Translations under genes and position numbers: made by a program
Notes under the pieces: model-generated
What the model was told of the DNA's origin: nothing
What the model saw: only the letters and a program-made list of their open reading frames with translations
Databases searched by the model: none
Part shown: positions 1 to 64,000 of the stretch, piece by piece
Position numbering within the stretch: the stretch's first letter is position 1
Layout: each line of letters begins with the position of its first letter
Assembly (NCBI GenBank): GCA_013151735.1
Contig: JAADHR010000179.1
Coordinates: forward strand, 12,656-76,655
Direction of reading: 5' to 3'
DNA length: 64,000 bases
DNA from: Calditrichota bacterium
Lineage (GTDB): Bacteria > Zhuqueibacterota > JdFR-76 > BMS3Abin05

Positions 1-864
1 CACCGGTTTTAGGGTTTTCAGGGGAAGATAGAAAATGGATTCCTCATAATAGGTTTCCAGTTTTTCGTTGGAATCCGAAATGAAAACGAGATTCTTCCCA
101 TCCGGCGTCCAGTAAACGGACCGCTCGATGGCACCGTTGCGGGTGAGCTGTTCGATTTTATTCTGCCGAAAAGTGAACCGGTAAATTTCATTATGAATAT
201 CGTCATCCCGCAAGGCCGAAGGTGCGGCGATAAAGGCAATCTGAGAATTATCCGGTGAAAGAGCAAATGACCGGATCGAGAAATGTCCGTCGATGCATGG
301 AGATTCCTTTTTCGAAGCCAGATCAATTGACCATAAGTGCACGGGCTTTACATTGTGATCCACATAATAGGCATTTCCACGTGCGGCCTTTTGAGCCTTT
401 TCATTTTTACTGAGTGAATCGGCGGCCAGAAAATAGAGGGTTTTCCCATTCACAGCCCACGCATATTGCCGGATTCCGGTGGAATGGTGGGTCAGCTGCC
501 AGGCTTCGCCGCCATTTGCCGGCATGAGAAATATCTGGGTGGACCGGTTGCGGCTGCTGAGAAATGAAATCCACCGGCCGTCGGGTGAAAATTTTGCCGC
601 CCATTCTCCCTCGCGGCTAAACGTCAGCTGGGTTGTTTTCTTTGTGGAGATTTCGACACGATAAATGTGAGAGATACGTTTATTCTGTTTCCAATCCGAT
701 TCCGACGCCTGAAATACAATCCATTTTCCATCGGGGGACTGCACGGGAGAAGACACGCGTTTAAATCTAAAAATATCCTGAAACGTCATGGGGCGCTTTT
801 GTGTCTGGGCAAAGGCCAGTATCGGCACCAGGATTAGGAGTCCGGCTTTCAATAGTCTTCGCAT
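1..864 (-). CDS. Secreted beta-propeller (TolB/WD40-like) domain protein, probable N-terminal part of an S9-family peptidase. The 3' end runs off the window.
   Basis: Reverse-strand translation is one continuous frame from ATG at 864 to position 1 (MRRLLKAGLLILVPILAFAQ... signal peptide, then ...SPDGKWIVFQ...SPDGRWISFLSS...TPDGKNLVFISD... propeller repeats). It resembles the N-terminus of the S9 peptidase at 33358-35427. The listed ORFs 18-326 and 407-604 are in other frames. Confidence 0.6.
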   Translation of the reverse strand, partial: MRRLLKAGLLILVPILAFAQTQKRPMTFQDIFRFKRVSSPVQSPDGKWIVFQASESDWKQNKRISHIYRVEISTKKTTQLTFSREGEWAAKFSPDGRWISFLSSRNRSTQIFLMPANGGEAWQLTHHSTGIRQYAWAVNGKTLYFLAADSLSKNEKAQKAARGNAYYVDHNVKPVHLWSIDLASKKESPCIDGHFSIRSFALSPDNSQIAFIAAPSALRDDDIHNEIYRFTFRQNKIEQLTRNGAIERSVYWTPDGKNLVFISDSNEKLETYYEESIFYLPLKTLKPV

Positions 865-1247
865 GTGTGAGTCTCCCGAAAGGGTAAAAAATTATCTGTC
901 AAAAACTCTCTGAATAATAAAAAAGACAAAGGGCGAATTTTCCATTAATCAATTGTCTGAGCTATGTTAGCTCTTTTCTGATTTTAAAAATTAATATATT
1001 TGAATTAAAAATCAAGTTTAAATTTACAAACAAAAAGAATTAACAGAAATCTAACAATTGGTCCGATTAAAGGAAAAAGACGTTTAACACATCCCGGATT
1101 CTGCTTTCCGGGAGCCAAATCCAACAAGGAAACAGTAAAAATCAAAGACCTTGCAAGTGATCCAAAATTTTTGCATTTTATGATAATATAATGATCTTCT
1201 GGCATTTTTTGCTAACGTCTTTTTTAACGAATTGAATAATTGAATTA

Positions 1248-2594
1248 ATGGATACGTCTGAAAACATTTCGCCGCTGTTAAAATTAAGCGTTCACCGGGC
1301 CATATTTAAATTGGCCGTTCCCTCCATGGGCTCCATGCTTTTTATTACGCTTTTTGAACTGGTGGACATCTTTTGGGTGGGACATCTGGGAAAATCGGCA
1401 TTGGCAGCAATCAGTGGAAGCAGTTTCATTATTTGGGCTCTTTACGCCCTGGCGGAATTGGCGGCCTCCGGTTCTTTGGCTTTGATTTCACGGGAATTTG
1501 GGGTTCTTAATTTCAAAAAGGCTTCCTACTATGCCAATCAGGCCATTTGGCTGGTTATCCTGTTTGCGATTCCACTAACGATTCTGACGTATTTGTTTCG
1601 GTATTCACTGATTGGTTTCCTGGATTTGGAACCGGCGGTTGCGGCGCAGGCCGAAAGCTATTTACGGATTGTCTTTCTTTCCATGCTGATTATCTATTTG
1701 GTGTCTTTGTTTGATTCGTTTTTTCGTGCGGCCGGCGACACCCTTACCCCTATGGTGATTTTGATTGTGTTTGTGATCCTGAACGGTATTCTGGATCCGT
1801 TTTTTATCTTCGGCTGGTGGATTTTTCCCCGGATGGAATTGGAGGGAGCGGCGATTGCAACCGTGATTGCCCGCGTCCTTGGTGCCATTATTGCGTTTTA
1901 TTTCTTGAAAAGGAAGCATTTTCGCCTGACCTTGCTGGTGAGGCCGCTGGCTTCTGTTTTGTGGAAAATCATTAAAATCGGGTTTCCCGTTGCACTTGGG
2001 GGATTTACATTTAGTGTCGTGTATGTATTCCTTGCAAAAATTCTTTCTCATTTTGGAAGCGTCCCTTTGGCGGCTTTGGGAGTGGGCCACCGCATTGAGG
2101 GAATCGTTTATTTTGTCTGCCTGGGATTTTCGTTCTCCATTCAAACGCTGGTGGGGCAAAATCTGGGTGCCCGCCGATTGAACGAAGCTGAAAAAGCCGT
2201 GTGGTGGACCTTACTGTATGCCTCTGTTTCGGTGGTGATTTTTCTGCTTTTTTACATTTTTATTCCCGATAAGCTCATGGGCATTTTCACGTCTGATTCT
2301 GACGTTATTCGTGAAGGTGCCGCGTACCTGCGCATTATTTCGGTTTTTGAGATTTTCCTGGCCTGGGAATTGGTTTTTGAAGGTGCCTTTAGCGGGGCCG
2401 GCGATACGGTGCCGCCCATGTCAATTTCCATCCTGTTTACGCTTGCGCGTGTACCGCTGGCTTATTATCTGGCCATTCGTTTGGGATGGGGAACCCCTGG
2501 CGTCTGGTGGGCGATTGCCGTTTCCACAGGGATCAAAGGGGGGCTTATGGCGGGGTGGTTTAAAAGAGGCCGCTGGAGACTGAAGCGAATTTAA
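1248..2594 (+). CDS. MATE family multidrug/toxin efflux transporter
   Basis: 448 aa, about 12 predicted TM helices, typical MATE (NorM/DinF-like) length and hydrophobic pattern. Confidence 0.8.
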   Translation: MDTSENISPLLKLSVHRAIFKLAVPSMGSMLFITLFELVDIFWVGHLGKSALAAISGSSFIIWALYALAELAASGSLALISREFGVLNFKKASYYANQAIWLVILFAIPLTILTYLFRYSLIGFLDLEPAVAAQAESYLRIVFLSMLIIYLVSLFDSFFRAAGDTLTPMVILIVFVILNGILDPFFIFGWWIFPRMELEGAAIATVIARVLGAIIAFYFLKRKHFRLTLLVRPLASVLWKIIKIGFPVALGGFTFSVVYVFLAKILSHFGSVPLAALGVGHRIEGIVYFVCLGFSFSIQTLVGQNLGARRLNEAEKAVWWTLLYASVSVVIFLLFYIFIPDKLMGIFTSDSDVIREGAAYLRIISVFEIFLAWELVFEGAFSGAGDTVPPMSISILFTLARVPLAYYLAIRLGWGTPGVWWAIAVSTGIKGGLMAGWFKRGRWRLKRI

Positions 2595-2679
2595 TGTCCG
2601 ATTCCCCAAATAAATACTTGAAATCTCTGCCATTTCTGTCTAAATTATTTGAAAACTGACCCTAAAGTTAAAGCGCTTT

Positions 2680-5600
2680 ATGAAATCCCTTGAAAAACAA
2701 TTCATTCGAAAAATTCAAAATGTGACGTTTGCACTGGCAAAAGTGGAAACTCTGGACGAATTTGCGCGGTCTCTTGCGGATTTGTTTGTGTCCGAGTTTG
2801 GTTTCCATTCGTGCTGGATCGGATTGTGCGATTATGCCCGCATGGAGATTCTGCCCATCGCCATGTCCGGACCGGCTCAGAATTGTCTTTCGCTGGAGAG
2901 GATTCGATTTGACGATTCACCTCTGGGGCGGGGGATCATTGGCACCGTTGTGCGGGAAAAGAGACCCCAAATCTTTCAGAATATCCGGGAAAATAAGGAT
3001 TGCGGCTTTGTGCAGCAGGAAGCCCAGACAATCGGAATCGGGTCGCTGGCGGTTTTCCCTCTCATGACACGGGAAAAAACAATCGGTGTGGTCCTTTTAC
3101 GATCTCGGGAAAATGATATTTTTAGACATTTTGAAAGGGACCTTCTGGAGATTTTTCTGGGGGAAATGGCCGTCCTTATCGGTAATTTACGCCGAATGAG
3201 TTTTTTGGAGGGCCGGATGCGGGAGCAAACCGCATTAAATCTCGTAACGCAGACATTGAACTCCTCTCTGGAAAAAGATATTCCGGTTGTTCTGGATGAA
3301 ATTCTTCAGATTCTGACCAAAACAATTCCGATAAGTTTTGGAACGATCCATCTTATTCAGTTTGCCAATGATACTCTTGTTCTGATAAGTCAGAATAACA
3401 TTCCGGAGGCAATCCGCAACCGAATTAAAATCCTTCCAAAAAATAATGGCCTGTTTTGGGACATTGTGCAAAAGAGGCGTACGGCCTTCTTGAATCACCG
3501 GAAGAATCCCAATCTATTAATGAAAAATTGGCTGCAGGAATTGGAGGCAGGGGAGTACGCCATTATTCCGATTCAATTTCAAAATACGGCCTACGGGATA
3601 TTGACGGTAGGTTTTGATGCGATCAGCAATTTCCCCGAATCCAGGAAGAATTTTTTTGAAATGCTTGGCTTTCAGATTGGAATGGGACTATCAAATAGTG
3701 AAAATTTCAGAAAGGCTTCGGAAACGGCTCAACAATTGAGAATTGCCCGTGAAATAGATACGGCTATTTTGACATCCAGGAATCTCGAAGAAATTGGTGT
3801 TCAAATTACGGAAAGCCTGCAAAAATTGATTCCGGCCAAACAAATTTCTCTGGTCACGTACAACGAAAAAAGAAATCAGTTCCGTTTCGTCGCCTCGTCA
3901 CAGACCCATTCGAAAAAAGAGACTCAAAAGAATCGCATCCTGTTTAGTCCCGAAGCGTTTGAGGCTGTTTTCAAGAAAAAAAGAATATTTTACAACACGC
4001 GGATGAATCCAGCCATTCCTGAGGAGAACTATCTCTACACCCGGGGAACGCGTTCGGAGGTCATTGCCCCTTTGATTGTTCAAGAAAACGTAATCGGCAG
4101 TGTCCGTTTTGCATCGGATCGGGTCAGCGGGTTTTCGCAATCGGATATCCAATACATAAGTGAAATGGCTAAAAAGGTTTCTGTTGCCCTGTCAAACATT
4201 CAATTGTTCGAAGAGACCCAGCAAAAAGCAAAAGCGCTTGCGGAGAGAAGCCGGAATTTGGAAAATCTTCTGGTGCTTTCCCGCCAGTTAACCTCTACGT
4301 TTGAGATAAATGATATTTACAAGCATGTTGTAAAGCTTGCAAAATCAATATTTAAGGCGGATGCGGCTACGATTTTACAGCGAAATGAGTCGGGACAATT
4401 TATGGTTCGGGCAACGAGCGGTTTCCCCCGAAGTTTGGTTAATCACTTTAAACTAAATAGCCAGCATAATCTGTCTGAATTAACATTTCGCAAAAAAAGA
4501 ATAATCCAGGTCTACGATCTTCAAAAGGAAAATCGTTTTAGAGTTCCGGAAATTGTTTTGCAGAAGGGTTATCTTTCGGCCATGTCAGCACCCATTGCGA
4601 TTAAGGGAGATACCCTTGGAATTATGGTCATTCATTCGAAAAAGAAACGGCGATTTACCCGTGAAGAAAGCAGGATGTTTCAAAATATTTGCAACGAACT
4701 GGCCCTGGCTGTTGAAAATGCGAAAACCATTTTTTCCCTTCAGCAAAAGATGGAGAATTTAAAAGACATCCTGGAGATTAGCTCAAAATTTCTGGTTTCC
4801 ACGGATTTGAAAAAGATTCTGGGGGAATTGCTTGATATTATTTATGATCGCCTTCGGGTAAATGGGTGTGCCATCAGTCTTGTTTCCGATGATGAAAAAT
4901 CTTTACAGCTGATGGCCCAAAAAATTGAAAAACCCCTGTTTTCCTTTGGCGAGATTGATTCATTTTATCCCCTAAAGGATTTTGTTTTTGCTCAAAAGGC
5001 CGTTCAAGAGCGCCGGCTGGTGTATATCGAAAACATTTCAGATTATCCTGATTTAGCTGAATCAATCAGGGAGTTGCATAAAAAAATCGGGCTGGTTTCA
5101 ACGCTTGATGTACCGATGATTCACTCCAGACGCGTCTTGGGTATTCTTCATGTAAATCAGTACAAAACTGCGCGAAAATTCCAATCGGATGAGATTGAAT
5201 TTATACAAACTCTGGCCAATCAGGCGGCCATTGCCATTTTAAATGCAGAGCTCCTGTACAAGGAGCGGAAGGCTTACCAAGAGCTTCAGAAAACCCAGGA
5301 ACAACTTATTCAAGCCGAGAAGCTTTCAACCATCGGAAAATTATCGGCCGCCATTGCGCATGAAATTCGAAATCCCCTGGGGGCCATTTTAAATTCAATT
5401 GGTGTTCTGCGCCGGGACGTCCCGTTTGAAGGGGTTCATGAGGAGCTTATTCAAATTGTACTGGAAGAAACCGATCGCATTAAACAGATAATCGATGAAT
5501 TTCTGATTTTTGCACGTCCCAGAAAGCCCTCCCTGCAATATGTCAATCTGAAAAAGGAAATCAGAAACGAAACGGCGATTATTAAGAAAAATGGTGAACT

Positions 5601-5994
5601 TTTTAAAAAGATTCATTTCAGAATTTCCTGCTCAGACAACATTTTCGTTCGTGTGGATCCCCACCAGATTCGGGAGGTTTTTGAAAACGTGTTTATGAAT
5701 GCCGCACAAGCAATGAATGATGGAGGGAACATCTCCCTTTCCGTTCTGCCCAGCCGGTCGTTGCAGAAGGTGACGATTATTATTTCGGATACGGGAAGCG
5801 GGATTCCTCAAAAAATAATTGACCATGTGTTTGAACCATTTTTTTCTACAAAAAACAATGGCACAGGTTTGGGATTACCCATTGTAAAGCGGATTGTGGA
5901 GGATCATTCGGGAACAATTGATATAAAAAGCGTTTCCGGAAAAGGCACCCAAGTTATTATTACGTTACCCTGGGAAGATGATCAAAAGAATTAG
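2680..5994 (+). CDS. Multi-GAF-domain sensor histidine kinase
   Basis: 1104 aa. Several GAF-like segments. HisKA H-box (LSAAIAHEIRNPLGAI) and HATPase_c G-boxes (DTGSGIP...GTGLGLPIVKRIV) at the C-terminus. Confidence 0.85.
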   Translation: MKSLEKQFIRKIQNVTFALAKVETLDEFARSLADLFVSEFGFHSCWIGLCDYARMEILPIAMSGPAQNCLSLERIRFDDSPLGRGIIGTVVREKRPQIFQNIRENKDCGFVQQEAQTIGIGSLAVFPLMTREKTIGVVLLRSRENDIFRHFERDLLEIFLGEMAVLIGNLRRMSFLEGRMREQTALNLVTQTLNSSLEKDIPVVLDEILQILTKTIPISFGTIHLIQFANDTLVLISQNNIPEAIRNRIKILPKNNGLFWDIVQKRRTAFLNHRKNPNLLMKNWLQELEAGEYAIIPIQFQNTAYGILTVGFDAISNFPESRKNFFEMLGFQIGMGLSNSENFRKASETAQQLRIAREIDTAILTSRNLEEIGVQITESLQKLIPAKQISLVTYNEKRNQFRFVASSQTHSKKETQKNRILFSPEAFEAVFKKKRIFYNTRMNPAIPEENYLYTRGTRSEVIAPLIVQENVIGSVRFASDRVSGFSQSDIQYISEMAKKVSVALSNIQLFEETQQKAKALAERSRNLENLLVLSRQLTSTFEINDIYKHVVKLAKSIFKADAATILQRNESGQFMVRATSGFPRSLVNHFKLNSQHNLSELTFRKKRIIQVYDLQKENRFRVPEIVLQKGYLSAMSAPIAIKGDTLGIMVIHSKKKRRFTREESRMFQNICNELALAVENAKTIFSLQQKMENLKDILEISSKFLVSTDLKKILGELLDIIYDRLRVNGCAISLVSDDEKSLQLMAQKIEKPLFSFGEIDSFYPLKDFVFAQKAVQERRLVYIENISDYPDLAESIRELHKKIGLVSTLDVPMIHSRRVLGILHVNQYKTARKFQSDEIEFIQTLANQAAIAILNAELLYKERKAYQELQKTQEQLIQAEKLSTIGKLSAAIAHEIRNPLGAILNSIGVLRRDVPFEGVHEELIQIVLEETDRIKQIIDEFLIFARPRKPSLQYVNLKKEIRNETAIIKKNGELFKKIHFRISCSDNIFVRVDPHQIREVFENVFMNAAQAMNDGGNISLSVLPSRSLQKVTIIISDTGSGIPQKIIDHVFEPFFSTKNNGTGLGLPIVKRIVEDHSGTIDIKSVSGKGTQVIITLPWEDDQKN

Positions 5995-6030
5995 AAATTA
6001 TTGAAACCACGGAAGGAATGAGAATAAGGA

Positions 6031-7395
6031 ATGTCGAAAGTCTTAATTATTGAAGATGAAAAAAACCTTCGCCGGAGTCTTGCCATTACACTTCAAATGG
6101 ATAATCACCACGTTATCGAAGAGGGCACGGGTGAAAAGGGAATTGAATACCTGAAAACGAATCCCGTGGATTTGGTGATAACGGATCTTCGCCTTCCCGG
6201 AATGGATGGAATAGAGGTTCTGCAGCAAATTAAGCTGATTAATCGGGACACCGAAGTCATTGTGATGACCGCATTTGGGACTATTGAAAATGCCGTCAAA
6301 GCGATGCAAATGGGGGCTTTCGATTACGTGTCGAAACCCTTTCACGAAGACGAATTTCGGGTCAAGGTTCAGCGGGCACTGGAAAAAGCGGAACTGCGGC
6401 ACAAGGTTCGGAATCTGGAAAAAATAGTTCAGCATCACATCGGTTTTCAGAATATTGTCACGGTAAGTCCGGTTATGAAAAAAATATTGTCCCAGGTCCA
6501 GGCGATTGCTCCGACCGACAGCACCATTTATATTGGGGGAGAAAGTGGTACGGGCAAGGAATTGATTGCGTCCGCCATTCACCGGTTGAGCCGCCGAAAA
6601 GATAAAGCCTTTATTCCGGTTAATTGCGGAGCTATTCCCGAAAACCTCCTGGAAAGTGAATTATTCGGTCATGTCAGGGGGGCTTTTACAGGTGCCATTT
6701 CTGATAAAAAAGGGCTTATTGAACAGGCTGATGGAGGGACGCTTTTTCTGGATGAAATAGGAGAGGCCTCGCCGGGGGTGCAGGTGCGTTTGCTTCGGTT
6801 TTTGGAAAATGGGGAAATCAGACGTGTGGGCGGCACGAGCGTGCATTATGCGGATGTCCGGTTAATAACCGCAACCAATCGTAATTTGGAAGAGGCCGTT
6901 CGAAACGGAAAATTCCGGGAGGATCTGTTCTATCGCATTCATGTGATTCCCCTTTATTTGCCTCCGCTTCGGGAACGGAAAGAAGATATTCCTGTATTGG
7001 CCCATTATTTTATGAAAAAGTACAGCAAACGCTTTCATAAGCCGCTGACGCATATCGAGGCGGATGTATTTAACGTTCTTTTGTCTCATTCCTGGAGCGG
7101 AAATGTGCGGGAATTGGAAAATGTGATGGAATATGCCTGCACCTTCGCCACATCATCCAAAATTACGGTGGAAAACTTGCCGCAAACATTGAAAAAGCCG
7201 GTTTGGCAGGAAATTGAAAAAAACGGCCGGAATAATAGAAGTCTTGAAGAAGTTGAACGGTGTTATATTTTACATGTTCTTGAAAAAAACAATTGGCATC
7301 AAAAAAAGGCCTGCCATATTTTGGGCATTTCAAAAACAACCCTGTACCGTCGCCTGAAAGAATATGGGGTCTCTCCGCAAAAATTAAAATCCTGA
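6031..7395 (+). CDS. Sigma-54-dependent response regulator (NtrC/AtoC family)
   Basis: REC domain (DLVITDLRLPGMDG), AAA+ sigma-54 activator motifs (GESGTGKELIA, GAFTGA, ESELFGH), C-terminal Fis-type HTH. Confidence 0.9.
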   Translation: MSKVLIIEDEKNLRRSLAITLQMDNHHVIEEGTGEKGIEYLKTNPVDLVITDLRLPGMDGIEVLQQIKLINRDTEVIVMTAFGTIENAVKAMQMGAFDYVSKPFHEDEFRVKVQRALEKAELRHKVRNLEKIVQHHIGFQNIVTVSPVMKKILSQVQAIAPTDSTIYIGGESGTGKELIASAIHRLSRRKDKAFIPVNCGAIPENLLESELFGHVRGAFTGAISDKKGLIEQADGGTLFLDEIGEASPGVQVRLLRFLENGEIRRVGGTSVHYADVRLITATNRNLEEAVRNGKFREDLFYRIHVIPLYLPPLRERKEDIPVLAHYFMKKYSKRFHKPLTHIEADVFNVLLSHSWSGNVRELENVMEYACTFATSSKITVENLPQTLKKPVWQEIEKNGRNNRSLEEVERCYILHVLEKNNWHQKKACHILGISKTTLYRRLKEYGVSPQKLKS

Positions 7396-7523
7396 AACGT
7401 TTCAAAATGAACCCACGGTCTATTTCATATTGAACTATCCGGGGAAATTGTTGTGCCATGACGGCATCCTTTGGAACCCCATATTGTCTTAACATCAATA
7501 GAAATAATGTGATTCTTGCTCTC

Positions 7524-7540
7524 CTGGTTTTTTGGCACGC
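7524..7540 (+). promoter_or_regulatory. Candidate sigma-54 (-24/-12) promoter
   Basis: TGGCACGcgaaTTGTa matches the TGGCACG-N4-TTGC(A/T) consensus with one mismatch. Lies between the NtrC-like regulator gene and the orphan REC gene. Confidence 0.35.
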
Positions 7541-7712
7541 GAATTGTATAATAGATTAGAAAAGAGGGCTGCTGCACAATTTTGTGGTGGGTCAAAAAAA
7601 GCCTCCTTTATTGTGTGGTGAGTGGTGTGTGACGAGGAATAATAAAGGTCGTGTGAGGTGTGGCTAAGCAGCAGCCTTCTTGTTTTTTATGATTGATTGA
7701 AGGTGTGAGAGA

Positions 7713-8081
7713 GTGTTGAAGCGGATTTTGGTGGTTGATGGCGACGATAATTTTCGGCGTTCTTTGCGAATTGAATTGGAAGAGAAGGGCTACCTTGTTG
7801 AAGAAGTTAGCTCCTATTTAGAGGCTGAGAAGACGCTTGCCAATCGCTCGTTTGACTATGTTCTTATTGATATCGAACCCATTTTGCAGGAAGGAATCGA
7901 GCTGGCCGAGTTTATTATGCTGGCCTATCCGGAAACGAATGTTGCGTTTATGTCGTCGTATAATTATTCGGAGTTCTATTCAGACACTTTCTTAATGAGT
8001 AAAACCCCGTTTTTCGTAAAACCTTTTGATGTTTTGGAGTTGACAAAAATATTGAGTTCACTTGAAATAATTGAACACTAA
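7713..8081 (+). CDS. Stand-alone receiver (REC) domain protein
   Basis: 122 aa; LVVDGDDNFRRSL...DYVLIDIEP... CheY-like fold pattern with no output domain. Confidence 0.7.
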   Translation: MLKRILVVDGDDNFRRSLRIELEEKGYLVEEVSSYLEAEKTLANRSFDYVLIDIEPILQEGIELAEFIMLAYPETNVAFMSSYNYSEFYSDTFLMSKTPFFVKPFDVLELTKILSSLEIIEH

Positions 8082-8110
8082 AGATTTCCCCTAACCCAAC
8101 CAACCCAATG

Positions 8111-8150
8111 AGCCAGGGCAGATTCGTTCTCCCTGGCTTTTTGGTTTTTA
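8111..8150 (+). terminator. Rho-independent terminator
   Basis: AGCCAGGG-12 nt-CCCTGGCT hairpin followed by TTTTTGGTTTTT. Confidence 0.5.
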
Positions 8151-8175
8151 TTAGCTGCTGTTATGCTCGCAGATT

Positions 8176-8589
8176 TTATTCCCCCATGACCTTTATAATG
8201 ACCCGTTTTCTTCGCTGGCCGTCAAATTCCGCATAATAAACCTGTTGCCATGGGCCGAAATCAAGCCGCCCATCCGTTACAGGAATAATGACCTGATGAT
8301 GGACCAAAAGACTCTTAAGGTGCGCATCTCCATTGGTTTCGCCCGTTCGGTGGTGCCGGTAATCCGCACGATAGGGGGCAAGGCCTTCTAACCATTGATC
8401 AATGTCCTGAATAAGTCCGGATTCTGCATCGTTGACATAAACACCGGCCGTAATGTGCATGGCCGAAACGAGAATCATGCCCTCCCGAATTCCGCTTTTT
8501 TGCAAGGCTTCTTCCACCTGGGGTGTAATATTTATGTATTCCCGATGCTTTTTTGTTTGAAACCAGAGATATTCCGTGTGAAACTTCAT
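8176..8589 (-). CDS. yjbQ: YjbQ/UPF0047 family protein (secondary thiamine-phosphate synthase-like)
   Basis: 137 aa; the motifs ...[18 protein letters not shown]...[20 protein letters not shown]... are typical of UPF0047. Confidence 0.8.
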
Positions 8590-8840
8590 AATCAGCCTCC
8601 TGTAAATTATTTAGCGTTTACCCAACGGTTTCGAATGACGTTCAAATAGCGGATTATTTTAATTGTAATAACCTTCGTAACTTAGGGCCCTCGTGGCAAA
8701 AATTTATGAATAATGCAGGTTAAAATCAAGGCAAATATTTTTCTTGTATCTTTTCGACAAATTACTTAAATTAGCACCCGATTACAGGACGACGCATTCC
8801 AAAGAGGGTCTGTTGAAAGATGTACAGGGAGAAGGAAAAA

Positions 8841-9572
8841 ATGGACGTACTTATTTTTGATTCAAAAGAAGAGATGGGGAAAGAAGCGGCCCAAAAGGGG
8901 GCTGACTTCATCCGGGATGCCATTGCTGAAAAGGGCGAGGCAAATATTATTCTGGCGACGGGTGCCTCCCAGTTTGAAATGCTTTCGTTTTTGGTTCAGG
9001 AAGATGTCGATTGGACCAGGGTTACCGCCTTTCATCTGGATGAGTATATTGGTTTGTCCGCTTCGCATCCGGCGTCCTTTCGGAAATACCTGAAAGAGCG
9101 ATTTGCCGATAAGGTCCCGATTAAAAAATTCCATTATGTCAATGGCGAGGGGAACCCGGAAGAAGAATGCAAACGACTGGGAGAAATCATTTCGAAACAC
9201 CCAATCGATGTTGCGTTCGTGGGGATTGGGGAAAACGGGCATTTGGCCTTTAATGATCCCCCTGCAGATTTTGAAACGGAAGAACCCTACATTATCGTAA
9301 ATTTGGATGATGAGTGCCGGCGCCAGCAACTGGGTGAGGGGTGGTTTGCTTCTCTGGATGACGTTCCCCGACAGGCCATCAGCATGTCGATCCGGCAGAT
9401 TTTAAAATCGAAAGCCATTATTTGTACAGTTCCCGATTTGCGAAAAGCGGAGGCCGTGAAGAAAACCCTTGAAGGGCCCATTACAAACCGCGTTCCGGCT
9501 TCCATTCTGCGGCAACATCCTCAGGCCTTTCTTTTTCTGGATAAAAATTCGGCCTCGCTTTTAACCGTTTAA
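8841..9572 (+). CDS. nagB: Glucosamine-6-phosphate deaminase
   Basis: ILATGASQ...FHLDEYIGL...[21 protein letters not shown] motifs. Start taken at the second ATG (MDVLIF), which is preceded by GGAGAAGGA. Confidence 0.85.
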
Positions 9573-9631
9573 TGCGTGGCCCGTATGGCGGCAGTAAGTC
9601 GTGGTTCTGTTGAATAAATGGGTGGTTTTAA

Positions 9632-10618
9632 ATGAAAAGATTTCTTCCATTTTTTATTCTGATTTTTTTGTTTTATTCCCTTTATGGCAGTGAAAAAAAT
9701 CTCCGGACCATTACGCACGAAAGCCGTTATCTAAAAAAATCGGTGTCGTTCATCATCTATTTACCGAATGATTATCAGACCACACAAAAGCATTACCCGG
9801 TGCTTTATTTGCTTCATGGGGCGTACGGGTGCTATCGGGACTGGGTTGAAAAAACAGATGTTGAAAATCTGGCTGACCACTATGATTTTATCCTTGTTTT
9901 TCCCGATGGAAATCCGTTTGGCTGGTATGTGGACAGTCCTCTTGATTCGGCCTCCCAATACGAAAGCTACATCGTAAAGGAACTGATTCCCTACGTGGAT
10001 CACCATTTTCGAACCCGCGCGGATCGCTGGCATCGGGGAATTTGCGGACTCAGCATGGGGGGCCACGGGGCCATTTCGCTGGCGGAAAAGCATCCCGACC
10101 TTTTTGGTTCGGCTTCGTCGCTCAGCGGCATACTGGATATTACGCAGCATCCGCATCAGTGGCATATTGCCGACCGGCTGGGACCCTACTCCGAATTTCC
10201 GAAACGCTGGAAAGCCAATAGCTGTTATTATCTGGCTCCAAAATTGGTCGGAGCACACGTTGCCCTTTTGTTTGATGTCGGACGATCCGATTTTTCGTAT
10301 CCTGAAAATGTCCGGTTTCATTTGAGATTGGATTCCCTCGGTGTGAAGCATATTTTTGAGGTTTATGAAGGATCCCACAATTGGACGTATTGGGGACGTC
10401 ACATTGGCGAACATCTGGCATTTCATAACAAAATCTTCCTCGAAAAAAAATCGGGTGAAGTTAAAATTTCAGGAAGGATTGAGAAAGAGGGAGCACTTAT
10501 TGCTCTGTTGGTGCTCTTTTATTTGCTGTATCAGATGGGGCGAAAGAAGTCCCGATCGGTTCGCGAACGTCGCCGGGAGGTGCTGGATCGAATCAAAAAA
10601 AATCGTGAACGCCGGTAA
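9632..10618 (+). CDS. Esterase-family alpha/beta hydrolase (esterase D / enterochelin-esterase-like) with signal peptide and a C-terminal TM plus basic tail
   Basis: PVLYLLHG...GLSMGGHGA nucleophile elbow. N-terminal signal peptide. Hydrophobic segment followed by an R/K-rich tail. Confidence 0.7.
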   Translation: MKRFLPFFILIFLFYSLYGSEKNLRTITHESRYLKKSVSFIIYLPNDYQTTQKHYPVLYLLHGAYGCYRDWVEKTDVENLADHYDFILVFPDGNPFGWYVDSPLDSASQYESYIVKELIPYVDHHFRTRADRWHRGICGLSMGGHGAISLAEKHPDLFGSASSLSGILDITQHPHQWHIADRLGPYSEFPKRWKANSCYYLAPKLVGAHVALLFDVGRSDFSYPENVRFHLRLDSLGVKHIFEVYEGSHNWTYWGRHIGEHLAFHNKIFLEKKSGEVKISGRIEKEGALIALLVLFYLLYQMGRKKSRSVRERRREVLDRIKKNRERR

Positions 10619-10625
10619 AAAAATC

Positions 10626-10660
10626 TTGCATTCAAAAGAAAAAATCCTTATATTTTTTTT
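10626..10660 (+). promoter_or_regulatory. Sigma-70-like promoter of the tRNA operon
   Basis: TTGCAT - 17 nt - TATATT, ending 6 nt before tRNA-Gly. Confidence 0.4.
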
Positions 10661-10666
10661 GCTTGT

Positions 10667-10738
10667 GCGGGAGTAGCTCAGTGGTAGAGCTTCTCGTTGC
10701 CAACGAGAAGGTCGCGGGTTCAAATCCCGTCTCCCGCT
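10667..10738 (+). tRNA. tRNA-Gly (GCC)
   Basis: GCGGGAG acceptor stem pairs with CTCCCGC. Anticodon loop tTGCCAa. GGTTCAAATCC T-loop. Confidence 0.85.
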
Positions 10739-10779
10739 CTAAGTTTCATTCGGTGTTCAGACCAACTGTCGCTTTTTTT

Positions 10780-10852
10780 GGCGGCGTAGCCAAGTGGCTA
10801 AGGCGACGGTCTGCAAAACCGTTATTCACCGGTTCGAATCCGGTCGCCGCCT
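10780..10852 (+). tRNA. tRNA-Cys (GCA)
   Basis: GGCGGCG/CGCCGCC acceptor stem. Anticodon loop cTGCAaa. GGTTCGAATCC T-loop. Confidence 0.85.
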
Positions 10853-10860
10853 CAACATGT

Positions 10861-10946
10861 GCCGGGGTGGCGGAATTGGTAGACGCAAGGGACTTAAAAT
10901 CCCTTGGGCTCTTTAGCCCGTGCCGGTTCGATTCCGGCCCTCGGTA
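10861..10946 (+). tRNA. tRNA-Leu (TAA), long variable arm
   Basis: GCCGGGG acceptor (two G.U pairs). Anticodon loop cTTAAaa. Long variable arm GGGCTCTTTAGCCCG. GGTTCGATTCC T-loop. Confidence 0.8.
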
Positions 10947-10988
10947 CACGTATTTAGCGTCAGGAACAGACGCTTTTTTATTTTAACC

Positions 10989-11062
10989 GGGCGGTTAGCT
11001 CAGTTGGTTAGAGTACTTGCTTGACATGCAAGGGGTCACTGGTTCAAATCCAGTACCGCCCA
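10989..11062 (+). tRNA. tRNA-Val (GAC)
   Basis: GGGCGGT/ACCGCCC acceptor stem. Anticodon loop tTGACat. GGTTCAAATCC T-loop. Confidence 0.85.
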
Positions 11063-11066
11063 CGAT

Positions 11067-11100
11067 AAACCCTGTTATGCGGAATAACAGGGTTTTTTTA
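11067..11100 (+). terminator. Rho-independent terminator of the tRNA operon
   Basis: AAACCCTGTTAT-gcgg-AATAACAGGG followed by TTTTTTT. Confidence 0.6.
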
Positions 11101-11257
11101 TTAGGCACCCGCTTATGGGAGACTCCGTTTCATTCGTCAATTCAAAATTACCCGTTCAGACCGAAATATTCCTTTGATTCTTCATAAAAAATTTCTATTT
11201 TATTCTAATAGAAATTGAAAATCGGAACGAGAAAATAAGAAAGAATCCGGCATTCAA

Positions 11258-11980
11258 ATGACCGAAGAATCCCCCAAAATATCCCTTGTGGTAATTGCCA
11301 AGAAATGGCTCTGGTTATCTTACGATCATATCGGCTGGCTGATTTTATTGAATTTTGCCTATGCCGTTTTGAGTATCACCATCGTGGGAGCCGGATTTGC
11401 GTTTAGCATGATCTTTATCAGTGTGGCAAAATTGTTTGGTGATCAATCGTATTCCTTTTCCGAATGGGGGCAGGATATTCGCAAAAACTGGAAATGGGCG
11501 TTTGGGTACGGATCACTGCTTCTGGGGCTATTTTTGGTCATTGCGGCCAATGTTTATTTTTATAGGAACTTCCATCAGGGCGGGCGTCTGGCGGAATGGC
11601 TCTCCACGATCATATTTTGGTTTGCCATTGTTTACCTGATGTACAGCTTATGGGTACTTCCTACAAAAGTCTATTTTCAGGAATCTCTCAAACGATCATT
11701 CAAAAAGGCGTGGATTCTCTGTTTTGATAACCTCAAGGTTTCGTTGACGATGCTGTTTCTCTTTATTGTGCTTGTTTTTGTCGGATTGTACACAGGCATC
11801 ATTTATTTCCTGCTTACTCTTGGGCTGACAACCTCTTTTATCTGGGTTGCTTTTTGCGAGGTTCTGAAAAAATACCAGATAGAAAGTCCTCTGCCCGAGG
11901 TGGAAAAACGAAGCCTGAAGGAATTAATTCGCCCCTGGACTTCTGGACTTCCTGATTGGCCCTGCCGGTTTTTCTTTTGA
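11258..11980 (+). CDS. Hypothetical integral membrane protein (about 5-6 TM)
   Basis: 240 aa with hydrophobic helices. No recognisable catalytic motif. Confidence 0.45.
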   Translation: MTEESPKISLVVIAKKWLWLSYDHIGWLILLNFAYAVLSITIVGAGFAFSMIFISVAKLFGDQSYSFSEWGQDIRKNWKWAFGYGSLLLGLFLVIAANVYFYRNFHQGGRLAEWLSTIIFWFAIVYLMYSLWVLPTKVYFQESLKRSFKKAWILCFDNLKVSLTMLFLFIVLVFVGLYTGIIYFLLTLGLTTSFIWVAFCEVLKKYQIESPLPEVEKRSLKELIRPWTSGLPDWPCRFFF

Positions 11981-12167
11981 ATGAGAAAAATAATCCCCTC
12001 AAAACTCATTTTTCAACAGGGTAACTGCGCGCTTCCCGATAAAGATTTAGGCCGCGAATACGCGAATAAAAAGCCGCGGAGCGTGAAGAATTTGATGGAA
12101 ATGGCGCGCCTAAAAATTGAGGCAGTTTCCGGATTCTTTTCGTGTTTTGTGACTTCGACTTTTGGGT

Positions 12168-14654
12168 CTATTTCTTCTTTTCCTCGTCTATTTCTTTCTT
12201 GGATTTGAGATGTTTTAGGGCGATTTCCATCGATTTCTTGACCCGCGGATCAATTTCGTTCTTTATCGCTTCCTCCAGAGGTTGAATAGCCCGGTAGTCG
12301 CCGATTCGAGACAGTGTGAATGCGGCCTGACGGCGTGCCCAATTGGAAGGATCCTTCAGATGCTCGATGAGAAACGGAACAACTTTTGGATTTTTCTTTC
12401 CGGCCCGTCCCACGGCGCGCAAAACCGACATCCGCAGGGTGGCCGGGTAATTCAGGCTCCCGTAAGGCAGCATGATGTCCACGGCTTCCGGGGTTTTAAG
12501 ACGAGCCAATGCCCGAATGGCTGCCTTGCGAATTTGTTCGTTGTAGGAATCCATTGCAAGAGCTTTTTGAAGAAACGGCAGGGCATGGGTGGAATCCAAT
12601 CTTGCAATGGCCCGAATGGCTGCCGATTCGACCGCATAACTGGAATCCGATTGAAACGTCTCCTGGATTTTTGCCACTAAAGTCGTGTCTTTAAAACTGG
12701 CGAGAGCCGAGATCGCTTCTGCCCGTACGCGGCTTTTGGGATCGTGCATGGCGGAAACCAATTCAGCTTTTGCCCATTGGGGATGTACCTCGCCCAAAAA
12801 ACGAGCCGATTCCCGGCGAAGCACCCAGAACGGATCTGACTTTAAGCGGGCAGCAATTGCTCTTTGCACGGTTTCGTCGTCTTTGTACGATTTTTTAAGC
12901 GCGTTCAGGGCATCCAACCGATCCACGGCATATTCAGCCCGCGTCAATTGAAGCAGCCATTCGTCTTTGCTTTTGTTAAAATGGACGGTTTTTAAGATGT
13001 GGTTCCCCGGATCAAAAATTACCAGATCAGGATTACGGGTGCACGGCAAGTAAAATGTGGTATCTGCTGTTGAAAGAGTGACCCGGGCCGTTTGTTTGTG
13101 CGTGCCGGTAATCATCCGTATTCGAACGGGCATTCTGAAAACGGTGGTCAGGGTGTCGCCAACCTGTGTTTGTTTTACGTGAAGGGCCAGTGCTTTCAGG
13201 GAGTCCACCCAGGTTTTGCTGATGTCAAATTTCGGATAGCCGCCGGAGTAGACCCATTCATTGAAAAACCAGTAGAGATTTTTTCCGGTACCGTCTTCGA
13301 AGGCCTTTTTGAGATCGGGGGCTTCTACCAATTTTTTGGCATTTGTGACGGCGTAGGTGTTCAGGCCCTTCCAGAAAAGTTCGTCGCCAACCACATAGCG
13401 CAGCATGTGAAGAACCCAGGCTCCCTTATCATAGGCATGGCGATCAAACATATTAATCGGGTATTTGTATCGGTACCAGTTCAGTGTGCGGCGATAGACC
13501 GTTGAGTCTTCCGCCATGTACACTTTGGCGGTATTTCGCATATTGATATCCAGTGCATCCCGCCCCTTTGTGTGTTCGGTCCAGAGTGAGGCAAAATAGG
13601 TGGCAAACCCCTCGTTTAGCCAGGAATTCGTCCAATTACGGCAGGTCAGCCAGTCGCCCCACCACTGGTGGGCCAGCTCATGTGCGATCAGCCCTTCGCT
13701 GGTGCCGTCAATTGTACTTCGTCTGTCGCGCATGGTGGCGGAGGTCAACGTGGTGGCCGAGATATTCTCCATTCCGCCGTACATAAAATTGTCGACGACG
13801 CTCTGGGCATATTTGGCGTAGGGATATTCCACACCGATCCGTTTTGAAAAAAACTCGATAATCCGGGGCGTTTTTTCAAAAGTCGGTTTGGCGTAGGGCT
13901 TTTGATCAGGATGAACATAATACTGAACCGGAATTTTTTTATAAAAGTCCTCCACCTTAACATAATTTCCGGCTACAATGGAGGTCAGGTAAGACACGTG
14001 GGGCGTTGTTATTTTCCAGTGGAAGGTGCGAGTGGAATCCGTTTTGTTTTCGGTCACCGCCACCAGCTTGCCGTTGGAAATGGCAATATTGGGGCGCTTA
14101 ATGGTGATGAAGACGTCGCTTGATGCGCGGTCATTTGGATAATCCCAGCAGGGAAACCAGTAGTGATTGTCCTCCATTTCACCCTGGGAATAGATTTCAA
14201 AATGATTTTTTCCTCCCTTTTTCGGCAAAATAAAATAGAGACCCTTTTTGGGTTTTTTAACCGTGTAGTCGATGGACACATCCAGTGTGTCTCTCGAAGA
14301 ATAGGCTTGGTCTAAATAAATAACCAATTTTTCAGGGTGTTTTTTGAATTTCAGGTTTGTTTTGGGAACAAGCTGCACCGAATGAATCTCCATTTTGGCG
14401 GCGTCCAATACAACGGAATCGACGCCGGAGTGAAAGGGGGTTAGTGTCAGCCGTTCTTTTGCAAAAAGGGTTTTATTGGGGGCATCGAATGAAAGTTTCA
14501 GCGTGTAATGAATAATATGGAAATCCCGGTCCGGGGCGTGATGCTCCGGGCCTTCCATGGGTTTGATTTTGGCTGCGTGTAATATAAGCGCCGGGGAAAG
14601 GCCGACTACCATCAGGAATACCAGACCGTTTAGTAAGCGATGAACCTGTTTCAT
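12168..14654 (-). CDS. M1-family zinc aminopeptidase (aminopeptidase N-like) with C-terminal HEAT/PBS-lyase-like repeats; secreted
   Basis: GGMEN exopeptidase motif. HELAHQWWGD...WLNEGFATY gluzincin motifs. Signal peptide. C-terminal repeated ...RxxAxxALxxxGD... HEAT-like units. Confidence 0.85.
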   Translation of the reverse strand: MKQVHRLLNGLVFLMVVGLSPALILHAAKIKPMEGPEHHAPDRDFHIIHYTLKLSFDAPNKTLFAKERLTLTPFHSGVDSVVLDAAKMEIHSVQLVPKTNLKFKKHPEKLVIYLDQAYSSRDTLDVSIDYTVKKPKKGLYFILPKKGGKNHFEIYSQGEMEDNHYWFPCWDYPNDRASSDVFITIKRPNIAISNGKLVAVTENKTDSTRTFHWKITTPHVSYLTSIVAGNYVKVEDFYKKIPVQYYVHPDQKPYAKPTFEKTPRIIEFFSKRIGVEYPYAKYAQSVVDNFMYGGMENISATTLTSATMRDRRSTIDGTSEGLIAHELAHQWWGDWLTCRNWTNSWLNEGFATYFASLWTEHTKGRDALDINMRNTAKVYMAEDSTVYRRTLNWYRYKYPINMFDRHAYDKGAWVLHMLRYVVGDELFWKGLNTYAVTNAKKLVEAPDLKKAFEDGTGKNLYWFFNEWVYSGGYPKFDISKTWVDSLKALALHVKQTQVGDTLTTVFRMPVRIRMITGTHKQTARVTLSTADTTFYLPCTRNPDLVIFDPGNHILKTVHFNKSKDEWLLQLTRAEYAVDRLDALNALKKSYKDDETVQRAIAARLKSDPFWVLRRESARFLGEVHPQWAKAELVSAMHDPKSRVRAEAISALASFKDTTLVAKIQETFQSDSSYAVESAAIRAIARLDSTHALPFLQKALAMDSYNEQIRKAAIRALARLKTPEAVDIMLPYGSLNYPATLRMSVLRAVGRAGKKNPKVVPFLIEHLKDPSNWARRQAAFTLSRIGDYRAIQPLEEAIKNEIDPRVKKSMEIALKHLKSKKEIDEEKKK

Positions 14655-15016
14655 AAGAATCCTCCGAAATTAATAGAATATATCAATATTAAGATAACGA
14701 AATTTCACGGCAAATGTTACAAAAAATTTCGGGTATTTCCGATCGGCCTTTAAGAGCTCTATTACGTGCCTGTCCTGTTATAACTCCCGGTCCGGCCTGT
14801 TTTTAAAATGATGCACTCTTTGGGAAAATATCACTGTAAATTCTTGAAAAGAAATAAAATGATCAGAATGAATATATGACAATTTTTTAACAAATATTGA
14901 CTTGACAGTCTGATGAAAAATGTATACATTAAATGAAATTTGATTGGGCTTTTCCTTCTTCCGGTTGGGTGTTCTTTCTGCTGAAAAAACCTTGTTTAAT
15001 CCAGGACAAAATACGC

Positions 15017-16456
15017 ATGAAAAAACTATTCTCACTGACTCTTTGGGTGATGTTTTTTTCAAATACCCTTTTTGCTCAGGGCACGAGCAGTAAAATAGAG
15101 AAATTAGTGGGCGGTCATTTCGATTTTGATGGTGAAGTGGTCAGTACCTCTTTGTCTTCTCTTCATTCCGGCCGGTTTACGCCCTCAAACAATTATCTGG
15201 CCTGGATGGATTTTTATCAAAACCCGGCCTTCTCAACGGGTATTAAAAATCCCTTTATAACCACCTTTTTTGCGCCGTCTATTGCGATTCATCCCAATCG
15301 ATTTATGGATGTGAATGGCCGCGTTCAGCGGGCAATAGACAATGGAATAGCCAGTTACCGGTCTGATTCGCTCCGATTGATTTATCCTCAACTCGAAAGT
15401 GTCTTCCGCAAGAACCGATATTGGGGACAGGGTCTCATCAGTTTTCCGGCAGGCGGCGTTGTGTTTACATTGGGCTACCAGCGTCAGCTTTCACTGAATC
15501 TTCAAACCTTTTTAACAGGGGCAGAGGCGACCATTTCCACCCAGGTGCCCCTTTCAGAAACTACAAGTGAGGTGGTTTTTAATGCCTTCCTGGATGCCAA
15601 TTTTCGGTTCAGCATAAATGTGGACAAGACCACAATGGGATTGGCGAAGGTCATTCGCAACCGGTTTGCATTTGGATTTTCTCTGGATCGGTATGGCGGG
15701 AATGTTGAAACGGTTGGATTCATGGATGCGCAGGGGGACATGCTTTTTAACGGTCACGAGTATATTTTTAATAATTCCAATGATAATTGGTACAACCGGC
15801 TGACACAGGCTATTAAAGGCCGATACAAGGGAAGCGGTTGGCGGATGAATTGGGGCGGTTGGTATGTTTATAATCGGAATTTCATTTTCGACGGCGTCAT
15901 TTCCATGCAAACCCCCATGCGCCTGGATGGAAATCTCTCTATTCACGTTAACAAAATTCCCGCACTGAACATCGACGCCCTGTCTTCGGATGATCCCAAC
16001 GCGGAAATTCTGGATCCGGCGAAGCTGGATTTGTCCCAATTAACCCTCACCGATTCCGTAGAAAATCCCACATATCCGGCCCTTTTTCTGCATCAACAAT
16101 CGTATCTGAAAGTGGGAGTTCTCTACCAAACGCCGCATTTTTATTGGTACAACAGTATGGTCCAGAATTTTGGTTACGCCGGAATAGGCTATGGACCCTA
16201 CGAATTTGGATTGCAATCAAAACTGGATTGGCAAACCCTGTTTGGATTCCATCATTTTTATATGGAAATCCGATTAAAATATATGAAGAGTTTTATTCAT
16301 CATTCGGAAAAGCTCGGAAAGGGAGAAAGCCGAATCTGGCTGCCTTCATTTGCCATGGGGTATGCCCGGCTGTTTCAAAAACATTACCCGATTCATGTCG
16401 GACTTTCCCTTTTGCCCGATCCCATTCTCTATTTTTCAACGGGCTACCAATTTTAA
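15017..16456 (+). CDS. Secreted outer-membrane beta-barrel protein, FadL/PorV-like (candidate T9SS-associated)
   Basis: Signal peptide MKKLFSLTLWVMFFSNTLFAQG. 'FYQNPAF' NPA hatch-like motif. Aromatic C-terminus ...GYQF. Sits immediately upstream of two T9SS cargo genes. Confidence 0.45.
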   Translation: MKKLFSLTLWVMFFSNTLFAQGTSSKIEKLVGGHFDFDGEVVSTSLSSLHSGRFTPSNNYLAWMDFYQNPAFSTGIKNPFITTFFAPSIAIHPNRFMDVNGRVQRAIDNGIASYRSDSLRLIYPQLESVFRKNRYWGQGLISFPAGGVVFTLGYQRQLSLNLQTFLTGAEATISTQVPLSETTSEVVFNAFLDANFRFSINVDKTTMGLAKVIRNRFAFGFSLDRYGGNVETVGFMDAQGDMLFNGHEYIFNNSNDNWYNRLTQAIKGRYKGSGWRMNWGGWYVYNRNFIFDGVISMQTPMRLDGNLSIHVNKIPALNIDALSSDDPNAEILDPAKLDLSQLTLTDSVENPTYPALFLHQQSYLKVGVLYQTPHFYWYNSMVQNFGYAGIGYGPYEFGLQSKLDWQTLFGFHHFYMEIRLKYMKSFIHHSEKLGKGESRIWLPSFAMGYARLFQKHYPIHVGLSLLPDPILYFSTGYQF

Positions 16457-16506
16457 TGCTTTCGGCAGGTTTTGAACAGTTTTCATTTTGAATTTTAGGC
16501 GGGATA

Positions 16507-19500
16507 ATGCAAAAAAAAGCAGTTCTAATTTGGATTGGGCTAATTGTCCTGATGTTACCCCATCAGGCTGCGGCCCAGCAAATTACACTTACAAGCGTAC
16601 CCTATCAGCTCATTAGTGAGTCCGAATCCGTTACGGTGACATGGGCAGAGCCGATTCAGGCGACACTTCATTACGGAACGACCCATGGAGTGTACAATGC
16701 CTCAATTTCAAAAAGCGGTACGCGCTCACTCACATTTACTCCGCAAAATGAAGGCATTCATCCCGGGGTTTATTATGGGATTATTACCAATGGCTCGCTG
16801 CGGTCGGCTGAGTTTCCGTTCATTGTAGAGGCATCTGTGTCTCCGATTATGCGCGAACCCACAAATAACGGAACCGTTCGGACAGCCACGCCTGAATTTC
16901 AGTGGGATGAAGTTTCCGGGGTTCCCTTTTACCACCTCATTCTTTCCGATCACGAAGCGATTATTACACGGGATCCCGATACCGGCGAGTTGCAGTTAAC
17001 CGGTGCCAATATCATCTGGCAGGTGATTACGTCTGAGACACATATTACGTATGGCGATCCCGATCCTTCCGGCTACTTTACGGATTTCAACGGGACCACT
17101 CCGCCGCTGCTCAATGGAAATCACTACACCTGGATCGTGCTGAACAACTATGGAAATAATCCGGCCTTCACATCATTGGTTCAATCAGGTGTAAGTGCGT
17201 TCTACGTTAATCTTTCCACGACAGCAGCCAAGCCCATTCTTATCTCACCGGCTGACGGAGTCTCTCTGAATTCAAAAACCATTACATTCCAATGGCAGCC
17301 TGCGTCCGGTGCGGTCAATTATCAAATTTCACTGTTTGAGTACATTTACGAAGAGGGAAGTTCCTCCAGCTTTCTCATTTGGAGCACCACCACTTCGAAT
17401 ACGTCCATTGATTTTCCGGCACGCACAGTATTAAAGGGAACGAAATACGCCTGGCGTGTACTGGCCATGGACAATTCCGGCAACGGAACGCCAAGCGACA
17501 CGCGTCAATTTTCTTACACTGTACCGGTCAGCGCATTAAGCATTCGCACCCTTCAGATGGATGGAACCAATCTTCCCCGAACCAACGTTACCTTAACGGC
17601 TATTGATGGCTCTTCGGATAACGTGTCTTTCATTACATCGGATAATGGCAATTTTACAGCTACGGTCCGGCCGGGTTCGTATGCGATTACGGGTTCAAAG
17701 GAAGGCTTTTTGGATACGACTAAAACCGTTGAGGTGGAGGCGGGGGATACCCTTTCCGTCGCATTGCGTTTAAGGAAGGCGTCCCATCGCGTAAAGGGGG
17801 TCACGCGTAACCAGGCCGATCAGCTTCTGCCGTCTGTTTCACTGCGGGCGGAAGAGAATCTTTCCGGCCGGCTTCTGGAGACCTCCTCCGACGCAAACGG
17901 GAATTTCGTACTCAGCCTTTCCAGCGGGGTCTGGGATATCTGGGGACAGAAAGAGAACTATTCCAATTCAGATACGGTTCGGGTTGTGTTATCATCTCAG
18001 GAAGAAGTAACCTTGGCTCAGCCCCTTGTTTTAAAGGAATTTGACAGTTTCATTACGGGTACGGTGGTGGATGTAAATAAACAGCCCGTTATTACGGCAC
18101 GCGTACAGGCACAGAAGGATGCACGGGTTGTTTCTCAGTTTACGGCCAATAATGGATCTTTTCGCTTGCAGGTGAGCAGCGGCAAGTGGACGGTGACGGT
18201 TACAAAGGGAGGCTATGTGAGCCCGGCGCCCCGAATTGTCCAGGTGACGCCCGGAGCGACAATAAATCTGACTCCCGACCTGGAGCTCACGTCCAATGCC
18301 GGGGTTTTGACCGGCTTTGTTTTCAGCGGACAGAACTCCGTAAATGGGGCGGAAGTGAAGGCCATCCCTCCGTCAGGACAGCCGGTTTCTTTTTTAACCG
18401 ATCCCAAGGGAGCGTATGCGTTGAATCTGGCTCCCGGGAATTATACCGTCACCGTTTCCAAGCAGGGGTACGCACCACCTGACCCGCTGCAGGTATCTCT
18501 GCACTCCGGTGAAACCCTTTCCAACCTGAATTTTAATCTTCGGGTAAATCCCGTTTTTATCTCCGGAAAAGCCGCCTCAGGCGGAAAACCCCTTGAAGGG
18601 GTGATCATTCAGACAGACGGGGCAAACGACACGACTCTTTCTGACGGGTCTTACCGCCTTTGGGTTCAACCCGGGACGTACCGAATAACGGCATCCAAAA
18701 CGGGATATGCGGCAACGGGAATTCAAACCGTAACCATTGCCCTGGGTGAAAATAAGACAGGGGTCAATTTTACACTTGTGCCCAATGTTGGAACGATTAA
18801 GGGACGTGTTCAACAGGGGAATTTGCCCATTGTGGGGGCAGCCGTTTTGGCCTATTCCGGAACGGATACATTTCGCACGCTGCCCGGAAATGTGGGACAA
18901 TACACCCTTTCGGTAAAACCCGGCACCTGGACAATCCGGGCTGAAAAGGAAGGCTTTGTTCCCGCCCAATTGAATACGCCCGTGCAATCCGGTCAAACCG
19001 TTACGGGTGTGGATTTCAATCTTACACTCAACTTGGGCACGATTTCCGGAAAAATCACGGACAATCATGGACGGGCGGTTGAAAATGCATGGGTCGATGT
19101 GATTGGAGAAAATCTCCAATCGGTGTCTGATCTGAATGGAAATTACACCATTCAGCTGGAACCGGGACCTTACCAGCTAAAGGCATGGAAACCGGGGTTT
19201 AGCAGCCAGACGACGTCCGTTACGGCAGTACTTAATTCAACAATTACGAAGAATTTTTCCCTGACCACCATGGGAACGTTGACCGGAAAAATAACGGACA
19301 GTTCCACGGGTCTGCCCATCAATAAGGCGGCCGTGTGGGTGATCCTGGGAGCCGACACGACGCAAACGGAAACGGATTACACGGGCGAATACACCTTTTT
19401 TCTCAATTCGGGGACGTACACCCTGGTCGCCGATCAATTGGGATATCACCGAAAGCAGCTCAGTGTGTCGCTTGCGGCAGGTGCCGTCAAAATCCAAAAT

Positions 19501-20712
19501 ATGGCGCTTCAGCCGGATCCCACGGAAATAGCCCGGATTCAGGGCAAAATTCTGGATGATTTTCACAAACCTATGGTGGGTGTTCCAATTTCACTCTCCG
19601 GTGGGAAGGTGGATATCATTTACACGGAAACGGATGGAACGTACGATATCAAGAAACTGCAAACCGGTTTGGATTACACCCTGCGTCCCAAACTGCCGGG
19701 CTTTTTCTTCGTTCCGTCCAAAAGACGCTTTGCTCCTCTGATCGCCAACAAAACCGGCCAGGATTTTGCCGGAGCTCTGTACGGAGATGTGAGCGGCAAC
19801 AAAGAGGTCAGTTCATTTGACGGGTCGCTTATCCTTAGAATCAGCGCTCAGCAAAATGTGGCCCCGTATTATCGAAATCAGCCGAGGGATTCCATCGCGG
19901 CCGACGTCAGCGGTAACGGACAGGTGAGTTCCTTCGATGCATCGCTTATTTTTCGCTATTCGGTCAATCTGATTGATCGCTTTCCTGTGGAACCGTCCCG
20001 ACTGGGAAAAGGGCTCGAAAATTATTCTGATCCGGAGGTTCACGTGTTTACATTTGCGGTGAAACATCTGGATGAAACCCGTTGGGCTGTTGATATTCAA
20101 GCGGATAATCTGAATCATATTTACGCCACGCAATGGAAAATTGAGGTCGATCGGCAGTGGGTAAATGTACAGAATTGTGTCTTGTTCCGCTCCTCGGAAG
20201 GCCATGCTCTGGCCTGGTCGGAGAAAAATGGTGTGCTTACCATTGCAACGGCGGGCCCTGAAGCGCTGGAGGGCTCCGGAAAACTGCTTCGCATTTTGAT
20301 TGAGGTGAAGGGGGATCCGTCCATTTCCCCCGAAACCTTTTTGGAGGTGAGGCAGGTGCAGGTGAATGAGGGGCTGGTTGTGTCAGAATTTCAGCCGCCT
20401 GAACGGACCCGGCTTCCAACGCAATTTCGTTTGTATGATAATTATCCCAATCCCTTCAACGGTGAAACCCTGATTCGGTTTGCGGTTCCGTCAGAAGACC
20501 ATGTACAAGGGGTTTCAGTCGATTTGTCCGTTTACAATGTGCTGGGACAAAAGGTGCGGCAGCTTGTGCAAAAAAAACTGGCACCCGGCTATTATCAGTT
20601 CAAATGGAACGGAACGGACGAATCGGGCAATCAGGTTCCGGGCGGGGTCTATTTTTATCGATTAAAGGCCAAAAATCGGGTTTATGTGAAAAAGCTTTTA
20701 CTTTTGAAATAG
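16507..20712 (+). CDS. Giant T9SS cargo protein: FN3-like and about 9 carboxypeptidase-regulatory-like (CarbopepD_reg) repeats, a type-I dockerin pair, a cohesin-like module and a T9SS C-terminal sorting domain
   Basis: Signal peptide. Repeated roughly 80-aa G.V.D..G.P...A.V...TD.dG.F units. Dockerin pair DVSGNKEVSSFDGSLILRIS / DVSGNGQVSSFDASLIFRYS. C-terminal YPNPFNGETLIRFAVP...GVYFYRLKA (T9SS type-A CTD). Confidence 0.8.
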   Translation: MQKKAVLIWIGLIVLMLPHQAAAQQITLTSVPYQLISESESVTVTWAEPIQATLHYGTTHGVYNASISKSGTRSLTFTPQNEGIHPGVYYGIITNGSLRSAEFPFIVEASVSPIMREPTNNGTVRTATPEFQWDEVSGVPFYHLILSDHEAIITRDPDTGELQLTGANIIWQVITSETHITYGDPDPSGYFTDFNGTTPPLLNGNHYTWIVLNNYGNNPAFTSLVQSGVSAFYVNLSTTAAKPILISPADGVSLNSKTITFQWQPASGAVNYQISLFEYIYEEGSSSSFLIWSTTTSNTSIDFPARTVLKGTKYAWRVLAMDNSGNGTPSDTRQFSYTVPVSALSIRTLQMDGTNLPRTNVTLTAIDGSSDNVSFITSDNGNFTATVRPGSYAITGSKEGFLDTTKTVEVEAGDTLSVALRLRKASHRVKGVTRNQADQLLPSVSLRAEENLSGRLLETSSDANGNFVLSLSSGVWDIWGQKENYSNSDTVRVVLSSQEEVTLAQPLVLKEFDSFITGTVVDVNKQPVITARVQAQKDARVVSQFTANNGSFRLQVSSGKWTVTVTKGGYVSPAPRIVQVTPGATINLTPDLELTSNAGVLTGFVFSGQNSVNGAEVKAIPPSGQPVSFLTDPKGAYALNLAPGNYTVTVSKQGYAPPDPLQVSLHSGETLSNLNFNLRVNPVFISGKAASGGKPLEGVIIQTDGANDTTLSDGSYRLWVQPGTYRITASKTGYAATGIQTVTIALGENKTGVNFTLVPNVGTIKGRVQQGNLPIVGAAVLAYSGTDTFRTLPGNVGQYTLSVKPGTWTIRAEKEGFVPAQLNTPVQSGQTVTGVDFNLTLNLGTISGKITDNHGRAVENAWVDVIGENLQSVSDLNGNYTIQLEPGPYQLKAWKPGFSSQTTSVTAVLNSTITKNFSLTTMGTLTGKITDSSTGLPINKAAVWVILGADTTQTETDYTGEYTFFLNSGTYTLVADQLGYHRKQLSVSLAAGAVKIQNMALQPDPTEIARIQGKILDDFHKPMVGVPISLSGGKVDIIYTETDGTYDIKKLQTGLDYTLRPKLPGFFFVPSKRRFAPLIANKTGQDFAGALYGDVSGNKEVSSFDGSLILRISAQQNVAPYYRNQPRDSIAADVSGNGQVSSFDASLIFRYSVNLIDRFPVEPSRLGKGLENYSDPEVHVFTFAVKHLDETRWAVDIQADNLNHIYATQWKIEVDRQWVNVQNCVLFRSSEGHALAWSEKNGVLTIATAGPEALEGSGKLLRILIEVKGDPSISPETFLEVRQVQVNEGLVVSEFQPPERTRLPTQFRLYDNYPNPFNGETLIRFAVPSEDHVQGVSVDLSVYNVLGQKVRQLVQKKLAPGYYQFKWNGTDESGNQVPGGVYFYRLKAKNRVYVKKLLLLK
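19777..19990 (+). other. Dockerin type-I module (two Ca-binding repeats) inside the 1401-aa protein
   Basis: Both repeats match D-V-[NS]-G-[DN]-G-x-V-[NS]-S-x-D-x-x-L-[IL]-x-R-[YI]. They are separated by a linker of about 25 aa. Confidence 0.7.
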
Positions 20713-20715
20713 GTT

Positions 20716-23700
20716 GTGTCTATGAAACGTTTATGCGTGTTTTTTTGGGGAGCACTACTTTTTGCCACGACGGCCTATGCTCAAACCGTTACGGTCTCGG
20801 TGCCGGATATTCAGCAGTCGGAAGGAAAAACATTCCGGTTGCCGGTGAAGGTGTCTGACCTTTCCGGGTTAAATATTTACTCATTCGATTTAACGCTGGT
20901 TTATGATCCCGGTGTTTTAACGGCTCTGGATGCCCGAACGTCGGGTTCCCTTTCGGCCTCCTGGGGGCCGGCCACAAAAAACATCACCAGCGGGCAAATT
21001 CAGGTGGGTATTGGGGGAACGAATGCCTTGTCGGGTGCCGGGGATTTGATTTACCTTATTTTTAAGGTCAATAATGGGGTGTCTGTCGGCAAAACGTCCA
21101 TATTGACATTTACAAACTTTAAATTCAATGAGGGGTCTCCATCTGTCCAATTAAACAATGGAACATTTACGGTTATTTTGGATACCGAGCCCCCAAAGAT
21201 CACATCGGGCCCGCAGGCAGTCAATCTTACAGCGCATTCGGCCGACATTCACTGGCGAACGGATGAACCCGCCGACAGCAAGGTGGAATACGGACTCACC
21301 TCTTCGTACGGAGACGTGTTGGAAAATTCCTCCTTGGTTACGTCCCATTCGGTAACGCTTCATCCACTCAAACCTTCGACTACCTACCATTACCGGGTTG
21401 CATCCAAAGACAAATTGGGGAACGGCCCAACGGTTTCTTCGGATCAAACCTTTACAACGGCCGCTATTATTGCCCGTTTGCCTTCGCTTTCCCTGGATCC
21501 GGGGGCGGACATTATTTTCCCTCTGACCGTGACGGATGTTTCGGAGCAGGGGATTACGTCTGCAGAAATCGTCGTCACCTACGACGCCGGACTTTTATCT
21601 CCGACAGGCGTCAGTTCGGACGGCACCCTTATTTCCGCATGGAATTCTCCGGCATTTCAGGTGGAATCCGGAAAAATCACCATTACCCTTTCCGGTACGA
21701 CACCTTTGAGCGGGTCGGGGATTTTGGTCAACATACAGTTTCACATTTCAGACGCGGCGAAAATCGGGCAAACCACGCCCCTTACATTTCAGAAATTTAT
21801 GTTGAAAAACAGCGGGGGCGAAACCATACCTGCCACCACCCAGAACGGGCGGTTTACCGTAGAGGATACGCGTCCTCCGGAAATTGTGTCGGGTCCGCAG
21901 GTGGAATCCATCACTGCCAAAAGTGCCGTAGTCACCTGGCAGACCAATGAAAAAAGTACCAGTATTGTGCGATATGGGCGCGATACATCGTATGGATGGC
22001 AGAAAAAGAATCAGACGCGTACCCTTCAGCATTCCGTTCTGTTGTCCAATCTTTCACCGTCTACGACGTACCATTTTCAGGTGGGCTCAGTGGATTCCAG
22101 CGGGAACGGTCCCACATTCAGCCAGGATGCCACTTTCAGCACGGAAGCCGGAACCGGAATTATTTTAACGGCGGAAAATGTCACGGGACAGGCGGGAAAT
22201 GATGTCACCGTGCCGCTCCGGGTGACGGATGTAAGCCAGCAGGGCGTCAGACGCTACACCGTTGTACTGACCTACGATTCGGAGCTGATCACGGCGGTTT
22301 CGGCTCAAACGTCCGGTACTTTAACGTCCGGTTGGGGCGCTCCGGTTTTTCAAAAAGTGGATGGACAGGTGGTTATCCAGGGACAATCCGGTACGCCCCT
22401 TGCCGGAGCGGGAGTACTGGTGAAGGTGATTTTTCACGTCAAATCGGACGTAACCGACGGCGTAACCACTCCTATTTCCTTTGTCTTTGCCCAATTCAAT
22501 ACGGGGATGCCTGAATTGACCACCGCGAACGGGTTGCTTACCCTTCGCGGAACCCCCGACAGCCAGGCACCGCAGATCACGTTTGGACCCTTTGCACAAA
22601 ATATCTCGGCAACCGGGGCACAAATCGTTTGGGTTACGGACGAGCCTTCTTCCGGGATTGTGGAATTCGGAACGGGGACCTCCTACGGACAAACGGCGGG
22701 GGGGGCAGCTGTTTTTGAACGGATTCACCGGATCACCCTGTCGGGGCTGCTTCCGGGCACCCGCTACCATTTTCGGGTCAAATCATCGGATCGCTGGGGA
22801 AACGGACCCACTGTCAGCCCGGATGCTTCTTTCCAGACCACCAATGGAGGGGAAGTACAGGTCTCTCTTCCCAACCGGACCATTCGTGCCGGAACACAAT
22901 TCGACTGGCCCATTCAAATCGGGGACGTTTCCGGAAAGTCCGTTTATTCGGCCGACATCACGGTGACTTTTGATCCCGACGTGCTCACGGCCATTTCGGC
23001 CTCTACGTCGGGGACACGGGCCAGCAGTTGGGGGCCTCCCACCACAACCGTGAAAAGGGGCAAAATAATTATTGCGATGGGAGGAATTAGTGCCCTTAGC
23101 GGCAGTGGCAGCCTGGTCAAAATCCGCTTTCAGGTATCCGGATCCGCAAAGGAAGGAACCCAGGCACCGGTTGTTTTTCAGCGGTTCGTTTTTAATGAAG
23201 GAACACCGGCTTCTGTTTACAGGGGGGGACTGTTTACGGTCAAGGATGTGACGGCACCGAAAATTACAGCGGGACCCTCCGTGGTGGCAAAAACGGCGTC
23301 TACGGCCACTATTTTGTGGGCAACGAATGAAGCGTCTACCGGGAGGATTGACTACGGTGAGACCGCTTCTTACGGCCAGATGGAAGAAAGCGGCATTCTC
23401 GAAAAAAGTCACCTGGCGGTCATAACCGGATTGTATTCGGGGACAACCTACCATTTTCGTGTCTCATCAACGGATGCCAGTGGAAACGGGCCCACACAAA
23501 GCGCCGACCAGACCTTTCAAACGGTGGTTGAACAGCCCATGATTTTCCGGCTGCCTTCCGTGGCCTACGATGTGGGACACACATTTGATTTACCCGTTCG
23601 ATTGGACAGCCTTGGAAATGGCAGTCTGTATTCCTTCAAAATGACCCTGAAGTTTGATTCCCGTTATCTCGAGGCAACAGGGGTGAAAACTGCAGGAAGT

Positions 23701-26700
23701 TTGACCGAGTTCTGGGAAGCGCCCGTGGTGAGTGTCGGCCCGGATTCGGTTTCCATTGAAATGCGTTCCAACAATCCGATCCACGAAAACGGCGTTCTTT
23801 TTAAGGTACAATTTCGGGTTAAAACCGGTGGAGCTTACAATTACCCGACTCCTCTGACTTTGCAGAATGTTTCTGCAAATGGCCTTTCTTCGGGCTTCGT
23901 TATTCGGGAGGGCCGCTTTACGCTTCGCGATCTGACGCCTCCGGAAATCTTGACGGGTCCCAATTCCACCGAGGTTCGGGCTCATTCGGTTCACATTGTC
24001 TGGACAACAAACGAGCCGTCCAACAGTAAAGTGGATTACGGAGTGACTTCCACGTATGACAAGGCTGTTGAAAGCGAGGACCTGGTAACCTACCACGATC
24101 TGGCGGTTGCCGGACTCAATCCAAACACGACGTATCATTTTCGTGTCAGTTCAACCGATTCTGTGGGCAATGGGCCGGTTCAAAGCACCGATCAAACCTT
24201 TACCACGACGTCTGGAAATGAGGTGGTGGTTTCCATTCCCGACACCCTGGCCCCTGTGGGGCAGACCATCTGGTACCCGGTTTCTGTTGAAGATGTCACC
24301 GGAAAGAACATCACCCGCTACCATTTCATCCTAAAATACGATTCTTCGGCGGTTCGCGCGCTTCAGGTGAGAAAAACCGGAACGCTTTCAGCATCCTGGG
24401 GTACGCCCACCGTTGGGATAACCGACACATCTATTACAGTGGATCACACCGGAAATGCCCCTCTTTCGGGCAGCGGAGATTTGATTCAGATTCAATTTAA
24501 GATTAAGGCCACGGCCGGAGTGGGCCGGGATGTGGGACTGATTTTTCAAGAGTTTACCTTTAATACCGGAGATCCGCCGGCTTCCCCCAACAGCGCACGA
24601 TGGCTTTTGGTTGACCGCACCCCGCCTGAGTTTGTGGGAACGCCAAAGGTCACAGATGTGGGGTTTAATTATGCGACCCTATTCTGGAAAACCAATGAAT
24701 TAACGACAGGCAAAATTGATTACGGCACAACACCCAGTTACGGAAAACAACTCAAAGAAACGAAAATAGACACCGTTCACCGGATCACGATAGAGAATTT
24801 GACCGCTCTTACAACCTATCATTTCAGGGTGTCTGTCACGGATACGGCAGGGAACGGGCCGGTTTTGAGCAAGGATCTAAGCTTCACCACATTGTCCGAC
24901 ACGGTTTTTGTTACCGTCCCCGACACAACGGTCCCCATGGGCAGTACGTTTGAATTGCCGCTGGTCGTAACCAATCTGACGGGATTTGGAATCACCCGTT
25001 TTGCCATTGAGATTGCCTACAATCCCGATCAGATTACGGCGTTGGGGGCGTCTTCCAGGGGGACACTTGCTCAGGATTGGGGTGTGCCTGCTTTTTCCGC
25101 TTCCGATCATGTGCTTCACGTGGAAATGTCCGGGACAGAGCCGCTCAAAGGAACCGGTGTTTTAATCCGGCTGAAATTCCAATTATTGGGTGGTGTGGTG
25201 CCCGGCACGGATCTGGAAATTCCGTTTCAATCGTTTCAGTTTAATAACGGAACGCCGGTTGTAAAGACCACACCGGCAAAAATCCACGCCATTGCGGGGG
25301 GGAGCGGAATTGAGGTTTCCCTGCCGGATACCAGTTTTTTACCCGGCAAAAGCGTGCGGATCCCGGTCAGGGTAGGAGATCTAACTCAGAAAGGAATATT
25401 CTCATTTAACGGGAAATTGGTTTTTTCTCATTCGGTTCTCAAAATAAGCGGCGCCACCACCCAAAAGTCCCTGCTGGAAGCCTGGAAGACAATTGATGCG
25501 TCTGTTTACCCGGACAGCGTCATTTTTTCGGCGCAGGGGACAAAGGCTCTTTCGGACTCCGGTGTCTTATTTTATTTTGAGGGGACAACCAATTCTCAGG
25601 CCAATGAAGGCGATACGAGTTCCCTCATTTTGGAGCGGTTTACCTTTAATCGCGGAAACCCTGTGGCTCAGGTGAAAAACGGGAGAGTGCGAATTGTTAT
25701 CCGTCACGATGCCATTTCGGGCCTTGTTTTTGAGTCGGACAGCGTAACGGTTTTACCGGGCGCGACAATTTCTGCCCGGGAAACGGGAACCCAAACCGTA
25801 AAAACGGCCCGGTCGGACACAACGGGATTTTTTCAGATTCGCGGTCTGGATTCAACCCGAACCTATGACGTGTTTGCTTCCAAAGCGGGTTACACCCCCT
25901 CGGACATTTTGAGGAAAATCAAGCCCGGGGCCCGAAATCTGAAATTGTACCTTGAAAAACAAAACGGGTTTATTGACGGCTGGGTTAAGGCGAATACGGG
26001 TGAACCGGTGGTGGGGGCTCTTGTCGTGGCAGACGACGGACACACGCACTTCGGTTCGGGGAATACGGACTCTACCGGCCACTTTGCCATCAACAATCTG
26101 GCAAAACGGTACGCGTACACAGTGAAGATTACAAAATATGGTTTTCACGATAAAATTATTTCCAATGTTGCCGTCAATCAAACGGTTTCCGTTACACTGG
26201 ATTGGTTTTACGGCCGGGTTTTGGGAATGGTTAGAGACACGACCCGGGCACCCATGGATAGTGTGTGGGTACAGGCATTGAATCTGAAAAAGGGAACGCG
26301 AGTGGACAGCTTCTTAACCGGAAAAGACGGCCGCTACCAACTGGACAGCCTGAAAGCCGACCAATATTTGGTTTACGCTCTTCGTAACGGATTTGTCAGT
26401 ACGCCCAACCAGGTCACGGTTAACCTGGCACCCGGAGATACCGTAACGGAAGATTTTATCCTGGAAAAGGCTGTTTTGGCCTCGATTGAAATCTCGGGCG
26501 ACCGGGAGATTCCCAATAATGTTCCTTCCCGTTTCGATTTTGTGGCCAAGACGGCCGGCGGAAAGGTCATGGGCCTGCAATCGCCCGTCTGGAAACTCTG
26601 GCCGGAGGCCGCGGGGGTTGTCAGTCAGGGGGTGGTGTACCCGGATTCTCAGTATTTTGGGGAGGCTTTTCTGTCCGTAATGGACCCGTTTACCGGAATT

Positions 26701-27447
26701 GCAGATACACTGGCCATTTCTCTGTATGCTCCGGTGAGCCCTTCTTCGCAGCTCACCGTTAAAAATGCAGACGGCGTAACCCTGGCCATTGCGGCGGGAT
26801 CCGTAGACCAGCCTCAAAAAATAAAAATTCAAGCCATCTCGCTTCCATCCGTAAAGAAGAGTACAAAGCGGTACGCGGCTTTGGGGAAAGGTTATCTGCT
26901 GAAACCGGGAGGCTTTCATTTTCTAAAGCCCCTCCAATTAACTCTGCCGGTTCCGGAGGGATTTGTTCCGAAGCGCACGCGCATCGGCAAATGGAATCAG
27001 GAATTGGCCCGATGGGACATTCTGGAAACCCGGGTAACCGGAGAGCGTGCGATTACGGCCGATGTGGAATCCTTTTCGCTTCTGGCCGTTCTTAACCCGG
27101 CACGTGATCTCGGAATGGAATCGCTCAAATTGATCCCGAATCCCTTTTCGCCTGTGGTGGATTCGGATGGGGATGGCAGTCCCGGCCTGACCATTCAGTT
27201 TTTAATTACCTCACGGGACACGCGGCGTCCCTTTGTGACCATTGAGATTTACAGCATGGTCGGCCAGAAGGTGCGAACCCTGTTGGATGACCAGCCGGAA
27301 AATAAGGACCAGTATTTGCGCTTTCACTGGGATGGGCTGACCGATGATGGCCGAATGGCCCGAAACGGGCGCTATCTGATAAAAATTGACGTATCGGATG
27401 CAACCGGTACAAAAACAACCCTTAAAACCGTGGTTCTGGTGAAATAA
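20716..27447 (+). CDS. Giant scaffoldin-like T9SS cargo protein: 8 cohesin-like modules (7 of them each followed by an FN3/PAP-N-like module), CarbopepD_reg-like repeats, T9SS C-terminal sorting domain
   Basis: Each cohesin-like module starts with an (V/I)x(V/L)S(L/V)PD... motif and has ...GSGxLIxIxFKV... in its C-terminal half. FN3-like modules ...P(P/K)ITSGP...W(T/R)T(D/N)EP...YG.T.SYG...TYH(Y/F)RV.S.D..GNGP. C-terminal LKLIPNPFSP...IEIYSMVGQKVRTL...GRYLIKIDV CTD. Confidence 0.8.
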   Translation: MSMKRLCVFFWGALLFATTAYAQTVTVSVPDIQQSEGKTFRLPVKVSDLSGLNIYSFDLTLVYDPGVLTALDARTSGSLSASWGPATKNITSGQIQVGIGGTNALSGAGDLIYLIFKVNNGVSVGKTSILTFTNFKFNEGSPSVQLNNGTFTVILDTEPPKITSGPQAVNLTAHSADIHWRTDEPADSKVEYGLTSSYGDVLENSSLVTSHSVTLHPLKPSTTYHYRVASKDKLGNGPTVSSDQTFTTAAIIARLPSLSLDPGADIIFPLTVTDVSEQGITSAEIVVTYDAGLLSPTGVSSDGTLISAWNSPAFQVESGKITITLSGTTPLSGSGILVNIQFHISDAAKIGQTTPLTFQKFMLKNSGGETIPATTQNGRFTVEDTRPPEIVSGPQVESITAKSAVVTWQTNEKSTSIVRYGRDTSYGWQKKNQTRTLQHSVLLSNLSPSTTYHFQVGSVDSSGNGPTFSQDATFSTEAGTGIILTAENVTGQAGNDVTVPLRVTDVSQQGVRRYTVVLTYDSELITAVSAQTSGTLTSGWGAPVFQKVDGQVVIQGQSGTPLAGAGVLVKVIFHVKSDVTDGVTTPISFVFAQFNTGMPELTTANGLLTLRGTPDSQAPQITFGPFAQNISATGAQIVWVTDEPSSGIVEFGTGTSYGQTAGGAAVFERIHRITLSGLLPGTRYHFRVKSSDRWGNGPTVSPDASFQTTNGGEVQVSLPNRTIRAGTQFDWPIQIGDVSGKSVYSADITVTFDPDVLTAISASTSGTRASSWGPPTTTVKRGKIIIAMGGISALSGSGSLVKIRFQVSGSAKEGTQAPVVFQRFVFNEGTPASVYRGGLFTVKDVTAPKITAGPSVVAKTASTATILWATNEASTGRIDYGETASYGQMEESGILEKSHLAVITGLYSGTTYHFRVSSTDASGNGPTQSADQTFQTVVEQPMIFRLPSVAYDVGHTFDLPVRLDSLGNGSLYSFKMTLKFDSRYLEATGVKTAGSLTEFWEAPVVSVGPDSVSIEMRSNNPIHENGVLFKVQFRVKTGGAYNYPTPLTLQNVSANGLSSGFVIREGRFTLRDLTPPEILTGPNSTEVRAHSVHIVWTTNEPSNSKVDYGVTSTYDKAVESEDLVTYHDLAVAGLNPNTTYHFRVSSTDSVGNGPVQSTDQTFTTTSGNEVVVSIPDTLAPVGQTIWYPVSVEDVTGKNITRYHFILKYDSSAVRALQVRKTGTLSASWGTPTVGITDTSITVDHTGNAPLSGSGDLIQIQFKIKATAGVGRDVGLIFQEFTFNTGDPPASPNSARWLLVDRTPPEFVGTPKVTDVGFNYATLFWKTNELTTGKIDYGTTPSYGKQLKETKIDTVHRITIENLTALTTYHFRVSVTDTAGNGPVLSKDLSFTTLSDTVFVTVPDTTVPMGSTFELPLVVTNLTGFGITRFAIEIAYNPDQITALGASSRGTLAQDWGVPAFSASDHVLHVEMSGTEPLKGTGVLIRLKFQLLGGVVPGTDLEIPFQSFQFNNGTPVVKTTPAKIHAIAGGSGIEVSLPDTSFLPGKSVRIPVRVGDLTQKGIFSFNGKLVFSHSVLKISGATTQKSLLEAWKTIDASVYPDSVIFSAQGTKALSDSGVLFYFEGTTNSQANEGDTSSLILERFTFNRGNPVAQVKNGRVRIVIRHDAISGLVFESDSVTVLPGATISARETGTQTVKTARSDTTGFFQIRGLDSTRTYDVFASKAGYTPSDILRKIKPGARNLKLYLEKQNGFIDGWVKANTGEPVVGALVVADDGHTHFGSGNTDSTGHFAINNLAKRYAYTVKITKYGFHDKIISNVAVNQTVSVTLDWFYGRVLGMVRDTTRAPMDSVWVQALNLKKGTRVDSFLTGKDGRYQLDSLKADQYLVYALRNGFVSTPNQVTVNLAPGDTVTEDFILEKAVLASIEISGDREIPNNVPSRFDFVAKTAGGKVMGLQSPVWKLWPEAAGVVSQGVVYPDSQYFGEAFLSVMDPFTGIADTLAISLYAPVSPSSQLTVKNADGVTLAIAAGSVDQPQKIKIQAISLPSVKKSTKRYAALGKGYLLKPGGFHFLKPLQLTLPVPEGFVPKRTRIGKWNQELARWDILETRVTGERAITADVESFSLLAVLNPARDLGMESLKLIPNPFSPVVDSDGDGSPGLTIQFLITSRDTRRPFVTIEIYSMVGQKVRTLLDDQPENKDQYLRFHWDGLTDDGRMARNGRYLIKIDVSDATGTKTTLKTVVLVK
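20785..25700 (+). repeat. Tandem coding repeats: cohesin + FN3 modules with a period of about 680-695 bp (x7), then a cohesin-only unit
   Basis: Module starts at about 20785, 21463, 22154, 22850, 23538, 24221, 24901 and 25306. Similarity is at protein level, so the repeats are diverged rather than identical. Confidence 0.6.
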
Positions 27448-27449
27448 AA

Positions 27450-28385
27450 ATGAAAAAACGAACGCTTGTAATTTTCGTGTGGCTGCTGCTGGGTGTGGGG
27501 GTGACGACCGTCCGGGCTCAGGACTTGGCCGGTATCCCTGCTGCTTTTGTGGACATCGGATTTGGGGCCCGGCCCTTGGGTATGTCCGGCGCGTATTCCG
27601 CCGCAAGTAACGGGGTGGAATCGCTTCTCTGGAATCCGGCCGGACTGGCGGGAGTCCCTTTTGTTCAGGGAACATTCAGCACCACCCGGCAGCTGGGACT
27701 TATCCCTTATCAAATGGCGGCGGCCGCCTTTCGCTTCGGGCTGAATTTTGTTCATTCCGAAGGAATCATCCTTTCGGGCGACGACGCCATGCGGGAATTT
27801 ACATTTCTGGTGGGGTTGAGCTACGAAAAACGGTGGGAAACCGGGTCTTGGGTCAGAGGCGGGGCGACGATCAGCTACCGCAATGCCAGCTTTGGGAAAA
27901 ATGCCGCTCAGAACGAGGGAGCAGTCACCGGAAGCGCATCGGGATTTTCCATGGATTGGGGCGTTCAGTACTCCCCGGCGAAACACTACGTTCTGGCGGC
28001 CGTCCTGAAAAATATGGTAAATTATCTGCAATGGAACAGCTCCACTCTCGGAAAATACAGCGAGGGTACACCCAGGCAATTGGTTTTTGGTCTCGCTGCA
28101 TTGGACATTTTGAAATTTAATTTTGATTTGGATTTCGAGAAAGCTCTCTACCAAGACGTTGCAGACCGCTTTTCTTTTGGGATGGAACGCCCGATTTACA
28201 AATACTTTTTTCTGAGAGGCGGCATTTCACGGGGATTGGTTCCCTCGGATTTCTTATCGACGGCCGTTGGCGGGGGACTTCGGTATCGGTTTCCTCAGGG
28301 GTTTATCCTGTATCTGGATGGAGCGTATATTTTTCAGGATTTAAACAACAATTTCCGGCTGTCGGTTTCTTTCGATCTGGAATGA
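27450..28385 (+). CDS. Small outer-membrane beta-barrel, FadL/PorV-like (NPA hatch motif); candidate T9SS cargo-shuttle/anchor partner
   Basis: Signal peptide MKKRTLVIFVWLLLGVGVTTVRAQ. ...GMSGAYSAASNGVESLLWNPAGLAG resembles the FadL-family N-terminal hatch. Starts 3 nt after the scaffoldin stop. Confidence 0.45.
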   Translation: MKKRTLVIFVWLLLGVGVTTVRAQDLAGIPAAFVDIGFGARPLGMSGAYSAASNGVESLLWNPAGLAGVPFVQGTFSTTRQLGLIPYQMAAAAFRFGLNFVHSEGIILSGDDAMREFTFLVGLSYEKRWETGSWVRGGATISYRNASFGKNAAQNEGAVTGSASGFSMDWGVQYSPAKHYVLAAVLKNMVNYLQWNSSTLGKYSEGTPRQLVFGLAALDILKFNFDLDFEKALYQDVADRFSFGMERPIYKYFFLRGGISRGLVPSDFLSTAVGGGLRYRFPQGFILYLDGAYIFQDLNNNFRLSVSFDLE

Positions 28386-28448
28386 GGCTTATTAAAGGAG
28401 TTTTTATTTGAATTCAGATTCGGGATTGTATTTCGCTTAAGAGAAATA

Positions 28449-29540
28449 TTAAGCGATGCGCTTTAACACCACCAGCGAGAGATCGTCTCCCAGGCGGGAA
28501 TGACCCACAAACTGACGGACATCCGCCAGGAGTTTTTCTCCCATTTCCCGGGCAGATAAATGGGATCGTTTTTCAAAAAGCGTGAACAGCCGTTCTTCGC
28601 CGAAAAACTCACCCTGCTCATTGAGTGCCTCGGTTAAACCGTCGGAATAGATCAGGAGGAAATCCCCTTCCTGAAGGATGACGGTTTGCTGCGAATATTC
28701 AGCATTTGGAAGCAATCCCAAAGCCGGTCCTCCCTTTGACGTTTCCTTGAACCCCATTTTTGTCACAACAACCGGGGGCAAATGCCCGGCATTAATGAAC
28801 CGGATTTCGTGAGAATTCGATCCCAACTCCAGATAAACCAGCGAAGAGAAATTTTGCGGAAGAACATCCCTGTAAAAGATGCGATTTATTCTGAAGACCA
28901 AATCTGGAAGCGATTCAGCTTCCGGCGCCAATGCCCGGATGGTGGCCTGCAATTTGGCCATCAATAAGGCTGCCGGCAGGCCCTTGCCCGACACATCTCC
29001 GAGAGCAACCGCATATCGATCCTGATCCAATTCCAAAAAATCAATCAGGTCTCCGCCCACTTCGTTGGCAGACTGGGTAAAGAGCCACAGTTCCCAGTTG
29101 GGTACGTTCGGCATGGGGGGAGGAGCCAGGGCTTTCTGAATAGCCCGTCCCTCGGCTAATTCATTTTGGGCAACCAGTTTGTCTTTTAATTCAAGCATCA
29201 GAACAAAGAGGATGATTAATTCGCCCAAGAAATTGGTATTTGCAGTGGTTCTTCCGAATTGAAAAGACGGCATTAAAAACAAGGCGATGAGCAGCAAAAT
29301 ACGACGGGCAGGTGTGAGCTTAAAAAAGAGGGTTTTTAAAAGCCACCAGACAAGAAAGAGCCAACGCTTGACTTTTCCCATATTTTGCAGACGTTTTTTC
29401 CGATCGCGAGTGAGAAAGAAATCCTGCAGGCCTAAAAAATCATCCCGGATAGTCTTCCAGAGTCCGGTTTGGTGAAGATCATTTAAAATTGTTTTTCCAA
29501 TTTTCTGATTGTCACTGGATGTTGAATCCGTGGTTTTCAT
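28449..29540 (-). CDS. PP2C-type (SpoIIE/RsbU-like) serine phosphatase with N-terminal membrane segment
   Basis: GDVSGKGLPAALLMAKL...NAGHLPP...GDFLLIYSDGLTEA motifs of PPM/SpoIIE phosphatases. Confidence 0.8.
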   Translation of the reverse strand: MKTTDSTSSDNQKIGKTILNDLHQTGLWKTIRDDFLGLQDFFLTRDRKKRLQNMGKVKRWLFLVWWLLKTLFFKLTPARRILLLIALFLMPSFQFGRTTANTNFLGELIILFVLMLELKDKLVAQNELAEGRAIQKALAPPPMPNVPNWELWLFTQSANEVGGDLIDFLELDQDRYAVALGDVSGKGLPAALLMAKLQATIRALAPEAESLPDLVFRINRIFYRDVLPQNFSSLVYLELGSNSHEIRFINAGHLPPVVVTKMGFKETSKGGPALGLLPNAEYSQQTVILQEGDFLLIYSDGLTEALNEQGEFFGEERLFTLFEKRSHLSAREMGEKLLADVRQFVGHSRLGDDLSLVVLKRIA

Positions 29541-29928
29541 TTTTATTTTCCATTTGTTGAAATGAACCGTGCCTTATAAAATACGATACGAATGCTTTAA
29601 TGTTTGGGAAAAAGTACATCCTCCTAAAAGATGCATGTTTTATTCAGAGATTGCCAATTTCTTCAATTTACAAGAGAATTATTTATTGGGCCGCGAAAAC
29701 AAAATTAGAGATTTTAATTTCCCTGTTTACGAAATTATCTTGATTCCATTCCTTGCAAACTTTATCTTTTAGAGACTAATAAAACAACTTCCCTACTCAT
29801 CAGACACACCGGCAACCGTAACGGGATCACAATAAAATGAAGGCCAGAAATTTTTATTTGACAACACGCAGCACATAATGTCTACAGGTGTAACCAAATT
29901 GTAAATTTCTTAAGAAAGGATTTTTAGC

Positions 29929-30501
29929 ATGAAACGTTCCGAAATCAACCGCGCCATTAAACAGGCCATGGCCTGTTTTGAACGAAATGGCTGGCATTTG
30001 CCGCCTAACCCCCGATGGGATGTAACGGATGCAGGGCTGGGTGATTTTAAGAAATACGGCCTGGTTCTGGTGAATCTGGCTGAAGAAGACGAGTATTGTG
30101 AAAAGCTGATGTACGGGGTCAAAAATCAGCGTACACCGGCTCACTGCCACCGCCAGAAGAAAGAAGACATCATTTGCCGAAACGGGGAACTGGCGATTCA
30201 GGTCTGGAATCACAATCCCAATGAAAAACGCGAGCCGCAGATCTTCCAAGTCAAAATAAATGGAGAAATGCGGGACGTGCGGTCGGGAGATATCATTCAC
30301 CTGAAAGCGGGCGAACGCATAACACTGGTGCCGGGCGTGTACCACGAATTCTGGCCGGAATCGGAGGAATGCATTATCGGGGAAGTTTCGTCACACAATG
30401 ATGATTTGCACGACAATTTCTTCGCCAATCCGGATGTGGGGCGGTTCCCGGAAATTGAAGAAGATGAGCCCCCGTTTGTGAAATTGGTAAATGAGTTGTA
30501 G
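29929..30501 (+). CDS. Cupin-type sugar isomerase, D-lyxose ketol-isomerase-like
   Basis: 190 aa; N-terminus MKRSEINRAIKQA...NGWHLPP and the overall length resemble D-lyxose isomerase (YdaE-like). Call is from memory of that family. Confidence 0.55.
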   Translation: MKRSEINRAIKQAMACFERNGWHLPPNPRWDVTDAGLGDFKKYGLVLVNLAEEDEYCEKLMYGVKNQRTPAHCHRQKKEDIICRNGELAIQVWNHNPNEKREPQIFQVKINGEMRDVRSGDIIHLKAGERITLVPGVYHEFWPESEECIIGEVSSHNDDLHDNFFANPDVGRFPEIEEDEPPFVKLVNEL

Positions 30502-30579
30502 GTAACACAAGGTTTTTTAAGATGCGAAATTCTGGGTGCTTACGAATTGCGATTATTTTAATTTTGCGGGAAAAAACAC

Positions 30580-31605
30580 ATGGAAAATCACCGAAGTGGT
30601 ATTCTGGCTGCCGGAAACTGGCTGCTGGATCATGTCAAAATCATTGACCAGTATCCGGAACAGGAATCTTTGGCTATTATTCAGGAGGAGAGTCTGGGTA
30701 ACGGAGGCGGGCCGTACAATTTGCTGAAGGATTTGGCCCGTTTAAAGGCTCCCTTTTCCCTGGCGGGAATTGGCCTGCTGGGAGACGATTCGGAAGGGAA
30801 ATTCATTCGAGCCGATTGCCGGACACACGGCATTGACGTTTCCGGATTGAAAACCACCGATCGGGCCCCCACCTCATACACAGACGTTATGACTGTTCGT
30901 TCAACGGGAAAGCGCACCTTCTTTCACCAGAAAGGAGCCAATGCCTTTTTGGATGAATCCCATTTTGAGCTGGAGAAGAAAACGGCCCGGATTTTTTACC
31001 TGGGGTACGTGTTACTCCTGGACACTTTGGACGTCCCCGGCTCAGATGGACGTACAGGAGCAGCCCGGGTGTTACAAAAAGCCACGGCTTTGGGATTTCA
31101 GACCGCTGTTGATGTAGTGAGTGAAACCAGTGACCGGTTCCAAAGTGTGGTCGGGCCGGTTTTGCCGTGGGTTGATTTTTTGATCGTCAATGAGTTTGAA
31201 GCGGGAAAGATTGCCGGAGTGCCCACTCGCGTCAATGGAAAACTGAAACCGGAAGGTCTTCGCGAAGCGGCTCGCGTGCTTTTGAACCGGGGCGTGCGCC
31301 GGTGGGTGGCTATTCATTTTCCTGAGGGAGCGCTGGCGGCCAATTCGAAAGGGCAGGTTATTGTACAGGGAAGTGTGCGTGTTCCGTCTGAAAAAATCAA
31401 GGGTGCCGCGGGTGCCGGCGATGCCTTTGCGGCCGGATTTCTTTACGGTATGCATGAACAGTGGGATATTCAGGCAAGCGTTCGGTTGGGAGTCAGCGTG
31501 GCTGCGGTGTCGCTTTTCGATTCCACCTGTTCGGGAAGCATTTTGCCGGTCGATGAATGCCTGAAAACAGGGGAAAGATTCGGTTTCCGGGAAAATGTGA
31601 TCTAA
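30580..31605 (+). CDS. PfkB-family carbohydrate kinase
   Basis: GAGDAFAAGFLYG signature near the C-terminus. Ribokinase-like length. Confidence 0.8.
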   Translation: MENHRSGILAAGNWLLDHVKIIDQYPEQESLAIIQEESLGNGGGPYNLLKDLARLKAPFSLAGIGLLGDDSEGKFIRADCRTHGIDVSGLKTTDRAPTSYTDVMTVRSTGKRTFFHQKGANAFLDESHFELEKKTARIFYLGYVLLLDTLDVPGSDGRTGAARVLQKATALGFQTAVDVVSETSDRFQSVVGPVLPWVDFLIVNEFEAGKIAGVPTRVNGKLKPEGLREAARVLLNRGVRRWVAIHFPEGALAANSKGQVIVQGSVRVPSEKIKGAAGAGDAFAAGFLYGMHEQWDIQASVRLGVSVAAVSLFDSTCSGSILPVDECLKTGERFGFRENVI

Positions 31606-31817
31606 AAAATGGAAAGTTTCGTAACCGCAGGCTTTACGCCTGCGAGATAATCGGGTGTTATTTCCGGGGCGATTTGTGGGGGCAATTCATCGGGGCGATT
31701 CGTGAATCGCCCCACCACCAAACATTCGCGCATTCGCGGCTTAAAAAATTCACCACGAGAATGCAAAGCCTAAAATATCCGACAAACACGAACACCAAAA
31801 AATTTTTCCAAAATAAA

Positions 31818-31846
31818 TTGACAACCCCCCATTTTTATGATATTTT
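31818..31846 (+). promoter_or_regulatory. Candidate sigma-70 promoter for the serpin gene
   Basis: TTGACA - 17 nt - TATTTT, about 50 nt upstream of ATG 31895. Confidence 0.3.
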
Positions 31847-31894
31847 TGTAATAGTTGGGTAAGGAGGTCACGTTTTTCAGAAAGGAGCCCAAAC

Positions 31895-33139
31895 ATGAGC
31901 CATTTTAAATGGGTGCTTCTGCTGGTCGGTTTTGCTTTTTTGTGGGGAGGCTGTTCGAAAGACGTCTCACCATTACAGCCGGTGGGGACGCATACGTTAA
32001 CCCCTCTTGAAAAAAAGGTGGTTTCCTCCAGTAACGATTTCGGCTTCAATTTGTTCAAAGAAATTGTTCGTGAAGATTCCAGCGAAAACATCTTTGTCTC
32101 GCCTTTGAGTGTATCCATGGCGCTGGGCATGACCCTAAACGGGGCCAACGGGGAAACGGAACGCGCCATGAAGACCACGCTTGGCTTTGGTGACATGGAT
32201 TTGAAATCGGTGGACACCGCCTACAGGTCGCTCATAACCTATCTGCTTCAAGCGGATCCCAAAGTCATTTTTGAACTGGCCAATTCCATCTGGTACCGAA
32301 ATACGTTTCCCTTTGAAAAAAGTTTTTTTGATGTGGTCCGAACCTATTTTCAGTCCGAAGTGCAGGGGCTCAATTTTAATGATCCGAATTCGGTGAAGAT
32401 CATTAACAACTGGGTGGCAGCGAAAACACACAATAAGATCAAAAGCATTCTGGATCGGATTGACAAAAGTTCTGTCATGTTTCTAATCAATGCCATTTAT
32501 TTTAAAGGAACGTGGACCTATCAATTCAAGAAGGAAGCCACCCAAGAAGATAGTTTCTATCTGCCGGACGGCTCAACGATTTCCGTCCAGATGATGAACC
32601 AATCCGGAGAATACGACTATTTTGAAACGGATCAGTTTCAAGCCATTGATTTGCCCTACGGAGATGGCGCTTACAGCATGACCATTTTCCTGCCCACACA
32701 CAATGTGCCGCTGGATTCGCTCATTGGCCAGTTGAATCCCCAAACCTGGCATACCTGGATGGGGCGATTTGAGAAGAAAAAAGGCGGTATTTTGCTGCCA
32801 AAATTTACCCTTCGCTACAAAATTAACTTAAACAGCGTATTAGAAGCGCTTGGGATGGGCATTGCCTTTAGTCCCTCACAGGCCGATTTTACCCGAATGA
32901 GCAAAAAGGGGGGACTTTACATTGGATTCGTCAAACACAAAACCTTTGCCAAAGTGGACGAAGAAGGAACCGAAGCTGCTGCCGTGACGGTGGTGGGCAT
33001 GTATGCTACAAGTGTCGGAGGGGGGAGCAATGGATTTACGATGATCGTCAATCGGCCCTTTTTGTGTGTGATTCGGGAGCACGCCACGAACACAATTGTA
33101 TTTATCGGTAAAATTTCGCACCCGCAATGGGAAGATTAA
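31895..33139 (+). CDS. Serpin (serine protease inhibitor), lipoprotein
   Basis: Lipobox LLLVGFAFLWGGC. Serpin core motifs ...FVSPLSVSMALGMTLNGANGET...MFLINAIYFKGTW...FLCVIRE... Hinge/RCL region ...EEGTEAAAVTVVGMYATS. Confidence 0.8.
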   Translation: MSHFKWVLLLVGFAFLWGGCSKDVSPLQPVGTHTLTPLEKKVVSSSNDFGFNLFKEIVREDSSENIFVSPLSVSMALGMTLNGANGETERAMKTTLGFGDMDLKSVDTAYRSLITYLLQADPKVIFELANSIWYRNTFPFEKSFFDVVRTYFQSEVQGLNFNDPNSVKIINNWVAAKTHNKIKSILDRIDKSSVMFLINAIYFKGTWTYQFKKEATQEDSFYLPDGSTISVQMMNQSGEYDYFETDQFQAIDLPYGDGAYSMTIFLPTHNVPLDSLIGQLNPQTWHTWMGRFEKKKGGILLPKFTLRYKINLNSVLEALGMGIAFSPSQADFTRMSKKGGLYIGFVKHKTFAKVDEEGTEAAAVTVVGMYATSVGGGSNGFTMIVNRPFLCVIREHATNTIVFIGKISHPQWED

Positions 33140-33274
33140 TCCCAAGAATGGTAGGGTATTTTTGAGATTATTCGTATTTCAGAAAAATCCCACATTTAAT
33201 TTTTTATTTCAACCCCTGAATGCGGAAATTGGTTTACCCGAAATAACGTGAGTGAAAATCAATCCCCAAAAAGC

Positions 33275-33311
33275 AAACCTTGCGAAGGTTTGAATCTTCG
33301 CAAGGTTTTTT
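33275..33311 (+). terminator. Bidirectional rho-independent terminator between convergent genes
   Basis: CCTTGCGAAG-gtttgaat-CTTCGCAAGG, with T-runs on both sides. Confidence 0.5.
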
Positions 33312-33357
33312 ATTTGGGTCTTTTTTACTGGAAACTCCAGGCCTCTGTCTGTCGGAC

Positions 33358-35427
33358 TTATTTAAACACCTCATTTCGAACCATTTTTTTCACGTCCCAC
33401 GGAGCGGCCCCGCCGTGCAGATATTTGTGAAACCAATCCAGGTGCGCATCGTAGTAAAGCGGCATGGACTTCACATAGCTGGGCCAGTGGCCGTCGTTTT
33501 TAAAAATAATCAGACGGGACGGAACGCCCATTTTTTGCAGGGCCGTGAAAAACTGCAAACTCTGGGTGTAAGGCACGCGGTAATCCCGTTCGCCGGTAAT
33601 GACGAGCGTCGGGGTTTTGAAATGGGGCACAAAATTGCTGGGAGACCATTTCTGGTAAAGGGGCGAATTCCAGGGCTGCCCGCCCAAATCCCATTCCGGA
33701 AACCAGAGTTCCTCTGTAGCGCCGTACATCGAGCGCAAATCGTACACGCCCATCATCGCGGCAATGGCCTTGAAACGGGTGGTGTGTCCCTGGAGCCACA
33801 TCATCATGTAGCCGCCGTACGACCAGCCCATCACGCCCATCCGATCGGCATCCACCCAGGGGATTTTGGCCAGGGAATCGGCCACAGCCATCACATCCTG
33901 GTACACCTTGCCGCCCCAGTCTTTGGAGATTTCCGCCGTGTAGGCCTGACCGTAACCGGTGGACCCGTGGGGATTGGGAAAGGCCACAATGTAACCCGCG
34001 CCCGGGTACACCTGCCAGTCGCCGCGAAAAGCATCTGCCCACTGACCCTGAGGCCCGCCGTGCACGTTTAGAATCAAAGGATATTTTTTGTGGGGATCAA
34101 AATTGTGGGGCGTTACAATAAACGTGTGCACCGGAATGCCGTCCGCACCGGGAAACCAGCGTTCCAGAACCGGCCGAATGTCCACGGAATCTTCCACCGC
34201 CTTGTTGAAAAAGGTCAGCCGTTTGGCATGTTTGCCATTGGTGTCCACCCGCCAAATTTCCGTGGGGTCTTGTACCGCCCGCCGGCTGACCGCCACCCAT
34301 TTTCCGTTGGGTGAAACGGCAAAGGCATTGATCGTTTTCAAATCGGCCACCGGACGAATGCGGTTGTCTTTCAGCCGCACGTTGTACAACGGGAAGTGGC
34401 CTTTCACTTCTCCAATAAAGTAAATGCTTTTGGAATCCGGAGCCCACGCGAAGTCGTCCACCCAGTTGTCGAAGGCCTCGGTCAGAATGCGTTTTTGGCC
34501 GGTTTTTCGGTTGTAAATAGCCAGGCGGAACCGGTCGGATTCGTAGCCGGGAATTTTCTGCGTGCGGTAGGCGATGAAGCGACCGTCAGGCGAATAGCGC
34601 GGCTGGCCGTCGTAAGCGGGATTGTCCGCCGTAATATTTTTGGCGGGGTCTCCCGTGGCCGGAACCAGCCACAGATCCATGTTAGTGGAAGACTCCGGGT
34701 GCGGCACGCGCTTGGAGGTAAAACAGATTTCCTTCCCGTCCGGCGAAAAATCGTAATCGGTCGCACCGCTCAAGGAAAAGGGCGGCGAATCGAAATCACC
34801 GGGCGTAACGTCCGTCATTTTTTTGGATTTTACATCAAACACAAACAGGTGGTTCCGGTGGCCGTCTTTGTAGTGTGTCCAGTGCCGGTAGAGGAGATGG
34901 TCAGCCAGGTGAGCCTGAATGGGCCCTTTTTTCATGGATTCGTTAATGGCTTTGTTGCAACTGTCGCTGGCACCGCATTCCGGAAAAACCGACGTTTCGA
35001 ATAAAATTTTGGTTCCGTCTTTGGACCAAACCGGATTGGTGATTCCGGTGGAAATATGGGTTAATTGGGTCGGTTCGCCGCCACTGACCGGCAGCAGCCA
35101 GAGCTGCGATCCGTTTTTCCGGGTGGAAATGAAAAGCAGGGATTTCCCGTCCGGCGTCCAGCGCGGGGCGTAATCGGCCGCGGGGTTGTTGGTCATCTGG
35201 TGCACCTGACTGCCGTCTTTGTTCATCAGGTAAATTTCCGTGTTGCTCTTGCCCTTGTGAAGGGTGTAAGAGGTGACCGTGAAGGCAATTTCTTTTCCGT
35301 CCGGTGAAATCTGTGGATCGGAAACCGATTTCAGGTGGTACAAATCCTCAATTGTGAAGGCCTTCTTCTGTGCCATTGCAGGCAAAGACAGAAGAAAAAT
35401 CGACAGAAAAACGAGCCATTTTTTCAT
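33358..35427 (-). CDS. S9-family peptidase (prolyl oligopeptidase / acylaminoacyl-peptidase-like), secreted
   Basis: Signal peptide. N-terminal beta-propeller. C-terminal alpha/beta hydrolase with GWSYGGYM nucleophile elbow. Confidence 0.85.
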   Translation of the reverse strand: MKKWLVFLSIFLLSLPAMAQKKAFTIEDLYHLKSVSDPQISPDGKEIAFTVTSYTLHKGKSNTEIYLMNKDGSQVHQMTNNPAADYAPRWTPDGKSLLFISTRKNGSQLWLLPVSGGEPTQLTHISTGITNPVWSKDGTKILFETSVFPECGASDSCNKAINESMKKGPIQAHLADHLLYRHWTHYKDGHRNHLFVFDVKSKKMTDVTPGDFDSPPFSLSGATDYDFSPDGKEICFTSKRVPHPESSTNMDLWLVPATGDPAKNITADNPAYDGQPRYSPDGRFIAYRTQKIPGYESDRFRLAIYNRKTGQKRILTEAFDNWVDDFAWAPDSKSIYFIGEVKGHFPLYNVRLKDNRIRPVADLKTINAFAVSPNGKWVAVSRRAVQDPTEIWRVDTNGKHAKRLTFFNKAVEDSVDIRPVLERWFPGADGIPVHTFIVTPHNFDPHKKYPLILNVHGGPQGQWADAFRGDWQVYPGAGYIVAFPNPHGSTGYGQAYTAEISKDWGGKVYQDVMAVADSLAKIPWVDADRMGVMGWSYGGYMMMWLQGHTTRFKAIAAMMGVYDLRSMYGATEELWFPEWDLGGQPWNSPLYQKWSPSNFVPHFKTPTLVITGERDYRVPYTQSLQFFTALQKMGVPSRLIIFKNDGHWPSYVKSMPLYYDAHLDWFHKYLHGGAAPWDVKKMVRNEVFK

Positions 35428-35684
35428 CGTGTTTGTCCTTTCCTTATTTGGAAATCCTGGTCATTTAACAAACTACACCAATGTAAAAAACAACCGGTTT
35501 AAATTCAAGCAAAATCCACTTGGCGAACTGCCAACGGCTAATTTGAAACAGACCCATGAAATTTGCGTAGATTAGGACAAACTTGAAAAGGATTCCCATT
35601 TGGGCTGATTTGAAATGACCCGAGGGCACTTTTCTTTTCACCGCGTCCGGTTTGTCGGAGTCAATTTTAGAAAGGAGGAATGGC

Positions 35685-38111
35685 ATGAAACGTCTGAGGA
35701 GGTTTGCGGTTCTTTTTGTTTTTTCGGTTCTTTTGACAAATCCTATTTGGGGCCAAAATAATCTGACCTACACCGGCAGTACGCAGTTGCTTTTTACGCC
35801 TCCGGGGGCCTTTCACAATGGTTTGCTGGGATTTGTGAACCCTTCCGTTCCTGCGTTTGTCCCCAAATTTGAAGTTCTGGGCGTCTGGGACACGAGGCGA
35901 AATCCGATCACCCAGACAAATACGTGGGGTATTTTCGCTGCGTCACACGGTCTGGGAACCCAATTTTTCCGGCAAAGAGAAGGAACCGGTTGGGTTTCGG
36001 ACTACGGGTTGTCGGCTGCTTTTTCGACGGAAACAGTCGGCTTTGGCCTGGGCTACCGCTGGTCAAAGGCGTCGGCGGGGGCCCTGCCGCACGATCGTTT
36101 GTTGAATGTTGGGGCTCTTTTTCGACCCAGTCGCTATTTTTCGTTAGGGGCGGCCGGCCATTTTTCGCTGGAACACAATTTCCGTGAAGGCATATTCGAA
36201 ACGGGCATCCGGCCATTCGGTTCACCTGCGCTCACCCTCTTTGCGGACGCGGCAGCACATTCTGGTCAGGCCCTGAAAAATGCCGAATGGAGTGCCGGGG
36301 CCGTGGTGCGCGTATTGCCGGGCGTGCACCTTATCGGTCGATACTTTTCGGACAAAACCCTCACCGCCGGATTGTCTTTCAATTTGGGACACACGGGTGT
36401 GGCCGGACAGGCCCGATTTTCCAATCAGCACGATTTGATTTCCAACACCACAGCAATTCGTACAGGAGCTCTTTTGGAAAATCCGTTTTCCGGAAAGGTG
36501 CAGAAGAACACCCGGTACGTTCGTTTCTGGCCCAGGGGACCGATCGTATACCACAGCTACCGCTTTGGCGACCGGAAGGAATATTCCTTCTTTGAGCTGC
36601 TGAAAAATATCTCCGCATCGGCCAATGACCCGCGGGTAACGGCCATCGTACTCAATTTGTCCGGAACTCGGGTTCAGCCGGAACATGCCTGGGAAATTCG
36701 GGAATCACTTAAGCAGGCACAGAAAAAAGGGAAGAAAGTTCTTATTTTCCTCGAAAATACCGACATCTCACTCTACCATCTGGCCAGTGTGGCGGATTGG
36801 GTTGTAATGGATCCGCTGGGTTCGTTGACGCTGGAAGGCTTTGTCATGGGACGCACGTTTTACAAAGGCACACTGGAAAAGCTGGGAATCGGATTTGACG
36901 AGCTTCGCTTTTTCAAATACAAGTCAGCCGTTGAGGTCTTTAGTCGAAAGAAGATGTCTGAAGCAGACCGCGCACAGCGCCAGGCTTTTGTGGACGATTG
37001 GTACAGTCTGGTTAAAACGGATATTGCAAGCTCCAGAAATATGACGCCTGAAAAGTTTGATGCGCTGGTCAACCAAAATTTCCTCTTTCTGGCAGATTCC
37101 GCCCAAAAAGCGGGGTTGGTGGATACGCTGGCCCGCTGGTCAGCGATTGATGACGTGGTTAAAGCATTTATGCATAAAAAACTCCGGCCCCTTCCGGTAA
37201 AGAGACTGCTTTCCAATGAGCAAGTGATCGATCAGTGGGGACCCGCGCCAAAAATTGCCCTGGTGTACGCGCTGGGAACCTGTGCCATGGACAAAGGCAT
37301 CCGTGCCCGCTGGCTGGAAAAGGTGTTCAAAAAATTGGAAAAGGACAAAAGCGTGAAAGCCGTGGTGTTCCGTGTGGATTCTCCCGGCGGCGACGCCATG
37401 GCCAGCGATCTGGTGGCGGAAGCGATGAAATCCTGTGCCAAAAAGAAGCCGGTTATTGTTTCACAGGGACAGGTGGCCGGTTCCGGCGGGTACTGGATCA
37501 GCATGTACGGAGATACCATTGTGGCCGGACCAAACACGGTAACCGGTTCCATCGGGGTCATTGGGGGGTGGCTTTACGATAAGGGGTTTTCGGGGAAGAT
37601 TGGCTTTACAGCCGATCATGTGAAACGCGGTAAACACGCCGACGCGGGTTTCGGAATTTCCATTCCTTTTGTGGGCATGCTTCCCGAACGCGATTTAACC
37701 CGGGATGAACGGGCCACGGTTCGGTATTTTATGAAAAGTGCGTACAACATTTTCGTGAAAAATGTGGCTGAGGGACGGTCGCTCCCGGTGGATTCGGTGA
37801 AACAAATCGCCCAGGGGCATGTTTATTCCGGTGTGGAGGGCAAGAAAATAGGGCTGGTGGATGTGATTGGCGGGTTGGAGACGGCGATTCGAATCGCCCG
37901 GGAAAAAGCCGGCCTGAAACCGGGCGCCCATGTGGCCCTGGTTGAGATTCCCAAATACAAGGGACTTTTTAAATCACCAATTCCCAACCTGCCGTTTGCG
38001 GGCGTGAAAATGTTTACCCCATCGGAAATGGACTATCTTCGAATGGTGTCCGAAATGCCCGGAAAACCGCTGTTTCTCGTGCGGCCAGGGTTGTATCCCA
38101 TCCTGCGTTAA
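35685..38111 (+). CDS. sppA: Signal peptide peptidase SppA (S49, 67K-type, two S49 domains) with an extra N-terminal domain of about 230 aa
   Basis: ...VFRVDSPGGDAMASDLV...SQGQVAGSGGYWISMYGDTIVAGPNTVTGSIGVIGGW... S49 motifs. First S49 repeat around ITAIVLNLSGTRV. Start taken at MKRLRRF. Confidence 0.75.
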   Translation: MKRLRRFAVLFVFSVLLTNPIWGQNNLTYTGSTQLLFTPPGAFHNGLLGFVNPSVPAFVPKFEVLGVWDTRRNPITQTNTWGIFAASHGLGTQFFRQREGTGWVSDYGLSAAFSTETVGFGLGYRWSKASAGALPHDRLLNVGALFRPSRYFSLGAAGHFSLEHNFREGIFETGIRPFGSPALTLFADAAAHSGQALKNAEWSAGAVVRVLPGVHLIGRYFSDKTLTAGLSFNLGHTGVAGQARFSNQHDLISNTTAIRTGALLENPFSGKVQKNTRYVRFWPRGPIVYHSYRFGDRKEYSFFELLKNISASANDPRVTAIVLNLSGTRVQPEHAWEIRESLKQAQKKGKKVLIFLENTDISLYHLASVADWVVMDPLGSLTLEGFVMGRTFYKGTLEKLGIGFDELRFFKYKSAVEVFSRKKMSEADRAQRQAFVDDWYSLVKTDIASSRNMTPEKFDALVNQNFLFLADSAQKAGLVDTLARWSAIDDVVKAFMHKKLRPLPVKRLLSNEQVIDQWGPAPKIALVYALGTCAMDKGIRARWLEKVFKKLEKDKSVKAVVFRVDSPGGDAMASDLVAEAMKSCAKKKPVIVSQGQVAGSGGYWISMYGDTIVAGPNTVTGSIGVIGGWLYDKGFSGKIGFTADHVKRGKHADAGFGISIPFVGMLPERDLTRDERATVRYFMKSAYNIFVKNVAEGRSLPVDSVKQIAQGHVYSGVEGKKIGLVDVIGGLETAIRIAREKAGLKPGAHVALVEIPKYKGLFKSPIPNLPFAGVKMFTPSEMDYLRMVSEMPGKPLFLVRPGLYPILR

Positions 38112-38124
38112 TGGATTCACAGAA

Positions 38125-38150
38125 AAGCGTTCCAAACGGAGCGCTTTTTT
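38125..38150 (+). terminator. Rho-independent terminator
   Basis: AGCGTTCC-aaac-GGAGCGCT followed by TTTTTT. Confidence 0.45.
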
Positions 38151-38309
38151 ATTTCTTTGACGCCTTGTCTGAATCTATTTTCAGAGAATCCGCCGGTTTC
38201 CGGAAAACGTCCCAGCCACGCAAAAAAGTTGATTTTGGGTCCTGTTTGGGGTAAATTTAACTTTATTCCAATGATATATATGACTATTGAATTTGTTGAA
38301 AGTGCGGAA

Positions 38310-39215
38310 ATGAAAGTTGATTTTAAAAAATGGTTTTTGGGGTCAATTTTACTGCTCCTTTTTTTCAGCCGGAGCTCTGACGCTCAGCTTCAGAGGACGG
38401 CTCCTGAAAAACAAACCTACTCGCTGGCACTGGTGCTCAGCGGCGGGGCTGCTCTTGGCTATGCCCACCTCGGTGTATTAAAGGTGCTGGAAGAAAACGG
38501 CGTCCAGCCGGATCTCATTGTGGGTACGTCCATGGGTGCCATTATTGGGGGGCACGTGGCGGCCGGTGTTCCGCTTCCCGCTTTAATCCGGCAGGCTTCG
38601 TCCATTACGATTTTTAAGCTGATGGACTGGTCATTTCTTGGCCTGGGATTTTTCAGTTGGGAAAAAACGGAGAAACTTTTTCGGGCTAATCTGGATCACA
38701 AGACGTTTGCCGAACTGAAAATTCCATTTGCAGCTGTGGCAACCGATTTATACACAGGGGAAAAGGTTGTGCTGGATTCCGGAGACGTTGTAACGGCTAT
38801 GCTGGCCAGTGCGTCGGTGCCCGGAATCTACACACCGGTCAAAATCGACGGGCATACGCTGGTGGATGGCGGTCTCGTTGAAAACCTGCCGGTACCCACA
38901 GCCAAGGCGCTGGGTGCCAGATACGTCATTGCCGTGGATGTGCATCACCCGCTTTTGAAGGAAAATATTCGCACGCCTTTTGATGTGATCCGGCAGGCTA
39001 TTTACATTTCGCAGGACGCTCAAACCCGCGACAAGATGAGCGGAGCGGATGTCCTGATTCGGCCCGATTTACAGGGGTTAAGCTACACCAAATTTAGCGC
39101 CGTGGATAAGGGAATTGAGGTAGGCGCCCGGGCCGCCCGAGAAAAATTGCCGGAAATTGAAGCGCTCCTTCGAAAAATACAATCCGGGACATCTGATGAA
39201 AAAGGGAAAGAATAA
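38310..39215 (+). CDS. Patatin-like phospholipase, secreted
   Basis: LVLSGGAALGYAHLGVL (oxyanion GGxxG), GTSMGA (GxSxG) and DGG motifs. Start taken at MKVDFKKWF (signal peptide). Confidence 0.8.
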   Translation: MKVDFKKWFLGSILLLLFFSRSSDAQLQRTAPEKQTYSLALVLSGGAALGYAHLGVLKVLEENGVQPDLIVGTSMGAIIGGHVAAGVPLPALIRQASSITIFKLMDWSFLGLGFFSWEKTEKLFRANLDHKTFAELKIPFAAVATDLYTGEKVVLDSGDVVTAMLASASVPGIYTPVKIDGHTLVDGGLVENLPVPTAKALGARYVIAVDVHHPLLKENIRTPFDVIRQAIYISQDAQTRDKMSGADVLIRPDLQGLSYTKFSAVDKGIEVGARAAREKLPEIEALLRKIQSGTSDEKGKE

Positions 39216-39218
39216 GCC

Positions 39219-40022
39219 GTGGAAAATAAAATCTCCAAAAGAAATGTACTGATTACAGGGGCTTCCAGCGGAATTGGGCTTGAACTGGCAGCGGTGTTTG
39301 CAGAGAATGGCTTTAATTTAATTCTGGTTGCCAGGCGTGAAGAAAAATTGAGGGCCGCGGCAGAGCGGTTTCAATCTGCATATGGAATTGAGGTCACGCT
39401 TCTTGTAAAGGATTTATTCCGCAGCGAGGCAGTTCAGGAAATGGCTGAGGAGCTTCGGGCCTGGAATATTTCGGTGGACATTCTGGTGAATAATGCGGGA
39501 TTGGGAGCACTTGGGCCCTTTTACAAAATGGATCCGGAAAAGATAGTTGAAATGATTCAGGTCAATGTGACGGCACTGACACGCCTGACGCGCCAGTTTT
39601 TGCCCGATATGCTGGAACGAGGGTACGGAAAAATTCTGAATGTATCTTCAACGGCTGCCTTTCAGCCAGGCCCCCTGATGGCCGTGTATTACGCCACAAA
39701 GGCGTTTGTTTTGAATTTTTCGGAGGCCATTTCACACGAGCTTAAAGGGACGCCTGTTACGGTGACGGCGCTGTGCCCCGGTCCAACGGCTTCTGAATTT
39801 CAGAAAAAAGCGGGGATGAAAAATGCGCTGGTAGGCCGGGTGGGGCTAATGTCGTCACAAAGGGTGGCTGAAATCGGTTACCGGGGGCTAATGAAGGGGA
39901 AACGGGTGGTCATTCCCGGGTTTCCAAATCGACTGGGCGCCTGGTTTGCAAAGCACGCTCCCCGGCCGTGGGTCATGACATTTATTCGCTGGATTCAGGA
40001 AAACCGCGATTCAGCTGAATAA
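39219..40022 (+). CDS. Short-chain dehydrogenase/reductase (SDR)
   Basis: ITGASSGIG Rossmann motif, NNAG and YxxxK (YYATK) motifs. GTG start. Confidence 0.85.
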   Translation: MENKISKRNVLITGASSGIGLELAAVFAENGFNLILVARREEKLRAAAERFQSAYGIEVTLLVKDLFRSEAVQEMAEELRAWNISVDILVNNAGLGALGPFYKMDPEKIVEMIQVNVTALTRLTRQFLPDMLERGYGKILNVSSTAAFQPGPLMAVYYATKAFVLNFSEAISHELKGTPVTVTALCPGPTASEFQKKAGMKNALVGRVGLMSSQRVAEIGYRGLMKGKRVVIPGFPNRLGAWFAKHAPRPWVMTFIRWIQENRDSAE

Positions 40023-40184
40023 AGGGATGAAGCCGGACTGGGTACCGTCCCGGGGAAAATACCCGATGAATTTGTTCGGGAACCGGATTTTTGCTTTGCT
40101 TTTCAGAATTGGAATTCTTATATTTAGGTCGAATAAAGTAAATCATTTGAGAACTAAAATAGCCGAGGCGAAAATCTTTCCCGA

Positions 40185-41561
40185 ATGCCCATGCGAATTT
40201 TATTGGTAGAAGATGAAAAACTCAAGCGCATTTCACTGACGGATGCTCTTGAGAGAAAAAATTTTGAGGTCATTCCCTGCGAAAACCCGATTGATGCGCT
40301 TGCTGTATTGGAAGAAGAAGCAGCCATAGACGTTATTGTCACGGACTTAAAAATGCCAAAAATGAATGGCATCGATTTCATTAAAAAAGTTCGTGAATTT
40401 GATAAAGAAATCCCTATTATTGTTGTAACCGCCTATGCCACGGTAGAAACGGCCGTGGATGCCATGAAATTGGGGGCCTACGATTACATCACCAAACCCT
40501 TTACAACCGATGAACTGATTCTTGTTCTGGATCGTCTCAGGGATTATCAGGAAATTGTGCGGGAGAACATTTATCTAAAAGCGAAAATACGAAGCCGTTA
40601 CCGCTTTGAAAACATTATTGGCCGCTCCAAACCCATGCAGGAAATTTATCGTATTATTCAAACCATAGCCGATTCGGATGCCACGGTCCTCATTCAGGGG
40701 GAGAGCGGTACGGGAAAAGAGCTTATTGCCAATGCGATCCATTTTAACAGCAACCGGCGAAACAAACCCCTTGTTTGTGTCAGTTGTGCCGCTCTAACGG
40801 AGAGCCTTTTTGAGAGTGAGATTTTTGGCCACGAAAGAGGGGCATTCACAGGAGCAGTAAAAGAGAAAAAAGGCCGTTTCGAACTGGCCGACGGAGGAAC
40901 GATCTTTCTGGATGATGTGGACGATATTCCCCTGTCGTCGCAGGTAAAACTGTTGCGAGTTCTTCAGGAAAAAGCGTTTGAGCGGGTGGGGGGTACAAAA
41001 AGCATTTCTGTGGATATTCGTGTGGTGGCCGCGACAAAGGTTAATCTTCTTGAAAAAGTCAAGCAGAATGAATTCAGGGAGGATTTGTACTACCGCCTGA
41101 ATGTTGTTCCCATTTTGTTGCCGCCGCTCCGGGAGAGAAAGGAAGATATTCCCCTGTTGATTGACCACTTCATGAGCAAATATCAAACAAAATCTCCCGT
41201 ACGAAAATTTTCAAATGACGCCATGAAAGTCATTCTTTCGTACGACTGGCCCGGGAATGTGCGGGAGTTGGAAAACATCGTAGAGCGCATTTGTACACTT
41301 ACCACGCATGAAATCGTTGAATTGGAGGATCTCCCGGATTTTCTTCTGGTTCCTTCAAAAACAACATTTAACTGGCGGGGATTTTATGGTCATCACCCTC
41401 AACTGGATTTTGCGGAACTGATTCGATCCTATGAAAAGGAGCTGCTGATTTGGGCACTTAACAAGGCCGGTGGAAATCGCAGCAAAGCGTCTCAATTATT
41501 GCAGTTAAAGCGTACAACTCTTCAGGATAAATTGAAGAAATATGGCCTTCAGGAGAAATAA
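40185..41561 (+). CDS. Sigma-54-dependent response regulator (NtrC family)
   Basis: REC (VIVTDLKMPKMNG), GESGTGKELIA, GAFTGA, ESEIFGH and a C-terminal HTH. Confidence 0.9.
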   Translation: MPMRILLVEDEKLKRISLTDALERKNFEVIPCENPIDALAVLEEEAAIDVIVTDLKMPKMNGIDFIKKVREFDKEIPIIVVTAYATVETAVDAMKLGAYDYITKPFTTDELILVLDRLRDYQEIVRENIYLKAKIRSRYRFENIIGRSKPMQEIYRIIQTIADSDATVLIQGESGTGKELIANAIHFNSNRRNKPLVCVSCAALTESLFESEIFGHERGAFTGAVKEKKGRFELADGGTIFLDDVDDIPLSSQVKLLRVLQEKAFERVGGTKSISVDIRVVAATKVNLLEKVKQNEFREDLYYRLNVVPILLPPLRERKEDIPLLIDHFMSKYQTKSPVRKFSNDAMKVILSYDWPGNVRELENIVERICTLTTHEIVELEDLPDFLLVPSKTTFNWRGFYGHHPQLDFAELIRSYEKELLIWALNKAGGNRSKASQLLQLKRTTLQDKLKKYGLQEK

Positions 41562-42141
41562 CAACACTGCCATCGTACTGGCGGGCGGAAGCAGCACCCG
41601 AATGGGCCGGCCAAAGGCTTTGCTTAATTTTGGCGGAATTTCGCTGATTGAGAGAGTGGTTCATCAATTGCGCCCGGTAACCGAGGATATTCGGATTATT
41701 ACAAATACGCCCGAATTGTACACATTTCTCAATTTACCCATGCACGCTGATTTTATTCCCGATAGCGGGCCCCTGGCCGGTATTTTTACCGGACTGGCGA
41801 TCACACGAAGCGAACCGGTTATTGTGATGGCTTGCGATACCCCCTTTATTACAACAGAGTATTTTTTCTTTTTACTGGACCAGTGGTCAGACAAGATAAG
41901 CTGTCTGATTCCCAAAATAGGCCGTTTTTATGAGCCGTTGGCGGGACTCTATTCCCATCGAGCCATGCCGGTGATCGAAGAATTATTAAAAAGCGGAAAC
42001 CGGAAAATTGAGTCCCTTTTTGACCGGGTTCCCACAAAAACGCTGAGCAAAAGAGATCTGGCTCAATTTGGGGATCTCCGTAAATTTTTCTGGAATATCA
42101 ATGATCCCGAAGGGTATGAAGAGGCGCTCAAACAGTTGTGA
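41542..42141 (+). CDS. mobA: Molybdenum cofactor guanylyltransferase
   Basis: AIVLAGGSSTRMGRPKALL N-terminal motif; length of about 199 aa. Confidence 0.8.
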   Translation: MAFRRNNNTAIVLAGGSSTRMGRPKALLNFGGISLIERVVHQLRPVTEDIRIITNTPELYTFLNLPMHADFIPDSGPLAGIFTGLAITRSEPVIVMACDTPFITTEYFFFLLDQWSDKISCLIPKIGRFYEPLAGLYSHRAMPVIEELLKSGNRKIESLFDRVPTKTLSKRDLAQFGDLRKFFWNINDPEGYEEALKQL

Positions 42142-42329
42142 CGAAATGCCGTCACATTGTCGAAAATGCATCATTTGCGACTGCTCAAAGGGATTCCTGG
42201 GACAAAGCCTTTTGGTTTTCACCTTTTGAAGAATCAAACGGTTACGCTGTTATGAAGGTTATCTGGACATATCGGGGGATTGAATGGCATAGCTTTTGTT
42301 GTAATTGATTTCAATCACATTATTCAATA

Positions 42330-42476
42330 TCTCCGAGTTCCCGAACCTACAGCCCAAAAGCCAGGGTTCTCGAACCGATAGGGTTCAACTGGAAACAGGT
42401 GAGCCTCCCGCGTTTGGAAAGGAGATAGCAGAGGAAAAATAGCCCCAATTTCCGAACGCGAAATTGGGGTTTTTTG
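42330..42476 (+). ncRNA. Candidate molybdenum-cofactor (Moco) riboswitch with intrinsic-terminator expression platform
   Basis: CUCCGAG...UCGAACCGAUAGGGUUCAACUGGAAACAGG...GAGCCUCCC...GGAAAGGAG resembles remembered conserved blocks of the Moco RNA motif (RF01055). Followed by hairpin AGCCCCAATTTCcgaacgcGAAATTGGGGTTTTTTG. Lies next to mobA. Confidence 0.4.
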
Positions 42477-42586
42477 TTTGAAAAATCTGTCGTAAAAATC
42501 CATAGAGAAACGCAGGAGACCGGGGAACGGATCAGAGAATATTGGATCTGCCTCCGGCAAATTAAATTTTTCCATTGGGAGGAAAC

Positions 42587-43219
42587 GTGGCTCATAAACA
42601 ATTTTTTGTTTCGCTTCAGGAAATGGTTCTAATTGCCCTTCTTGGTGCGCTTTGGGCAGCGGTGGAAATTCACGTTGGCTTTCTGCTGCACCTTGTAAAA
42701 TTACCATTTGCCGGAATTTTGTTAACGTTTTTTGGCGTGATCATTCTTTTGGTGGGGCGGACCTTTGTTCCACGGACGGGAACAGCCGTTCTAACCGGCT
42801 TGATTGCTGCTTTATCTACCTTCCTTTTCCTGGGCGCGATTGTCATCTACCCGATGATCGGCATCGTTATGGAGTCCATTTTTGTGGAAATCGGATTGGC
42901 CTTTCCCTTTTCTTCCCGAATCAATTACCAGGTCTCCGGTGTTCTGGGATTGCTGTGGAGTTTTTTCCACCCATTTATTGTTCAGGGGCTTGTTGCGGGT
43001 CTGGGATTTTGGAAGATATTCTCCATTGTCGTTGAAAAAGGGGCCAAACTTTTTCATCTGGCTCCCCAACAGGCGTTTATTGTTTTATTACTCCTGTTCA
43101 GTCTTTTTGCAGCGGCCGGATTACTGGCAGGTATGGTCGGGTGGAGTTTATCCAATCGCCTGCGTCACATGGTTTCGTACCACTGGCTCAGTCAAAAATC
43201 AATAAAAGGCACGGTGTGA
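42587..43219 (+). CDS. Small polytopic membrane protein (about 6 TM; ECF-S-component-like size), function unknown
   Basis: About 210 aa, hydrophobic throughout. Probable GTG start after GGGAGG. First gene downstream of the riboswitch candidate. Confidence 0.45.
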   Translation: MAHKQFFVSLQEMVLIALLGALWAAVEIHVGFLLHLVKLPFAGILLTFFGVIILLVGRTFVPRTGTAVLTGLIAALSTFLFLGAIVIYPMIGIVMESIFVEIGLAFPFSSRINYQVSGVLGLLWSFFHPFIVQGLVAGLGFWKIFSIVVEKGAKLFHLAPQQAFIVLLLLFSLFAAAGLLAGMVGWSLSNRLRHMVSYHWLSQKSIKGTV

Positions 43220-43288
43220 AAAGAAACAACAGAGCGGCTTTATTATGATTCTGGCTTTCCCGGTTTTTTTACAACATTTATCTGCCAT

Positions 43289-43834
43289 TTGTCTGAAATG
43301 ATACGTATTCTGATAACCGGTGAACAGGGTGTCGGAAAATCGACACTTACTCAAAACCTGGTTCAAAAACTGCATCTAAAGCCCTCGGGTTTTAAGACCC
43401 TTCCCATTTATGAAGGCCGCCAGAAATTGGGGTATTATCTTCAAGACCTGGAAACCGGAGAAAAGTATCTCTTTGCACACAGGCGTTTCAAAAGCGATAA
43501 GCGCTTGGGTGATTTTGGAATTCGTGAAGAGGTATTTGAGAAATTCGGAACACAAATTGTGGCGCAGGTGATGTCGAAAGAGGGCTGGATCGTCATTGAT
43601 GAGGTCGGAATTATGGAATCAGATTCCAGGCCTTTTGTGGATGCCCTGAAAAAGCTGTGGAAATCGCCCCGCAATCAGATCTGGGTCATCCAAAAAAGAA
43701 GCCCAATCCTGGGAATGCTCGTCAACCTGAGAGTGCCCTATCATCTATTCGACGTCACGGTTTCCAATCGTGGAGAATTGGCAAATGAAATTCTGAAAAC
43801 CATCCGGCACACTGCAAACAATGAAGAGGGTTGA
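43289..43834 (+). CDS. P-loop NTPase, THEP1/NTPase_1-like
   Basis: Walker A ITGEQGVGKST, Walker B WIVIDEVG; about 180 aa. Confidence 0.55.
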   Translation: MSEMIRILITGEQGVGKSTLTQNLVQKLHLKPSGFKTLPIYEGRQKLGYYLQDLETGEKYLFAHRRFKSDKRLGDFGIREEVFEKFGTQIVAQVMSKEGWIVIDEVGIMESDSRPFVDALKKLWKSPRNQIWVIQKRSPILGMLVNLRVPYHLFDVTVSNRGELANEILKTIRHTANNEEG

Positions 43835-44069
43835 GACCGGGACCAAACGGTACGCCCAATCTCGCTTTGGGATCAGAAAAATATTGACTTCTTTAATGAA
43901 CATTATTAATTTAGGGGTGTATTCAGGCATCTGTTCTAAAAAAGCCGTTGTCCGCGAATTTCACGAATTGATTTTATTGAAATGAAATTAGCGCGATTTG
44001 TGTAATTTGCGGTTTTTGAAGCAAACTCACTCATTCCGAAAATAAACCTATTTCGACAGAGAGGATCCG

Positions 44070-45263
44070 ATGAATTCATCTGCCAACCCTGCGATATTCA
44101 AGCATATTATTGAAAATCTTAGTGAAGGGATTATTTTTGTTGACACCGAGAATCGGGTTGTTTTTTGTAACCATGCTGCAGAGGTCATTCGGGGAATCCG
44201 GGAGGAAGATATCATTGGCAACTCGGTTATGGATTGTCATCCGCCCAAAGTTCGCCCCGGCGTGGAAAAAATTATCGAAAGTTTTCGATCGAACAATGCC
44301 ACTGAATATCGTCGAATGGTTCCCTCAGTCAATGGGGATCGCTATTACGACAATGTCTACGCCGCAGTCCGGGATGAAAAGGGACGTTTTGTGGGGATGA
44401 TTTTGGTGAGCCGGGATGTGACCGAGAAGGTCAAGATGCAGAAAAAAATGGAAGACTACATGAAGGTTCTTGAAGATCATGTTCAGGAACGAACAAAGGA
44501 ATTGCAGGAGGCCTACAAGAAATTAAAGAACGCTCAAAATCAAATTATTCAGTCTGAAAAAATGGCTTCTCTCGGGCGCTTAATTGCCGGAGTGGCGCAT
44601 GAAATTAATAATCCTCTGGATGGCATTCAAAACAGCATCCACAATATTATCCAAAATCCTGACGACCAGATGAAAAACATGGTCTACCTCAATCTTATTC
44701 TTGAGAATATCGGACGGATTGAAACCATTGTAAAGCAACTCCTGGGTTATGCCCGTGCGCGAAGCTACCGAATGGAAGCGGTTTCTCTGAGCGAAATTAT
44801 CGAAAAAACGCTTATTTTGTTGGAATATCGACTGTCGCGTTCGGGGATCGAAGTCATTAAGCAGTATCCGGAAAAGGACATTCTCGTTTTGGGCGATGAC
44901 AACCATCTGCAGCAGGTTATGATGAATGTCTTTCTGAATGCCATTGATGCCATGCCCGAGGGCGGGGAACTGCGGATCGAGGTCAAAGCAGAGAGTGAAA
45001 AATGGGCAAAAATAGCGATTGAGGATACGGGCGTTGGAATTCCAAAAGATGATTTACCGCGGATTTTTGATCCCTTTTTTACAACCAAGGAAGTGGGAAA
45101 GGGAACGGGATTGGGGCTGGCCGTCAGTCTCGGAATTATCGAAGAACATGGGGGAAAGATCATCGTGAAAAGTAAAATTGGACGAGGAACCACATTTTCT
45201 ATTTTGATTCCGCCATTAACATCCAAACAAACCAAACCCATTCTCTATGCAGAGATGAAGTAA
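44070..45263 (+). CDS. Cytoplasmic PAS-domain sensor histidine kinase
   Basis: PAS (IIFVDTENRVVFCNHAAEVIRGI), H-box AGVAHEINNPL, G-boxes DTGVGIP...GTGLGLAVSLGII. Confidence 0.85.
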   Translation: MNSSANPAIFKHIIENLSEGIIFVDTENRVVFCNHAAEVIRGIREEDIIGNSVMDCHPPKVRPGVEKIIESFRSNNATEYRRMVPSVNGDRYYDNVYAAVRDEKGRFVGMILVSRDVTEKVKMQKKMEDYMKVLEDHVQERTKELQEAYKKLKNAQNQIIQSEKMASLGRLIAGVAHEINNPLDGIQNSIHNIIQNPDDQMKNMVYLNLILENIGRIETIVKQLLGYARARSYRMEAVSLSEIIEKTLILLEYRLSRSGIEVIKQYPEKDILVLGDDNHLQQVMMNVFLNAIDAMPEGGELRIEVKAESEKWAKIAIEDTGVGIPKDDLPRIFDPFFTTKEVGKGTGLGLAVSLGIIEEHGGKIIVKSKIGRGTTFSILIPPLTSKQTKPILYAEMK

Positions 45264-45486
45264 GCCCTTCGCAGTGTCCCGATTCTGGGAGGAATTTCAT
45301 GTCATCCCCGACAATACCTGACGAAATTCCGTCACTTGTACAGAAATTCGTAAATTATGCCCCTTCATGCCAACTCCTGCATCTTGCCTATTTCTAATAA
45401 AATCAATAAGTTGGATATTTTACGCTTTCTTCTCAGGAATGGCACACTTCTTGAATATCAGGACAGCAAATACCTAAGGAGGAGCA

Positions 45487-46698
45487 TTGGAATCTATCCA
45501 ATCCATTGTTGCCACGATTTTAAAATACACAAAGACACTTCCTTCTGAAAATATCTCATTAATGAAATCTGTAGGTTGTATTGCAGGTGAAAACATCATT
45601 GCATCTGCCGATTTTCCGTCACGCACCCTTTCCCTGATGGATGGTTTTGCATCCCGCCACGAATGGCTGGAAAAAGCATCAAAAAAAACCCCTGTTACTT
45701 TAAAACGATCCCAAAGAAGCGTCTCAAAAAGGGTGTTTGAGAAAGATGTTGCCATTTCTGCCAGACTATTTGAACCCCTGCCCGAGGGTTTTGATGTTGT
45801 ATTTGGAGAAGAAGAGGTATCCGTGTCGCATCAGACAATTACCATTGAGAAACCCTTTCAAAAATGGACGAATGTGTTGCCTGCGGGTTCAAAAATACGC
45901 AAAGGCCGGGTGTTGCTGTCAAAGGGAAGCGAAATCACTTGTTTAGATATCGGTACGGCATCGTTCCTGGAGTTAGAATCCTTGCCCGTTATTCGAAAGC
46001 CGCGGGTGGCTTTGATTTTTGTTTGCCCGTCCATTCAAAATGTCAGGGACAGAGAGACGCTTGTAAAATACCTGAAGGGAATTTCAAATACCATTGCTGC
46101 GCAGGTCATAAAATATCGCGGTCTTGTCAGACGCTATAAAATATTATCTGATTTTTCCGGGGCCGATCGTGTCACAATCTCGCGTGCTTTGAAAAATGAT
46201 TTGATCATTTTTATTGGCGAATGCTCAAAAAGGTACCAGGATATTTTGATTGGCGTATTGGAGAAGAAAAATGTTCAATTTCATTTACACACCCAGAATG
46301 TGTACCCGGGATTATTCTTCTCATTCGGAACATTTGAAGACCGATTGATTTTCTTGCTCCCCAACGATCCCATTGGCGCCATTCTGAATTTTGAGGAATT
46401 TGTCCGGCCCGCGCTTTTTAAAATGAGAGGCAAAAAACAAATCACTCACGATGTGATCAATGCACGATTGGACAAGACCATTAATAAGTCTGAAAACCGG
46501 ATATCACTTGTTCAGGCCTCGGTTCACTTGAGAAATGGTGTTTTTTATGCCGTCCCTGTTGAAGAAAATCCATTTTCCAACCCGGAAAACCGGCGCAAGG
46601 TCAACGGCATTATTGTCCTTCCGCAAAATGTAAGGCAGCTTCCAAGGGGAAGCGTCACGCGTGTGCAAATACTCCGACAACCGGACTGGAATGATTAG
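45487..46698 (+). CDS. MoeA-like (molybdopterin molybdotransferase family) protein, divergent
   Basis: N-terminal ...FPSRTLSLMDGFA resembles MoeA ...VPGFDNSAMDGYA. PVIRKPRVALI, PGLFFSFG and LLPNDPIGA align with MoeA blocks. The GGVSVG motif is not conserved. Confidence 0.45.
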   Translation: MESIQSIVATILKYTKTLPSENISLMKSVGCIAGENIIASADFPSRTLSLMDGFASRHEWLEKASKKTPVTLKRSQRSVSKRVFEKDVAISARLFEPLPEGFDVVFGEEEVSVSHQTITIEKPFQKWTNVLPAGSKIRKGRVLLSKGSEITCLDIGTASFLELESLPVIRKPRVALIFVCPSIQNVRDRETLVKYLKGISNTIAAQVIKYRGLVRRYKILSDFSGADRVTISRALKNDLIIFIGECSKRYQDILIGVLEKKNVQFHLHTQNVYPGLFFSFGTFEDRLIFLLPNDPIGAILNFEEFVRPALFKMRGKKQITHDVINARLDKTINKSENRISLVQASVHLRNGVFYAVPVEENPFSNPENRRKVNGIIVLPQNVRQLPRGSVTRVQILRQPDWND

Positions 46699-46888
46699 CC
46701 GTGATCTGCGATCGCTGGTGGCCAATTGGGACGGACTCAAAGAAAACGGGGTGTTTCTAAATGGGTTAGAAAAAGCCTAATCGAATTAAAAAAGGAGGTG
46801 ATACGTCTTTCTGTTTTTGGATGTGGGTTTCACTTTTTAAAAAGGATACGTTTTTGAATTCAAATTCGGGAAAAGGAGGAAGAAACCT

Positions 46889-48376
46889 ATGAAAAAGTAT
46901 GTGATTGCGTTGTTTGTTGGTTTATTGACAGTTACACTGGTTTCGCCGTCGTTTGCGCAAAATGGAAAAAAGATCAAGGTTAATGGCCTGTACACGGCCT
47001 GGGGATTATCTCAGCAAAAATTTTTCTTTGGCAAGAATAATGGCAATGACGATTATTTTGTCCAGATGCTGCGATTCAAAATTCAGGCGGCCGCCAATGA
47101 CAATGTAAAGGCCGTCACGCGTTTTGATATTGCTCAGGGATGGTGGGGTGTGGATAATGCCCTGAGAAGTGCTAACCGGCCATATGGTGCTTATGGTGGC
47201 AGCAGCCTGTTTGATTTCAAAGATACAAATTATCTCTTCCACGTAGATCAGGCCTACATGGAATTTAAGGTGCCTGTGGCGCCAATCGTCATGCGCGTTG
47301 GACGGCAGCAATATCGGCTTGGAAATAAACTGGTTCTGGATAACAACCTGGATGGGATTCAGGCCGATGTAAAATTGAGTGATGTGCGGAAGATCACAGT
47401 AGGTTGGGCAAAGGTGTCTGAAGGAATTGACGGCTTGAGCGATAACGGTGTGGGGGCCGGCAAAAGTGCCTTTGGCGATACGGATGGGAGAGACGCTGAT
47501 GTCGTGTTTGCCAATTACACCTGTACGGCGTTTAGCTTTGCTAAAATTAATGCATTTGGATTGTATTACCGGGATGCCGGTGATGGAGACGGCAAAACCT
47601 ACGTTCCGGACGATCTCCAGTATTTCCGGGCACGTTTTACCCCGAATATTAGCTCTCTGGCCATTATTGGACTGGCCCCGAATTTCAAATTTGGGAAACT
47701 GGCTGTTGATGGAGAGTTCGATTATCTGACAGGAAAAGACAATGTTAAAAATACTACCTTCGGGCCCAAACAACGGCATGATATCAACAATGGAGATATT
47801 TCGGGTTTCAACCTTTACCTCAAACCTACCTTTGCCGCTACACCAAAAGTAAAATTGGGCGGCGTGTTCGGACTGGGTTCCGGTGATAAAGATGTTACAA
47901 GCGGAAAGGGAAATGTAAACAAGCTGCGAACATCCGGTTTCTTCTATGTAACGGAAATCTGGGAAGATTCCATTATGCCTGATGAAGAGGGCATTACACC
48001 TCAGGGGCTGGGTGCTCCCAATACACGCGGCTATCGAGAATTGGAAAACACCACTCTGGTACAAGCCAATGTAACGCTCAAACCAACACCTAAAGTGAGT
48101 CTCTTCGGTTCATACACATTCATTAAAGCCACACAACCGATTCATGCCTGGACGGTCGATGCCAATGGGAAAACAAGCATTTTGGCCGATAATTCCACTG
48201 CACTGGGAACCGAAGCCGATTTTAAAATTGATATGAAAATTTACCCGAAACTGATCTGGACGGTTCGCGGAGGTATTTTTATGCCCGGTGACGCCGCTGG
48301 CTATTTAATCAACGGAACGAACAAATGGAATGACAAACCTATTGAGTTAAAGACAACCCTTACGGTAAAATTTTAG
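46889..48376 (+). CDS. Secreted outer-membrane beta-barrel protein (porin-like)
   Basis: Signal peptide ...SPSFAQ. Alternating amphipathic strands. C-terminal ...TLTVKF. Confidence 0.5.
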   Translation: MKKYVIALFVGLLTVTLVSPSFAQNGKKIKVNGLYTAWGLSQQKFFFGKNNGNDDYFVQMLRFKIQAAANDNVKAVTRFDIAQGWWGVDNALRSANRPYGAYGGSSLFDFKDTNYLFHVDQAYMEFKVPVAPIVMRVGRQQYRLGNKLVLDNNLDGIQADVKLSDVRKITVGWAKVSEGIDGLSDNGVGAGKSAFGDTDGRDADVVFANYTCTAFSFAKINAFGLYYRDAGDGDGKTYVPDDLQYFRARFTPNISSLAIIGLAPNFKFGKLAVDGEFDYLTGKDNVKNTTFGPKQRHDINNGDISGFNLYLKPTFAATPKVKLGGVFGLGSGDKDVTSGKGNVNKLRTSGFFYVTEIWEDSIMPDEEGITPQGLGAPNTRGYRELENTTLVQANVTLKPTPKVSLFGSYTFIKATQPIHAWTVDANGKTSILADNSTALGTEADFKIDMKIYPKLIWTVRGGIFMPGDAAGYLINGTNKWNDKPIELKTTLTVKF

Positions 48377-48705
48377 GATAGCACACTCTTGTGTGGACGA
48401 GGAAAATGTGTATTCTTTTTCGGTTCTATTGGCTTTTTTGTGGAAAAGACAATCTTTTTGGAAATAGAACCCGGTCTTTTAAACCCACCCCCTGACTCCC
48501 CCTCCCTGATCTCCTCCCTGATCTCAGGGAAGGGGCCGGAGGGAGGGTCAGAAATGGAATGCTTTTCATGTTTCAAGAAAAAAGATCCACAAAAATTCCA
48601 GTAGAGCCTCTTTTTCTACAAGAAGTGAAAAGGGATGCACATTTCCTCTTATTAAAAATGCAGGATCGAGGATTATTTCCATTTAAAACCTAAGGAGGAC
48701 CAGCC

Positions 48706-49164
48706 ATGCCAAAAAAGTCTTTATGGATGCTTCCGGTTTTCATTGGACTGGTCGGGTTGTTGATTTTTCTTTTTTCGAATCGGAACGGCGGTTGGGTAAA
48801 CGCTTCACCCAAAGCCCGCGTTCTTGTTCAAGCGGATCAACACCCCGGCTGGCCGGAAAATAGAGCGGAGCTGGAAAGCAAAACCTGCCGGGGGTGTCAT
48901 ATGACGACCACTCCCGACGTGTACAAAGAATGGGCAAACGGCAGACATGGAATTGCAAATGTACGCTGCACCGTTTGCCACGGTTCATTTGTAGATTTTA
49001 AGAGTGTCCCTTCGGTGGAAACGTGCCGGAGCTGCCATGCCAAAGAATACGATCAAATGGTTCTCCCGGAAGGGAAAACAAAAATGACCTGCTGGCAGTG
49101 TCATCCGGCGCATTATGAATCGGTTCATCGGATTGATAAAACCAAACCTTCACCCTTTCATTAA
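48706..49164 (+). CDS. Membrane-anchored tetraheme cytochrome c (NapC/NrfH size class)
   Basis: N-terminal TM helix; 4 CXXCH (CRGCH, CTVCH, CRSCH, CWQCH); strong RBS AAGGAGG. Confidence 0.7.
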   Translation: MPKKSLWMLPVFIGLVGLLIFLFSNRNGGWVNASPKARVLVQADQHPGWPENRAELESKTCRGCHMTTTPDVYKEWANGRHGIANVRCTVCHGSFVDFKSVPSVETCRSCHAKEYDQMVLPEGKTKMTCWQCHPAHYESVHRIDKTKPSPFH

Positions 49165-49185
49165 ATAAAGGAGGTGAGTGTAGTT

Positions 49186-51546
49186 ATGACAATGAAAAGA
49201 CGTGATTTTGTGAAGACCACGGCAGCCGCAGCCGTTGCATCGGCTCTGGGTGTCAGCCTGAAAATCCCTTCAGCCGGAGCGGAAATTCCGCCGGGCGAAA
49301 AGGATGTGGATAAGTGGGTGAAGGGAACCTGTCGATTTTGCGGCGTCGGATGCCGCATGTATCTGGGTGTAAAAAATGGGAAACCGGTGGCGGTAAAAGG
49401 GGTTGAGGATTCCAAAACAAACTTTGGGTTTCTCTGTATGAAGGGATTTTTACAGTATAAAATCTACAACCATCCGGACCGGTTGAAATATCCCCTGCTG
49501 CGCCAGAAGAACGGTGAATTCAAGCGGATTTCCTGGGACAAAGCCATGGACATTATGGCGAAAAAATTTGCCCATTCCATTAAAAAATATGGGAAGGATT
49601 CCGTTGCCTATTACGGATCGGGTCAGGCGTTGACCGAAGAAACCTATCTCATTCAGAAGATTTTTCGGGCTGGAATTGGCAACAGTAACGTAGAAGGAAA
49701 TCCCCGGCTTTGTATGGCCAGTGCGGTAGGCGGGTATGTGACGACCTTTGGAAAAGATGAACCCTCCGGATCCTATTCCGACATCGAGCATGCCACCTGC
49801 TTTTTTCTGATTGGAACCAATCAGGCAGAGGCGCACCCCGTTCTTTTCCGGCGGGTTATGAACCGAAAACTCTCCAATCCGGACGGCATCAAGGTGATTG
49901 TGGCGGATCCCCGTGTCACCCCAACATCCAGAATTGCAGACCTGCACATGAAATTCCTGCCGGGAACCGATCTGGCTGTTATGCATGCCATGGCCAATGT
50001 TATCGTGAATGAAGGACTGTACAACAAAAATTTTGTGGATCATTTTGTTGACTTCAAAACGATGAAAAACGGTAAGCCGGCCAGCATGACATTTGAAGAA
50101 TACAAGACATTCCTGAATGATTTTACTCCGGAAAAGGCTGAAAAAATCTCCAAATGCCCGGCGGATCAAATTCGTCAGGCCGCGCGATGGTTTGCCACAT
50201 CCAGTGCTACCATGTCCATGTGGACGATGGGACTCAATCAACGTATTCGCGGGGTTTGGGCCAACAATCTGGTGCATAACCTGCATCTGCTTACCGGCCA
50301 AATCGGAAAGCCGGGTGCGGATTCTTTTTCGCTTACCGGACAACCCAATGCCTGCGGTGGCGTGCGCGAAGCCGGTGGGCTGTGCCACATTCTTCCGGGC
50401 CATCGATTGGTGGCTAAAAAGGCACACCGGGAACAAATTGCAAAATTGTGGACGATCCCGGTGGAACGATTGCCCAAAAAACCGGGCTATCATACCGTCG
50501 CCATGTTTAAAGCCCTGACGGAAGGAAAGATTAAGGTTATGCTGATTCACACCACCAATCCGGCACAATCCTTACCGGATTTAACTCCGGTGATAAAGGG
50601 TTTTAAGCGAAAAGATAATTTTATTATCGTAACGGATATTTTCCCGACCCGAACCACACAACTGGCGGATCTGGTACTACCAGCTGCTTTTCTGTTCGAA
50701 AAATCGGGCGTTTACGGATGCACCGAACATCGTTCTCAACTGACACAAAAGGCCCTTGATCCACCCGGGGAAGCACGGGAAGAAATCCAGGTCTTTCGTG
50801 AATTTGCCCTTCGCCTGGGCAAAGAAATGAAGGATCCGATCTACAAACATATCGTAAAGGGATTGCACACGTCGGAAGATATCTGGAATGATTATCGCCG
50901 GTGCACCAAGGGAACGGATGTAGACCTCTGGGGCGCCACTTACGAACGGCTCAAAAAAGCGCCGGATGGCCTGCAATGGCCCGTGCCCACGGTAACCTCT
51001 CCCGGAACACCCAAGCGATATGTTAAAGGAATTGATCCGCTGGCCAAAGGCAAGGCCTGGATTCAGTTTTACGGACATCCGGATGGACGCGCCTTTGTGT
51101 GGGCCAGGCCTTACAAGGGTCCGGCCGAACCGCCCGATGCAAGCTACCCGTTTTATTTGACGACCGTACGCGTAATTGAACAGTGGCACACGATGACGAT
51201 GACGGGGCGGGTTCCGGAACTTCTCCGCGGATTTCCGTATGCCTATGTGGAAATTAATCCGAAAGACGCGAAACGCCTGGGAATCAAACATGGCGATATG
51301 ATTGAAATCAAAAGCCGCCGCGGAAAAGTGGAGGTTCCGGCAAAAATAGTGGAAGGCCCGCGCGAGGGACTCATAGCCGTTCCGTGGCATGACCAGAATT
51401 TCAATCGAATGATTAATTTTGTGACCATTGAAGCGGTTGATCCGGGATCAAAAGAGCCTGAATATAAAATCTGTGCGGTTAAGATCAGAAAAATATCCGG
51501 TCCCAAACGCCTTAAACCCACCACGGTGGAGATGAAGCTGGTTTAG
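49186..51546 (+). CDS. napA: Periplasmic nitrate reductase catalytic subunit (molybdopterin oxidoreductase, NapA family)
   Basis: Tat motif RRDFVKTTAAAAV. [4Fe-4S] motif C-x2-C-x3-C-x27-C (CRFCGVGCRMY...LCMKGF). Followed by napD/napG/napH. Confidence 0.85.
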   Translation: MTMKRRDFVKTTAAAAVASALGVSLKIPSAGAEIPPGEKDVDKWVKGTCRFCGVGCRMYLGVKNGKPVAVKGVEDSKTNFGFLCMKGFLQYKIYNHPDRLKYPLLRQKNGEFKRISWDKAMDIMAKKFAHSIKKYGKDSVAYYGSGQALTEETYLIQKIFRAGIGNSNVEGNPRLCMASAVGGYVTTFGKDEPSGSYSDIEHATCFFLIGTNQAEAHPVLFRRVMNRKLSNPDGIKVIVADPRVTPTSRIADLHMKFLPGTDLAVMHAMANVIVNEGLYNKNFVDHFVDFKTMKNGKPASMTFEEYKTFLNDFTPEKAEKISKCPADQIRQAARWFATSSATMSMWTMGLNQRIRGVWANNLVHNLHLLTGQIGKPGADSFSLTGQPNACGGVREAGGLCHILPGHRLVAKKAHREQIAKLWTIPVERLPKKPGYHTVAMFKALTEGKIKVMLIHTTNPAQSLPDLTPVIKGFKRKDNFIIVTDIFPTRTTQLADLVLPAAFLFEKSGVYGCTEHRSQLTQKALDPPGEAREEIQVFREFALRLGKEMKDPIYKHIVKGLHTSEDIWNDYRRCTKGTDVDLWGATYERLKKAPDGLQWPVPTVTSPGTPKRYVKGIDPLAKGKAWIQFYGHPDGRAFVWARPYKGPAEPPDASYPFYLTTVRVIEQWHTMTMTGRVPELLRGFPYAYVEINPKDAKRLGIKHGDMIEIKSRRGKVEVPAKIVEGPREGLIAVPWHDQNFNRMINFVTIEAVDPGSKEPEYKICAVKIRKISGPKRLKPTTVEMKLV

Positions 51547-51623
51547 TGACGTAAGGGAAAATGACGGGCACCGATTTCTGTCTCTTCATCTGAAATCGGT
51601 GCCTTCAATTAAAGCGGAGGAGC

Positions 51624-51905
51624 TTGTTTATGCCGATTACCGGGGTTGCAATACAAACAATGCCTGATAAAACGAGCTTTGTTTACGATGTACTGAATGA
51701 AATGAAAGCGGTCAGCCTCTACGGAGATGATAAAAAAGGGAACATTATCGCCGTTCTGGAGACCGAAAATAAAAAGGCCCTGGAGGAATTAAACCAACAG
51801 ATAGAGGCCATAGACGGGGTCATAAAAGTGATGGGCGTTTATCATTACTTTGAGGACGATATTCCGTCCCCGAAGCAAAAAGAAAATGCAAAAAATGAAT
51901 TCTGA
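51624..51905 (+). CDS. napD: NapD-like chaperone
   Basis: 93 aa; ...VSLYGDDKKGNIIAVLETEN...IDGVIKVMGVYHYFED parallels E. coli NapD ...LVYHQQEE. Confidence 0.7.
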   Translation: MFMPITGVAIQTMPDKTSFVYDVLNEMKAVSLYGDDKKGNIIAVLETENKKALEELNQQIEAIDGVIKVMGVYHYFEDDIPSPKQKENAKNEF

Positions 51906-52518
51906 AGAAAACGGGTCGAAATCGCTTGATCGAAGGACGGTTCTGAAATCATTCTTGACTTTTGGAGCCGGGATGGGGTTATCCGTTTTACGGCCCGAGA
52001 ACCTGTTTTCTTCGGTGTTATGGTCTCCAATCGGGCGAAATCATCTGAGGCCCCCCGGGGCGCTTCCGGAGGCCGACTTTGTGGCAGCCTGCATTCGGTG
52101 CGGACGATGTGCCGAAGTGTGCCCCTATTATTCCATTGAACCGATTCGTTTGTCGGGCGGCCTGCAGGCAGGTACACCGCTGATTGATGTGGAGCACATT
52201 GCCTGTTACCTGTGCATGGAATGCGTAAAGGTTTGTCCCACCGGCGCGCTCCAAAACGTTCCTGCAGAAAAGGCAGGGATGGGGTTGGCACATATCGACC
52301 AGAAACGGTGCTGGGCCTACAATGGAAAAGCAATTTGTCGGGCCTGTTACGATGCCTGTCCTTTCAAAAATGTGGCGATTCAGCTGATTCGCCTAAAACC
52401 AATTATTATCGAAGATAAATGTGTGGGCTGTGGGCTTTGCGTGGCTGCCTGTCCCGTCCAGATTCCGCGTGCAGTAAATGTGGATCCGTTGGAGGATCAC
52501 CTGAAACGGAGTGGCTAA
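51895..52518 (+). CDS. napG: NapG-like periplasmic ferredoxin (4x[4Fe-4S])
   Basis: Tat motif RRTVLKSF. Four CxxCxxCxxxCP clusters. Start ATG overlaps the napD stop (ATGAATTCTGA). Confidence 0.75.
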   Translation: MNSEENGSKSLDRRTVLKSFLTFGAGMGLSVLRPENLFSSVLWSPIGRNHLRPPGALPEADFVAACIRCGRCAEVCPYYSIEPIRLSGGLQAGTPLIDVEHIACYLCMECVKVCPTGALQNVPAEKAGMGLAHIDQKRCWAYNGKAICRACYDACPFKNVAIQLIRLKPIIIEDKCVGCGLCVAACPVQIPRAVNVDPLEDHLKRSG

Positions 52519-53384
52519 AATTGGCTGACAAAACCAAAAAGAAAAGGATCTATTTTAGATATCGTCGGACGATTCAGATAGTGGGTTTTTTGTTTTTGCT
52601 AATTGTTCCCTTTTTAAATCTGTTTGGGTTTCATTTTTTTAACGGATGGTACCAATCGCTGGGCATCGGGTATTGGTTTATTGCTTCCCCTCTCGAATCA
52701 TTTGAGAGTTTTTTGATCTCGCGAACGTTTTTTTTAACCCTGTTTGTATCATTTTTAACGCCATTTATTTTAGCATTTATTCTGGGACGTGTATTTTGCA
52801 GCTGGCTTTGTCCGTTTGGGCTTCTGTCCGAGTGGGTGTCGGATTTCCGTCAGTGGGCGTATCGAAAATGGGGACACTCTCATCATCCGCCGGAGGGCCT
52901 TTTTGCGATTCCGCGATGGATAGTCTGGGTTATTCTGACGGCTGAGATTTTGGCGTCGATGATTGTGGGAACGTCTCTGTTTTCAATCTATTCCCCTCCG
53001 GGTGTGATTGGCCGGGAAGCCATGCGGCTGGCTTTTTTCCACATTTTGGGTGGGGAAATTCTTTTTATTTTGATCTTTTTGACATTTGAGCTTTTTGTCG
53101 CACGAAGAGGATTTTGCAGATATGTCTGCCCGCTGGGAGCCACTCTCTCATTGGTCGGCCAAAAACGCCTTCTGAAGATTGAGTTTGAATCCGCGAAATG
53201 TCAGAGAATCTGCAAAATTTGTGAAAATCACGAAATCTGTACCTGGGGTCTTATGCCGAAATTGGGAGAAGGAGCGTCGGTTTATTGTACCAATTGCGGA
53301 GATTGCATTGACATTTGTCCGTTTGATGCCCTTCGGTTCAACTGGAAAAACAAAACGGTAAGGAGTCCCGAAAAATATGGCTGA
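52419..53384 (+). CDS. napH: NapH-like membrane-bound iron-sulfur protein
   Basis: TM helices. CSWLCPFG and CRYVCPLG motifs. C-terminal 2x[4Fe-4S] (CQRICKIC...C, CTNCGDCIDICP). True start uncertain (TTG at 52521 also possible). Confidence 0.7.
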   Translation: MCGLWALRGCLSRPDSACSKCGSVGGSPETEWLKLADKTKKKRIYFRYRRTIQIVGFLFLLIVPFLNLFGFHFFNGWYQSLGIGYWFIASPLESFESFLISRTFFLTLFVSFLTPFILAFILGRVFCSWLCPFGLLSEWVSDFRQWAYRKWGHSHHPPEGLFAIPRWIVWVILTAEILASMIVGTSLFSIYSPPGVIGREAMRLAFFHILGGEILFILIFLTFELFVARRGFCRYVCPLGATLSLVGQKRLLKIEFESAKCQRICKICENHEICTWGLMPKLGEGASVYCTNCGDCIDICPFDALRFNWKNKTVRSPEKYG

Positions 53385-53952
53385 AAGTCCGGGGAAAACA
53401 ACACTCAATCGAAGGGAGTTTTTTTCATTGGGTCTGGGAACCCTGAAGGAACGGGTGCCCTTGCAAAAATCTCCGCAAAGCCGGCGAAATCGGCGGCCCA
53501 TCCTGAGGCCGCCCGGAGCCGTTTCAGAAGAAATACTGGGTCAGGAATGTACCAGTTGCGGCGATTGTGTGGTTGCCTGTCAATTTGAAGCCATTCGGTT
53601 GCTGGATCATCGGGCGGGAAAATATCAGGGTACCCCGGCAATCATTCCGAGGATTCAACCCTGTTTGTATTGTGAGGATTTTCCCTGTGTGACGGCCTGC
53701 AAGGAGGGAGCCCTTACAAAAGATCATCTTAAAATGGGGGTGGCTGAACTCGATTCCAGGCGGTGTTTCAACACGAAGGGAGGGTGGTGCGATGCATGTT
53801 TCCAAAAATGTCCGTTTTCGGGGGAGGCCATCCGATTGAACGAGAGACTTCAATTGGAAATCAATGCCGATTTCTGCACGGGGTGCGGACTGTGTGAACA
53901 TGCTTGTCCGCTGTCGCCGCCGGCGATTCGGATTGTTCCCCTGGAGATATGA
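53377..53952 (+). CDS. Tat-exported ferredoxin-type 4x[4Fe-4S] protein (NapF/NapG/MauM-like)
   Basis: RREFFSLGLGTL Tat motif; four Cys clusters (CTSCGDCVVAC, CLYCEDFPCVTAC, CDACFQKCP, CTGCGLCEHACP). Confidence 0.65.
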   Translation: MAESPGKTTLNRREFFSLGLGTLKERVPLQKSPQSRRNRRPILRPPGAVSEEILGQECTSCGDCVVACQFEAIRLLDHRAGKYQGTPAIIPRIQPCLYCEDFPCVTACKEGALTKDHLKMGVAELDSRRCFNTKGGWCDACFQKCPFSGEAIRLNERLQLEINADFCTGCGLCEHACPLSPPAIRIVPLEI

Positions 53953-54103
53953 TCCTCCCAATAAAGGGACCGTGCGTGTTCAGGGCGGTTTGGATTATTT
54001 GGAAGGGACAATAATTTGATTTTTTGAGATCAGATTATTTTTGTACACTTACCATAAATTTCGTTATAATTCAGGAATCCAATCCACTAAAATGGAGGAA
54101 TCA

Positions 54104-54577
54104 ATGGCAGAAGAAAAGAATGACGTACAAGAAGAAGGGCGCCGGAGTTTCCTGGCGAATCTTCTGTATGGAGGAGGAATCCTTGCCGCATTTGGGGGAT
54201 TTACAGCGGGTCTTCTTCGGTTCATTATACCCGAAAAACGGCCGCCCAAAATGAAAGAGGTTTTGGTTGCCCATTTCAATGAAATTGAAGTGGGGAATGC
54301 CAAGCCTATGGAGGTGGCCGGACAGAAGATTTTTGTGGTTCATTTAAAAGAGGGATATCGCGTTCTTTCAGCCATCTGTACGCATCTGGGGTGTATTGTT
54401 CAATGGCAGAAAGAAAACCAGGAATTCTTTTGTCCCTGCCACAAGGGCCGCTATCGTCCTGATGGAACGGTGATTTCCGGACCGCCTCCCCGACCTCTGG
54501 ATCACTTTCGAGTGGAGGTAAAAACAGGGCTGGTTTATGTCTGGATGAAAGAAAAATACACAGGAGGGCTTGTATGA
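54104..54577 (+). CDS. Rieske [2Fe-2S] subunit of a cytochrome bc-type complex
   Basis: RRSFLANLL Tat-like signal/TM. Box I CTHLGC, box II CPCHKGRY. GGAGG RBS before MAEEKN. Confidence 0.85.
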   Translation: MAEEKNDVQEEGRRSFLANLLYGGGILAAFGGFTAGLLRFIIPEKRPPKMKEVLVAHFNEIEVGNAKPMEVAGQKIFVVHLKEGYRVLSAICTHLGCIVQWQKENQEFFCPCHKGRYRPDGTVISGPPPRPLDHFRVEVKTGLVYVWMKEKYTGGLV

Positions 54578-55626
54578 GCGTACTTAAAAAGGAATGGTGG
54601 GTGGAAAGGGTCCCTCTGGATTACGAGAAAGCGATAGGAATTGTACGAGATCTTGTGATCAAGGAACCCATTCCCGTACACATGAAAAAATGGTACTATG
54701 CAATGGGAGCCACGCCCCTGATTTTATTCTTGCTTCAGGTGACAACCGGGCTTTTGCTGACATTTTATTTTATCCCCTCACCAGATATGGCTTACGAGAG
54801 TGTACGGCATATTCAACAGGATGTTCCTCTGGGGTTCTGGATTCGGGGATTGCACCGCTGGGGAGCCAACCTGATGATTATAGCGGTTTTTCTCCACATG
54901 CTGCGTGTCTTTTTTACCCGGGCATATCGCAAACCTCGGGAAATCAACTGGATACTGGGAACCCTTCTTTTGGGAACGACCCTGACAATGGGGTTTACGG
55001 GATATTCCCTTACCTACAACCAGCTTTCGTATTGGGCAACAACGGTTGGAACCAACCTCGTTAATCAACTTCCCCTGATCGGACACTGGCTTCTCACATT
55101 TATGCGGGGCGGAGAAGAGGTCTCTGCCAACACCCTGACCCGATTTTTTGTTTTTCATGAATTGTTTGTGCCTTCAATTTTATTTATTCTCATCGCCCTG
55201 CACATTTTTATGATTCATCTTCACGGCGTGGCCGAATTGGAAGGCCACGAAGGCGAGGGGTACTACGCCTTTTATCCTGATCATTTTGTTAAAGGAATTT
55301 ACATCACCCTGTTTCTGCTGGTTTTCATGAGTACACTTGCAATTTTAATTCCGCCGGGAATCGGAGTTCCGGCAGATCCCACCCAAACACCTATGCATAT
55401 CAAACCCGAGTGGTATTTTTATTCGGTCTACGGACTACTAAAACTTGTGCCGCTGTGGCTGGGTGTGTATCTGGTTCTGGCATTTATGATTGTACTGGTT
55501 TTCTGGCCTTTTATCGATGATTGGTTTCGGGCAAAATGGCCCAAAGCGCCTATCGGTTATGTCCTGGGCGGAACAACCGCTGTACTGGCGCTGGTATTTA
55601 CAATAATGGAACTATTAGCAAAATAA
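54574..55626 (+). CDS. Cytochrome b subunit of a Rieske/cyt b complex (b6 plus subunit-IV-like fused)
   Basis: 350 aa; haem-ligand His pairs in helices (…RGLHRWGANLMIIAVFLHMLRVFF…, …FHELFVPSILFILIALHIFMIHLHG…); ATGA overlap with the Rieske gene. Confidence 0.85.
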   Translation: MSVLKKEWWVERVPLDYEKAIGIVRDLVIKEPIPVHMKKWYYAMGATPLILFLLQVTTGLLLTFYFIPSPDMAYESVRHIQQDVPLGFWIRGLHRWGANLMIIAVFLHMLRVFFTRAYRKPREINWILGTLLLGTTLTMGFTGYSLTYNQLSYWATTVGTNLVNQLPLIGHWLLTFMRGGEEVSANTLTRFFVFHELFVPSILFILIALHIFMIHLHGVAELEGHEGEGYYAFYPDHFVKGIYITLFLLVFMSTLAILIPPGIGVPADPTQTPMHIKPEWYFYSVYGLLKLVPLWLGVYLVLAFMIVLVFWPFIDDWFRAKWPKAPIGYVLGGTTAVLALVFTIMELLAK

Positions 55627-55645
55627 ATAAAAGGAGGGTATTTTT

Positions 55646-57253
55646 ATGGCCAAGGGAGATGGAACAAAGTATCTGGTCGGAATTTTTTCGATTCTATTTT
55701 TGGTGACCCTGGTAATTGTGGCCGGCGTTGAGACGAAAAAGAGCGAATCTACAAAACCCGAAGTTGAACTAACCGGCAAGAGCAAACAATGTGTCACCTG
55801 TCACGAACGAAAAGGAATCGCCGTTAAACAAATTGAACAGTGGGAAGATAGCAAACATGCGGAATATGGCATTGGATGTATCGAATGCCATGCCGCAAAG
55901 AAAGGCGATTTTGATGCCTTTACCTGTCCGGGTAGTGATATTTTAGTGGGCCGTTACCCGACCCCCAAAGATTGTAGTGTTTGTCATGATAAGGAAGTGA
56001 AAGAATTTGAAAACAGCAAGCATGCTCACCAATTCTGGCTTTTGCATAATGATGACCGTGCCGTGTATGAATTTCCCTCTGCGGTTAAGCACGGATGCGA
56101 ACAATGCCACAGAATTGGAAATATGTGGCCCGACAGCAGCGTGGGCGACTGCTCGGCCTGCCATACCAGGCACTCCTTTAAAATTGCCCAGGCCCGAAAT
56201 CCGAAGACATGCGGAGAATGTCACCTGGGGCCAGACCATCCGCATATTGAGATTTATGAAGAATCCAAGCACGGAAACATCTGGGCGGCCGAAGGAAAAG
56301 ATTGGGACATGGGGTACGAAACGACGAATCACGAAAAAATCCCAATTAAAGCCCCCGTGTGCACAACCTGTCACATGGATGGTAGTCCCACACAGCCCAT
56401 GACCCACAACGTGAGTGCACGCCTGGCCTGGGAGTCACAGGCCCCGTGGAGTTATCGCACGGTCTGGGATGAGGAGCACCTGGGTACCTGGCAGAAAAAA
56501 CGGGAACGTATGAAAGAGATTTGTCTTAACTGTCATGCTCCCGATTTTGTTAATGAATACTTTTTGGAAGCCGACCTTGTCAATCTTCAATACAACGAAA
56601 TTCGGCGTCAGTTTGTTTACTGGAATAAAAAATTGTATAAGGAAAAATTGATGTATCCCTGGAAAACCGGCGACCGCCTCTGGACAAATCCCGTATTGGA
56701 CGGCTATGATCAGGAGCCGGAGCGCGCGAAATATTATGCCTGGCACCATGAAGGACGGCGTTTCCGCCACGGAGCCGAGATGATGGGGGCCGATTTTACC
56801 CAGTGGCATGGCATCTGGGAAGTTCAGCAAGACTTTATTGAAATGCTGAACTGGGCAGCCGACCATGGGGATGCCGAGGCCAAGGTGTGGCAGAAATCCA
56901 ATAATCCCACTAAAATGATTACATTCAAACTATATGATGTTCCAGGGAATGAATGGGGAATCAACACGGAGCTTTATAAACCCAACTTTGTGTACCAGAT
57001 GTTTCCCGATTATTGGACCCGCATTAAATCCAATGTGAAAGCCGCTTATGAAAAGGGACTCCTTTCACAGGATCAATGGGAATTATGGTTGAAGCGATAC
57101 AATAACAAAGAATACTACATGGGTACGAAATTTCCGGAACACCCGAAATGGAAATTCTACAAGGAACGTGATCAAAGGGATCTGAAACACATGAAGGAAT
57201 CGGTTATTGATCTGAATCTTCCGGGAGAATCCTTTTACAAAGACATGCACTGA
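55646..57253 (+). CDS. Membrane-anchored octaheme cytochrome c, HAO/ONR/Otr superfamily (candidate nitrite or hydroxylamine reductase)
   Basis: N-terminal TM; 8 CXXCH (CVTCH, CIECH, CSVCH, CEQCH, CSACH, CGECH, CTTCH, CLNCH); no CXXCK. Confidence 0.75.
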   Translation: MAKGDGTKYLVGIFSILFLVTLVIVAGVETKKSESTKPEVELTGKSKQCVTCHERKGIAVKQIEQWEDSKHAEYGIGCIECHAAKKGDFDAFTCPGSDILVGRYPTPKDCSVCHDKEVKEFENSKHAHQFWLLHNDDRAVYEFPSAVKHGCEQCHRIGNMWPDSSVGDCSACHTRHSFKIAQARNPKTCGECHLGPDHPHIEIYEESKHGNIWAAEGKDWDMGYETTNHEKIPIKAPVCTTCHMDGSPTQPMTHNVSARLAWESQAPWSYRTVWDEEHLGTWQKKRERMKEICLNCHAPDFVNEYFLEADLVNLQYNEIRRQFVYWNKKLYKEKLMYPWKTGDRLWTNPVLDGYDQEPERAKYYAWHHEGRRFRHGAEMMGADFTQWHGIWEVQQDFIEMLNWAADHGDAEAKVWQKSNNPTKMITFKLYDVPGNEWGINTELYKPNFVYQMFPDYWTRIKSNVKAAYEKGLLSQDQWELWLKRYNNKEYYMGTKFPEHPKWKFYKERDQRDLKHMKESVIDLNLPGESFYKDMH

Positions 57254-57284
57254 TAAAGACATTCTTGAAAAATTGAGAATACAA

Positions 57285-57320
57285 GAAGCGGAAGCACGTG
57301 CTTCCGCTTCTTTGGTTTTG
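57285..57320 (+). terminator. Rho-independent terminator
   Basis: Perfect GAAGCGGAAGCAC|GTGCTTCCGCTTC palindrome followed by TTTGGTTTT. Confidence 0.65.
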
Positions 57321-57716
57321 CCTGCCTTTTCTGCAATAAAGTCCCAATTTTTTTCAAATGAGCCGATTTTCTCTTGATTTTTAAAGTTTTTTTTTTAAAT
57401 TAAGATCATACATTTTGATTTTAATTCTCAATTCCTCTATATTTTCGCTAACTATACGAAATTTGTTCAGCAGTCGAATCGGAACAAATTGAAAAAAGTA
57501 TGGTAATAAAGAAATGTGATTTTCCTGCTTTTCCTTGGTTTTAGGAATGTCCGGCTTAGCATTAAATTTAATGAATTATGCTCATATAACCTTCTGTAAA
57601 TGTGTCTGTTTATAAAAACATATCCTTTCAATTCAGATTTTTGTGTACGCATAAAGGAATAAAGTAAGCAAGCAGGCTGTTCCATGACAAACCATTAAAA
57701 AAGGAGGGTTCAATCC

Positions 57717-58298
57717 ATGAGAATTAGAAAAATGAAAATTGGCCTGGGTGTGATGTTTGCCGCCGGCTTAATTTTAACCTGGATGAGCATGGGGATATCC
57801 GGCACACCGCAGGCAAAAAAAGGTCAGTTTAAGTACATTGGCGTATTAAAATGCAAAATGTGCCACAACAGCGCCCGGAAAGGAAATCAATTTAAAATCT
57901 GGAAAAGCAGTCCTCATGCCAAGGCCTATGAAGCTCTTGGAACCGCTGAGGCAAAAGCGATTGCCAAGAAAAAAGGGATTGCTGACCCGCAAAAAAGCCC
58001 GAAATGTTTAAAATGTCATGTAACGGGTTATGGAGAGCCCAAAACGGCTTTTGGACCCAAATATCACATGGAAGATGGGGTTACCTGTGAGGCCTGCCAC
58101 GGTCCGGGATCGGCTTATTGGAAATCAAGTGTGATGCGAAAATTATATAAGGGCCAAATTGATCCCAAAACCGTCGGATACATTCAACCGAATGAAAAAA
58201 CGTGCGTACAATGCCATAATCCGGAAAGTCCGACCTATAAGAAATTTGTTTATGCAAAATTCTGGAAAGAAATTGCCCACAATATTCCCAAGAAATAG
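57717..58298 (+). CDS. Periplasmic tetraheme cytochrome c (c554/c3-like size)
   Basis: Signal peptide; 4 CXXCH (CKMCH, CLKCH, CEACH, CVQCH); RBS AAGGAGGG. Confidence 0.75.
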   Translation: MRIRKMKIGLGVMFAAGLILTWMSMGISGTPQAKKGQFKYIGVLKCKMCHNSARKGNQFKIWKSSPHAKAYEALGTAEAKAIAKKKGIADPQKSPKCLKCHVTGYGEPKTAFGPKYHMEDGVTCEACHGPGSAYWKSSVMRKLYKGQIDPKTVGYIQPNEKTCVQCHNPESPTYKKFVYAKFWKEIAHNIPKK

Positions 58299-58315
58299 GC
58301 ATTCGAATTTTAGAA

Positions 58316-58356
58316 ACACAAAAGCATCTCCAGAAGGAGATGCTTTTGTGTTTTAT
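58316..58356 (+). terminator. Rho-independent terminator
   Basis: ACACAAAAGCATCTCC-agaa-GGAGATGCTTTTGTGT followed by TTTAT. Confidence 0.65.
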
Positions 58357-58776
58357 AACCCTGGCAAAACGCTTTGGGCACCCATTGGAAAAACCAACCG
58401 CCAAATCATCCTGCGAAAACCATCCTGACACCCTACGTTTTATCGGCTTATCGTTTGCCATCTCGGTCGAATGAATCAAACCCAATAAAGCATGTTGAAT
58501 AATTCAACAAAAATAGGGGCAGATAGGCCTCAAAATCAAAAGCTCTTAAAAAACTGAAAATTTTTATTGATTTTTATTGTGTAAAGTTTAAATTAGTAAG
58601 CAATATTATGAGTATGTTAAATGCGATATAAATCAATCATTAAAAATTCTTTTTGCCTTCAGATTTTACAGGATCATAAAATAGTTTCTCTGAAATTTCA
58701 TATTTGAAAATTATATTTTTAAAAGTGTGTCTGATCAAAATAGGCCCATTTTATCAATAGCAGAAGGAAGGATAGA

Positions 58777-60795
58777 TTGATGATGAAAAAGGCAAAAAGA
58801 TTCGGAACGGTGTTTTCGATTGGCCTGATTTTTATTACGGCGGCCGTATTTTTTATAGACTCTTCCAATCGCGCTTTTGTACACGCCCAGAGCAATCAGG
58901 ATTGCCTGGAATGCCATGGGGACCCGGAGTTTACGGGGGAAAATGAACAGGGGAAAGAGGTTTCCCTGTATGTAAGTGTTGATTCGTTAAAGAATTCCGT
59001 ACATGCCGGTTTGGCCTGTACGGATTGCCATTCCGATGTAAAACAATCCCCGCATGAGGAACGCCCTAAAAAGGTGTCGTGCGAGCAATGTCACGAGGAT
59101 ATTTATCAGAACTTTGTACAGGGCGTCCATGGGAGGGCTTTATTGCGGGGCGATAAGGATGCGCCCAGTTGTGCCACCTGCCATGGATCTCACAATATTC
59201 ATCCGTCAGACGATCCCATTTCACCCACATCGAAACTGAATCAACCCAAAACCTGCGCCAAATGCCACGGGGATCCCGCTTTTAACCAGCGTCACAAGAT
59301 TCCAGTAGCCGATCCCACCCGGGCCTATATGCACAGCATTCACAGCCGGATGCTTCAGCAGGGCAAGAATGCAGCAACGTGTAGCGATTGCCATGGTGCC
59401 CATAAAATCCTTCAGGCATCCAATCCCGATTCAAGAATCAATTCCAAAAATGTTCCGGAAACCTGCGGCAAGTGTCACTACAATGAATACAAACAATTTA
59501 TTGAAAGCATCCATGGAGAGGCGCTTCTTAACGGCGTGGATGATGCTCCCAATTGTACGGATTGTCACGGGGAGCATTCAATTCAGGAGGTGACCAGTAA
59601 AAGTTCCCCGGTGAATCCTGAAAATGTGTCGCAGCAAACCTGTGCCCGATGTCACGCGAATGAAACATTGAACGAAAAATTTGGGATGCCGAATGATCGG
59701 GTGTTGACCTACGAAAACAGTTATCATGGTCTGGCTGTCAGGGGGAAATCCAAAATTGCCGCAAACTGCACCAGTTGTCACGGTGTCCACAATATTTATC
59801 CCTCATGGGATCCGCGTTCTACCGTTAACAAAGACAATCTGGATCGAACCTGCGGGAAATGCCATCCGGGAGCAAGTAAACGGTTTACCGCAATTCCCGT
59901 ACATCAACCCAGAAATCCCGCGGAAGCAAAGGCTGCCGACATTATTACCAGAATCTATATTCTTCTGATCATTTCCGTTATTGGCTCAATGTTCTTTCAC
60001 AATTTCCTGATCTGGCTGCAGGCGGTTATCCGGAAATATAGAAAGATCTTAACTGAACCGTCTATCACCCGGTTCAATAAAAGCATGATTATTCAACACT
60101 TTTTTCTTTTTATCTCATTTACAACCCTCGTAATTACGGGATTTGCTCTCAAATTTCCGGATGCCTTCTGGGTGAAAATTTTGAGCTCCATTGGGCTGCA
60201 TGAATCTATTCGATCGGTTATTCACCGGGTTGCCGGAACGATACTGATTGTAACGAGTTTTTATCATTTATTCTGGCTCTTTTTCAGTAAGCGCGGCCGA
60301 ATTGAATTACGTTATATGGTTCCCGTACTCAAGGACGTAACCGATGCCGTCCACAGTGTGGAATATTATCTGGGCTTTCGTGAAACGAAACCGGAATATG
60401 ATAAGTATGATTATACAGAAAAGGCTGAGTACTGGGCCCTTATCTGGGGCACGGTGGTTATGGGGGCCTCTGGTTTGATTCTTTGGTTTCCGGTTATTGC
60501 AGCCAATCTTTTCGGGGGTTGGATTGTTCCGATTGCTTTGCTTTTCCACTACTTTGAAGCGATACTTGCAACGTTAGCCATTTTGGTATGGCATTTCTTC
60601 TTTGTTATTTTCCACCCGAGCGAATATCCTATGAGTTTGGTCAGTATTACAGGAAAAATGCCGTGCGAAGAATGCAAAAAACATCATGGGTACTGGTACC
60701 GAAAACTTATGCATAAAGAACCCGAGTCTATTCGCCGGATGTTCGATGAGAAGGGTGAGTGTGAGGAGTTGGAAGAATACGATGAAGAGTCGTAA
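58777..60795 (+). CDS. Fusion protein: periplasmic 11-haem cytochrome c domain plus C-terminal dihaem cytochrome b (FdnI/HydC-like) membrane domain. CbcL-like.
   Basis: Signal/TM. 11 CXXCH in the first ~370 aa. Then about 5 TM helices with conserved His (…HRVAGTILIV…, …HYFEAILATLAILVWH…). Confidence 0.75.
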   Translation: MMMKKAKRFGTVFSIGLIFITAAVFFIDSSNRAFVHAQSNQDCLECHGDPEFTGENEQGKEVSLYVSVDSLKNSVHAGLACTDCHSDVKQSPHEERPKKVSCEQCHEDIYQNFVQGVHGRALLRGDKDAPSCATCHGSHNIHPSDDPISPTSKLNQPKTCAKCHGDPAFNQRHKIPVADPTRAYMHSIHSRMLQQGKNAATCSDCHGAHKILQASNPDSRINSKNVPETCGKCHYNEYKQFIESIHGEALLNGVDDAPNCTDCHGEHSIQEVTSKSSPVNPENVSQQTCARCHANETLNEKFGMPNDRVLTYENSYHGLAVRGKSKIAANCTSCHGVHNIYPSWDPRSTVNKDNLDRTCGKCHPGASKRFTAIPVHQPRNPAEAKAADIITRIYILLIISVIGSMFFHNFLIWLQAVIRKYRKILTEPSITRFNKSMIIQHFFLFISFTTLVITGFALKFPDAFWVKILSSIGLHESIRSVIHRVAGTILIVTSFYHLFWLFFSKRGRIELRYMVPVLKDVTDAVHSVEYYLGFRETKPEYDKYDYTEKAEYWALIWGTVVMGASGLILWFPVIAANLFGGWIVPIALLFHYFEAILATLAILVWHFFFVIFHPSEYPMSLVSITGKMPCEECKKHHGYWYRKLMHKEPESIRRMFDEKGECEELEEYDEES

Positions 60796-60829
60796 ATCGA
60801 TTTGCATTGTAAAAAGTAATGCAATCAGC

Positions 60830-60863
60830 AGGCCTTTTCCTTTAACGGAAAAGGCCTTTTTTA
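60830..60863 (+). terminator. Rho-independent terminator
   Basis: GGCCTTTTCC-tttaac-GGAAAAGGCC followed by TTTTTT. Confidence 0.6.
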
Positions 60864-60940
60864 TTCTGGACAATTCCTACTCGCATTGTCTTATTAGGAA
60901 TGAGAAATAGTCTCAATAATTCTATTTGTGGAGGGTAATC

Positions 60941-61648
60941 ATGGCTCCAGAAAAAAAACCAGAAGAAATTCAACGATTTTCCTGGAATATCCGAATTCAA
61001 CACTTTATTTTGTTGACCAGCATGATCGTTTTATGCCTGACCGGCCTGGCACTCATGTTTCATGATACCTGGTTTGGGCACCTGGTGATCAAACTGGAAG
61101 GAGGATTTGAAGCAAGAGGAATTATTCATCGCATTTTTGCGGTCATTTTGGTCCTCCTTGGAATTTACCATTCATTTTATGTTCTTTTTACGGAAGAAGG
61201 TCATCAAGAGCTTATGAAATTGCTTCCCACATGGAAGGATGTTCAGGATTTCTTTCATTCATGGACCCTTTCCCTGTCCGGGAAAAAAGAAAGCCGGGAA
61301 TTTGGGAAATACAGTTTTATAAATAAAATTCAATACTGGGGTGTGGTCTTGGGATTTATCGTCATGGTTATTTCCGGTGGCATTCTTTGGTTTCGATCCA
61401 TATCGATGGCTATTTTCCCCAAATGGGTAATTGATCTTGTGGTGATTTTTCATGGATGGCAGGGCTTAATCATTTTCATCGTGTTATTCCTGTGGCATCT
61501 CTATAATGTTCATCTGAATCCGGATTATTTTCCAATGAGCAAGGTGTGGCTCACCGGGAAAATCAGCGTTGATGAACTAAAAAGAAAGCATTATCTGGAA
61601 TATGTGGAACTATTTAAAGAAGATGGGGGGAAAGCTAAAGATGAATAA
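60941..61648 (+). CDS. Dihaem cytochrome b membrane subunit (FdnI/HydC-like)
   Basis: Homologous to the C-terminal domain of the upstream fusion (…IRIQHFILLTSMIV…HRIFAVILVLLGIYH…WHLYNVHLNP…). GGAGGG RBS before MAPEKK. Confidence 0.7.
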   Translation: MAPEKKPEEIQRFSWNIRIQHFILLTSMIVLCLTGLALMFHDTWFGHLVIKLEGGFEARGIIHRIFAVILVLLGIYHSFYVLFTEEGHQELMKLLPTWKDVQDFFHSWTLSLSGKKESREFGKYSFINKIQYWGVVLGFIVMVISGGILWFRSISMAIFPKWVIDLVVIFHGWQGLIIFIVLFLWHLYNVHLNPDYFPMSKVWLTGKISVDELKRKHYLEYVELFKEDGGKAKDE

Positions 61649-62726
61649 AGGCCGTGTGAAAAAATTTGTGATGGCACCTTTGTTTGTGGCCCTTTTTTTA
61701 TCCGTACTTTATGGGCAAACGACTAATACGAAAAAGACAAAAGCCCTGCAATGGCAAAAATGTCTTTTGTGTCATGCCAAACCGGATCTGAAAAAGGTGA
61801 CAAGAGAGGGACACGTCATTTCGCTTTTTGTTGATCAAAAAAAGCTTTTAAATTCTTCCCATAAGAATATTCGATGTCAGGAGTGTCATATTGATATTGT
61901 GACGATTCCTCACAAGGGCGAAATAAAACGGGTGGATTGTACGCGGTGTCATTATGAAGGAAGCCCGATTGAGCCGAAGGGAACGAAACGGTACACCCAA
62001 TTTCAAAAAAGCGCGCACGGACAGGCGTTACTGAAGGGAAATCCCAAAGCACCCCACTGTCAGGATTGTCACGGGGATCATAACATATTGCCGGCCAAAG
62101 ATTCACGGTCGCAGGTAAACAAATTCAATGTCGTCCGTACCTGCGGGAAATGTCACACGAATGAATATCGGGATTATGAGGAGAGTATTCATGCAAAACT
62201 GCTGAACCAGAAAAAACCCGAGGCGCCTTCCTGTACAGACTGCCACGGTGGTCACACGATTGAGCCTCCCACGCAAAAGAGTTCATCGGTGTACGGCACG
62301 AAAATCCCGGATACCTGTTCCCGATGTCATTCTTCGGTAAAAATTGTTGGAAAATATGGCATTCCGACCCAGCAGGTACTCACCTATGAAGACAGCTTTC
62401 ATGGAATTGCAACGAAATTCGGGGATGAGAAAGCGGCTAATTGCGCCAGTTGTCACGGGTATCACAGCATATTGCCTGCGAGCGATCCACGTTCGCCAAT
62501 CAACAAAAAGAATTTGCCGCACACCTGCGGAAAATGTCATAAAAATGCCAATAAGAATTTTGCAAAGGGGAAGATACATGTCGACCCGCATAGCAAAAGC
62601 TCAGGAATTATCTATTATGTTGGCCTGTTTTTTAAGTATTTAACCATATCTGTTCTTTTTGCATTAATTATACATATTTTTTTGGATCTAAATCGTAAAT
62701 TTCATGAGAAGAAAGAGGAACGATAG
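61641..62726 (+). CDS. Nine-haem cytochrome c with signal peptide and C-terminal TM anchor
   Basis: 9 CXXCH (CLLCH, CQECH, CTRCH, CQDCH, CGKCH, CTDCH, CSRCH, CASCH, CGKCH); hydrophobic C-terminal helix. Confidence 0.75.
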
Positions 62727-62731
62727 TATTT

Positions 62732-63697
62732 ATGAAAGAGGAACCATTAAAAAAGGGTGAAATTGCCGCCATCGAAAAAGATTTAAAGGAGTTTATCCGG
62801 CAGCAGATTCAAGACCATCTTGCAAATGAAGTAAATGAATCCTACGCAGAAGAGCTGGAAAAGAAATTTTTGAACCGGTTTGAACAGCAATTGGATAGGC
62901 TGAAAGGGGAACTTCATCAAGAAATATTGGAAGAAATAGAATATAAAAAGAAACAAATTCTTCACAAGAAAAAGAAGGAACGAAAAGAAAAGGAAACCAT
63001 TCAATCGGTAGAGAGATTCTCACTGAGTATTCGTATCCAGCATGTTATCATGTTCACATCGGTGCTGATTCTCATTTTCACGGGATTACCCATAAAATTT
63101 CACGACGCGGCGCTCTCAAGGTTCTTAATCACGCTATATGGAGGCATTCAAACGACGCGCTTTATTCATCGGATAGGGGCTACAGGCCTGATTTTTGTGG
63201 GTGTTTTTCATCTGATCTATCTCATTTTTACAAAAGACGGACGAAACAATTTTAAGGAGCTCTTTCCAAGTAAAAAAGATTTTATTGATGTATATCAGGC
63301 CATCCGGTATTTTTTGGGACTCAGTGAAGAAAAACCCAAATTTGGCCGGTTTACGTATATTGAAAAATTCGATTATTGGGCGGTGTACTGGGGGATGATT
63401 GTCATGATTGGAACAGGCCTTATTTTGTGGTTTGAAAATATCTCTCTCCGTATTCTGCCAAAATTCATATCGGACATCGCCATCGAAGTGCACAGCGATG
63501 AAGCCATGCTGGCAACACTGGTCATTGTTATCTGGCATTTTTACAATGCTCACTTTAATCCGTCCAAATTTCCGCTGAATAAAACGATTTTTACCGGAAG
63601 AATATCCATCGAAGATTTGAAGGAGGAACATCCTCTCGAATATGAGAAACTCCTTAAAGAAGGAAAAATTCCAAAGCTGGAGGAAGAAGATTCATGA
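62732..63697 (+). CDS. Dihaem cytochrome b-like membrane subunit with N-terminal charged coiled-coil extension
   Basis: C-terminal 220 aa parallel the 60941 protein (…[14 protein letters not shown]…[15 protein letters not shown]…[10 protein letters not shown]…). N-terminal ~95 aa rich in E/K heptads. Confidence 0.65.
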
Positions 63698-64000
63698 AGA
63701 GTTTCTTGGCCGATTTTTGGAATCTTATACGAAAACATTATCGATTTTTGGTGATGGTTTTTCTCATTATTTTTGGAGTGCTTGTTTTTGTTGATCTTGG
63801 ATTTTATACGTCTTCGGTTATAGCTCCCAAAACGTGTGCTGTCTGCCATTATGAGACATCGGTCGTGAATCGCTGGGAAAATTCCTACCATGCCGACGTC
63901 AGTTGTTCCAAATGTCACACCTACAGTCCGGGAACCTACATTCGATTCATCTGGAAATATTGGACGGGGACATACCGCTTTCAAATCAATCCGCACATTA
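63694..64000 (+). CDS. NapC/NirT/NrfH-like membrane-anchored cytochrome c. The 3' end runs off the window.
   Basis: N-terminal TM, then CAVCH and CSKCH within the first 70 aa; ATGA overlap with the upstream gene. Confidence 0.5.

Follow-up and report, generated by a model that had tools for sequence, protein, structure and literature searches.

A co-inherited pair of FadL/PorV-superfamily barrels adjoining giant cohesin- and dockerin-bearing proteins in Calditrichota is probably a dedicated surface-anchoring kit

In Bacteroidota, T9SS cargo carrying a C-terminal sorting domain (CTD) of type A is served by the general barrel PorV and not by dedicated barrels. To our knowledge, the only dedicated barrels described for T9SS cargo to date are the PorP/SprF barrels of Bacteroidota, which serve type-B CTDs. 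Adjacent cognate PorP/SprF barrels bind, and are needed for, type-B CTD cargo (PMC12618676, PMC9143113). The locus described here, in which two barrel genes (A and D) accompany two giant genes (B and C), follows the same genetic logic as the pairs SprF-SprB and PorP-PG1035, where a small barrel gene adjoins that of a giant adhesin-like cargo which the barrel presumably shuttles or anchors (PMC12618676, PMC9143113). However, PorP/SprF systems have one barrel per module whereas two different barrels are present here, and their cargo CTDs are of type B (CHU_C) whereas those of the present cargo fit type A (FlgD_ig) better.

Barrel D resembles PorV (LptO) and PorQ in its full-length family homology, its predicted 14-strand barrel, its N-terminal WNPA hatch and its best superposition, which is on PorV, and the PorV and PorQ pair is echoed by the two barrels of the module. 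The CTD-binding, surface-holding role proposed for D would mirror those of PorV towards PorU and of PorQ towards PorZ. In contrast to PorV and PorQ, D lies below all curated cut-offs, is shorter (311 aa as against 367-402 aa) and adjoins one specific giant cargo, where PorV and PorQ serve all type-A cargo; the hosts of PorV and PorQ are Bacteroidia, those of the module Calditrichota, KSB1 and Ignavibacteria-like bacteria. FadL, TodX and CymD (PF03349) have fold, hatch and NPA motif in common with A and D, but A and D do not match PF03349, lack a catabolic context and have giant CTD proteins as partners. Cellulosome-type scaffolds likewise combine cohesins, of which C has eight, with a type-I-like dockerin such as that of B, but the bacterium here is Gram-negative, and T9SS CTDs plus barrels, rather than SLH domains or sortase, are predicted to provide the anchoring.

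In the window, the whole 64-kb stretch of Calditrichota DNA analysed, barrel genes A and D flank the two giants in the order A-B-C-D (Table 1). The intergenic gaps of 50 bp (A/B), 3 bp (B/C) and 2 bp (C/D) are consistent with a single operon. The earlier note had described the two outer genes as encoding signal-peptide proteins with NPA motifs that bracket cohesin and dockerin cargo, and this description was confirmed: the open reading frames and motifs are in place, B has a dockerin and a CTD, and C has the cohesins. An alternative start for gene A is possible at 14933, but MKKLF at 15017 opens every homologue. The sigma-70-like element upstream, which overlaps the ATG at 14933, is a candidate promoter by consensus match; a scan of the region for promoters and terminators gave no enrichment, with counts near the shuffled expectation. 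The likelier start of gene C is the ATG at 20722.

Table 1. Features of the four-gene locus, numbered from the first nucleotide of the window
Feature	Position	Strand	Description
Sigma-70-like promoter element (candidate)	14902-14930	+	TTGACA-17-TACATT; 10/12 consensus match, 87 bp upstream of gene A
Gene A	15017-16456	+	479 aa; signal-peptide protein, predicted outer-membrane beta-barrel; FadL/PorV-superfamily family without existing model
NPA motif of A	15221-15229	+	Residues 69-71, in DFYQNPAFSTG; invariant in 12 homologues
Gene B	16507-20712	+	1401-aa putative cargo; CarboxypepD_reg repeats, dockerin, cohesin-like domain, type-A CTD
Dockerin of B	19780-19959	+	Residues 1092-1151; PF00404, 24.4 bits (cut-off 22.9)
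CTD of B	20443-20700	+	Residues 1313-1398; TIGR04183, 32.2 bits (cut-off 23)
Gene C	20716-27447	+	2243-aa putative scaffold-like cargo; 8 cohesins, 6 Fn3-like, 3 CarboxypepD_reg, CTD-like end
CTD-like domain of C	27229-27426	+	Residues 2172-2237; FlgD_ig, 26.3 bits (cut-off 27); TIGR04183, 14.9 bits (cut-off 23)
Gene D	27450-28385	+	311 aa; divergent PorV/PorQ-family barrel with 14 predicted strands and N-terminal hatch
NPA motif of D	27633-27641	+	Residues 62-64, in WNPAG (SLLWNPAGLAG); invariant in 39 homologues

Nine CarboxypepD_reg stretches and a cohesin-like domain were identified in B, while in C the cohesin model PF00963 was matched in eight stretches with 284.7 bits, accompanied by six Fn3/PurAcPhos_N stretches. 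Both the cohesins of C and the dockerin of B exceed the respective gathering scores. The dockerin possesses a duplicated calcium-loop motif (DVSGN..VSSFD..LI) and, at 52-87% identity among orthologues, exceeds every other segment of B in conservation; it and the N-terminal region 101-300 are the parts best preserved across orthologues. No catalytic or lipid-binding domain was found in B or C by Pfam scan, and neither a glycoside hydrolase nor a CBM is present in the cohesin/dockerin module. The CTDs of the two giants are alike (phmmer i-E 5.5e-5). That of B exceeds the TIGR04183 threshold for a type-A CTD, with additional matches to PF18962 (26.8 bits, just under the cut-off of 27) and CHU_C (24.8 bits), whereas that of C stays below both the FlgD_ig and the TIGR04183 thresholds and has no CHU_C match. 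The resemblance of these CTDs to type A/FlgD_ig is an observation that counts against a dedicated role for the barrels, as do the sub-threshold scores of the C domain.

The signal peptide of D ends in A-Q and is followed by the hatch motif, of which W61, N62, P63, A64 and G65 are invariant across 39 homologues; the WNPA of F. johnsoniae PorV aligns with it. Against NF033709, the model of the PorV/PorQ family, D aligned from residue 32 to 310 (model positions 5-326 of 326) with an E value of 1.5e-12 and a score of 47.7 bits, below the cut-off of 90 bits. The equivalog models for PorV (NF033710, at least 250 bits) and PorQ (NF033711, at least 220 bits) did not report D at E ≤ 1, and its relatives reach only 2.5e-9 and 1.2e-12 on them, respectively. 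All 39 relatives match PorV_fam, the best at 3.4e-29, and PorVQ2; the PorQ and PorV models are matched by 34 and PorP/SprF, weakly, by about 10-11, and neither A nor D itself matches PorP/SprF (PF11751/TIGR03519). When the D-family profile was compared with the PDB, PorV was the top match (6h3i_F, 6e-9). In the AF2 model of D (pLDDT 86.6), a helical N-terminal segment of 47 residues precedes 14 long strands, an arrangement that corresponds to the 14-stranded, hatch-plugged barrel of the FadL superfamily. The best TM-scores of this model were obtained with the PorV chains 8gl6_F and 6h3i_F (0.67 and 0.65), and PorV also gave the lowest rmsd. Judged by sequence and predicted structure, D is a divergent member of the PorV/PorQ family, closer to PorV and PorQ than to FadL or PorP. 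The D family comprises well over 100 clusters, with 126 matches obtained in the search.

Barrel A similarly has a signal peptide ending in A-Q, and its C-terminus, GYQF, is of the OMP type. N69, P70 and A71 are invariant in 12 homologues, and N and P are at least 90% conserved over 68 family members. An NKIPALN...EILDP...LTLT loop (residues 312-345) is likewise invariant. Direct scans of protein A found no Pfam family at E ≤ 1, which places it short of the PF03349 gathering score, and no NCBIfam match, NF033709 included. An exhaustive search of representative sequences yielded 182 clusters for the A family, and 13 of 68 members match PorV_fam weakly (best 1e-4). A shallow profile of 12 sequences gave nothing meaningful against PDB sequences and aligned to the D family over only 35 columns around the NPA motif, with a probability of 34%. 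Homology between A and D was established only with the 68-sequence profile of A, for which hhalign returned a probability of 97.5% and an E value of 6e-12 over 229 columns, with the two NPA motifs aligned to each other. The AF2 model of A is confident (pLDDT 92.3) and shows a larger, atypical barrel; its DSSP string contains approximately 18 beta segments, some of about 30 residues. On sequence comparison, A is thus placed as a relative of D at the level of the FadL/PorV superfamily and not as a recognisable PorV or PorQ, and its role is the least certain of the two since its structural matches are loose. Neither barrel in the window reaches a curated family cut-off (D has 47.7 of 90 bits, A no match), which is a further observation counting against dedicated carriers.

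The earlier note had considered both proteins as PorV/LptO-, PorP/SprF- or FadL-like barrels, with D closest to FadL. Its proposed checks on models, structure and synteny each favoured that reading, subject to corrections. For D, a full-length PorV/PorQ-family match below cut-off, 14 strands and a hatch were found, and its place in the FadL-fold superfamily stands, although PorV and PorQ rather than FadL are its nearest relatives. A has no direct match and is a superfamily-level relative with an atypical barrel.

The best TM-scores of A include FadL-like BamG chains of the Bacteroidota BAM (9hjm_F with 0.43/0.52, 9n2d_B and 9hiv_F), and the BamG model NF053685 is weakly matched by 9 of 39 D relatives and 1 of 68 A relatives. 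A, D or both might accordingly be seen as biogenesis helpers, that is, BamG-like accessory barrels or folding platforms that neither carry nor anchor cargo. TM-scores of 0.4-0.5, however, indicate only the shared FadL fold, the BamG matches are weaker and rarer than those to PorV_fam, and strict linkage to one cargo gene would not be expected of BAM accessory genes; we consider this explanation very improbable.

Alternatively, A and D may be uptake channels of the FadL/TodX type for hydrophobic or amphipathic small molecules, where the co-expressed surface scaffold captures substrate and the giants are not handled by the barrels at all. The defining motif of FadL transport function, NPA in the hatch, is present in both proteins, the best Foldseek E values are those of CymD, TodX and FadL for D (1e-11 to 1e-8) and of FadL for A (1.8e-6, a loose fold match with TM 0.33-0.44), and Toluene_X/FadL of Pfam is matched at E ≤ 0.01 by 25 of 39 D relatives and 13 of 68 A relatives, while D itself matches no Pfam family at E ≤ 1 and so falls short of the PF03349 gathering score. 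The same WNPA is nevertheless present in PorV, and the motif therefore does not discriminate between FadL and PorV. All D relatives obtain better scores with PorV_fam than with FadL (39 members against 3), and the structural superposition of D likewise favours PorV. The absence of catalytic and lipid-binding domains from B and C also speaks against uptake, as does the genomic setting, in which no catabolic genes accompany the module, the flanks vary between loci and the constant partner is a giant ending in a CTD. Uptake channels are an unlikely explanation.

A total of 57 non-redundant D genes were collected, 54 of which could be assessed for the upstream ORF. All 54 directly follow a giant ORF ending in a CTD (1,103-2,847 aa when complete), as counted with a CTD HMM derived from 12 upstream ORFs of this kind and hence tuned to that type of cargo. 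An A-family gene lies immediately after D in 31 of the D loci, and immediately before the cargo in the window and in loci L028, L030 and L061; for one example, hhalign provided confirmation at 99.9%. Two arrangements therefore exist, of which cargo-D-A is commoner than the bracketing seen in the window. A search of genomes with the shallow A alignment returned only four genome loci. Relatives in which A is 60%, 30% and 27% identical keep the order A-B-C(-D) amid unrelated flanks, and its recurrence in relatives as distant as these is not attributable to chance. The earlier note had proposed a check of co-occurrence with cohesin-bearing cargo; the link is very strong for both barrel families, but it is to giant CTD cargo in general and reaches far beyond cohesin-bearing proteins. 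The same barrel pair is found beside giant secreted proteins in dozens of uncultured bacteria. A deep A profile added one new protein from the protein database, a very distant family member (17% identity) that stands alone without cargo, so that the link stops short of the most distant A relatives. A general rule of one barrel per cargo, with A serving B and D serving C, was considered and dropped, as single-cargo loci (L015/L078, L028, L030 and L061) carry both barrels. A and D are a co-inherited pair of barrels tied to giant cargo.

Core barrels can adjoin a CTD protein, as the neighbouring porU and porV genes of P. gingivalis and F. johnsoniae illustrate, and the sole curated matches of D are PorV/PorQ-family models. 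D, and perhaps A, might then be the general T9SS PorV/PorQ orthologues of the host, serving all cargo and situated beside two large substrates by chance. This is hard to reconcile with D being far under the PorV (250) and PorQ (220) cut-offs and some 60-90 residues shorter than PorV, and with its following one class of giant without exception. In addition, at a KSB1 locus (L006) one cohesin giant is accompanied by both a genuine PorV/PorQ-family gene (159 bits) and a D-type gene, and loci L004 and L005 suggest tandem copies of the cassette in one genome. General orthologues are quite improbable on this evidence.

A and D, both divergent barrels of the FadL/PorV superfamily, are inherited as a pair with giant cargo, which makes it most likely, with a probability of roughly 0.6, that they are dedicated carrier or anchor barrels for the CTDs of that cargo. 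Barrel-CTD binding, T9SS dependence and cohesin-dockerin pairing are each inferred. Export of B and C would proceed through Sec and thereafter through a T9SS translocon whose genes lie elsewhere in the genome, the presence of a T9SS in the host being assumed from its lineage. At the translocon, D and its larger sister barrel A would receive the CTDs of the cargo, and they would retain the giants on the cell surface, acting as PorV does in holding PorU, PorQ in holding PorZ, and PorP/SprF in holding PG1035/SprB. There, a surface scaffold may form as the B dockerin binds the eight C cohesins and perhaps also the cohesin-like domain within B. The earlier note had gone further in suggesting self-contained secretion. 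The 64-kb window contains neither T9SS core genes (SprA/Sov, PorK/L/M/N, PorU) nor genes for a translocon, motor or sortase, and a hatch-plugged barrel of 14 strands is unable to export a protein of 2,000 aa on its own; that suggestion is therefore not supported, and a dedicated carrier and attachment module is the defensible wording.

More tentatively, and with rather less confidence than in the anchoring role itself, A and D might constitute a third, hitherto undescribed route of T9SS cargo sorting outside Bacteroidia. Giant repeat proteins of about 1,700-2,850 aa with FlgD_ig-like CTDs would bypass the general PorV/PorU sortase pathway and be held non-covalently by a two-barrel outer-membrane dock encoded alongside them, a route that would be widespread in Calditrichota, KSB1 and Ignavibacteria-like lineages of FCB type. 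If so, the dock would nucleate, in the cohesin/dockerin version, a Gram-negative, non-cellulolytic cohesin scaffold. Literature searches on Calditrichaeota or Caldithrix with T9SS returned nothing, and those on 'PorV2' returned no relevant text.

What is new here is a two-barrel solution in near-perfect synteny with giants bearing type-A-like CTDs, in poorly studied phyla, with one barrel like PorV/PorQ and the other from a family that has no Pfam or NCBIfam model. A testable role is thereby offered for about 180 hypothetical A-family clusters and more than 100 D-family clusters; should the hypothesis be wrong, the families would still require explanation because of their unusually strict gene linkage. 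The four genes also make up a compact cohesin-dockerin surface system, from a Gram-negative organism, for which reconstitution is possible. Rather than ordinary porins, the two barrels probably constitute a dedicated kit for surface anchoring, and the finding suggests how very large surface proteins stay on these cells.

Four genes, encoding an outer-membrane barrel (A), a dockerin-bearing cargo protein (B), a cohesin-bearing, scaffold-like cargo protein (C) and a second barrel (D), lie within 14.9-28.4 kb of the window with spacings of 50, 3 and 2 bp. The tight spacing, with a divergent neighbour upstream and a convergent one downstream, marks them as a natural unit. An alternative, longer ORF for A is possible from 14933, although a sigma-70-like element (14902-14930) overlaps this ATG; the start of every A homologue corresponds to the MKKLF of 15017. 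The motifs and signal peptides ascribed to both barrels in the earlier note are present, with FYQNPAFSTG in A and SLLWNPAGLAG in D, and the hatch-like NPA is invariant in 12 homologues of A and 39 of D. The C-terminus of A is the aromatic ...YQF typical of outer-membrane proteins. In all four proteins the signal peptide ends in Ala-Gln, where cleavage is likely, and AQ also occurs in the consensus sequences of the A and D families.

Features of the window and of related loci (L-numbers, from other genomes and metagenomes)
Feature	Position	Strand	Details
Gene A	15017-16456	+	479 aa
Gene B	16507-20712	+	1401 aa
Gene C	20716-27447	+	2243 aa
Gene D	27450-28385	+	311 aa
M1 peptidase gene	12168-14654	-	upstream of A, divergent
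SpoIIE-type phosphatase gene	28449-29540	-	downstream of D, convergent
Signal peptide of A, with likely cleavage site	15017-15085	+	FA/QG
Signal peptide of B, with likely cleavage site	16507-16580	+	AA/QQ
Signal peptide of C, with likely cleavage site	20722-20790	+	YA/QT
Signal peptide of D, with likely cleavage site	27450-27525	+	RA/QD
Cohesin-like domain of B	19960-20430		directly after dockerin
CTD of B	20443-20700
CTD of C	27229-27426
Sigma-54-type two-component regulators	2680-7395		GAF-repeat histidine kinase, NtrC-like activator
Sigma-54-type two-component regulators	40185-45263		AtoC-like activator, AtoS-like kinase
MobA, MoeA	41542-46698		molybdenum-cofactor genes
495-aa ORF	46889-48376		N-terminal 213 residues match NF033939 'outer membrane homotrimeric porin', E 1.6e-18, below cut-off
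Respiratory cluster	49174-63697	+	NapA-like periplasmic nitrate reductase, NapH/NapG-like ferredoxins, cytochrome b6-like protein, several multihaem c-type cytochromes, three formate-dehydrogenase-gamma-like cytochrome b genes
Non-A gene after D	L034:1299-3029		577-aa CTD-ended protein
Non-A ORF after D	L018:1393-2727		445 aa
Non-A ORF after D	L022:3428-5728		767 aa
Permuted loci	L004:1-3917, L005:1-9119		...B-end / C - D - A - B...; A identity 84%, 63%
Variant locus	L006:1-10918		767-aa protein with weak CHU_C/type-B-like CTD, PorV/PorQ gene, 2,249-aa cohesin giant, D-type barrel
P0262	L013:10001-11443 / L014		most distant A-family member found

D is 100% identical to GXO76_12435 of a Calditrichaeota bacterium MAG (NCBI). 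The protein itself gave no match in a Pfam scan, and NF033709, the NCBIfam PorV/PorQ family, aligned over its whole length (E 1.5e-12) at 47.7 bits, below the 90-bit cut-off. All 39 aligned relatives (27-86% identity) matched PorV_fam and PorVQ2; other NCBIfam matches were to PorQ and PorV (34), PorP/SprF (10), BamG (9) and FadL (3), and 25 of the 39 matched Pfam Toluene_X. When the family profile was searched against solved structures, Flavobacterium johnsoniae PorV ranked best (6h3i_F, 6e-9), its WNPA aligning to the WNPAG of D, with FadL-family channels ranking after it. An AF2 model (pLDDT 86.6, pTM 0.80) begins with a helical hatch at the N-terminus and continues in 14 long strands; Foldseek gave its top E-values to CymD, TodX and FadL, and the highest TM-scores and lowest rmsd to PorV chains 8gl6_F (0.67, 6.0 Å) and 6h3i_F (0.65, 5.2 Å). 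Together, profile matches, model and superpositions place D in the PorV/PorQ branch of the FadL superfamily, as a protein both short and divergent, in agreement with the FadL/PorV-like reading first given to it.

The same reading of A stands on homology to the D family, but not on any direct match, since scans of A against Pfam and NCBIfam returned none. A word-indexed search found only 12 homologues; exhaustive profile searching expanded the family to 182 representative clusters, mostly of 470-560 aa. Among 68 aligned members, 13 matched Toluene_X (best 4e-9) and 13, weakly, PorV_fam. The deep A profile aligned to the D family over 229 columns that include the NPA region (hhalign 97.5%, E 6e-12), and, among PDB entries, to TodX and FadL (E 2e-5 to 7e-4). 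The AF2 model (pLDDT 92.3, pTM 0.85) is nearly all beta, with several strands of approximately 30 residues; residues 312-345 (NKIPALN...EILDP...LTLT) are conserved and mostly non-regular. Foldseek placed FadL first (E 1.8e-6) with TM-scores of only 0.33-0.44; the structures that superposed best were a FadL homologue from Pseudomonas aeruginosa and the BamG chains, also FadL-like, from BAM complexes of Bacteroidota. Within the superfamily that it shares with D, A represents a sister family that is both larger and new. A BamG-like role in biogenesis is a rival reading based only on similarity of fold.

Directly downstream of A, the next gene encodes a B orthologue of 1,401-1,409 aa, and C comes after it where the sequence continues; this order was seen at 79%, 60%, 30% and 27% A identity with unrelated flanking genes. 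As for D, five relatives (31-42% identity) were chosen solely by the length of their contigs, and all five directly follow a giant protein ending in a T9SS-type C-terminal domain (CTD). Scanning a metagenome collection with the D alignment yielded 65 loci. All loci were annotated using A-family, D-family and CTD HMMs and cohesin and CarboxypepD_reg profiles, and 57 non-redundant D genes were assessed. In every one of the 54 D loci whose upstream sequence reaches 260 bp or more, a same-strand ORF whose C-terminus matches the CTD HMM ends at D, the HMM having been seeded from 12 such ORFs and thus being tuned to this cargo type. The conserved synteny anticipated in the earlier note was therefore borne out. 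Complete upstream ORFs span 1,103-2,847 aa and carry either eight cohesins and three CarboxypepD_reg domains (about 2,244-2,287 aa) or 11-21 CarboxypepD_reg repeats only.

Bracketing of the cargo by the barrels, also proposed there, describes the window but is not a general rule. In the window, L028, L030 and L061, A directly precedes the cargo, whereas in 31 loci an A-family gene immediately follows D (in one case identified by hhalign at 99.9%, E 3e-33). L028, L030 and L061 each hold a single cargo gene; as both barrels are kept there, a scheme in which A serves B and D serves C was rejected as a general one. A few loci (L008, L016, L018, L019, L022, L034 and others) lack a detectable A, and there the expected A side lies outside the locus. 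Three short metagenome loci have a gene other than A after D. The order in L004 and L005 is a circular permutation of A-B-C-D, which suggests either tandem cassette copies or assembler collapse of repeats; C of L005 has only three cohesins (1,103 aa). P0262 (17% identity; family-profile score 333 bits) is divergent from a TonB-dependent receptor gene and has no giant CTD gene adjacent, so the link of A to cargo is limited to the family core; the fringe may have a different role.

FadL-like uptake of small molecules by A and D is made less probable by these data, since NPA is common to PorV too, PorV-family scores prevail and the CTD giant is the only constant neighbour. That the barrels are the general PorV/PorQ of the organism is likewise weakened, by their sub-threshold scores and by L006, from candidate division KSB1 (GCA_016927835.1), where a genuine PorV/PorQ gene (NF033709, 159 bits) and a D gene both surround the cohesin giant. 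Neither an A nor a B gene can be seen in this locus; in its lineage the place of the upstream bracket is taken by a canonical PorV/PorQ paralogue.

B contains nine CarboxypepD_reg stretches, a dockerin (24.4 bits, cut-off 22.9) and a type-A T9SS CTD (TIGR04183, 32.2 bits, cut-off 23). C contains eight cohesins, six Fn3-like and three CarboxypepD_reg domains, and a FlgD_ig/CTD-like end scoring slightly under thresholds. The domain after the dockerin of B has no Pfam call and weakly resembles the first cohesin of C (BLASTP E 2e-6), so that B could both dock onto C and receive another dockerin. FlgD-type models apart, both CTDs find their top NCBIfam match in the PorU sortase model, at its C-terminal region (NF033707; E 1.1e-9 for B, 2.3e-5 for C). 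The CTD of PorU itself is retained and bound by PorV, and the match would fit a retained, barrel-bound CTD. Giant lengths are almost constant over deep divergence (window 16507-27447; L001, L003, L006, L008, L009, L012, L019-L021 and L024): B measures 1,401-1,409 aa while neighbouring A identity spans 27-87%, and the cohesin giant, always with eight cohesins and six Fn3-like domains, measures approximately 2,243-2,260 aa by gene calls or 2,244-2,287 aa as stop-to-stop ORFs. Such constancy hints at an assembly of fixed geometry and not at a repeat protein free to expand.

Elsewhere in the window, the 495-aa porin-like ORF is a candidate for another outer-membrane protein, unrelated to the cassette; regulatory, molybdenum-cofactor and respiratory genes are also present (see table).

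PorV is the shuttle of type-A cargo and the holder of PorU, and PorQ is the holder of PorZ. Published work on PorV at the T9SS translocon supports these relationships in part (Nat Microbiol 2024, PMC10994853). Genes for PorP/SprF-like barrels adjoin those of type-B cargo, which these barrels bind at the surface and whose secretion requires them (PMC12618676, PMC9143113). A dedicated barrel beside its T9SS cargo is therefore a known concept, and these CTD-binding barrels are the closest mechanistic precedents for A and D; PorP/SprF-like barrels are, however, dedicated to type-B cargo, whereas the cargo CTDs here are type-A-like. From the precedents and the linkage to cargo it is proposed that D and A would use the CTDs of the giants to receive and retain them, at a step after a T9SS translocon whose genes lie elsewhere, and that in the window cassette the cohesins of C would be engaged by the strongly conserved dockerin of B. 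The 64-kb window holds no T9SS core genes, so that of the secretion and attachment module envisaged in the earlier note the barrel pair tied to giant CTD cargo stands, but not a self-contained secretion system. That the host has a T9SS is an assumption, made because the system has been reported across the FCB superphylum (PMC11205867); the NCBI lineage of Calditrichota has no FCB group placement, and no paper on T9SS in Calditrichota was found.

No description of the A/D pair with giant cargo was found in the searchable literature. The combination of a PorV/PorQ-like barrel with a second barrel family lacking an HMM model, its strict coupling to giant cargo whose CTDs are type-A-like, its host phyla and its cohesin/dockerin version all appear to be new. 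A and D are a co-inherited barrel pair, genetically tied to a single class of giant surface proteins that end in a CTD.

Follow-up and report, generated by a model that had tools for sequence, protein, structure and literature searches.

The window analysed here, 64 kb of DNA, belongs to an uncultured, sediment-type Gram-negative bacterium of the FCB group (KSB1-like MAGs). On its forward strand, four genes form, judging from their layout, a tight operon in which the genes of two giant proteins, P1 (16507..20712) and P2 (20722..27447), are enclosed by those of two FadL/PorV-like outer-membrane barrels, an arrangement that an earlier, sequence-only reading of this DNA had overlooked. The gaps are 50 nt between OrfA, the first barrel gene, and P1, 9 nt between P1 and P2, and 2 nt between P2 and the second barrel gene. 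A single promoter-like site lies upstream of the four genes, a Sigma-70-like motif (TTGACA-17-TACATT, 14902..14930) that is a consensus match only (10/12); because of its position, the start of OrfA is placed at the ATG at 15017 and not at 14933. The gene downstream of the operon is convergent. Sec signal peptides are predicted on all four operon products. Peptidase genes (M1, S9, S49) are also present in the window, in which no T9SS core genes were found.

OrfA (15017..16456, about 479 aa) is predicted to form a 14-stranded FadL/PorV/BamG-like outer-membrane β-barrel behind its signal peptide; it ends in ...GYQF and represents a lineage-restricted orphan family. The last gene (27450..28385) encodes a 311-residue, PorV/PorQ-family-like outer-membrane protein with a signal peptide, which aligns over its full length with NF033709 at 47.7 bits (E 1.5e-12), below the cut-off of 90. 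Neither barrel is a PorP/SprF protein by Pfam or NCBIfam. The complete four-gene order is kept in five related MAG loci, where an ORF of about 310-360 residues occupies the position of the 311-residue barrel.

P1 is encoded by a real ORF and comprises 1401 residues, including a signal peptide. Its N-terminal head (aa 24-340, 16576..17526) consists of about three FN3/Ig-like modules, for which the Pfam matches (fn3, Ig_Rha78A_N, Tissue_fac) are all weak and a search for relatives gave no informative ones. The head is the second-best conserved part of P1, with 47-49% identity in distant orthologues versus 28-40% for the repeats of the stalk that follows (aa 341-1085, 17527..19761). The stalk is built of about 9-10 CarboxypepD_reg/transthyretin-like β-sandwich repeats, with PF13620 matching nine stretches (E 7.8e-91) and PF13715 seven. 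At the C-terminus, a T9SS type A sorting domain (CTD; aa 1307-1401, 20425..20709) is matched by TIGR04183 (32.2 bits, cut-off 23), PF18962 and PF13860. The sequence-only reading had described about nine CarbopepD_reg-like repeats, a T9SS CTD and no enzyme in P1, all of which agrees with these matches and with the absence of any catalytic domain in the Pfam search.

Between stalk and CTD lies the dockerin (aa 1091-1161, 19777..19989), which is composed of two Ca-loop/helix repeats with D1, S3, N5 and D12 as ligands. The Pfam search that the earlier reading had proposed finds it: Dockerin_1 (PF00404) matches aa 1092-1151 at 24.4 bits (E 3.5e-5), above the gathering cut-off of 22.9, and the C-terminal fragment alone at 26.5 bits (E 7.5e-6), while the family profile matches solved dockerins with E-values down to 2e-16. 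The two repeats (aa 1094-1113, nt 19786-19845, and aa 1133-1152, nt 19903-19962) are identical at 15/20 residues; they had been given as 22 residues long, but the sequences quoted for them have 20. The dockerin is the best-conserved part of P1, with 96, 91 and 93% identity in close orthologues and 67-78% in distant ones, against 28-49% for the remainder of the protein. Its helix segments, SSFDGSL(I/V)LRI and SSFDASLIFR(Y/F), are both near-invariant among 10 orthologues, and its subtype, PRDSxAADVSGN, is seen in P1 orthologues only.

The dockerin is followed by a divergent cohesin (aa 1179-1300, 20041..20406). Pfam is silent on it even at E<=10, in the whole protein as well as in the C-terminal fragment, but an HMM built from the eight P2 cohesins matches aa 1236-1293, hhalign aligns the P2 cohesins with the family alignment (98.8%, E 9.6e-17, 120 columns), and PF00963 is present on many full-length relatives, which bears out the cohesin-like module noted earlier. 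The family profile matches solved cohesins, the best being 2xdh of A. fulgidus (E 3.8e-11), and the module is predicted as a complete cohesin fold (pLDDT 92-98). It includes ...GSGKLLRILIEVKGDP... at aa 1256 and has (A/G)G...GxG...NE motifs in common with the bona fide cohesins of P2. Nothing else in the operon is as poorly conserved (12-66% identity, 12-21% in distant orthologues), and the few positions retained, the A of AxAG and (N/D)E, are of the fold type. Because no domain of the operon evolves faster, it is doubtful that the module acts as a socket, and it is on this domain that the adaptor role proposed earlier for P1 rests. An AF2 model of the two domains reaches a pTM of 0.85 despite a floppy linker, which by arithmetic implies that the dockerin is confidently placed against its own cohesin. 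According to this model, the dockerin may pack on that cohesin rather than leaving it free, which could mask the dockerin or make both one rigid unit. The P1 cohesin may extend a chain, cap its own dockerin or only buttress it.

P2, about 2241 residues long from the ATG at 20722, is the scaffoldin-like protein with eight cohesins that had been recognized directly downstream of P1: PF00963 matches eight stretches (E 1.7e-85) and Pur_ac_phosph_N/fn3 six. A signal peptide is followed by six cohesin-FN3 pairs, two further cohesins, three CarboxypepD_reg domains, an unassigned region and a divergent CTD. The cohesin array (20779..25704) comprises cohesins 1-4 at 20779-21183, 21457-21867, 22153-22548 and 22846-23247, and cohesins 5-8 at 23530-23931, 24214-24615, 24895-25293 and 25300-25704. 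Among solved structures they come closest to cohesins of type I (3ul4_A, E 5e-10; 5nrk_A; 1ohz_A), and between orthologues cohesins 1 and 4 are preserved best (40-48% versus 17-32% for the others). No dockerin was found on P2, and Pfam shows neither a CBM nor a catalytic domain on P2 or on P1. Its CTD-like domain (27181..27417) scores 14.9 bits with TIGR04183, below the cut-off of 23, and 36.7 bits with a family CTD HMM; it is 28% identical to the P1 CTD (E 1e-9).

Several observations give indirect support to P1 and P2 being a cognate pair. In nine related loci, with cassette identities of 34-78%, the ORF right after P1 bears cohesin as well. Within the 64 kb, a dockerin is carried by P1 alone, and no other was found on the flanking ORFs of the related loci; P2 offers eight cohesins and has no dockerin. 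The dockerin subtype is confined to P1 orthologues, and the dockerin is their best-conserved part.

The combination of plug (dockerin) and socket (cohesin), modules known from cellulosomes, with an export tag at the end of P1 is, by sequence comparison, not peculiar to this protein, a point missed before, and forms a cassette that is widespread and apparently undescribed. Many unrelated T9SS cargo proteins of FCB-group MAGs end in the Doc-Coh-CTD tail, often as Coh-Doc-Coh-CTD; among the best 150 family representatives, these are the commonest architectures (Coh-Doc-Coh-CTD 58/150, Doc-Coh-CTD 24/150). The linkers of the cassette are short and fairly constant, and the N-terminal parts in front of it are very different (2-1668 aa). 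In one unrelated genome, a beta-helix-Doc-Coh-CTD protein likewise precedes a T9SS protein with three cohesins, which also speaks for the pairing of P1 and P2.

What the analysis shows are domain identities, predicted folds, operon conservation and the conservation pattern; how the proteins bind one another, how they are exported and anchored and what they do for the cell is inferred. P2 would be a scaffoldin-like protein displaying eight cohesins, and P1 a long rod of β-sandwich repeats with an FN3-like head, whose Ca-type dockerin would plug into the P2 cohesins, so that up to eight rods could be held per P2. The P1 cohesin, a putative remnant of the widespread cassette, may add a further socket, in which case every docked P1 would regenerate a docking site. 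By analogy, the two barrels could be cognate outer-membrane shuttles or anchors dedicated to P1 and P2, parallel to the cargo-linked PorP/SprF and PorV/PorQ proteins of Bacteroidota; cargo-linked shuttles and anchors have precedents (PMC9143113, PMC12618676). That the operon encodes such a non-enzymatic, T9SS-exported surface assembly, with P1 plugged into P2, has in our estimate about an even chance of being right. If both C-termini are tethered, the P1 dockerin adjoins the membrane and the P2 cohesins lie about 580 residues from the P2 C-terminus, a geometry not obviously favourable for docking, and regarding export, the P2 CTD and the PorV/PorQ-like protein each score under curated cut-offs.

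The recurrence of the cassette, with its constant linkers and variable N-terminal parts, would also fit a dockerin that binds the cohesin following it. In cis, the two could shut like a clasp and hide the dockerin, for instance while the protein crosses the periplasm on its way to the T9SS; in trans, P1, or any cargo with the cassette, could polymerise head to tail. The P2 cohesins would then receive dockerin proteins whose genes lie elsewhere, or would rival the cis cohesin once export is complete. Beside some cassette genes there is no scaffoldin, the modelled Doc-Coh arrangement appears fixed, and the parent protein of 2xdh presumably also bears a dockerin. We regard self-binding as possible though rather improbable: the P1 cohesin drifts while the dockerin is held, a mirror-tree test over 127 cassettes reveals no special Doc-Coh co-variation (partial r 0.27 versus 0.49 for Coh-CTD), the packing in the model may bypass the canonical binding face, and the eight-cohesin protein strictly adjoining P1 would be left with no obvious partner.

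The divergence of the P1 cohesin, its invisibility to the Pfam model and the apparently rigid two-domain arrangement are what would be expected if it were no socket at all and only the dockerin bound, the module stabilising it like the X module of type II/III X-dockerin dyads or merely separating it from the CTD cleavage/attachment site, and P1 being plain P2 cargo and no adaptor. This is unlikely, given the complete, confidently predicted fold, the motifs common to the P2 cohesins and the equivalent modules that pass the Pfam model in many relatives. A true polysaccharide-degrading cellulosome, in which P2 recruits glycoside hydrolases or proteases that bear dockerins and have their genes elsewhere in the genome, P1 being one of many partners, could be imagined from the several peptidase genes in the window and from Cloacimonadota MAGs, whose T9SS-CTD scaffoldin is accompanied, in the relevant passages of PMC8542988, by dockerin-bearing chitinase-, amylase- and peptidase-like enzymes. 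It is very improbable here, as there is no second dockerin ORF in the window or the related flanks, P2 lacks a CBM, P1 lacks a catalytic domain, and the P1-type dockerin occurs on P1 orthologues only.

As in clostridial and ruminococcal cellulosomes (A. cellulolyticus ScaB/ScaC, R. flavefaciens ScaA/ScaB), a multi-cohesin protein adjoins one with dockerin and cohesin, type I cohesins are the nearest to those of P2, the dockerin profile has the adaptor dockerin of ScaB (4uyp_B, E 2.7e-15) among its best matches, and the P1 repeats are near-symmetric like those of dual-binding-mode dockerins. Unlike them, the P1-P2 host is Gram-negative, enzymes and CBMs are missing, T9SS CTDs take the place of SLH or sortase motifs as anchoring signals, D-x-S-x-N...D replaces D-x-N-x-D...D in the Ca loops, and the C-terminal order is Doc-Coh-CTD, with a cohesin too divergent for Pfam. 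The Cloacimonadota system of 'Ca. Stygibacter', as its dockerin, cohesin and T9SS passages present it (PMC8542988), was likewise inferred from sequence in an FCB-group MAG and has a large non-catalytic scaffoldin with tandem cohesins, a surface-attachment CTD and dockerin-bearing partners; however, these are enzymes (GH18, GH57, S8, C25) and the scaffoldin carries CBM2/CBM3, whereas the only partner found here is a non-enzymatic rod and P2 has FN3 domains and no CBM. Those passages mention neither a Doc-Coh-CTD cassette nor an operon with PorV-like barrels. The T9SS-CTD scaffoldin with dockerin partners is a precedent that the earlier reading had overlooked.

Archaeal cohesins and dockerins (A. 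fulgidus 2XDH; ANME, PMC9012536) are also used outside plant cell wall degradation. In ANME scaffoldin-like proteins, a single polypeptide has a dockerin and as many as five cohesins (PMC9012536), and among solved structures the A. fulgidus cohesin matches the cassette cohesin profile best; the context of these proteins is an archaeal S-layer rather than a bacterial outer membrane with T9SS, and they have no fixed Doc-Coh-CTD tail or reported conserved partner operon. In the FCB group, the adjoining Chlorobiota genes Cag_2037/Cag_2038 encode long β-sandwich (Ig) repeat proteins, one with a C-terminal dockerin and the other with a cohesin, whose pairing was proposed for surface display or adhesion (bioRxiv 10.64898/2026.03.19.712371). 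They differ in having one cohesin and not eight, in the proposed T1SS export of the cohesin protein, in its alginate epimerase/lyase-like enzyme and RTX domains, and in a dockerin without an adjoining cohesin. With cargo genes beside genes of FadL/PorV-like outer-membrane barrels, which could be cognate shuttles or anchors, the operon resembles T9SS cargo linked to PorP/SprF-type shuttles or anchors (PMC9143113, PMC12618676) and the PorU-PorV/PorZ-PorQ attachment complex; unlike there, OrfA is an orphan, the P1/P2 CTDs are type A-like and not type B, and the function of the barrels is entirely inferred.

By these comparisons, the system appears to differ from a cellulosome and to belong with the known non-cellulosomal cohesin-dockerin systems. 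The suggestion that the assembly is structural or adhesive rather than cellulolytic fits, and two adjacent giant secreted proteins without enzymes most likely constitute a cell-surface scaffold of this kind, whose product would be a fibrillar coat or adhesin of the bacterium.

The open reading frame at window positions 16507-20712 on the forward strand is real. Its 1401-residue product, P1, begins with a Sec-type signal peptide (judged by eye) and an N-terminal head of ~320 residues with weak FN3/Ig-like matches in Pfam, and continues with nine CarboxypepD_reg stretches (Pfam, E 7.8e-91), in agreement with the roughly nine repeats counted in the sequence-only reading. The head, used as a search query, returned one weak and uninformative match. 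The C-terminal tail holds a dockerin, a divergent cohesin and a type IX secretion (T9SS) C-terminal sorting domain (CTD).

The dockerin had been recognized from two repeats, with a Pfam search suggested as the check. PF00404 matches aa 1092-1151 (E 3.5e-5), and its score of 24.4 bits exceeds the gathering cut-off of 22.9; on the C-terminal fragment the score is 26.5 bits. The repeats (aa 1094-1113 and 1133-1152) are identical at 15 of 20 positions and are built as tandem segments of ~22 residues, in which a 12-residue EF-hand-like Ca loop leads into a helix. The predicted structure of the module has a dockerin fold, and positions 8-78 of profile A1, an alignment of P1 and 29 proteins from a search with the P1 tail (30 sequences), match solved dockerins with E-values down to 2e-16. 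In the P1 repeats the Ca-loop positions are D1, S3, N5 and D12; the logo of 127 family members has D12 in 100%, D1 in 85-87%, S/T3 and N/D5. Dockerin loops usually carry N3 and D5, and the S3/N5 substitution is still compatible with EF-hand ligands. The family logo also contains conserved Y...FP residues at both ends, which are reminiscent of the clasp between the N- and C-termini of type I dockerins.

The claim that a cohesin-like module follows the dockerin stands as far as homology and fold are concerned, but not at the Pfam cut-off: PF00963 does not match the isolated module even at E<=10. An HMM built from the eight cohesins of the neighbouring protein P2 matches P1 aa 1236-1293, and hhalign aligns the same eight cohesins (alignment A4) to A1 over 120 columns (98.8%, E 9.6e-17), corresponding to P1 aa ~1180-1300. 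Positions ~88-198 of A1 match the solved cohesins 2xdh of A. fulgidus (E 3.8e-11) and 3ul4_A of OlpA (E 2.3e-6), the cohesin part of A1 also matches NagJ of C. perfringens (solved structure), and the structure predicted for P1 aa 1179-1300 is a cohesin beta-sandwich. A search with P1 aa 1082-1401 recovered many proteins at ~97% query coverage that carry PF00404, PF00963 and PF18962/PF13860. Some relatives (P0011, P0014, P0028, P0037, P0038, P0073) have a long insert between dockerin and cohesin, which holds a third Ca-loop-like motif, (I/V)(I/V)YGDVSGNW. The T9SS CTD occupies the extreme C-terminus of P1, as had been proposed (aa 1313-1398; TIGR04183, 32.2 bits against a cut-off of 23). In domain content P1 is a candidate adaptor scaffoldin, with a dockerin and a predicted cohesin in one chain, the cohesin being poorly conserved (12-66% identity among orthologues).

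P2 is encoded directly 3' of P1 on the forward strand (20716/20722-27447), in the same reading frame and with 9 nt between the P1 stop and the P2 ATG. It is a multi-cohesin scaffoldin, and the count of eight cohesins made from the sequence proved correct (Pfam, E 1.7e-85). The first six cohesins are each followed by an FN3/Pur_ac_phosph_N module, for which Pur_ac_phosph_N is the best match in all six cases (PF16656, E 1.1e-45). The protein also has three CarboxypepD_reg domains, and its C-terminal domain is FlgD_ig/CTD-like. The stretch that separates these two parts, aa ~1931-2150, has no domain assignment. The CTD-like domain scores 14.9 bits with TIGR04183, below the cut-off of 23, and 36.7 bits with the family CTD HMM; it is 28% identical to the CTD of P1.

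The two genes are flanked by genes for outer-membrane barrels. OrfA, the first gene of the operon (15017-16456, forward strand; ORF listed from 14933), encodes a predicted FadL/PorV/BamG-like 14-stranded barrel. Because the signal peptide MKKLFSLTLWVMFFSNTLFAQ begins at the ATG at 15017, OrfA probably starts there and the listed start is probably wrong; a TTGACA-17-TACATT match is located upstream, at 14902-14930. OrfA belongs to an orphan, lineage-restricted family with 12 relatives and no Pfam match. At the other end, a 311-aa ORF (27450-28385) starts 2 nt after the P2 stop and is followed by a convergent gene. It aligns over positions 5-326 of 326 of the PorV/PorQ family model NF033709 (E 1.5e-12) with 47.7 bits, below the cut-off of 90, and is best called a distant relative. 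Sequence similarity between OrfA and the PorV/PorQ-like protein is not detectable, and the two are therefore not recent paralogues.

P1 is the only dockerin ORF in the window, and P1 and P2 are its only cohesin ORFs; no further dockerin was found in the window, nor in the regions that flank the related loci. An exact look-up of P1 in public assemblies gave no entry. The 64-kb window contains no T9SS core genes, the PorV/PorQ-like gene being the only related one. Elsewhere, the window encodes a full-length bacterial serpin (31895-33139; PF00079, E 1e-119), which lies near an S9 prolyl-oligopeptidase-family gene (33358-35427, reverse strand) and an S49/SppA-like peptidase (35652-38111). A TAT-signal molybdopterin oxidoreductase (49174-51546) and a 672-aa fusion of a multihaem cytochrome c (c7/c3/MtrC-like) with a cytochrome b561-type membrane domain (58777-60795) together point to anaerobic respiration or extracellular electron transfer. 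At 2680-7395, a sigma-54-dependent response regulator adjoins a histidine kinase of 1104 aa that has five GAF domains.

A genome scan with A2, a 4-sequence alignment of close relatives, identified 12 related loci in MAGs labelled "candidate division KSB1", "uncultured Deferribacteres", "uncultured Cytophagia" and "Bacterium BMS3Bbin03". A cluster look-up likewise returned MAG-only labels ("bacterium BMS3Abin05", "Bacteroidota bacterium") and no cultured host. The four-gene set recurs with unchanged order and comparable sizes in L001, L002, L003, L004 and L006, and a cohesin-bearing ORF lies directly 3' of the P1 orthologue in nine loci (L001-L004, L006-L010), six of them with a complete P2 of 7-8 cohesins, two cut by the contig end (L007, L008) and one split (L002). 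Identity in the dockerin-cohesin region falls to 34-38% among the loci. The split P2 orthologue of L002 (4084-10808 of that locus) consists of two overlapping ORFs (993 + 1248 aa) that part inside cohesin 5; the MAG has either a frameshift or a misassembly there.

Compared domain by domain with its orthologues, P1 is conserved very unevenly. The dockerin is 96/91/93% identical in the close set (L001/L002/L003) and 67-78% in distant orthologues, and its helices SSFDGSL(I/V)LRI and SSFDASLIFR(Y/F) hardly vary, nor does the PRDS motif between the repeats; sequences of the PRDSxAADVSGN subtype turned up in P1 orthologues only. Lower values are obtained for the head (89/80/72% and 47-49%), the repeats (53-82% and 28-40%) and the CTD (83/68/62% and 32-36%), and the P1 cohesin retains 66/59/46% and 12-21%. 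Among the P2 cohesins, 1 and 4 are best kept in distant orthologues, at 40-48% versus 17-32% for the others. Such a pattern is consistent with a dockerin on which a conserved set of partners imposes constraint, and inconsistent with tight co-evolution of dockerin and cis cohesin.

In the best-supported model, to which we give about an even chance of being correct, P1 is exported by the T9SS and docks on a P2 scaffold, the barrels shuttle or anchor the proteins, and the product is a non-enzymatic coat or adhesin. P1 and P2 would both be T9SS cargo, and the P1 dockerin would bind to cohesins of P2. The two barrels would serve as dedicated outer-membrane shuttles or anchors, by analogy with cargo-linked PorP/SprF proteins (PMC9143113, PMC12618676) and PorV/PorQ; the 311-aa protein may serve P2, which has an atypical CTD, as a dedicated anchor or shuttle. 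The resulting fibrillar coat or adhesin would have the conserved FN3-like head of P1 as its working end. What the analysis shows is the identity of the domains, their predicted folds, the structure of the operon, its synteny and its conservation; all binding, export, anchoring and role in this model we infer from these. The observation made in the sequence-only reading is confirmed, and its interpretation of P1 and P2 as a cognate pair or an adaptor that could chain assemblies is supported in part.

In the main rival model, which we consider less likely, the P1 dockerin would bind the cohesin next to it on P1, either in cis or head-to-tail. The two modules travel together as an evolutionary unit, and a 231-residue two-domain model reaches pTM 0.85 with ~40 low-confidence residues, so that, by pTM arithmetic, the predicted domains would be confidently placed relative to each other. 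Against this, the P1 dockerin is kept while the P1 cohesin diverges, and a mirror-tree analysis of 127 cassettes detects no special dockerin-cohesin co-variation (partial r 0.27 versus 0.49 for cohesin-CTD), shared history being dominant. That the cohesin-fold module acts as an X-module-like buttress or as a spacer is quite unlikely. The sequence-only reading had noted the absence of an enzymatic domain, and Pfam and NCBIfam indeed show neither a catalytic domain nor a CBM on P1 or P2; a true enzyme-recruiting cellulosome at the locus is very improbable and was rejected for this reason.

The tail of P1 is widespread. Against 1.84 billion cluster representatives (50%-identity clusters), the A1 profile gave 44,048 matches at E<=1e-3 and 1,644 at E<=1e-30. 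Among the best 150 of these matches, the dockerin is directly followed by a cohesin in 105 and the series runs on into a CTD in 86; the order Coh-Doc-Coh-CTD occurs in 58 and Doc-Coh-CTD in 24. In the former, the commonest architecture (P0154-P0229 and others), a weaker-scoring upstream cohesin lies ~10 residues before the dockerin; P1 lacks it and has a CarboxypepD_reg-like domain at that place instead. The N-terminal parts among the best 150 range from 2 to 1668 aa, and the precomputed Pfam domains of relatives include beta-helix, FG-GAP, Laminin_G_3, PKD and CarboxypepD_reg. Source names point to Bacteroidetes, Ignavibacteria(les), Zixibacteria and Poribacteria MAGs. In one unrelated genome (L014) a beta-helix-Doc-Coh-CTD gene precedes a gene for a three-cohesin T9SS protein, and in another (L013) no scaffoldin was found near the cassette gene.

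A speculative and unlikely proposal is that the (Coh-)Doc-Coh-CTD tail serves T9SS cargo of FCB-group bacteria as a general, apparently undescribed cassette for surface retention and self-assembly. The cargo dockerin would plug into a cohesin already on the cell, either of a P2-type anchor scaffoldin held by a dedicated PorV-like barrel or of other cargo, and the docked protein would in turn offer one fresh cohesin (Doc-Coh) or two (Coh-Doc-Coh). From a small number of anchor points the coat could then extend into open-ended chains or branches, and the cis cohesin may also cover the dockerin while the protein is in the periplasm, so that assembly does not begin ahead of translocation.

Few known non-covalent protein connectors match cohesin-dockerin pairs in strength, and these pairs have been studied mainly in Gram-positive cellulosomes. 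Their occurrence outside cellulosomes is well known (Peer et al., 2009, as cited in PMC8542988 and PMC9012536). In ANME proteins a dockerin occurs together with as many as five cohesins (PMC9012536), Cloacimonadota have been inferred to possess a T9SS-CTD scaffoldin along with dockerin-bearing enzymes (PMC8542988), and in Chlorobiota a description exists of Ig-repeat filaments with adjacent cohesin and dockerin genes (bioRxiv 10.64898/2026.03.19.712371). The P1/P2 locus, from its domain content, would work like a scaffoldin/adaptor pair, but without enzymes or CBM. A literature search of incomplete coverage found neither Doc-Coh-CTD or Coh-Doc-Coh-CTD as a recurrent cargo cassette, nor a four-gene operon with two FadL/PorV-like barrels, nor a purely non-enzymatic 8-cohesin system in KSB1-like bacteria. 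The concept is not new.

The locus is a compact, conserved operon of uncultured FCB-group bacteria in which these connectors are joined to the type IX pathway and two dedicated outer-membrane barrels, with no enzymes, and it points to a large family of T9SS cargo sharing the Doc-Coh-CTD tail. Operon and cassette pose a concrete and cheap question, namely whether the tail retains or chains T9SS cargo on the surface. If it does, it would be a second route to keep such cargo on the surface, besides A-LPS linkage and PorP-type anchors, would supply new orthogonal connector pairs for protein engineering, and would help to explain surface coats in phyla without cultured members.

Follow-up and report, generated by a model that had tools for sequence, protein, structure and literature searches.

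A four-gene locus in an uncultured Calditrichaeota bacterium resembles a type IX-secreted cohesin-dockerin surface assembly

Introduction

Ca. Stygibacter (Cloacimonadota) provides one of the closest described counterparts of the locus analyzed here: a scaffoldin-like protein that combines tandem cohesins with a type IX secretion system (T9SS) C-terminal domain (CTD) and was inferred to be attached to the cell surface (Williams et al. 2021, PMC8542988). In the scaffoldin CipA, according to a recent account (10.64898/2026.01.19.700288), cohesins 3-8 are >94% identical to each other and 61-76% identical to the remaining CipA cohesins. Non-cellulosomal cohesins and dockerins occur in all three domains of life, according to Peer et al. 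2009, as cited in PMC8542988. Within the stretch of DNA that we analyzed (64 kb; "the window"), eight cohesins, a T9SS tail and an operon shared with a dockerin partner and a PorV-like protein make the locus look, at the level of sequence, like a Gram-negative cohesin-dockerin surface assembly.

Results

The scaffoldin-like gene is on the + strand, as are all features given below, and its open reading frame extends, as originally predicted, from a GTG at 20716 to 27447 (2243 aa). The ATG at 20722 is probably the real start, giving a protein of 2241 aa (20722..27447); a deposited protein from a Calditrichaeota MAG (P0001, GXO76_12430) is 100% identical and has this same start and length. It is annotated as 'hypothetical protein'. 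The gene product, a giant protein that looks surface-displayed, is composed of a signal peptide (MKRLCVFFWGALLFATTAYA|Q), eight cohesins, six FN3/PAP-N spacers, CarboxypepD_reg/transthyretin-like repeats (25702..26526; three Pfam stretches and one SdrD_B-like stretch) and a C-terminal domain. Domain profile searches detected no CBM in the scaffoldin, and no catalytic domain in either the scaffoldin or its dockerin partner.

The eight predicted cohesin-like modules are matched by Pfam Cohesin in 8 stretches with a score far beyond chance (E=1.7e-85, 284.7 bits, cutoff 24.1). They are 129-135 aa long and are located at 20785..21183 (Coh1, aa 24-156), 21463..21867 (Coh2, aa 250-384), 22156..22551 (Coh3, aa 481-612), 22852..23247 (Coh4, aa 713-844), 23536..23931 (Coh5, aa 941-1072), 24220..24615 (Coh6, aa 1169-1300), 24901..25287 (Coh7, aa 1396-1524) and 25306..25698 (Coh8, aa 1531-1661). 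The six FN3/Pur_ac_phosph_N modules (21184..21462, 21868..22155, 22552..22851, 23248..23535, 23932..24219 and 24616..24900) all fall within the span from Coh1 to Coh7, and Coh8 directly follows Coh7 with no FN3 between them, so that seven cohesins alternate with six spacers, in line with the original prediction. The sequence signatures proposed for the modules held only in part: the strict start (V/I)x(V/L)S(L/V)PD is found in three of the eight, the others having relaxed versions, and the G[SAT]GxL[IV]x[IV]xF block is present in six but absent from Coh5 (ENGVLFKVQF) and Coh8 (DSGVLFYFEG).

Structure prediction of one module, which had been suggested as a check, gave a clear answer. The AF2 model of Coh4 is a cohesin jelly roll (pLDDT 97.7), all 50 of its top 50 Foldseek matches in the PDB are cohesins, and it superimposes on the type-I cohesins of CipA (1aoh) and AcScaB (Coh6, 5nrm) with a TM of 0.86 and an rmsd of 2.3-2.4 Å. 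Profile matches of the scaffoldin cohesins to the PDB were likewise cohesins in 22 of 22 cases, and the non-cellulosomal structures 2xdh, 2jh2 and 2vo8 were recovered among the matches of the profile and structure searches. Identity among the eight modules is just 19-41%, and each position in the array matches the same position best in orthologs. Across distant orthologs, Coh1 is the best conserved (43%), followed by Coh4 (40%) and Coh2 (37%), these three being about as conserved as the FN3 spacers, while the other five reach 26-29%. Judged by this low paralog identity, positional ortholog matching and uneven conservation, the array is ancient and differentiated.

The original prediction also assigned the protein to type IX secretion, and the terminal strings on which it relied (LKLIPNPFSP...GRYLIKIDV) are present in the translated ORF. 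Direct profile support falls short, because TIGR04183 gives 14.9 bits for the whole protein and 17.8 for the isolated CTD (cutoff 23), and FlgD_ig gives 26.3 bits, just under its cutoff of 27. However, the domain (27121..27444) is type-A-like, carries a ~10-residue DxDxDG insert behind NPFSP, shows the highest conservation within the protein (50% among distant orthologs), and aligns with the CTD family of the dockerin partner with 98.9% probability (hhalign, E 1.8e-17). The PorU C-terminus is matched by all 18 ortholog scaffoldin CTDs, and TIGR04183 by 10 of them (E<=0.01). The adjacent downstream gene (27450..28385) encodes a 311-aa PorV/PorQ-family outer-membrane protein with a signal peptide; it scores 47.7 bits over its full length against NF033709, below the cutoff of 90, yet all seven of its orthologs match this family (best 7.2e-20), and the best PDB match of their profile is PorV (6h3i_F, 1.5e-10). 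The T9SS assignment of the scaffoldin is therefore based on the homology of its CTD to the partner's above-threshold CTD and on the adjacent PorV/PorQ-like gene. The 64 kb window contains none of the core T9SS genes (SprA/Sov, PorK/L/M/N, PorU), and a literature search returned no paper documenting T9SS in Calditrichaeota.

A dockerin-bearing protein, whose presence had been proposed as a further test of the predicted scaffoldin, is encoded by the adjacent upstream gene (16507..20712, 1401 aa). With it, all three of the originally suggested checks (cohesin profile, module fold and dockerin-bearing protein) support the prediction. This partner comprises a signal peptide, an N-terminal Ig/FN3-like region, PEGA, at least seven CarboxypepD_reg repeats, a dockerin, a divergent cohesin and a T9SS type-A CTD (20434..20709), which scores 32.2 bits against TIGR04183 (cutoff 23) and also matches FlgD_ig (47.9 bits) and Por_Secre_tail (26.8 bits). 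The dockerin (19780..19986, aa ~1092-1160; Pfam Dockerin_1 24.4 bits, cutoff 22.9) has two duplicated Ca-loop and helix segments, DVSGNKEVSSFDGSLILR and DVSGNGQVSSFDASLIFRY, identified by motif scan, and its profile matches solved dockerins, the best being the ScaB dockerin (4uyq_B, 2.4e-12). In ortholog alignment A1 its mean column identity is 82%; the Ca-loop and helix segments are near-invariant, whereas the flanks diverge. The cohesin-like domain that follows (20032..20391, aa ~1176-1295; local cohesin HMM i-E 2.3e-5) was modeled with a pLDDT of 75-91, its top Foldseek matches in the PDB are all cohesins (E from 2e-6, TMt 0.5-0.64), and the ortholog fragment P0123 has a precomputed PF00963 match.

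This tail end of the partner could be self-contained, its dockerin binding its own C-terminal cohesin within one molecule or in a daisy chain, as an autonomous anchoring or oligomerization unit with no connection to the eight-cohesin protein. Other, unrelated FCB proteins of small size, P0131 and P0283 among them, also contain a Doc-Coh-T9SS CTD cassette, suggesting that it can function alone, and P0296 has equivalent modules in the order Coh-Doc-CTD. We nonetheless regard this as highly improbable: the partner cohesin is poorly conserved across orthologs, unlike the near-invariant dockerin, although a co-evolving intramolecular pair would be expected to be conserved together; the AF2 model shows no confident Doc-Coh packing (pLDDT 33-49, a low confidence, in the dockerin segment); and the strict synteny of the dockerin gene with the cohesin array is left unexplained.

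That synteny extends to four genes. The first (15014..16456, in an ORF that opens at 14933) encodes a ~480-aa secreted protein that likely starts with the signal peptide MKKLFSLTLWVMFFSNTLFAQ; no Pfam, NCBIfam or PDB relative of it was found. Its C-terminus (...GYQF) resembles that of an outer-membrane barrel. Orthologs of 480-556 aa occupy the equivalent position in loci L003, L004, L005 and L007, where the whole four-gene order of the window is kept, and the cluster recurs in Calditrichaeota/KSB1-type MAGs. Partner orthologs (1369-1426 aa) are directly upstream of the cohesin array in each locus with enough sequence, and the PorV/PorQ-like gene is downstream of the scaffoldin in seven of seven loci, its start codon in the window being 2 nt past the scaffoldin stop. 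On the grounds of short intergenic gaps (9 nt and 2 nt) and gene order conserved across loci, the four genes constitute a conserved operon.

Since both giants are made entirely of beta-sandwich repeats, the cohesins might instead be rigid Ig-like spacers, comparable to the FN3 and transthyretin-like repeats and devoid of dockerin recognition, with each giant independently forming an S-layer-like coat or adhesin. The weak likeness of the CarboxypepD_reg region to the Kustd1514 S-layer glycoprotein (83 bits; cutoff 1400) and the poor conservation of five of the eight cohesins fit such a fiber. We consider it improbable, as the dockerin is far more constrained than its surroundings and, in every case with downstream sequence, directly precedes the cohesin array, a combination that is hard to explain without cohesin-dockerin contact; the position-specific conservation of the cohesins, with Coh1, Coh2 and Coh4 on a par with the spacers, also points to specific roles.

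What the cohesins might recruit is suggested by the distribution of dockerins. Motif scan and profiles revealed no second dockerin in the 64 kb window, leaving one dockerin, on a non-catalytic protein, to nine cohesins; with very specific search patterns, which restrict the count to this subtype, it occurs once per genome in all 14 species-representative genomes scanned. Of the proteins whose dockerins are most similar, ten were sampled; they include Laminin_G_3, CHB_HEX_C, LRR, cadherin/Big_9 and beta-helix proteins, appear mostly lectin- or adhesin-like, and in several cases have the Doc-(Coh)-T9SS CTD cassette. A T9SS-anchored degradative complex like that proposed for Ca. Stygibacter, with glycoside hydrolases or peptidases from elsewhere in the genome bound to the eight cohesins through dockerin tags, is a possible but unlikely reading. 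It would suit a multi-cohesin, non-catalytic, type-I-like scaffoldin, and it has the precedent from another FCB phylum (PMC8542988). Further, the related locus L003 encodes, 7.6 kb downstream of its 10-cohesin ortholog, a DUF5060 protein whose C-terminus bears a canonical dockerin, a GH10 with a T9SS CTD lies near locus L001, and secreted-type peptidases (M1, S9, S49) are abundant in the window, which also includes an esterase. However, no dockerin was seen on these peptidases, the esterase or the GH10, the window encodes no dockerin-bearing enzyme, the scaffoldin lacks a CBM, the conserved operon partner is non-catalytic, and the ten sampled proteins show no clear hydrolase domain.

Discussion

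We think it fairly likely that the locus encodes a T9SS-dependent cell-surface cohesin-dockerin assembly of Calditrichaeota, built from a four-gene operon, with non-cellulase cargo the likelier. Both giants would leave the cytoplasm via Sec, given the signal peptides seen in their sequences, and would then be recognized by the type IX secretion system through their homologous CTDs, with the PorV/PorQ-like barrel possibly acting as their dedicated shuttle or anchor. The 2241-aa protein would display its eight FN3-spaced cohesins on the surface atop a transthyretin-like repeat stalk. The dockerin of the 1401-aa partner may dock into one of these cohesins, for which the best-conserved positions Coh1, Coh4 and Coh2 are candidates, and because the partner bears a further cohesin of its own it could behave as an adaptor scaffoldin. 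Further dockerin-tagged surface proteins, with genes outside the locus, would bind the remaining cohesins, which evolve quickly yet are conserved by position. As neither giant has a catalytic domain and ten sampled proteins with related dockerins show no clear hydrolase domain, this cargo is more likely to be of a binding or adhesin type than a cellulase set.

The original prediction overstated the novelty of a T9SS-exported scaffoldin, since a T9SS-anchored scaffoldin-like protein with tandem cohesins had already been proposed for Cloacimonadota (PMC8542988); what is new is the dockerin partner with its divergent cohesin, the PorV/PorQ-like neighbor, the recurrent cluster and the positionally conserved divergent cohesins. 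Both systems come from FCB-superphylum MAGs and share a giant non-catalytic tandem-cohesin protein, a T9SS CTD and dockerin-bearing partners within the same genome (PMC8542988). The Stygibacter cohesins alternate with CBM2/CBM3 and the reported partners are enzymes (GH18, GH57, S8 and C25; PMC8542988). The present scaffoldin has FN3/PAP-N spacers instead, a single identified partner, which is a non-catalytic Doc-Coh-CTD protein, and an operon arrangement, conserved across loci, that includes a PorV/PorQ-like gene; it also belongs to a different phylum (Calditrichaeota/KSB1-type).

CipA of C. thermocellum (1aoh, 1ohz) is similarly multi-cohesin and non-catalytic, with a type-I-like cohesin fold in common (rmsd 2.3 Å to 1aoh). 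Its cohesins are near-identical in part, in contrast to the divergent, position-specific modules here; the present scaffoldin has no CBM3 or X-dockerin, and in place of a type-II dockerin that anchors to an SLH protein it has a T9SS CTD in a Gram-negative organism. The proposed link between the two giants joins scaffoldin to scaffoldin, as in the ScaB (adaptor)-ScaC (anchor) pair of Acetivibrio cellulolyticus, since the partner, like ScaB, bears both dockerin and cohesin. The ScaB dockerin (4UYP/4UYQ) is the best solved relative of the partner dockerin, and ScaC Coh3 ranks fourth against the Coh4 model (TM 0.85, 22% identity). Sequence identity to this pair is low, however; ScaB has many cohesins where the partner has one divergent copy, and here each protein has its own surface-sorting domain.

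The non-cellulosomal examples from A. fulgidus (2xdh) and C. perfringens NagJ/NagH (2jh2, 2vo8), like the present proteins, lie outside cellulosomes and cellulolytic Firmicutes. Proteins of this kind usually contain one or two such modules each, whereas here an array of eight to ten cohesins has a dedicated operon partner. Finally, the pairing of the scaffoldin with an adjoining barrel gene resembles SprB/SprF of Flavobacterium, in which the gene for a giant repeat protein secreted by T9SS lies beside that for a small, presumably specific outer-membrane barrel. SprF is a PorP-family protein that acts on type-B CTDs, whereas the barrel here is PorV/PorQ-like and the CTDs are type-A-like.

The scaffoldin and its cohesins

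The open reading frame at 20716-27447 (+), originally predicted to encode a scaffoldin-like giant protein, is real and uninterrupted, with 2243 codons counted from a GTG; an identical protein (P0001) is deposited with an ATG start at 20722 (GXO76_12430, 'MAG: hypothetical protein [Calditrichaeota bacterium]', 2241 aa). Its N-terminus (MKRLCVFFWGALLFATTAYA, then Q) reads as a typical Sec signal peptide. The Pfam Cohesin family (PF00963) matches eight stretches of the protein (E=1.7e-85, 284.7 bits against a cutoff of 24.1), and a self-search places the modules Coh1 to Coh8 at residues 24-156, 250-384, 481-612, 713-844, 941-1072, 1169-1300, 1396-1524 and 1531-1661. The modules themselves are beyond doubt, although the motifs first used to describe them proved loose: the strict start motif occurs in three of the eight and the GxG block in six. 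The FN3 modules (Pur_ac_phosph_N/fn3 in Pfam, six stretches) separate Coh1 to Coh7 from one another, and Coh8 directly adjoins Coh7; Pfam further matches CarboxypepD_reg in three stretches. With eight cohesins and no catalytic Pfam domain, this is a non-catalytic multi-cohesin protein, and its Pfam matches at E<=0.1 include no CBM (e.g. CBM3).

When a profile of the eight modules was compared with the PDB, 22 sequences matched and all 22 were cohesins, among them type I, II and III scaffoldin cohesins, an Archaeoglobus cohesin and NagJ. The AF2 model of Coh4, a cohesin jelly roll (pLDDT 97.7, pTM 0.90), gave the same picture: its best 50 Foldseek matches in the PDB are cohesins without exception (50/50), and it superposes on CipA (1aoh) and on Coh6 of A. 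cellulolyticus ScaB (5nrm) with a TM score of 0.86 and an rmsd of 2.3-2.4 A. All searches, whether by sequence or by structure, led specifically to cohesins, and we therefore reject the alternative of generic Ig or PKD domains that was raised with the original prediction. Coh4 comprises 132 residues, and the longest helix in the DSSP string of its model is a three-residue turn; for these reasons it appears to resemble the compact type-I cohesins, in our own reading rather than by formal classification.

The cohesin array is old and DIFFERENTIATED. Pairwise identity among the eight paralogs is 19-41%, whereas Coh3-8 of CipA are more than 94% identical according to a recent report (10.64898/2026.01.19.700288). 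In full-length orthologs from Calditrichaeota and KSB1-labelled MAGs (31-86% identity), the eight cohesins sit at near-identical residue positions, and in distant orthologs each cohesin best matches the one at the same position, nearly always for positions 1-4 and in many cases for positions 5-8. Conservation among these distant orthologs is uneven, at 50% for the CTD, 34-46% for the FN3 spacers, 43% for Coh1, 40% for Coh4, 37% for Coh2 and 26-29% for Coh3, Coh5, Coh6, Coh7 and Coh8. The low paralog identity, the position-wise orthology and this unevenness together show that the modules are not undergoing homogenisation and that each position has its own history. A recent tandem amplification was also considered and is rejected on the same paralog divergence and position-by-position orthology. 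Cohesin number does vary within the family, with ten in the proteins P0008-P0011 and three or four in P0032 and at two related loci (L014 and L015); where the context is known, these variants still follow the dockerin protein.

The dockerin-bearing neighbour

The gene directly upstream (16507-20712 (+)) ends 9 nt before the ATG at 20722 and encodes a protein of 1401 aa with a signal peptide, PEGA, at least seven CarboxypepD_reg repeats, Dockerin_1 and a C-terminal T9SS domain; a Pfam scan found neither a catalytic domain nor a CBM. The Dockerin_1 match (PF00404, aa 1092-1151) is marginal, at 24.4 bits against a cutoff of 22.9, and the protein has the duplication that is canonical for dockerins (DVSGNKEVSSFDGSLILR and DVSGNGQVSSFDASLIFRY). 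Each of the two segments of about 22 residues (DVSGNKEVSSFD and DVSGNGQVSSFD, spaced 39 residues apart) consists of the Ca-loop D-x-[NS]-x-[ND]-x-x-[VI]-x-x-x-D and a helix, and both are invariant or nearly so across 19 orthologous loci. In the ortholog alignment of the dockerin the mean column identity is 82%, and the rest of the C-terminal third of the protein is far less conserved. The profile built from this alignment matches solved dockerins, the best being that of A. cellulolyticus ScaB (4UYP/4UYQ, 2.4e-12), and the cohesin partner of the ScaB dockerin, ScaC Coh3 (4uyp_A), ranks near the top of the structures that match the Coh4 model. An AF2 model of the dockerin together with the cohesin places the dockerin helices at their expected positions, at a pLDDT of 33-49 that marks this part as unreliable, and shows no confident packing of the dockerin against the cohesin. 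Both segments share S-F and then L/F-R at positions aligned to the type-I recognition pairs, for which we assume the position numbering of the C. thermocellum literature; the symmetry of the segments would be compatible with a dual binding mode. Beside a co-encoded dockerin of this conservation, a purely structural use of the cohesins is in our judgement quite unlikely.

A divergent cohesin lies C-terminal to the dockerin (local HMM i-E 2.3e-5; AF2 pLDDT 75-91). Its best Foldseek matches are all cohesins, with E values from 2e-6, and an ortholog fragment (P0123) has a precomputed match to PF00963. Because this cohesin follows the dockerin, the neighbour is formally a Doc-Coh-CTD protein and adaptor-scaffoldin-like. 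A scan of species-representative genomes located the dockerin subtype in 14 genomes, with one copy in each and 64-94% identity, and a cohesin array comes immediately after it at each locus where the downstream sequence is long enough. The neighbour could in principle be complete in itself, its Doc-Coh cassette having nothing to do with the array; next to so constant a juxtaposition this strikes us as highly improbable. The genome scan, performed at the DNA level, and a phmmer search superseded a word-indexed homologue search with an 81-aa dockerin profile, which returned two weak matches and missed the orthologs.

Probable type IX secretion and the operon

The scaffoldin terminates in a T9SS-type CTD in place of a type-II dockerin, an SLH domain or a sortase signal. 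This assignment, made in the original prediction, stands as homology to bona fide CTDs but not by the curated model. When 18 scaffoldin CTDs were compared with 13 neighbour CTDs by hhalign, the two families aligned with 98.9% probability (E 1.8e-17), and the neighbour CTD passes TIGR04183 at 32.2 bits (cutoff 23); the scaffoldin stays below that cutoff (14.9 bits for the whole protein, 17.8 for the isolated CTD), and its C-terminal FlgD_ig match of 26.3 bits is under the cutoff of 27. Both families have the block order NPF, IYN-LGQ-V, W-G, G-Y and a basic C-terminus, to which the scaffoldin CTDs add a DxDxDG insert of about 10 residues. The PorU C-terminal (CTD) region is matched by all 18 ortholog scaffoldin CTDs, and TIGR04183 by 10 of them at E<=0.01. 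Proteins with CTDs of the T9SS type appear to be common across FCB phyla other than Bacteroidota. A homologue search with the C-terminal 342 aa of the neighbour returned mainly fragments and CTD-only proteins, and by source annotation its T9SS-type CTD matches include proteins from Gemmatimonadetes, Zixibacteria and Calditrichaceae.

Only 2 nt past the scaffoldin stop begins a further gene (27450-28385 (+)), which follows the scaffoldin in all seven loci examined. Its product aligns with the PorV/PorQ model NF033709 over the full length (protein 32-310, profile 5-326 of 326) at 47.7 bits, under the cutoff of 90, and seven of seven orthologs match the model (best 7.2e-20). A PDB search with the single 311-aa sequence gave nothing meaningful, and only the ortholog profile retrieved PorV of the SprA-PorV translocon complex as the best match (6h3i_F, 1.5e-10), followed by FadL-family barrels. 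Within the 64 kb window this PorV/PorQ-like gene is the only T9SS component found, with none of the core genes (SprA/Sov, PorK/L/M/N, PorU).

A four-gene order, consisting of a protein of ~480 aa, the dockerin protein of ~1400 aa, the scaffoldin and the PorV-like protein of ~300 aa, is kept in the window and in four related loci (L003, L004, L005 and L007). The first gene (15014-16456 (+)) encodes a conserved secreted protein of ~480 aa with an aromatic end, ..GYQF, for which Pfam, NCBIfam and the PDB gave no relative; neither it nor the other flanking small protein has a Pfam match at E<=10. This first protein is a candidate for a new outer-membrane part of the system. A scan for promoters and terminators gave nothing above shuffled expectation. 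In one KSB1-type genome (locus L001, 8290-9459) a DDE transposase replaces the upstream half of the operon, and a GH10 xylanase with CBM_4_9 and a T9SS CTD is encoded nearby.

The surroundings are rich in proteases. A bacterial serpin (E 1.1e-119) stands beside S9 and S49 peptidases (31895-33139 (+), 33358-35427 (-) and 35652-38111 (+)), and an M1 aminopeptidase with HEAT repeats lies just upstream of the operon (12168-14654 (-)); no dockerin was found on the serpin, S9, S49 or M1 proteins. Further away, the cluster at 46889-63697 (+) encodes an Alginate_exp-like outer-membrane protein, a 4Fe-4S membrane protein, cytochrome b, a TAT-signal molybdopterin oxidoreductase (49174-51546) and several multihaem cytochromes with MtrC/MtrF-like domains, and may serve respiration or extracellular electron transfer. 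Regulatory genes include a five-GAF histidine kinase followed by a sigma-54 activator (2680-7395 (+)) and a second sigma-54 response regulator (40185-41561).

Candidate docking partners

No dockerin-like motif pair besides that of the non-catalytic neighbour occurs in six frames of the 64 kb window. An exhaustive phmmer search with the neighbour dockerin returned 1,894 proteins at E<=0.001. These form a clear upper tier of orthologs (1370-1426 aa, dockerin near residue 1080) and a long tail, in many members of which the dockerin is at the extreme C-terminus. Ten of the closest non-orthologs were scanned; they carry Laminin_G_3, CHB_HEX_C, LRR, cadherin/Big_9 or beta-helix modules, several repeat the Doc-(Coh)-T9SS CTD cassette, and none of the ten has a clear hydrolase domain. 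The sole enzyme-like dockerin candidate near any ortholog is a DUF5060 protein at L003 (25830-28148), which has a canonical C-terminal dockerin (DIDQDGQVTSTD / DINCDGQIDDGD) and lies 7.6 kb downstream of a ten-cohesin ortholog. Recruitment of enzymes by the scaffoldin is therefore possible, though nothing in the window supports it, and a true cellulosome-like, enzyme-recruiting complex seems to us unlikely.

Two further groups of dockerin proteins were observed. P0243, P0250, P0258 and P0275 have many dockerin-like stretches (10 in 762 aa in P0243) and could cross-link cohesin arrays. A dockerin-cohesin-T9SS CTD cassette, in some cases with only part of the modules, recurs in P0131, P0283, P0296, P0128, P0129, P0139 and P0171, which are small and otherwise unrelated proteins from FCB-type organisms; this recurrence suggests a widespread T9SS-linked cohesin-dockerin toolkit.

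Discussion

Cohesin-dockerin assembly is known almost wholly from Gram-positive cellulolytic Firmicutes. At this locus four genes form a compact system in which one Coh-Doc pair is obvious; the lineage is Gram-negative, and anchoring is probably by type IX secretion. We propose that Sec exports both giant proteins and that their homologous CTDs would then take them through the T9SS, the co-encoded PorV/PorQ-like barrel presumably acting as a dedicated shuttle or anchor. At the surface, the conserved dockerin of the neighbour may bind one of the conserved cohesins of the array, for which Coh1, Coh4 and Coh2 are the candidates, and the remaining cohesins, together with the neighbour's own, may recruit more dockerin-tagged surface proteins. 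This joint scheme is the best-supported reading and in our assessment a reasonably probable one. The analysis shows the identities of the domains, their synteny, the patterns of conservation and the homology of the CTDs, from which every binding event, the part played by the PorV-like protein and the kind of cargo are inferred.

A more specific proposal, which we advance tentatively as plausible rather than expected, is that the operon encodes an undescribed Gram-negative counterpart of the two-tier cellulosome, in which a position-specific eight-cohesin anchoring scaffoldin and a Doc-Coh adaptor are delivered and tethered by the T9SS via a dedicated PorV/PorQ-like barrel and organise lectin- or adhesin-type surface proteins, not cellulases. 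The eight cohesins would then be functionally differentiated, each position having kept its own specificity over long evolutionary time, and Calditrichaeota and KSB1 would possess programmable, position-addressed surface display.

Should the binding hold, multi-cohesin scaffolding and T9SS display would prove to have been combined in at least two FCB phyla, and a function would be at hand for the widespread family of giant proteins that Calditrichaeota and KSB1 MAGs list as 'hypothetical' or 'fibronectin type III domain-containing'. A PorV/PorQ-like protein reserved for one type-A-like cargo would then also be on record for the first time. The eight or nine highly divergent cohesins and their matching dockerin would likewise offer orthogonal parts for synthetic surface display; the source MAG appears from its locus-tag series to be hydrothermal and is probably thermophilic.

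We found no prior description of the present Calditrichaeota/KSB1 scaffoldin family in the literature, and no report on T9SS in Calditrichaeota or on cohesins in KSB1; in the C. abyssi genome paper, cohesins and secretion systems both go unmentioned. Source annotations of the family read 'hypothetical', 'fibronectin type III domain-containing', 'chitodextrinase' or 'carboxypeptidase regulatory-like'. In a 2024 genomic survey of cellulosome-displaying bacteria, the borderline 'scaffoldin-containing' genomes include those of three Bacillota and of one species from the PVC superphylum, and the words Bacteroidota, phyla and Gram-negative are absent from its main text (PMC11557425). For non-cellulosomal cohesins and dockerins in each of the three domains of life, Peer et al. 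2009 is the source cited by PMC8542988. In that latter study of Cloacimonadota MAGs, Williams et al. 2021 inferred a scaffoldin-like protein of 3,755 aa that combines tandem cohesins with CBM2/3 and a conserved CTD, assigned cell attachment to this CTD with reference to a T9SS review, and described dockerin-bearing GH18, GH57, S8 and C25 enzymes (PMC8542988). A T9SS-tethered FCB scaffoldin is therefore not new as a general concept, and the novelty claimed in the original prediction falls away at that level; the locus is a solid, testable system and no categorical surprise. What distinguishes the present family is its FN3-spaced, positionally conserved and highly divergent cohesins, its operon-encoded Doc-Coh-CTD partner and its dedicated PorV/PorQ-like gene.
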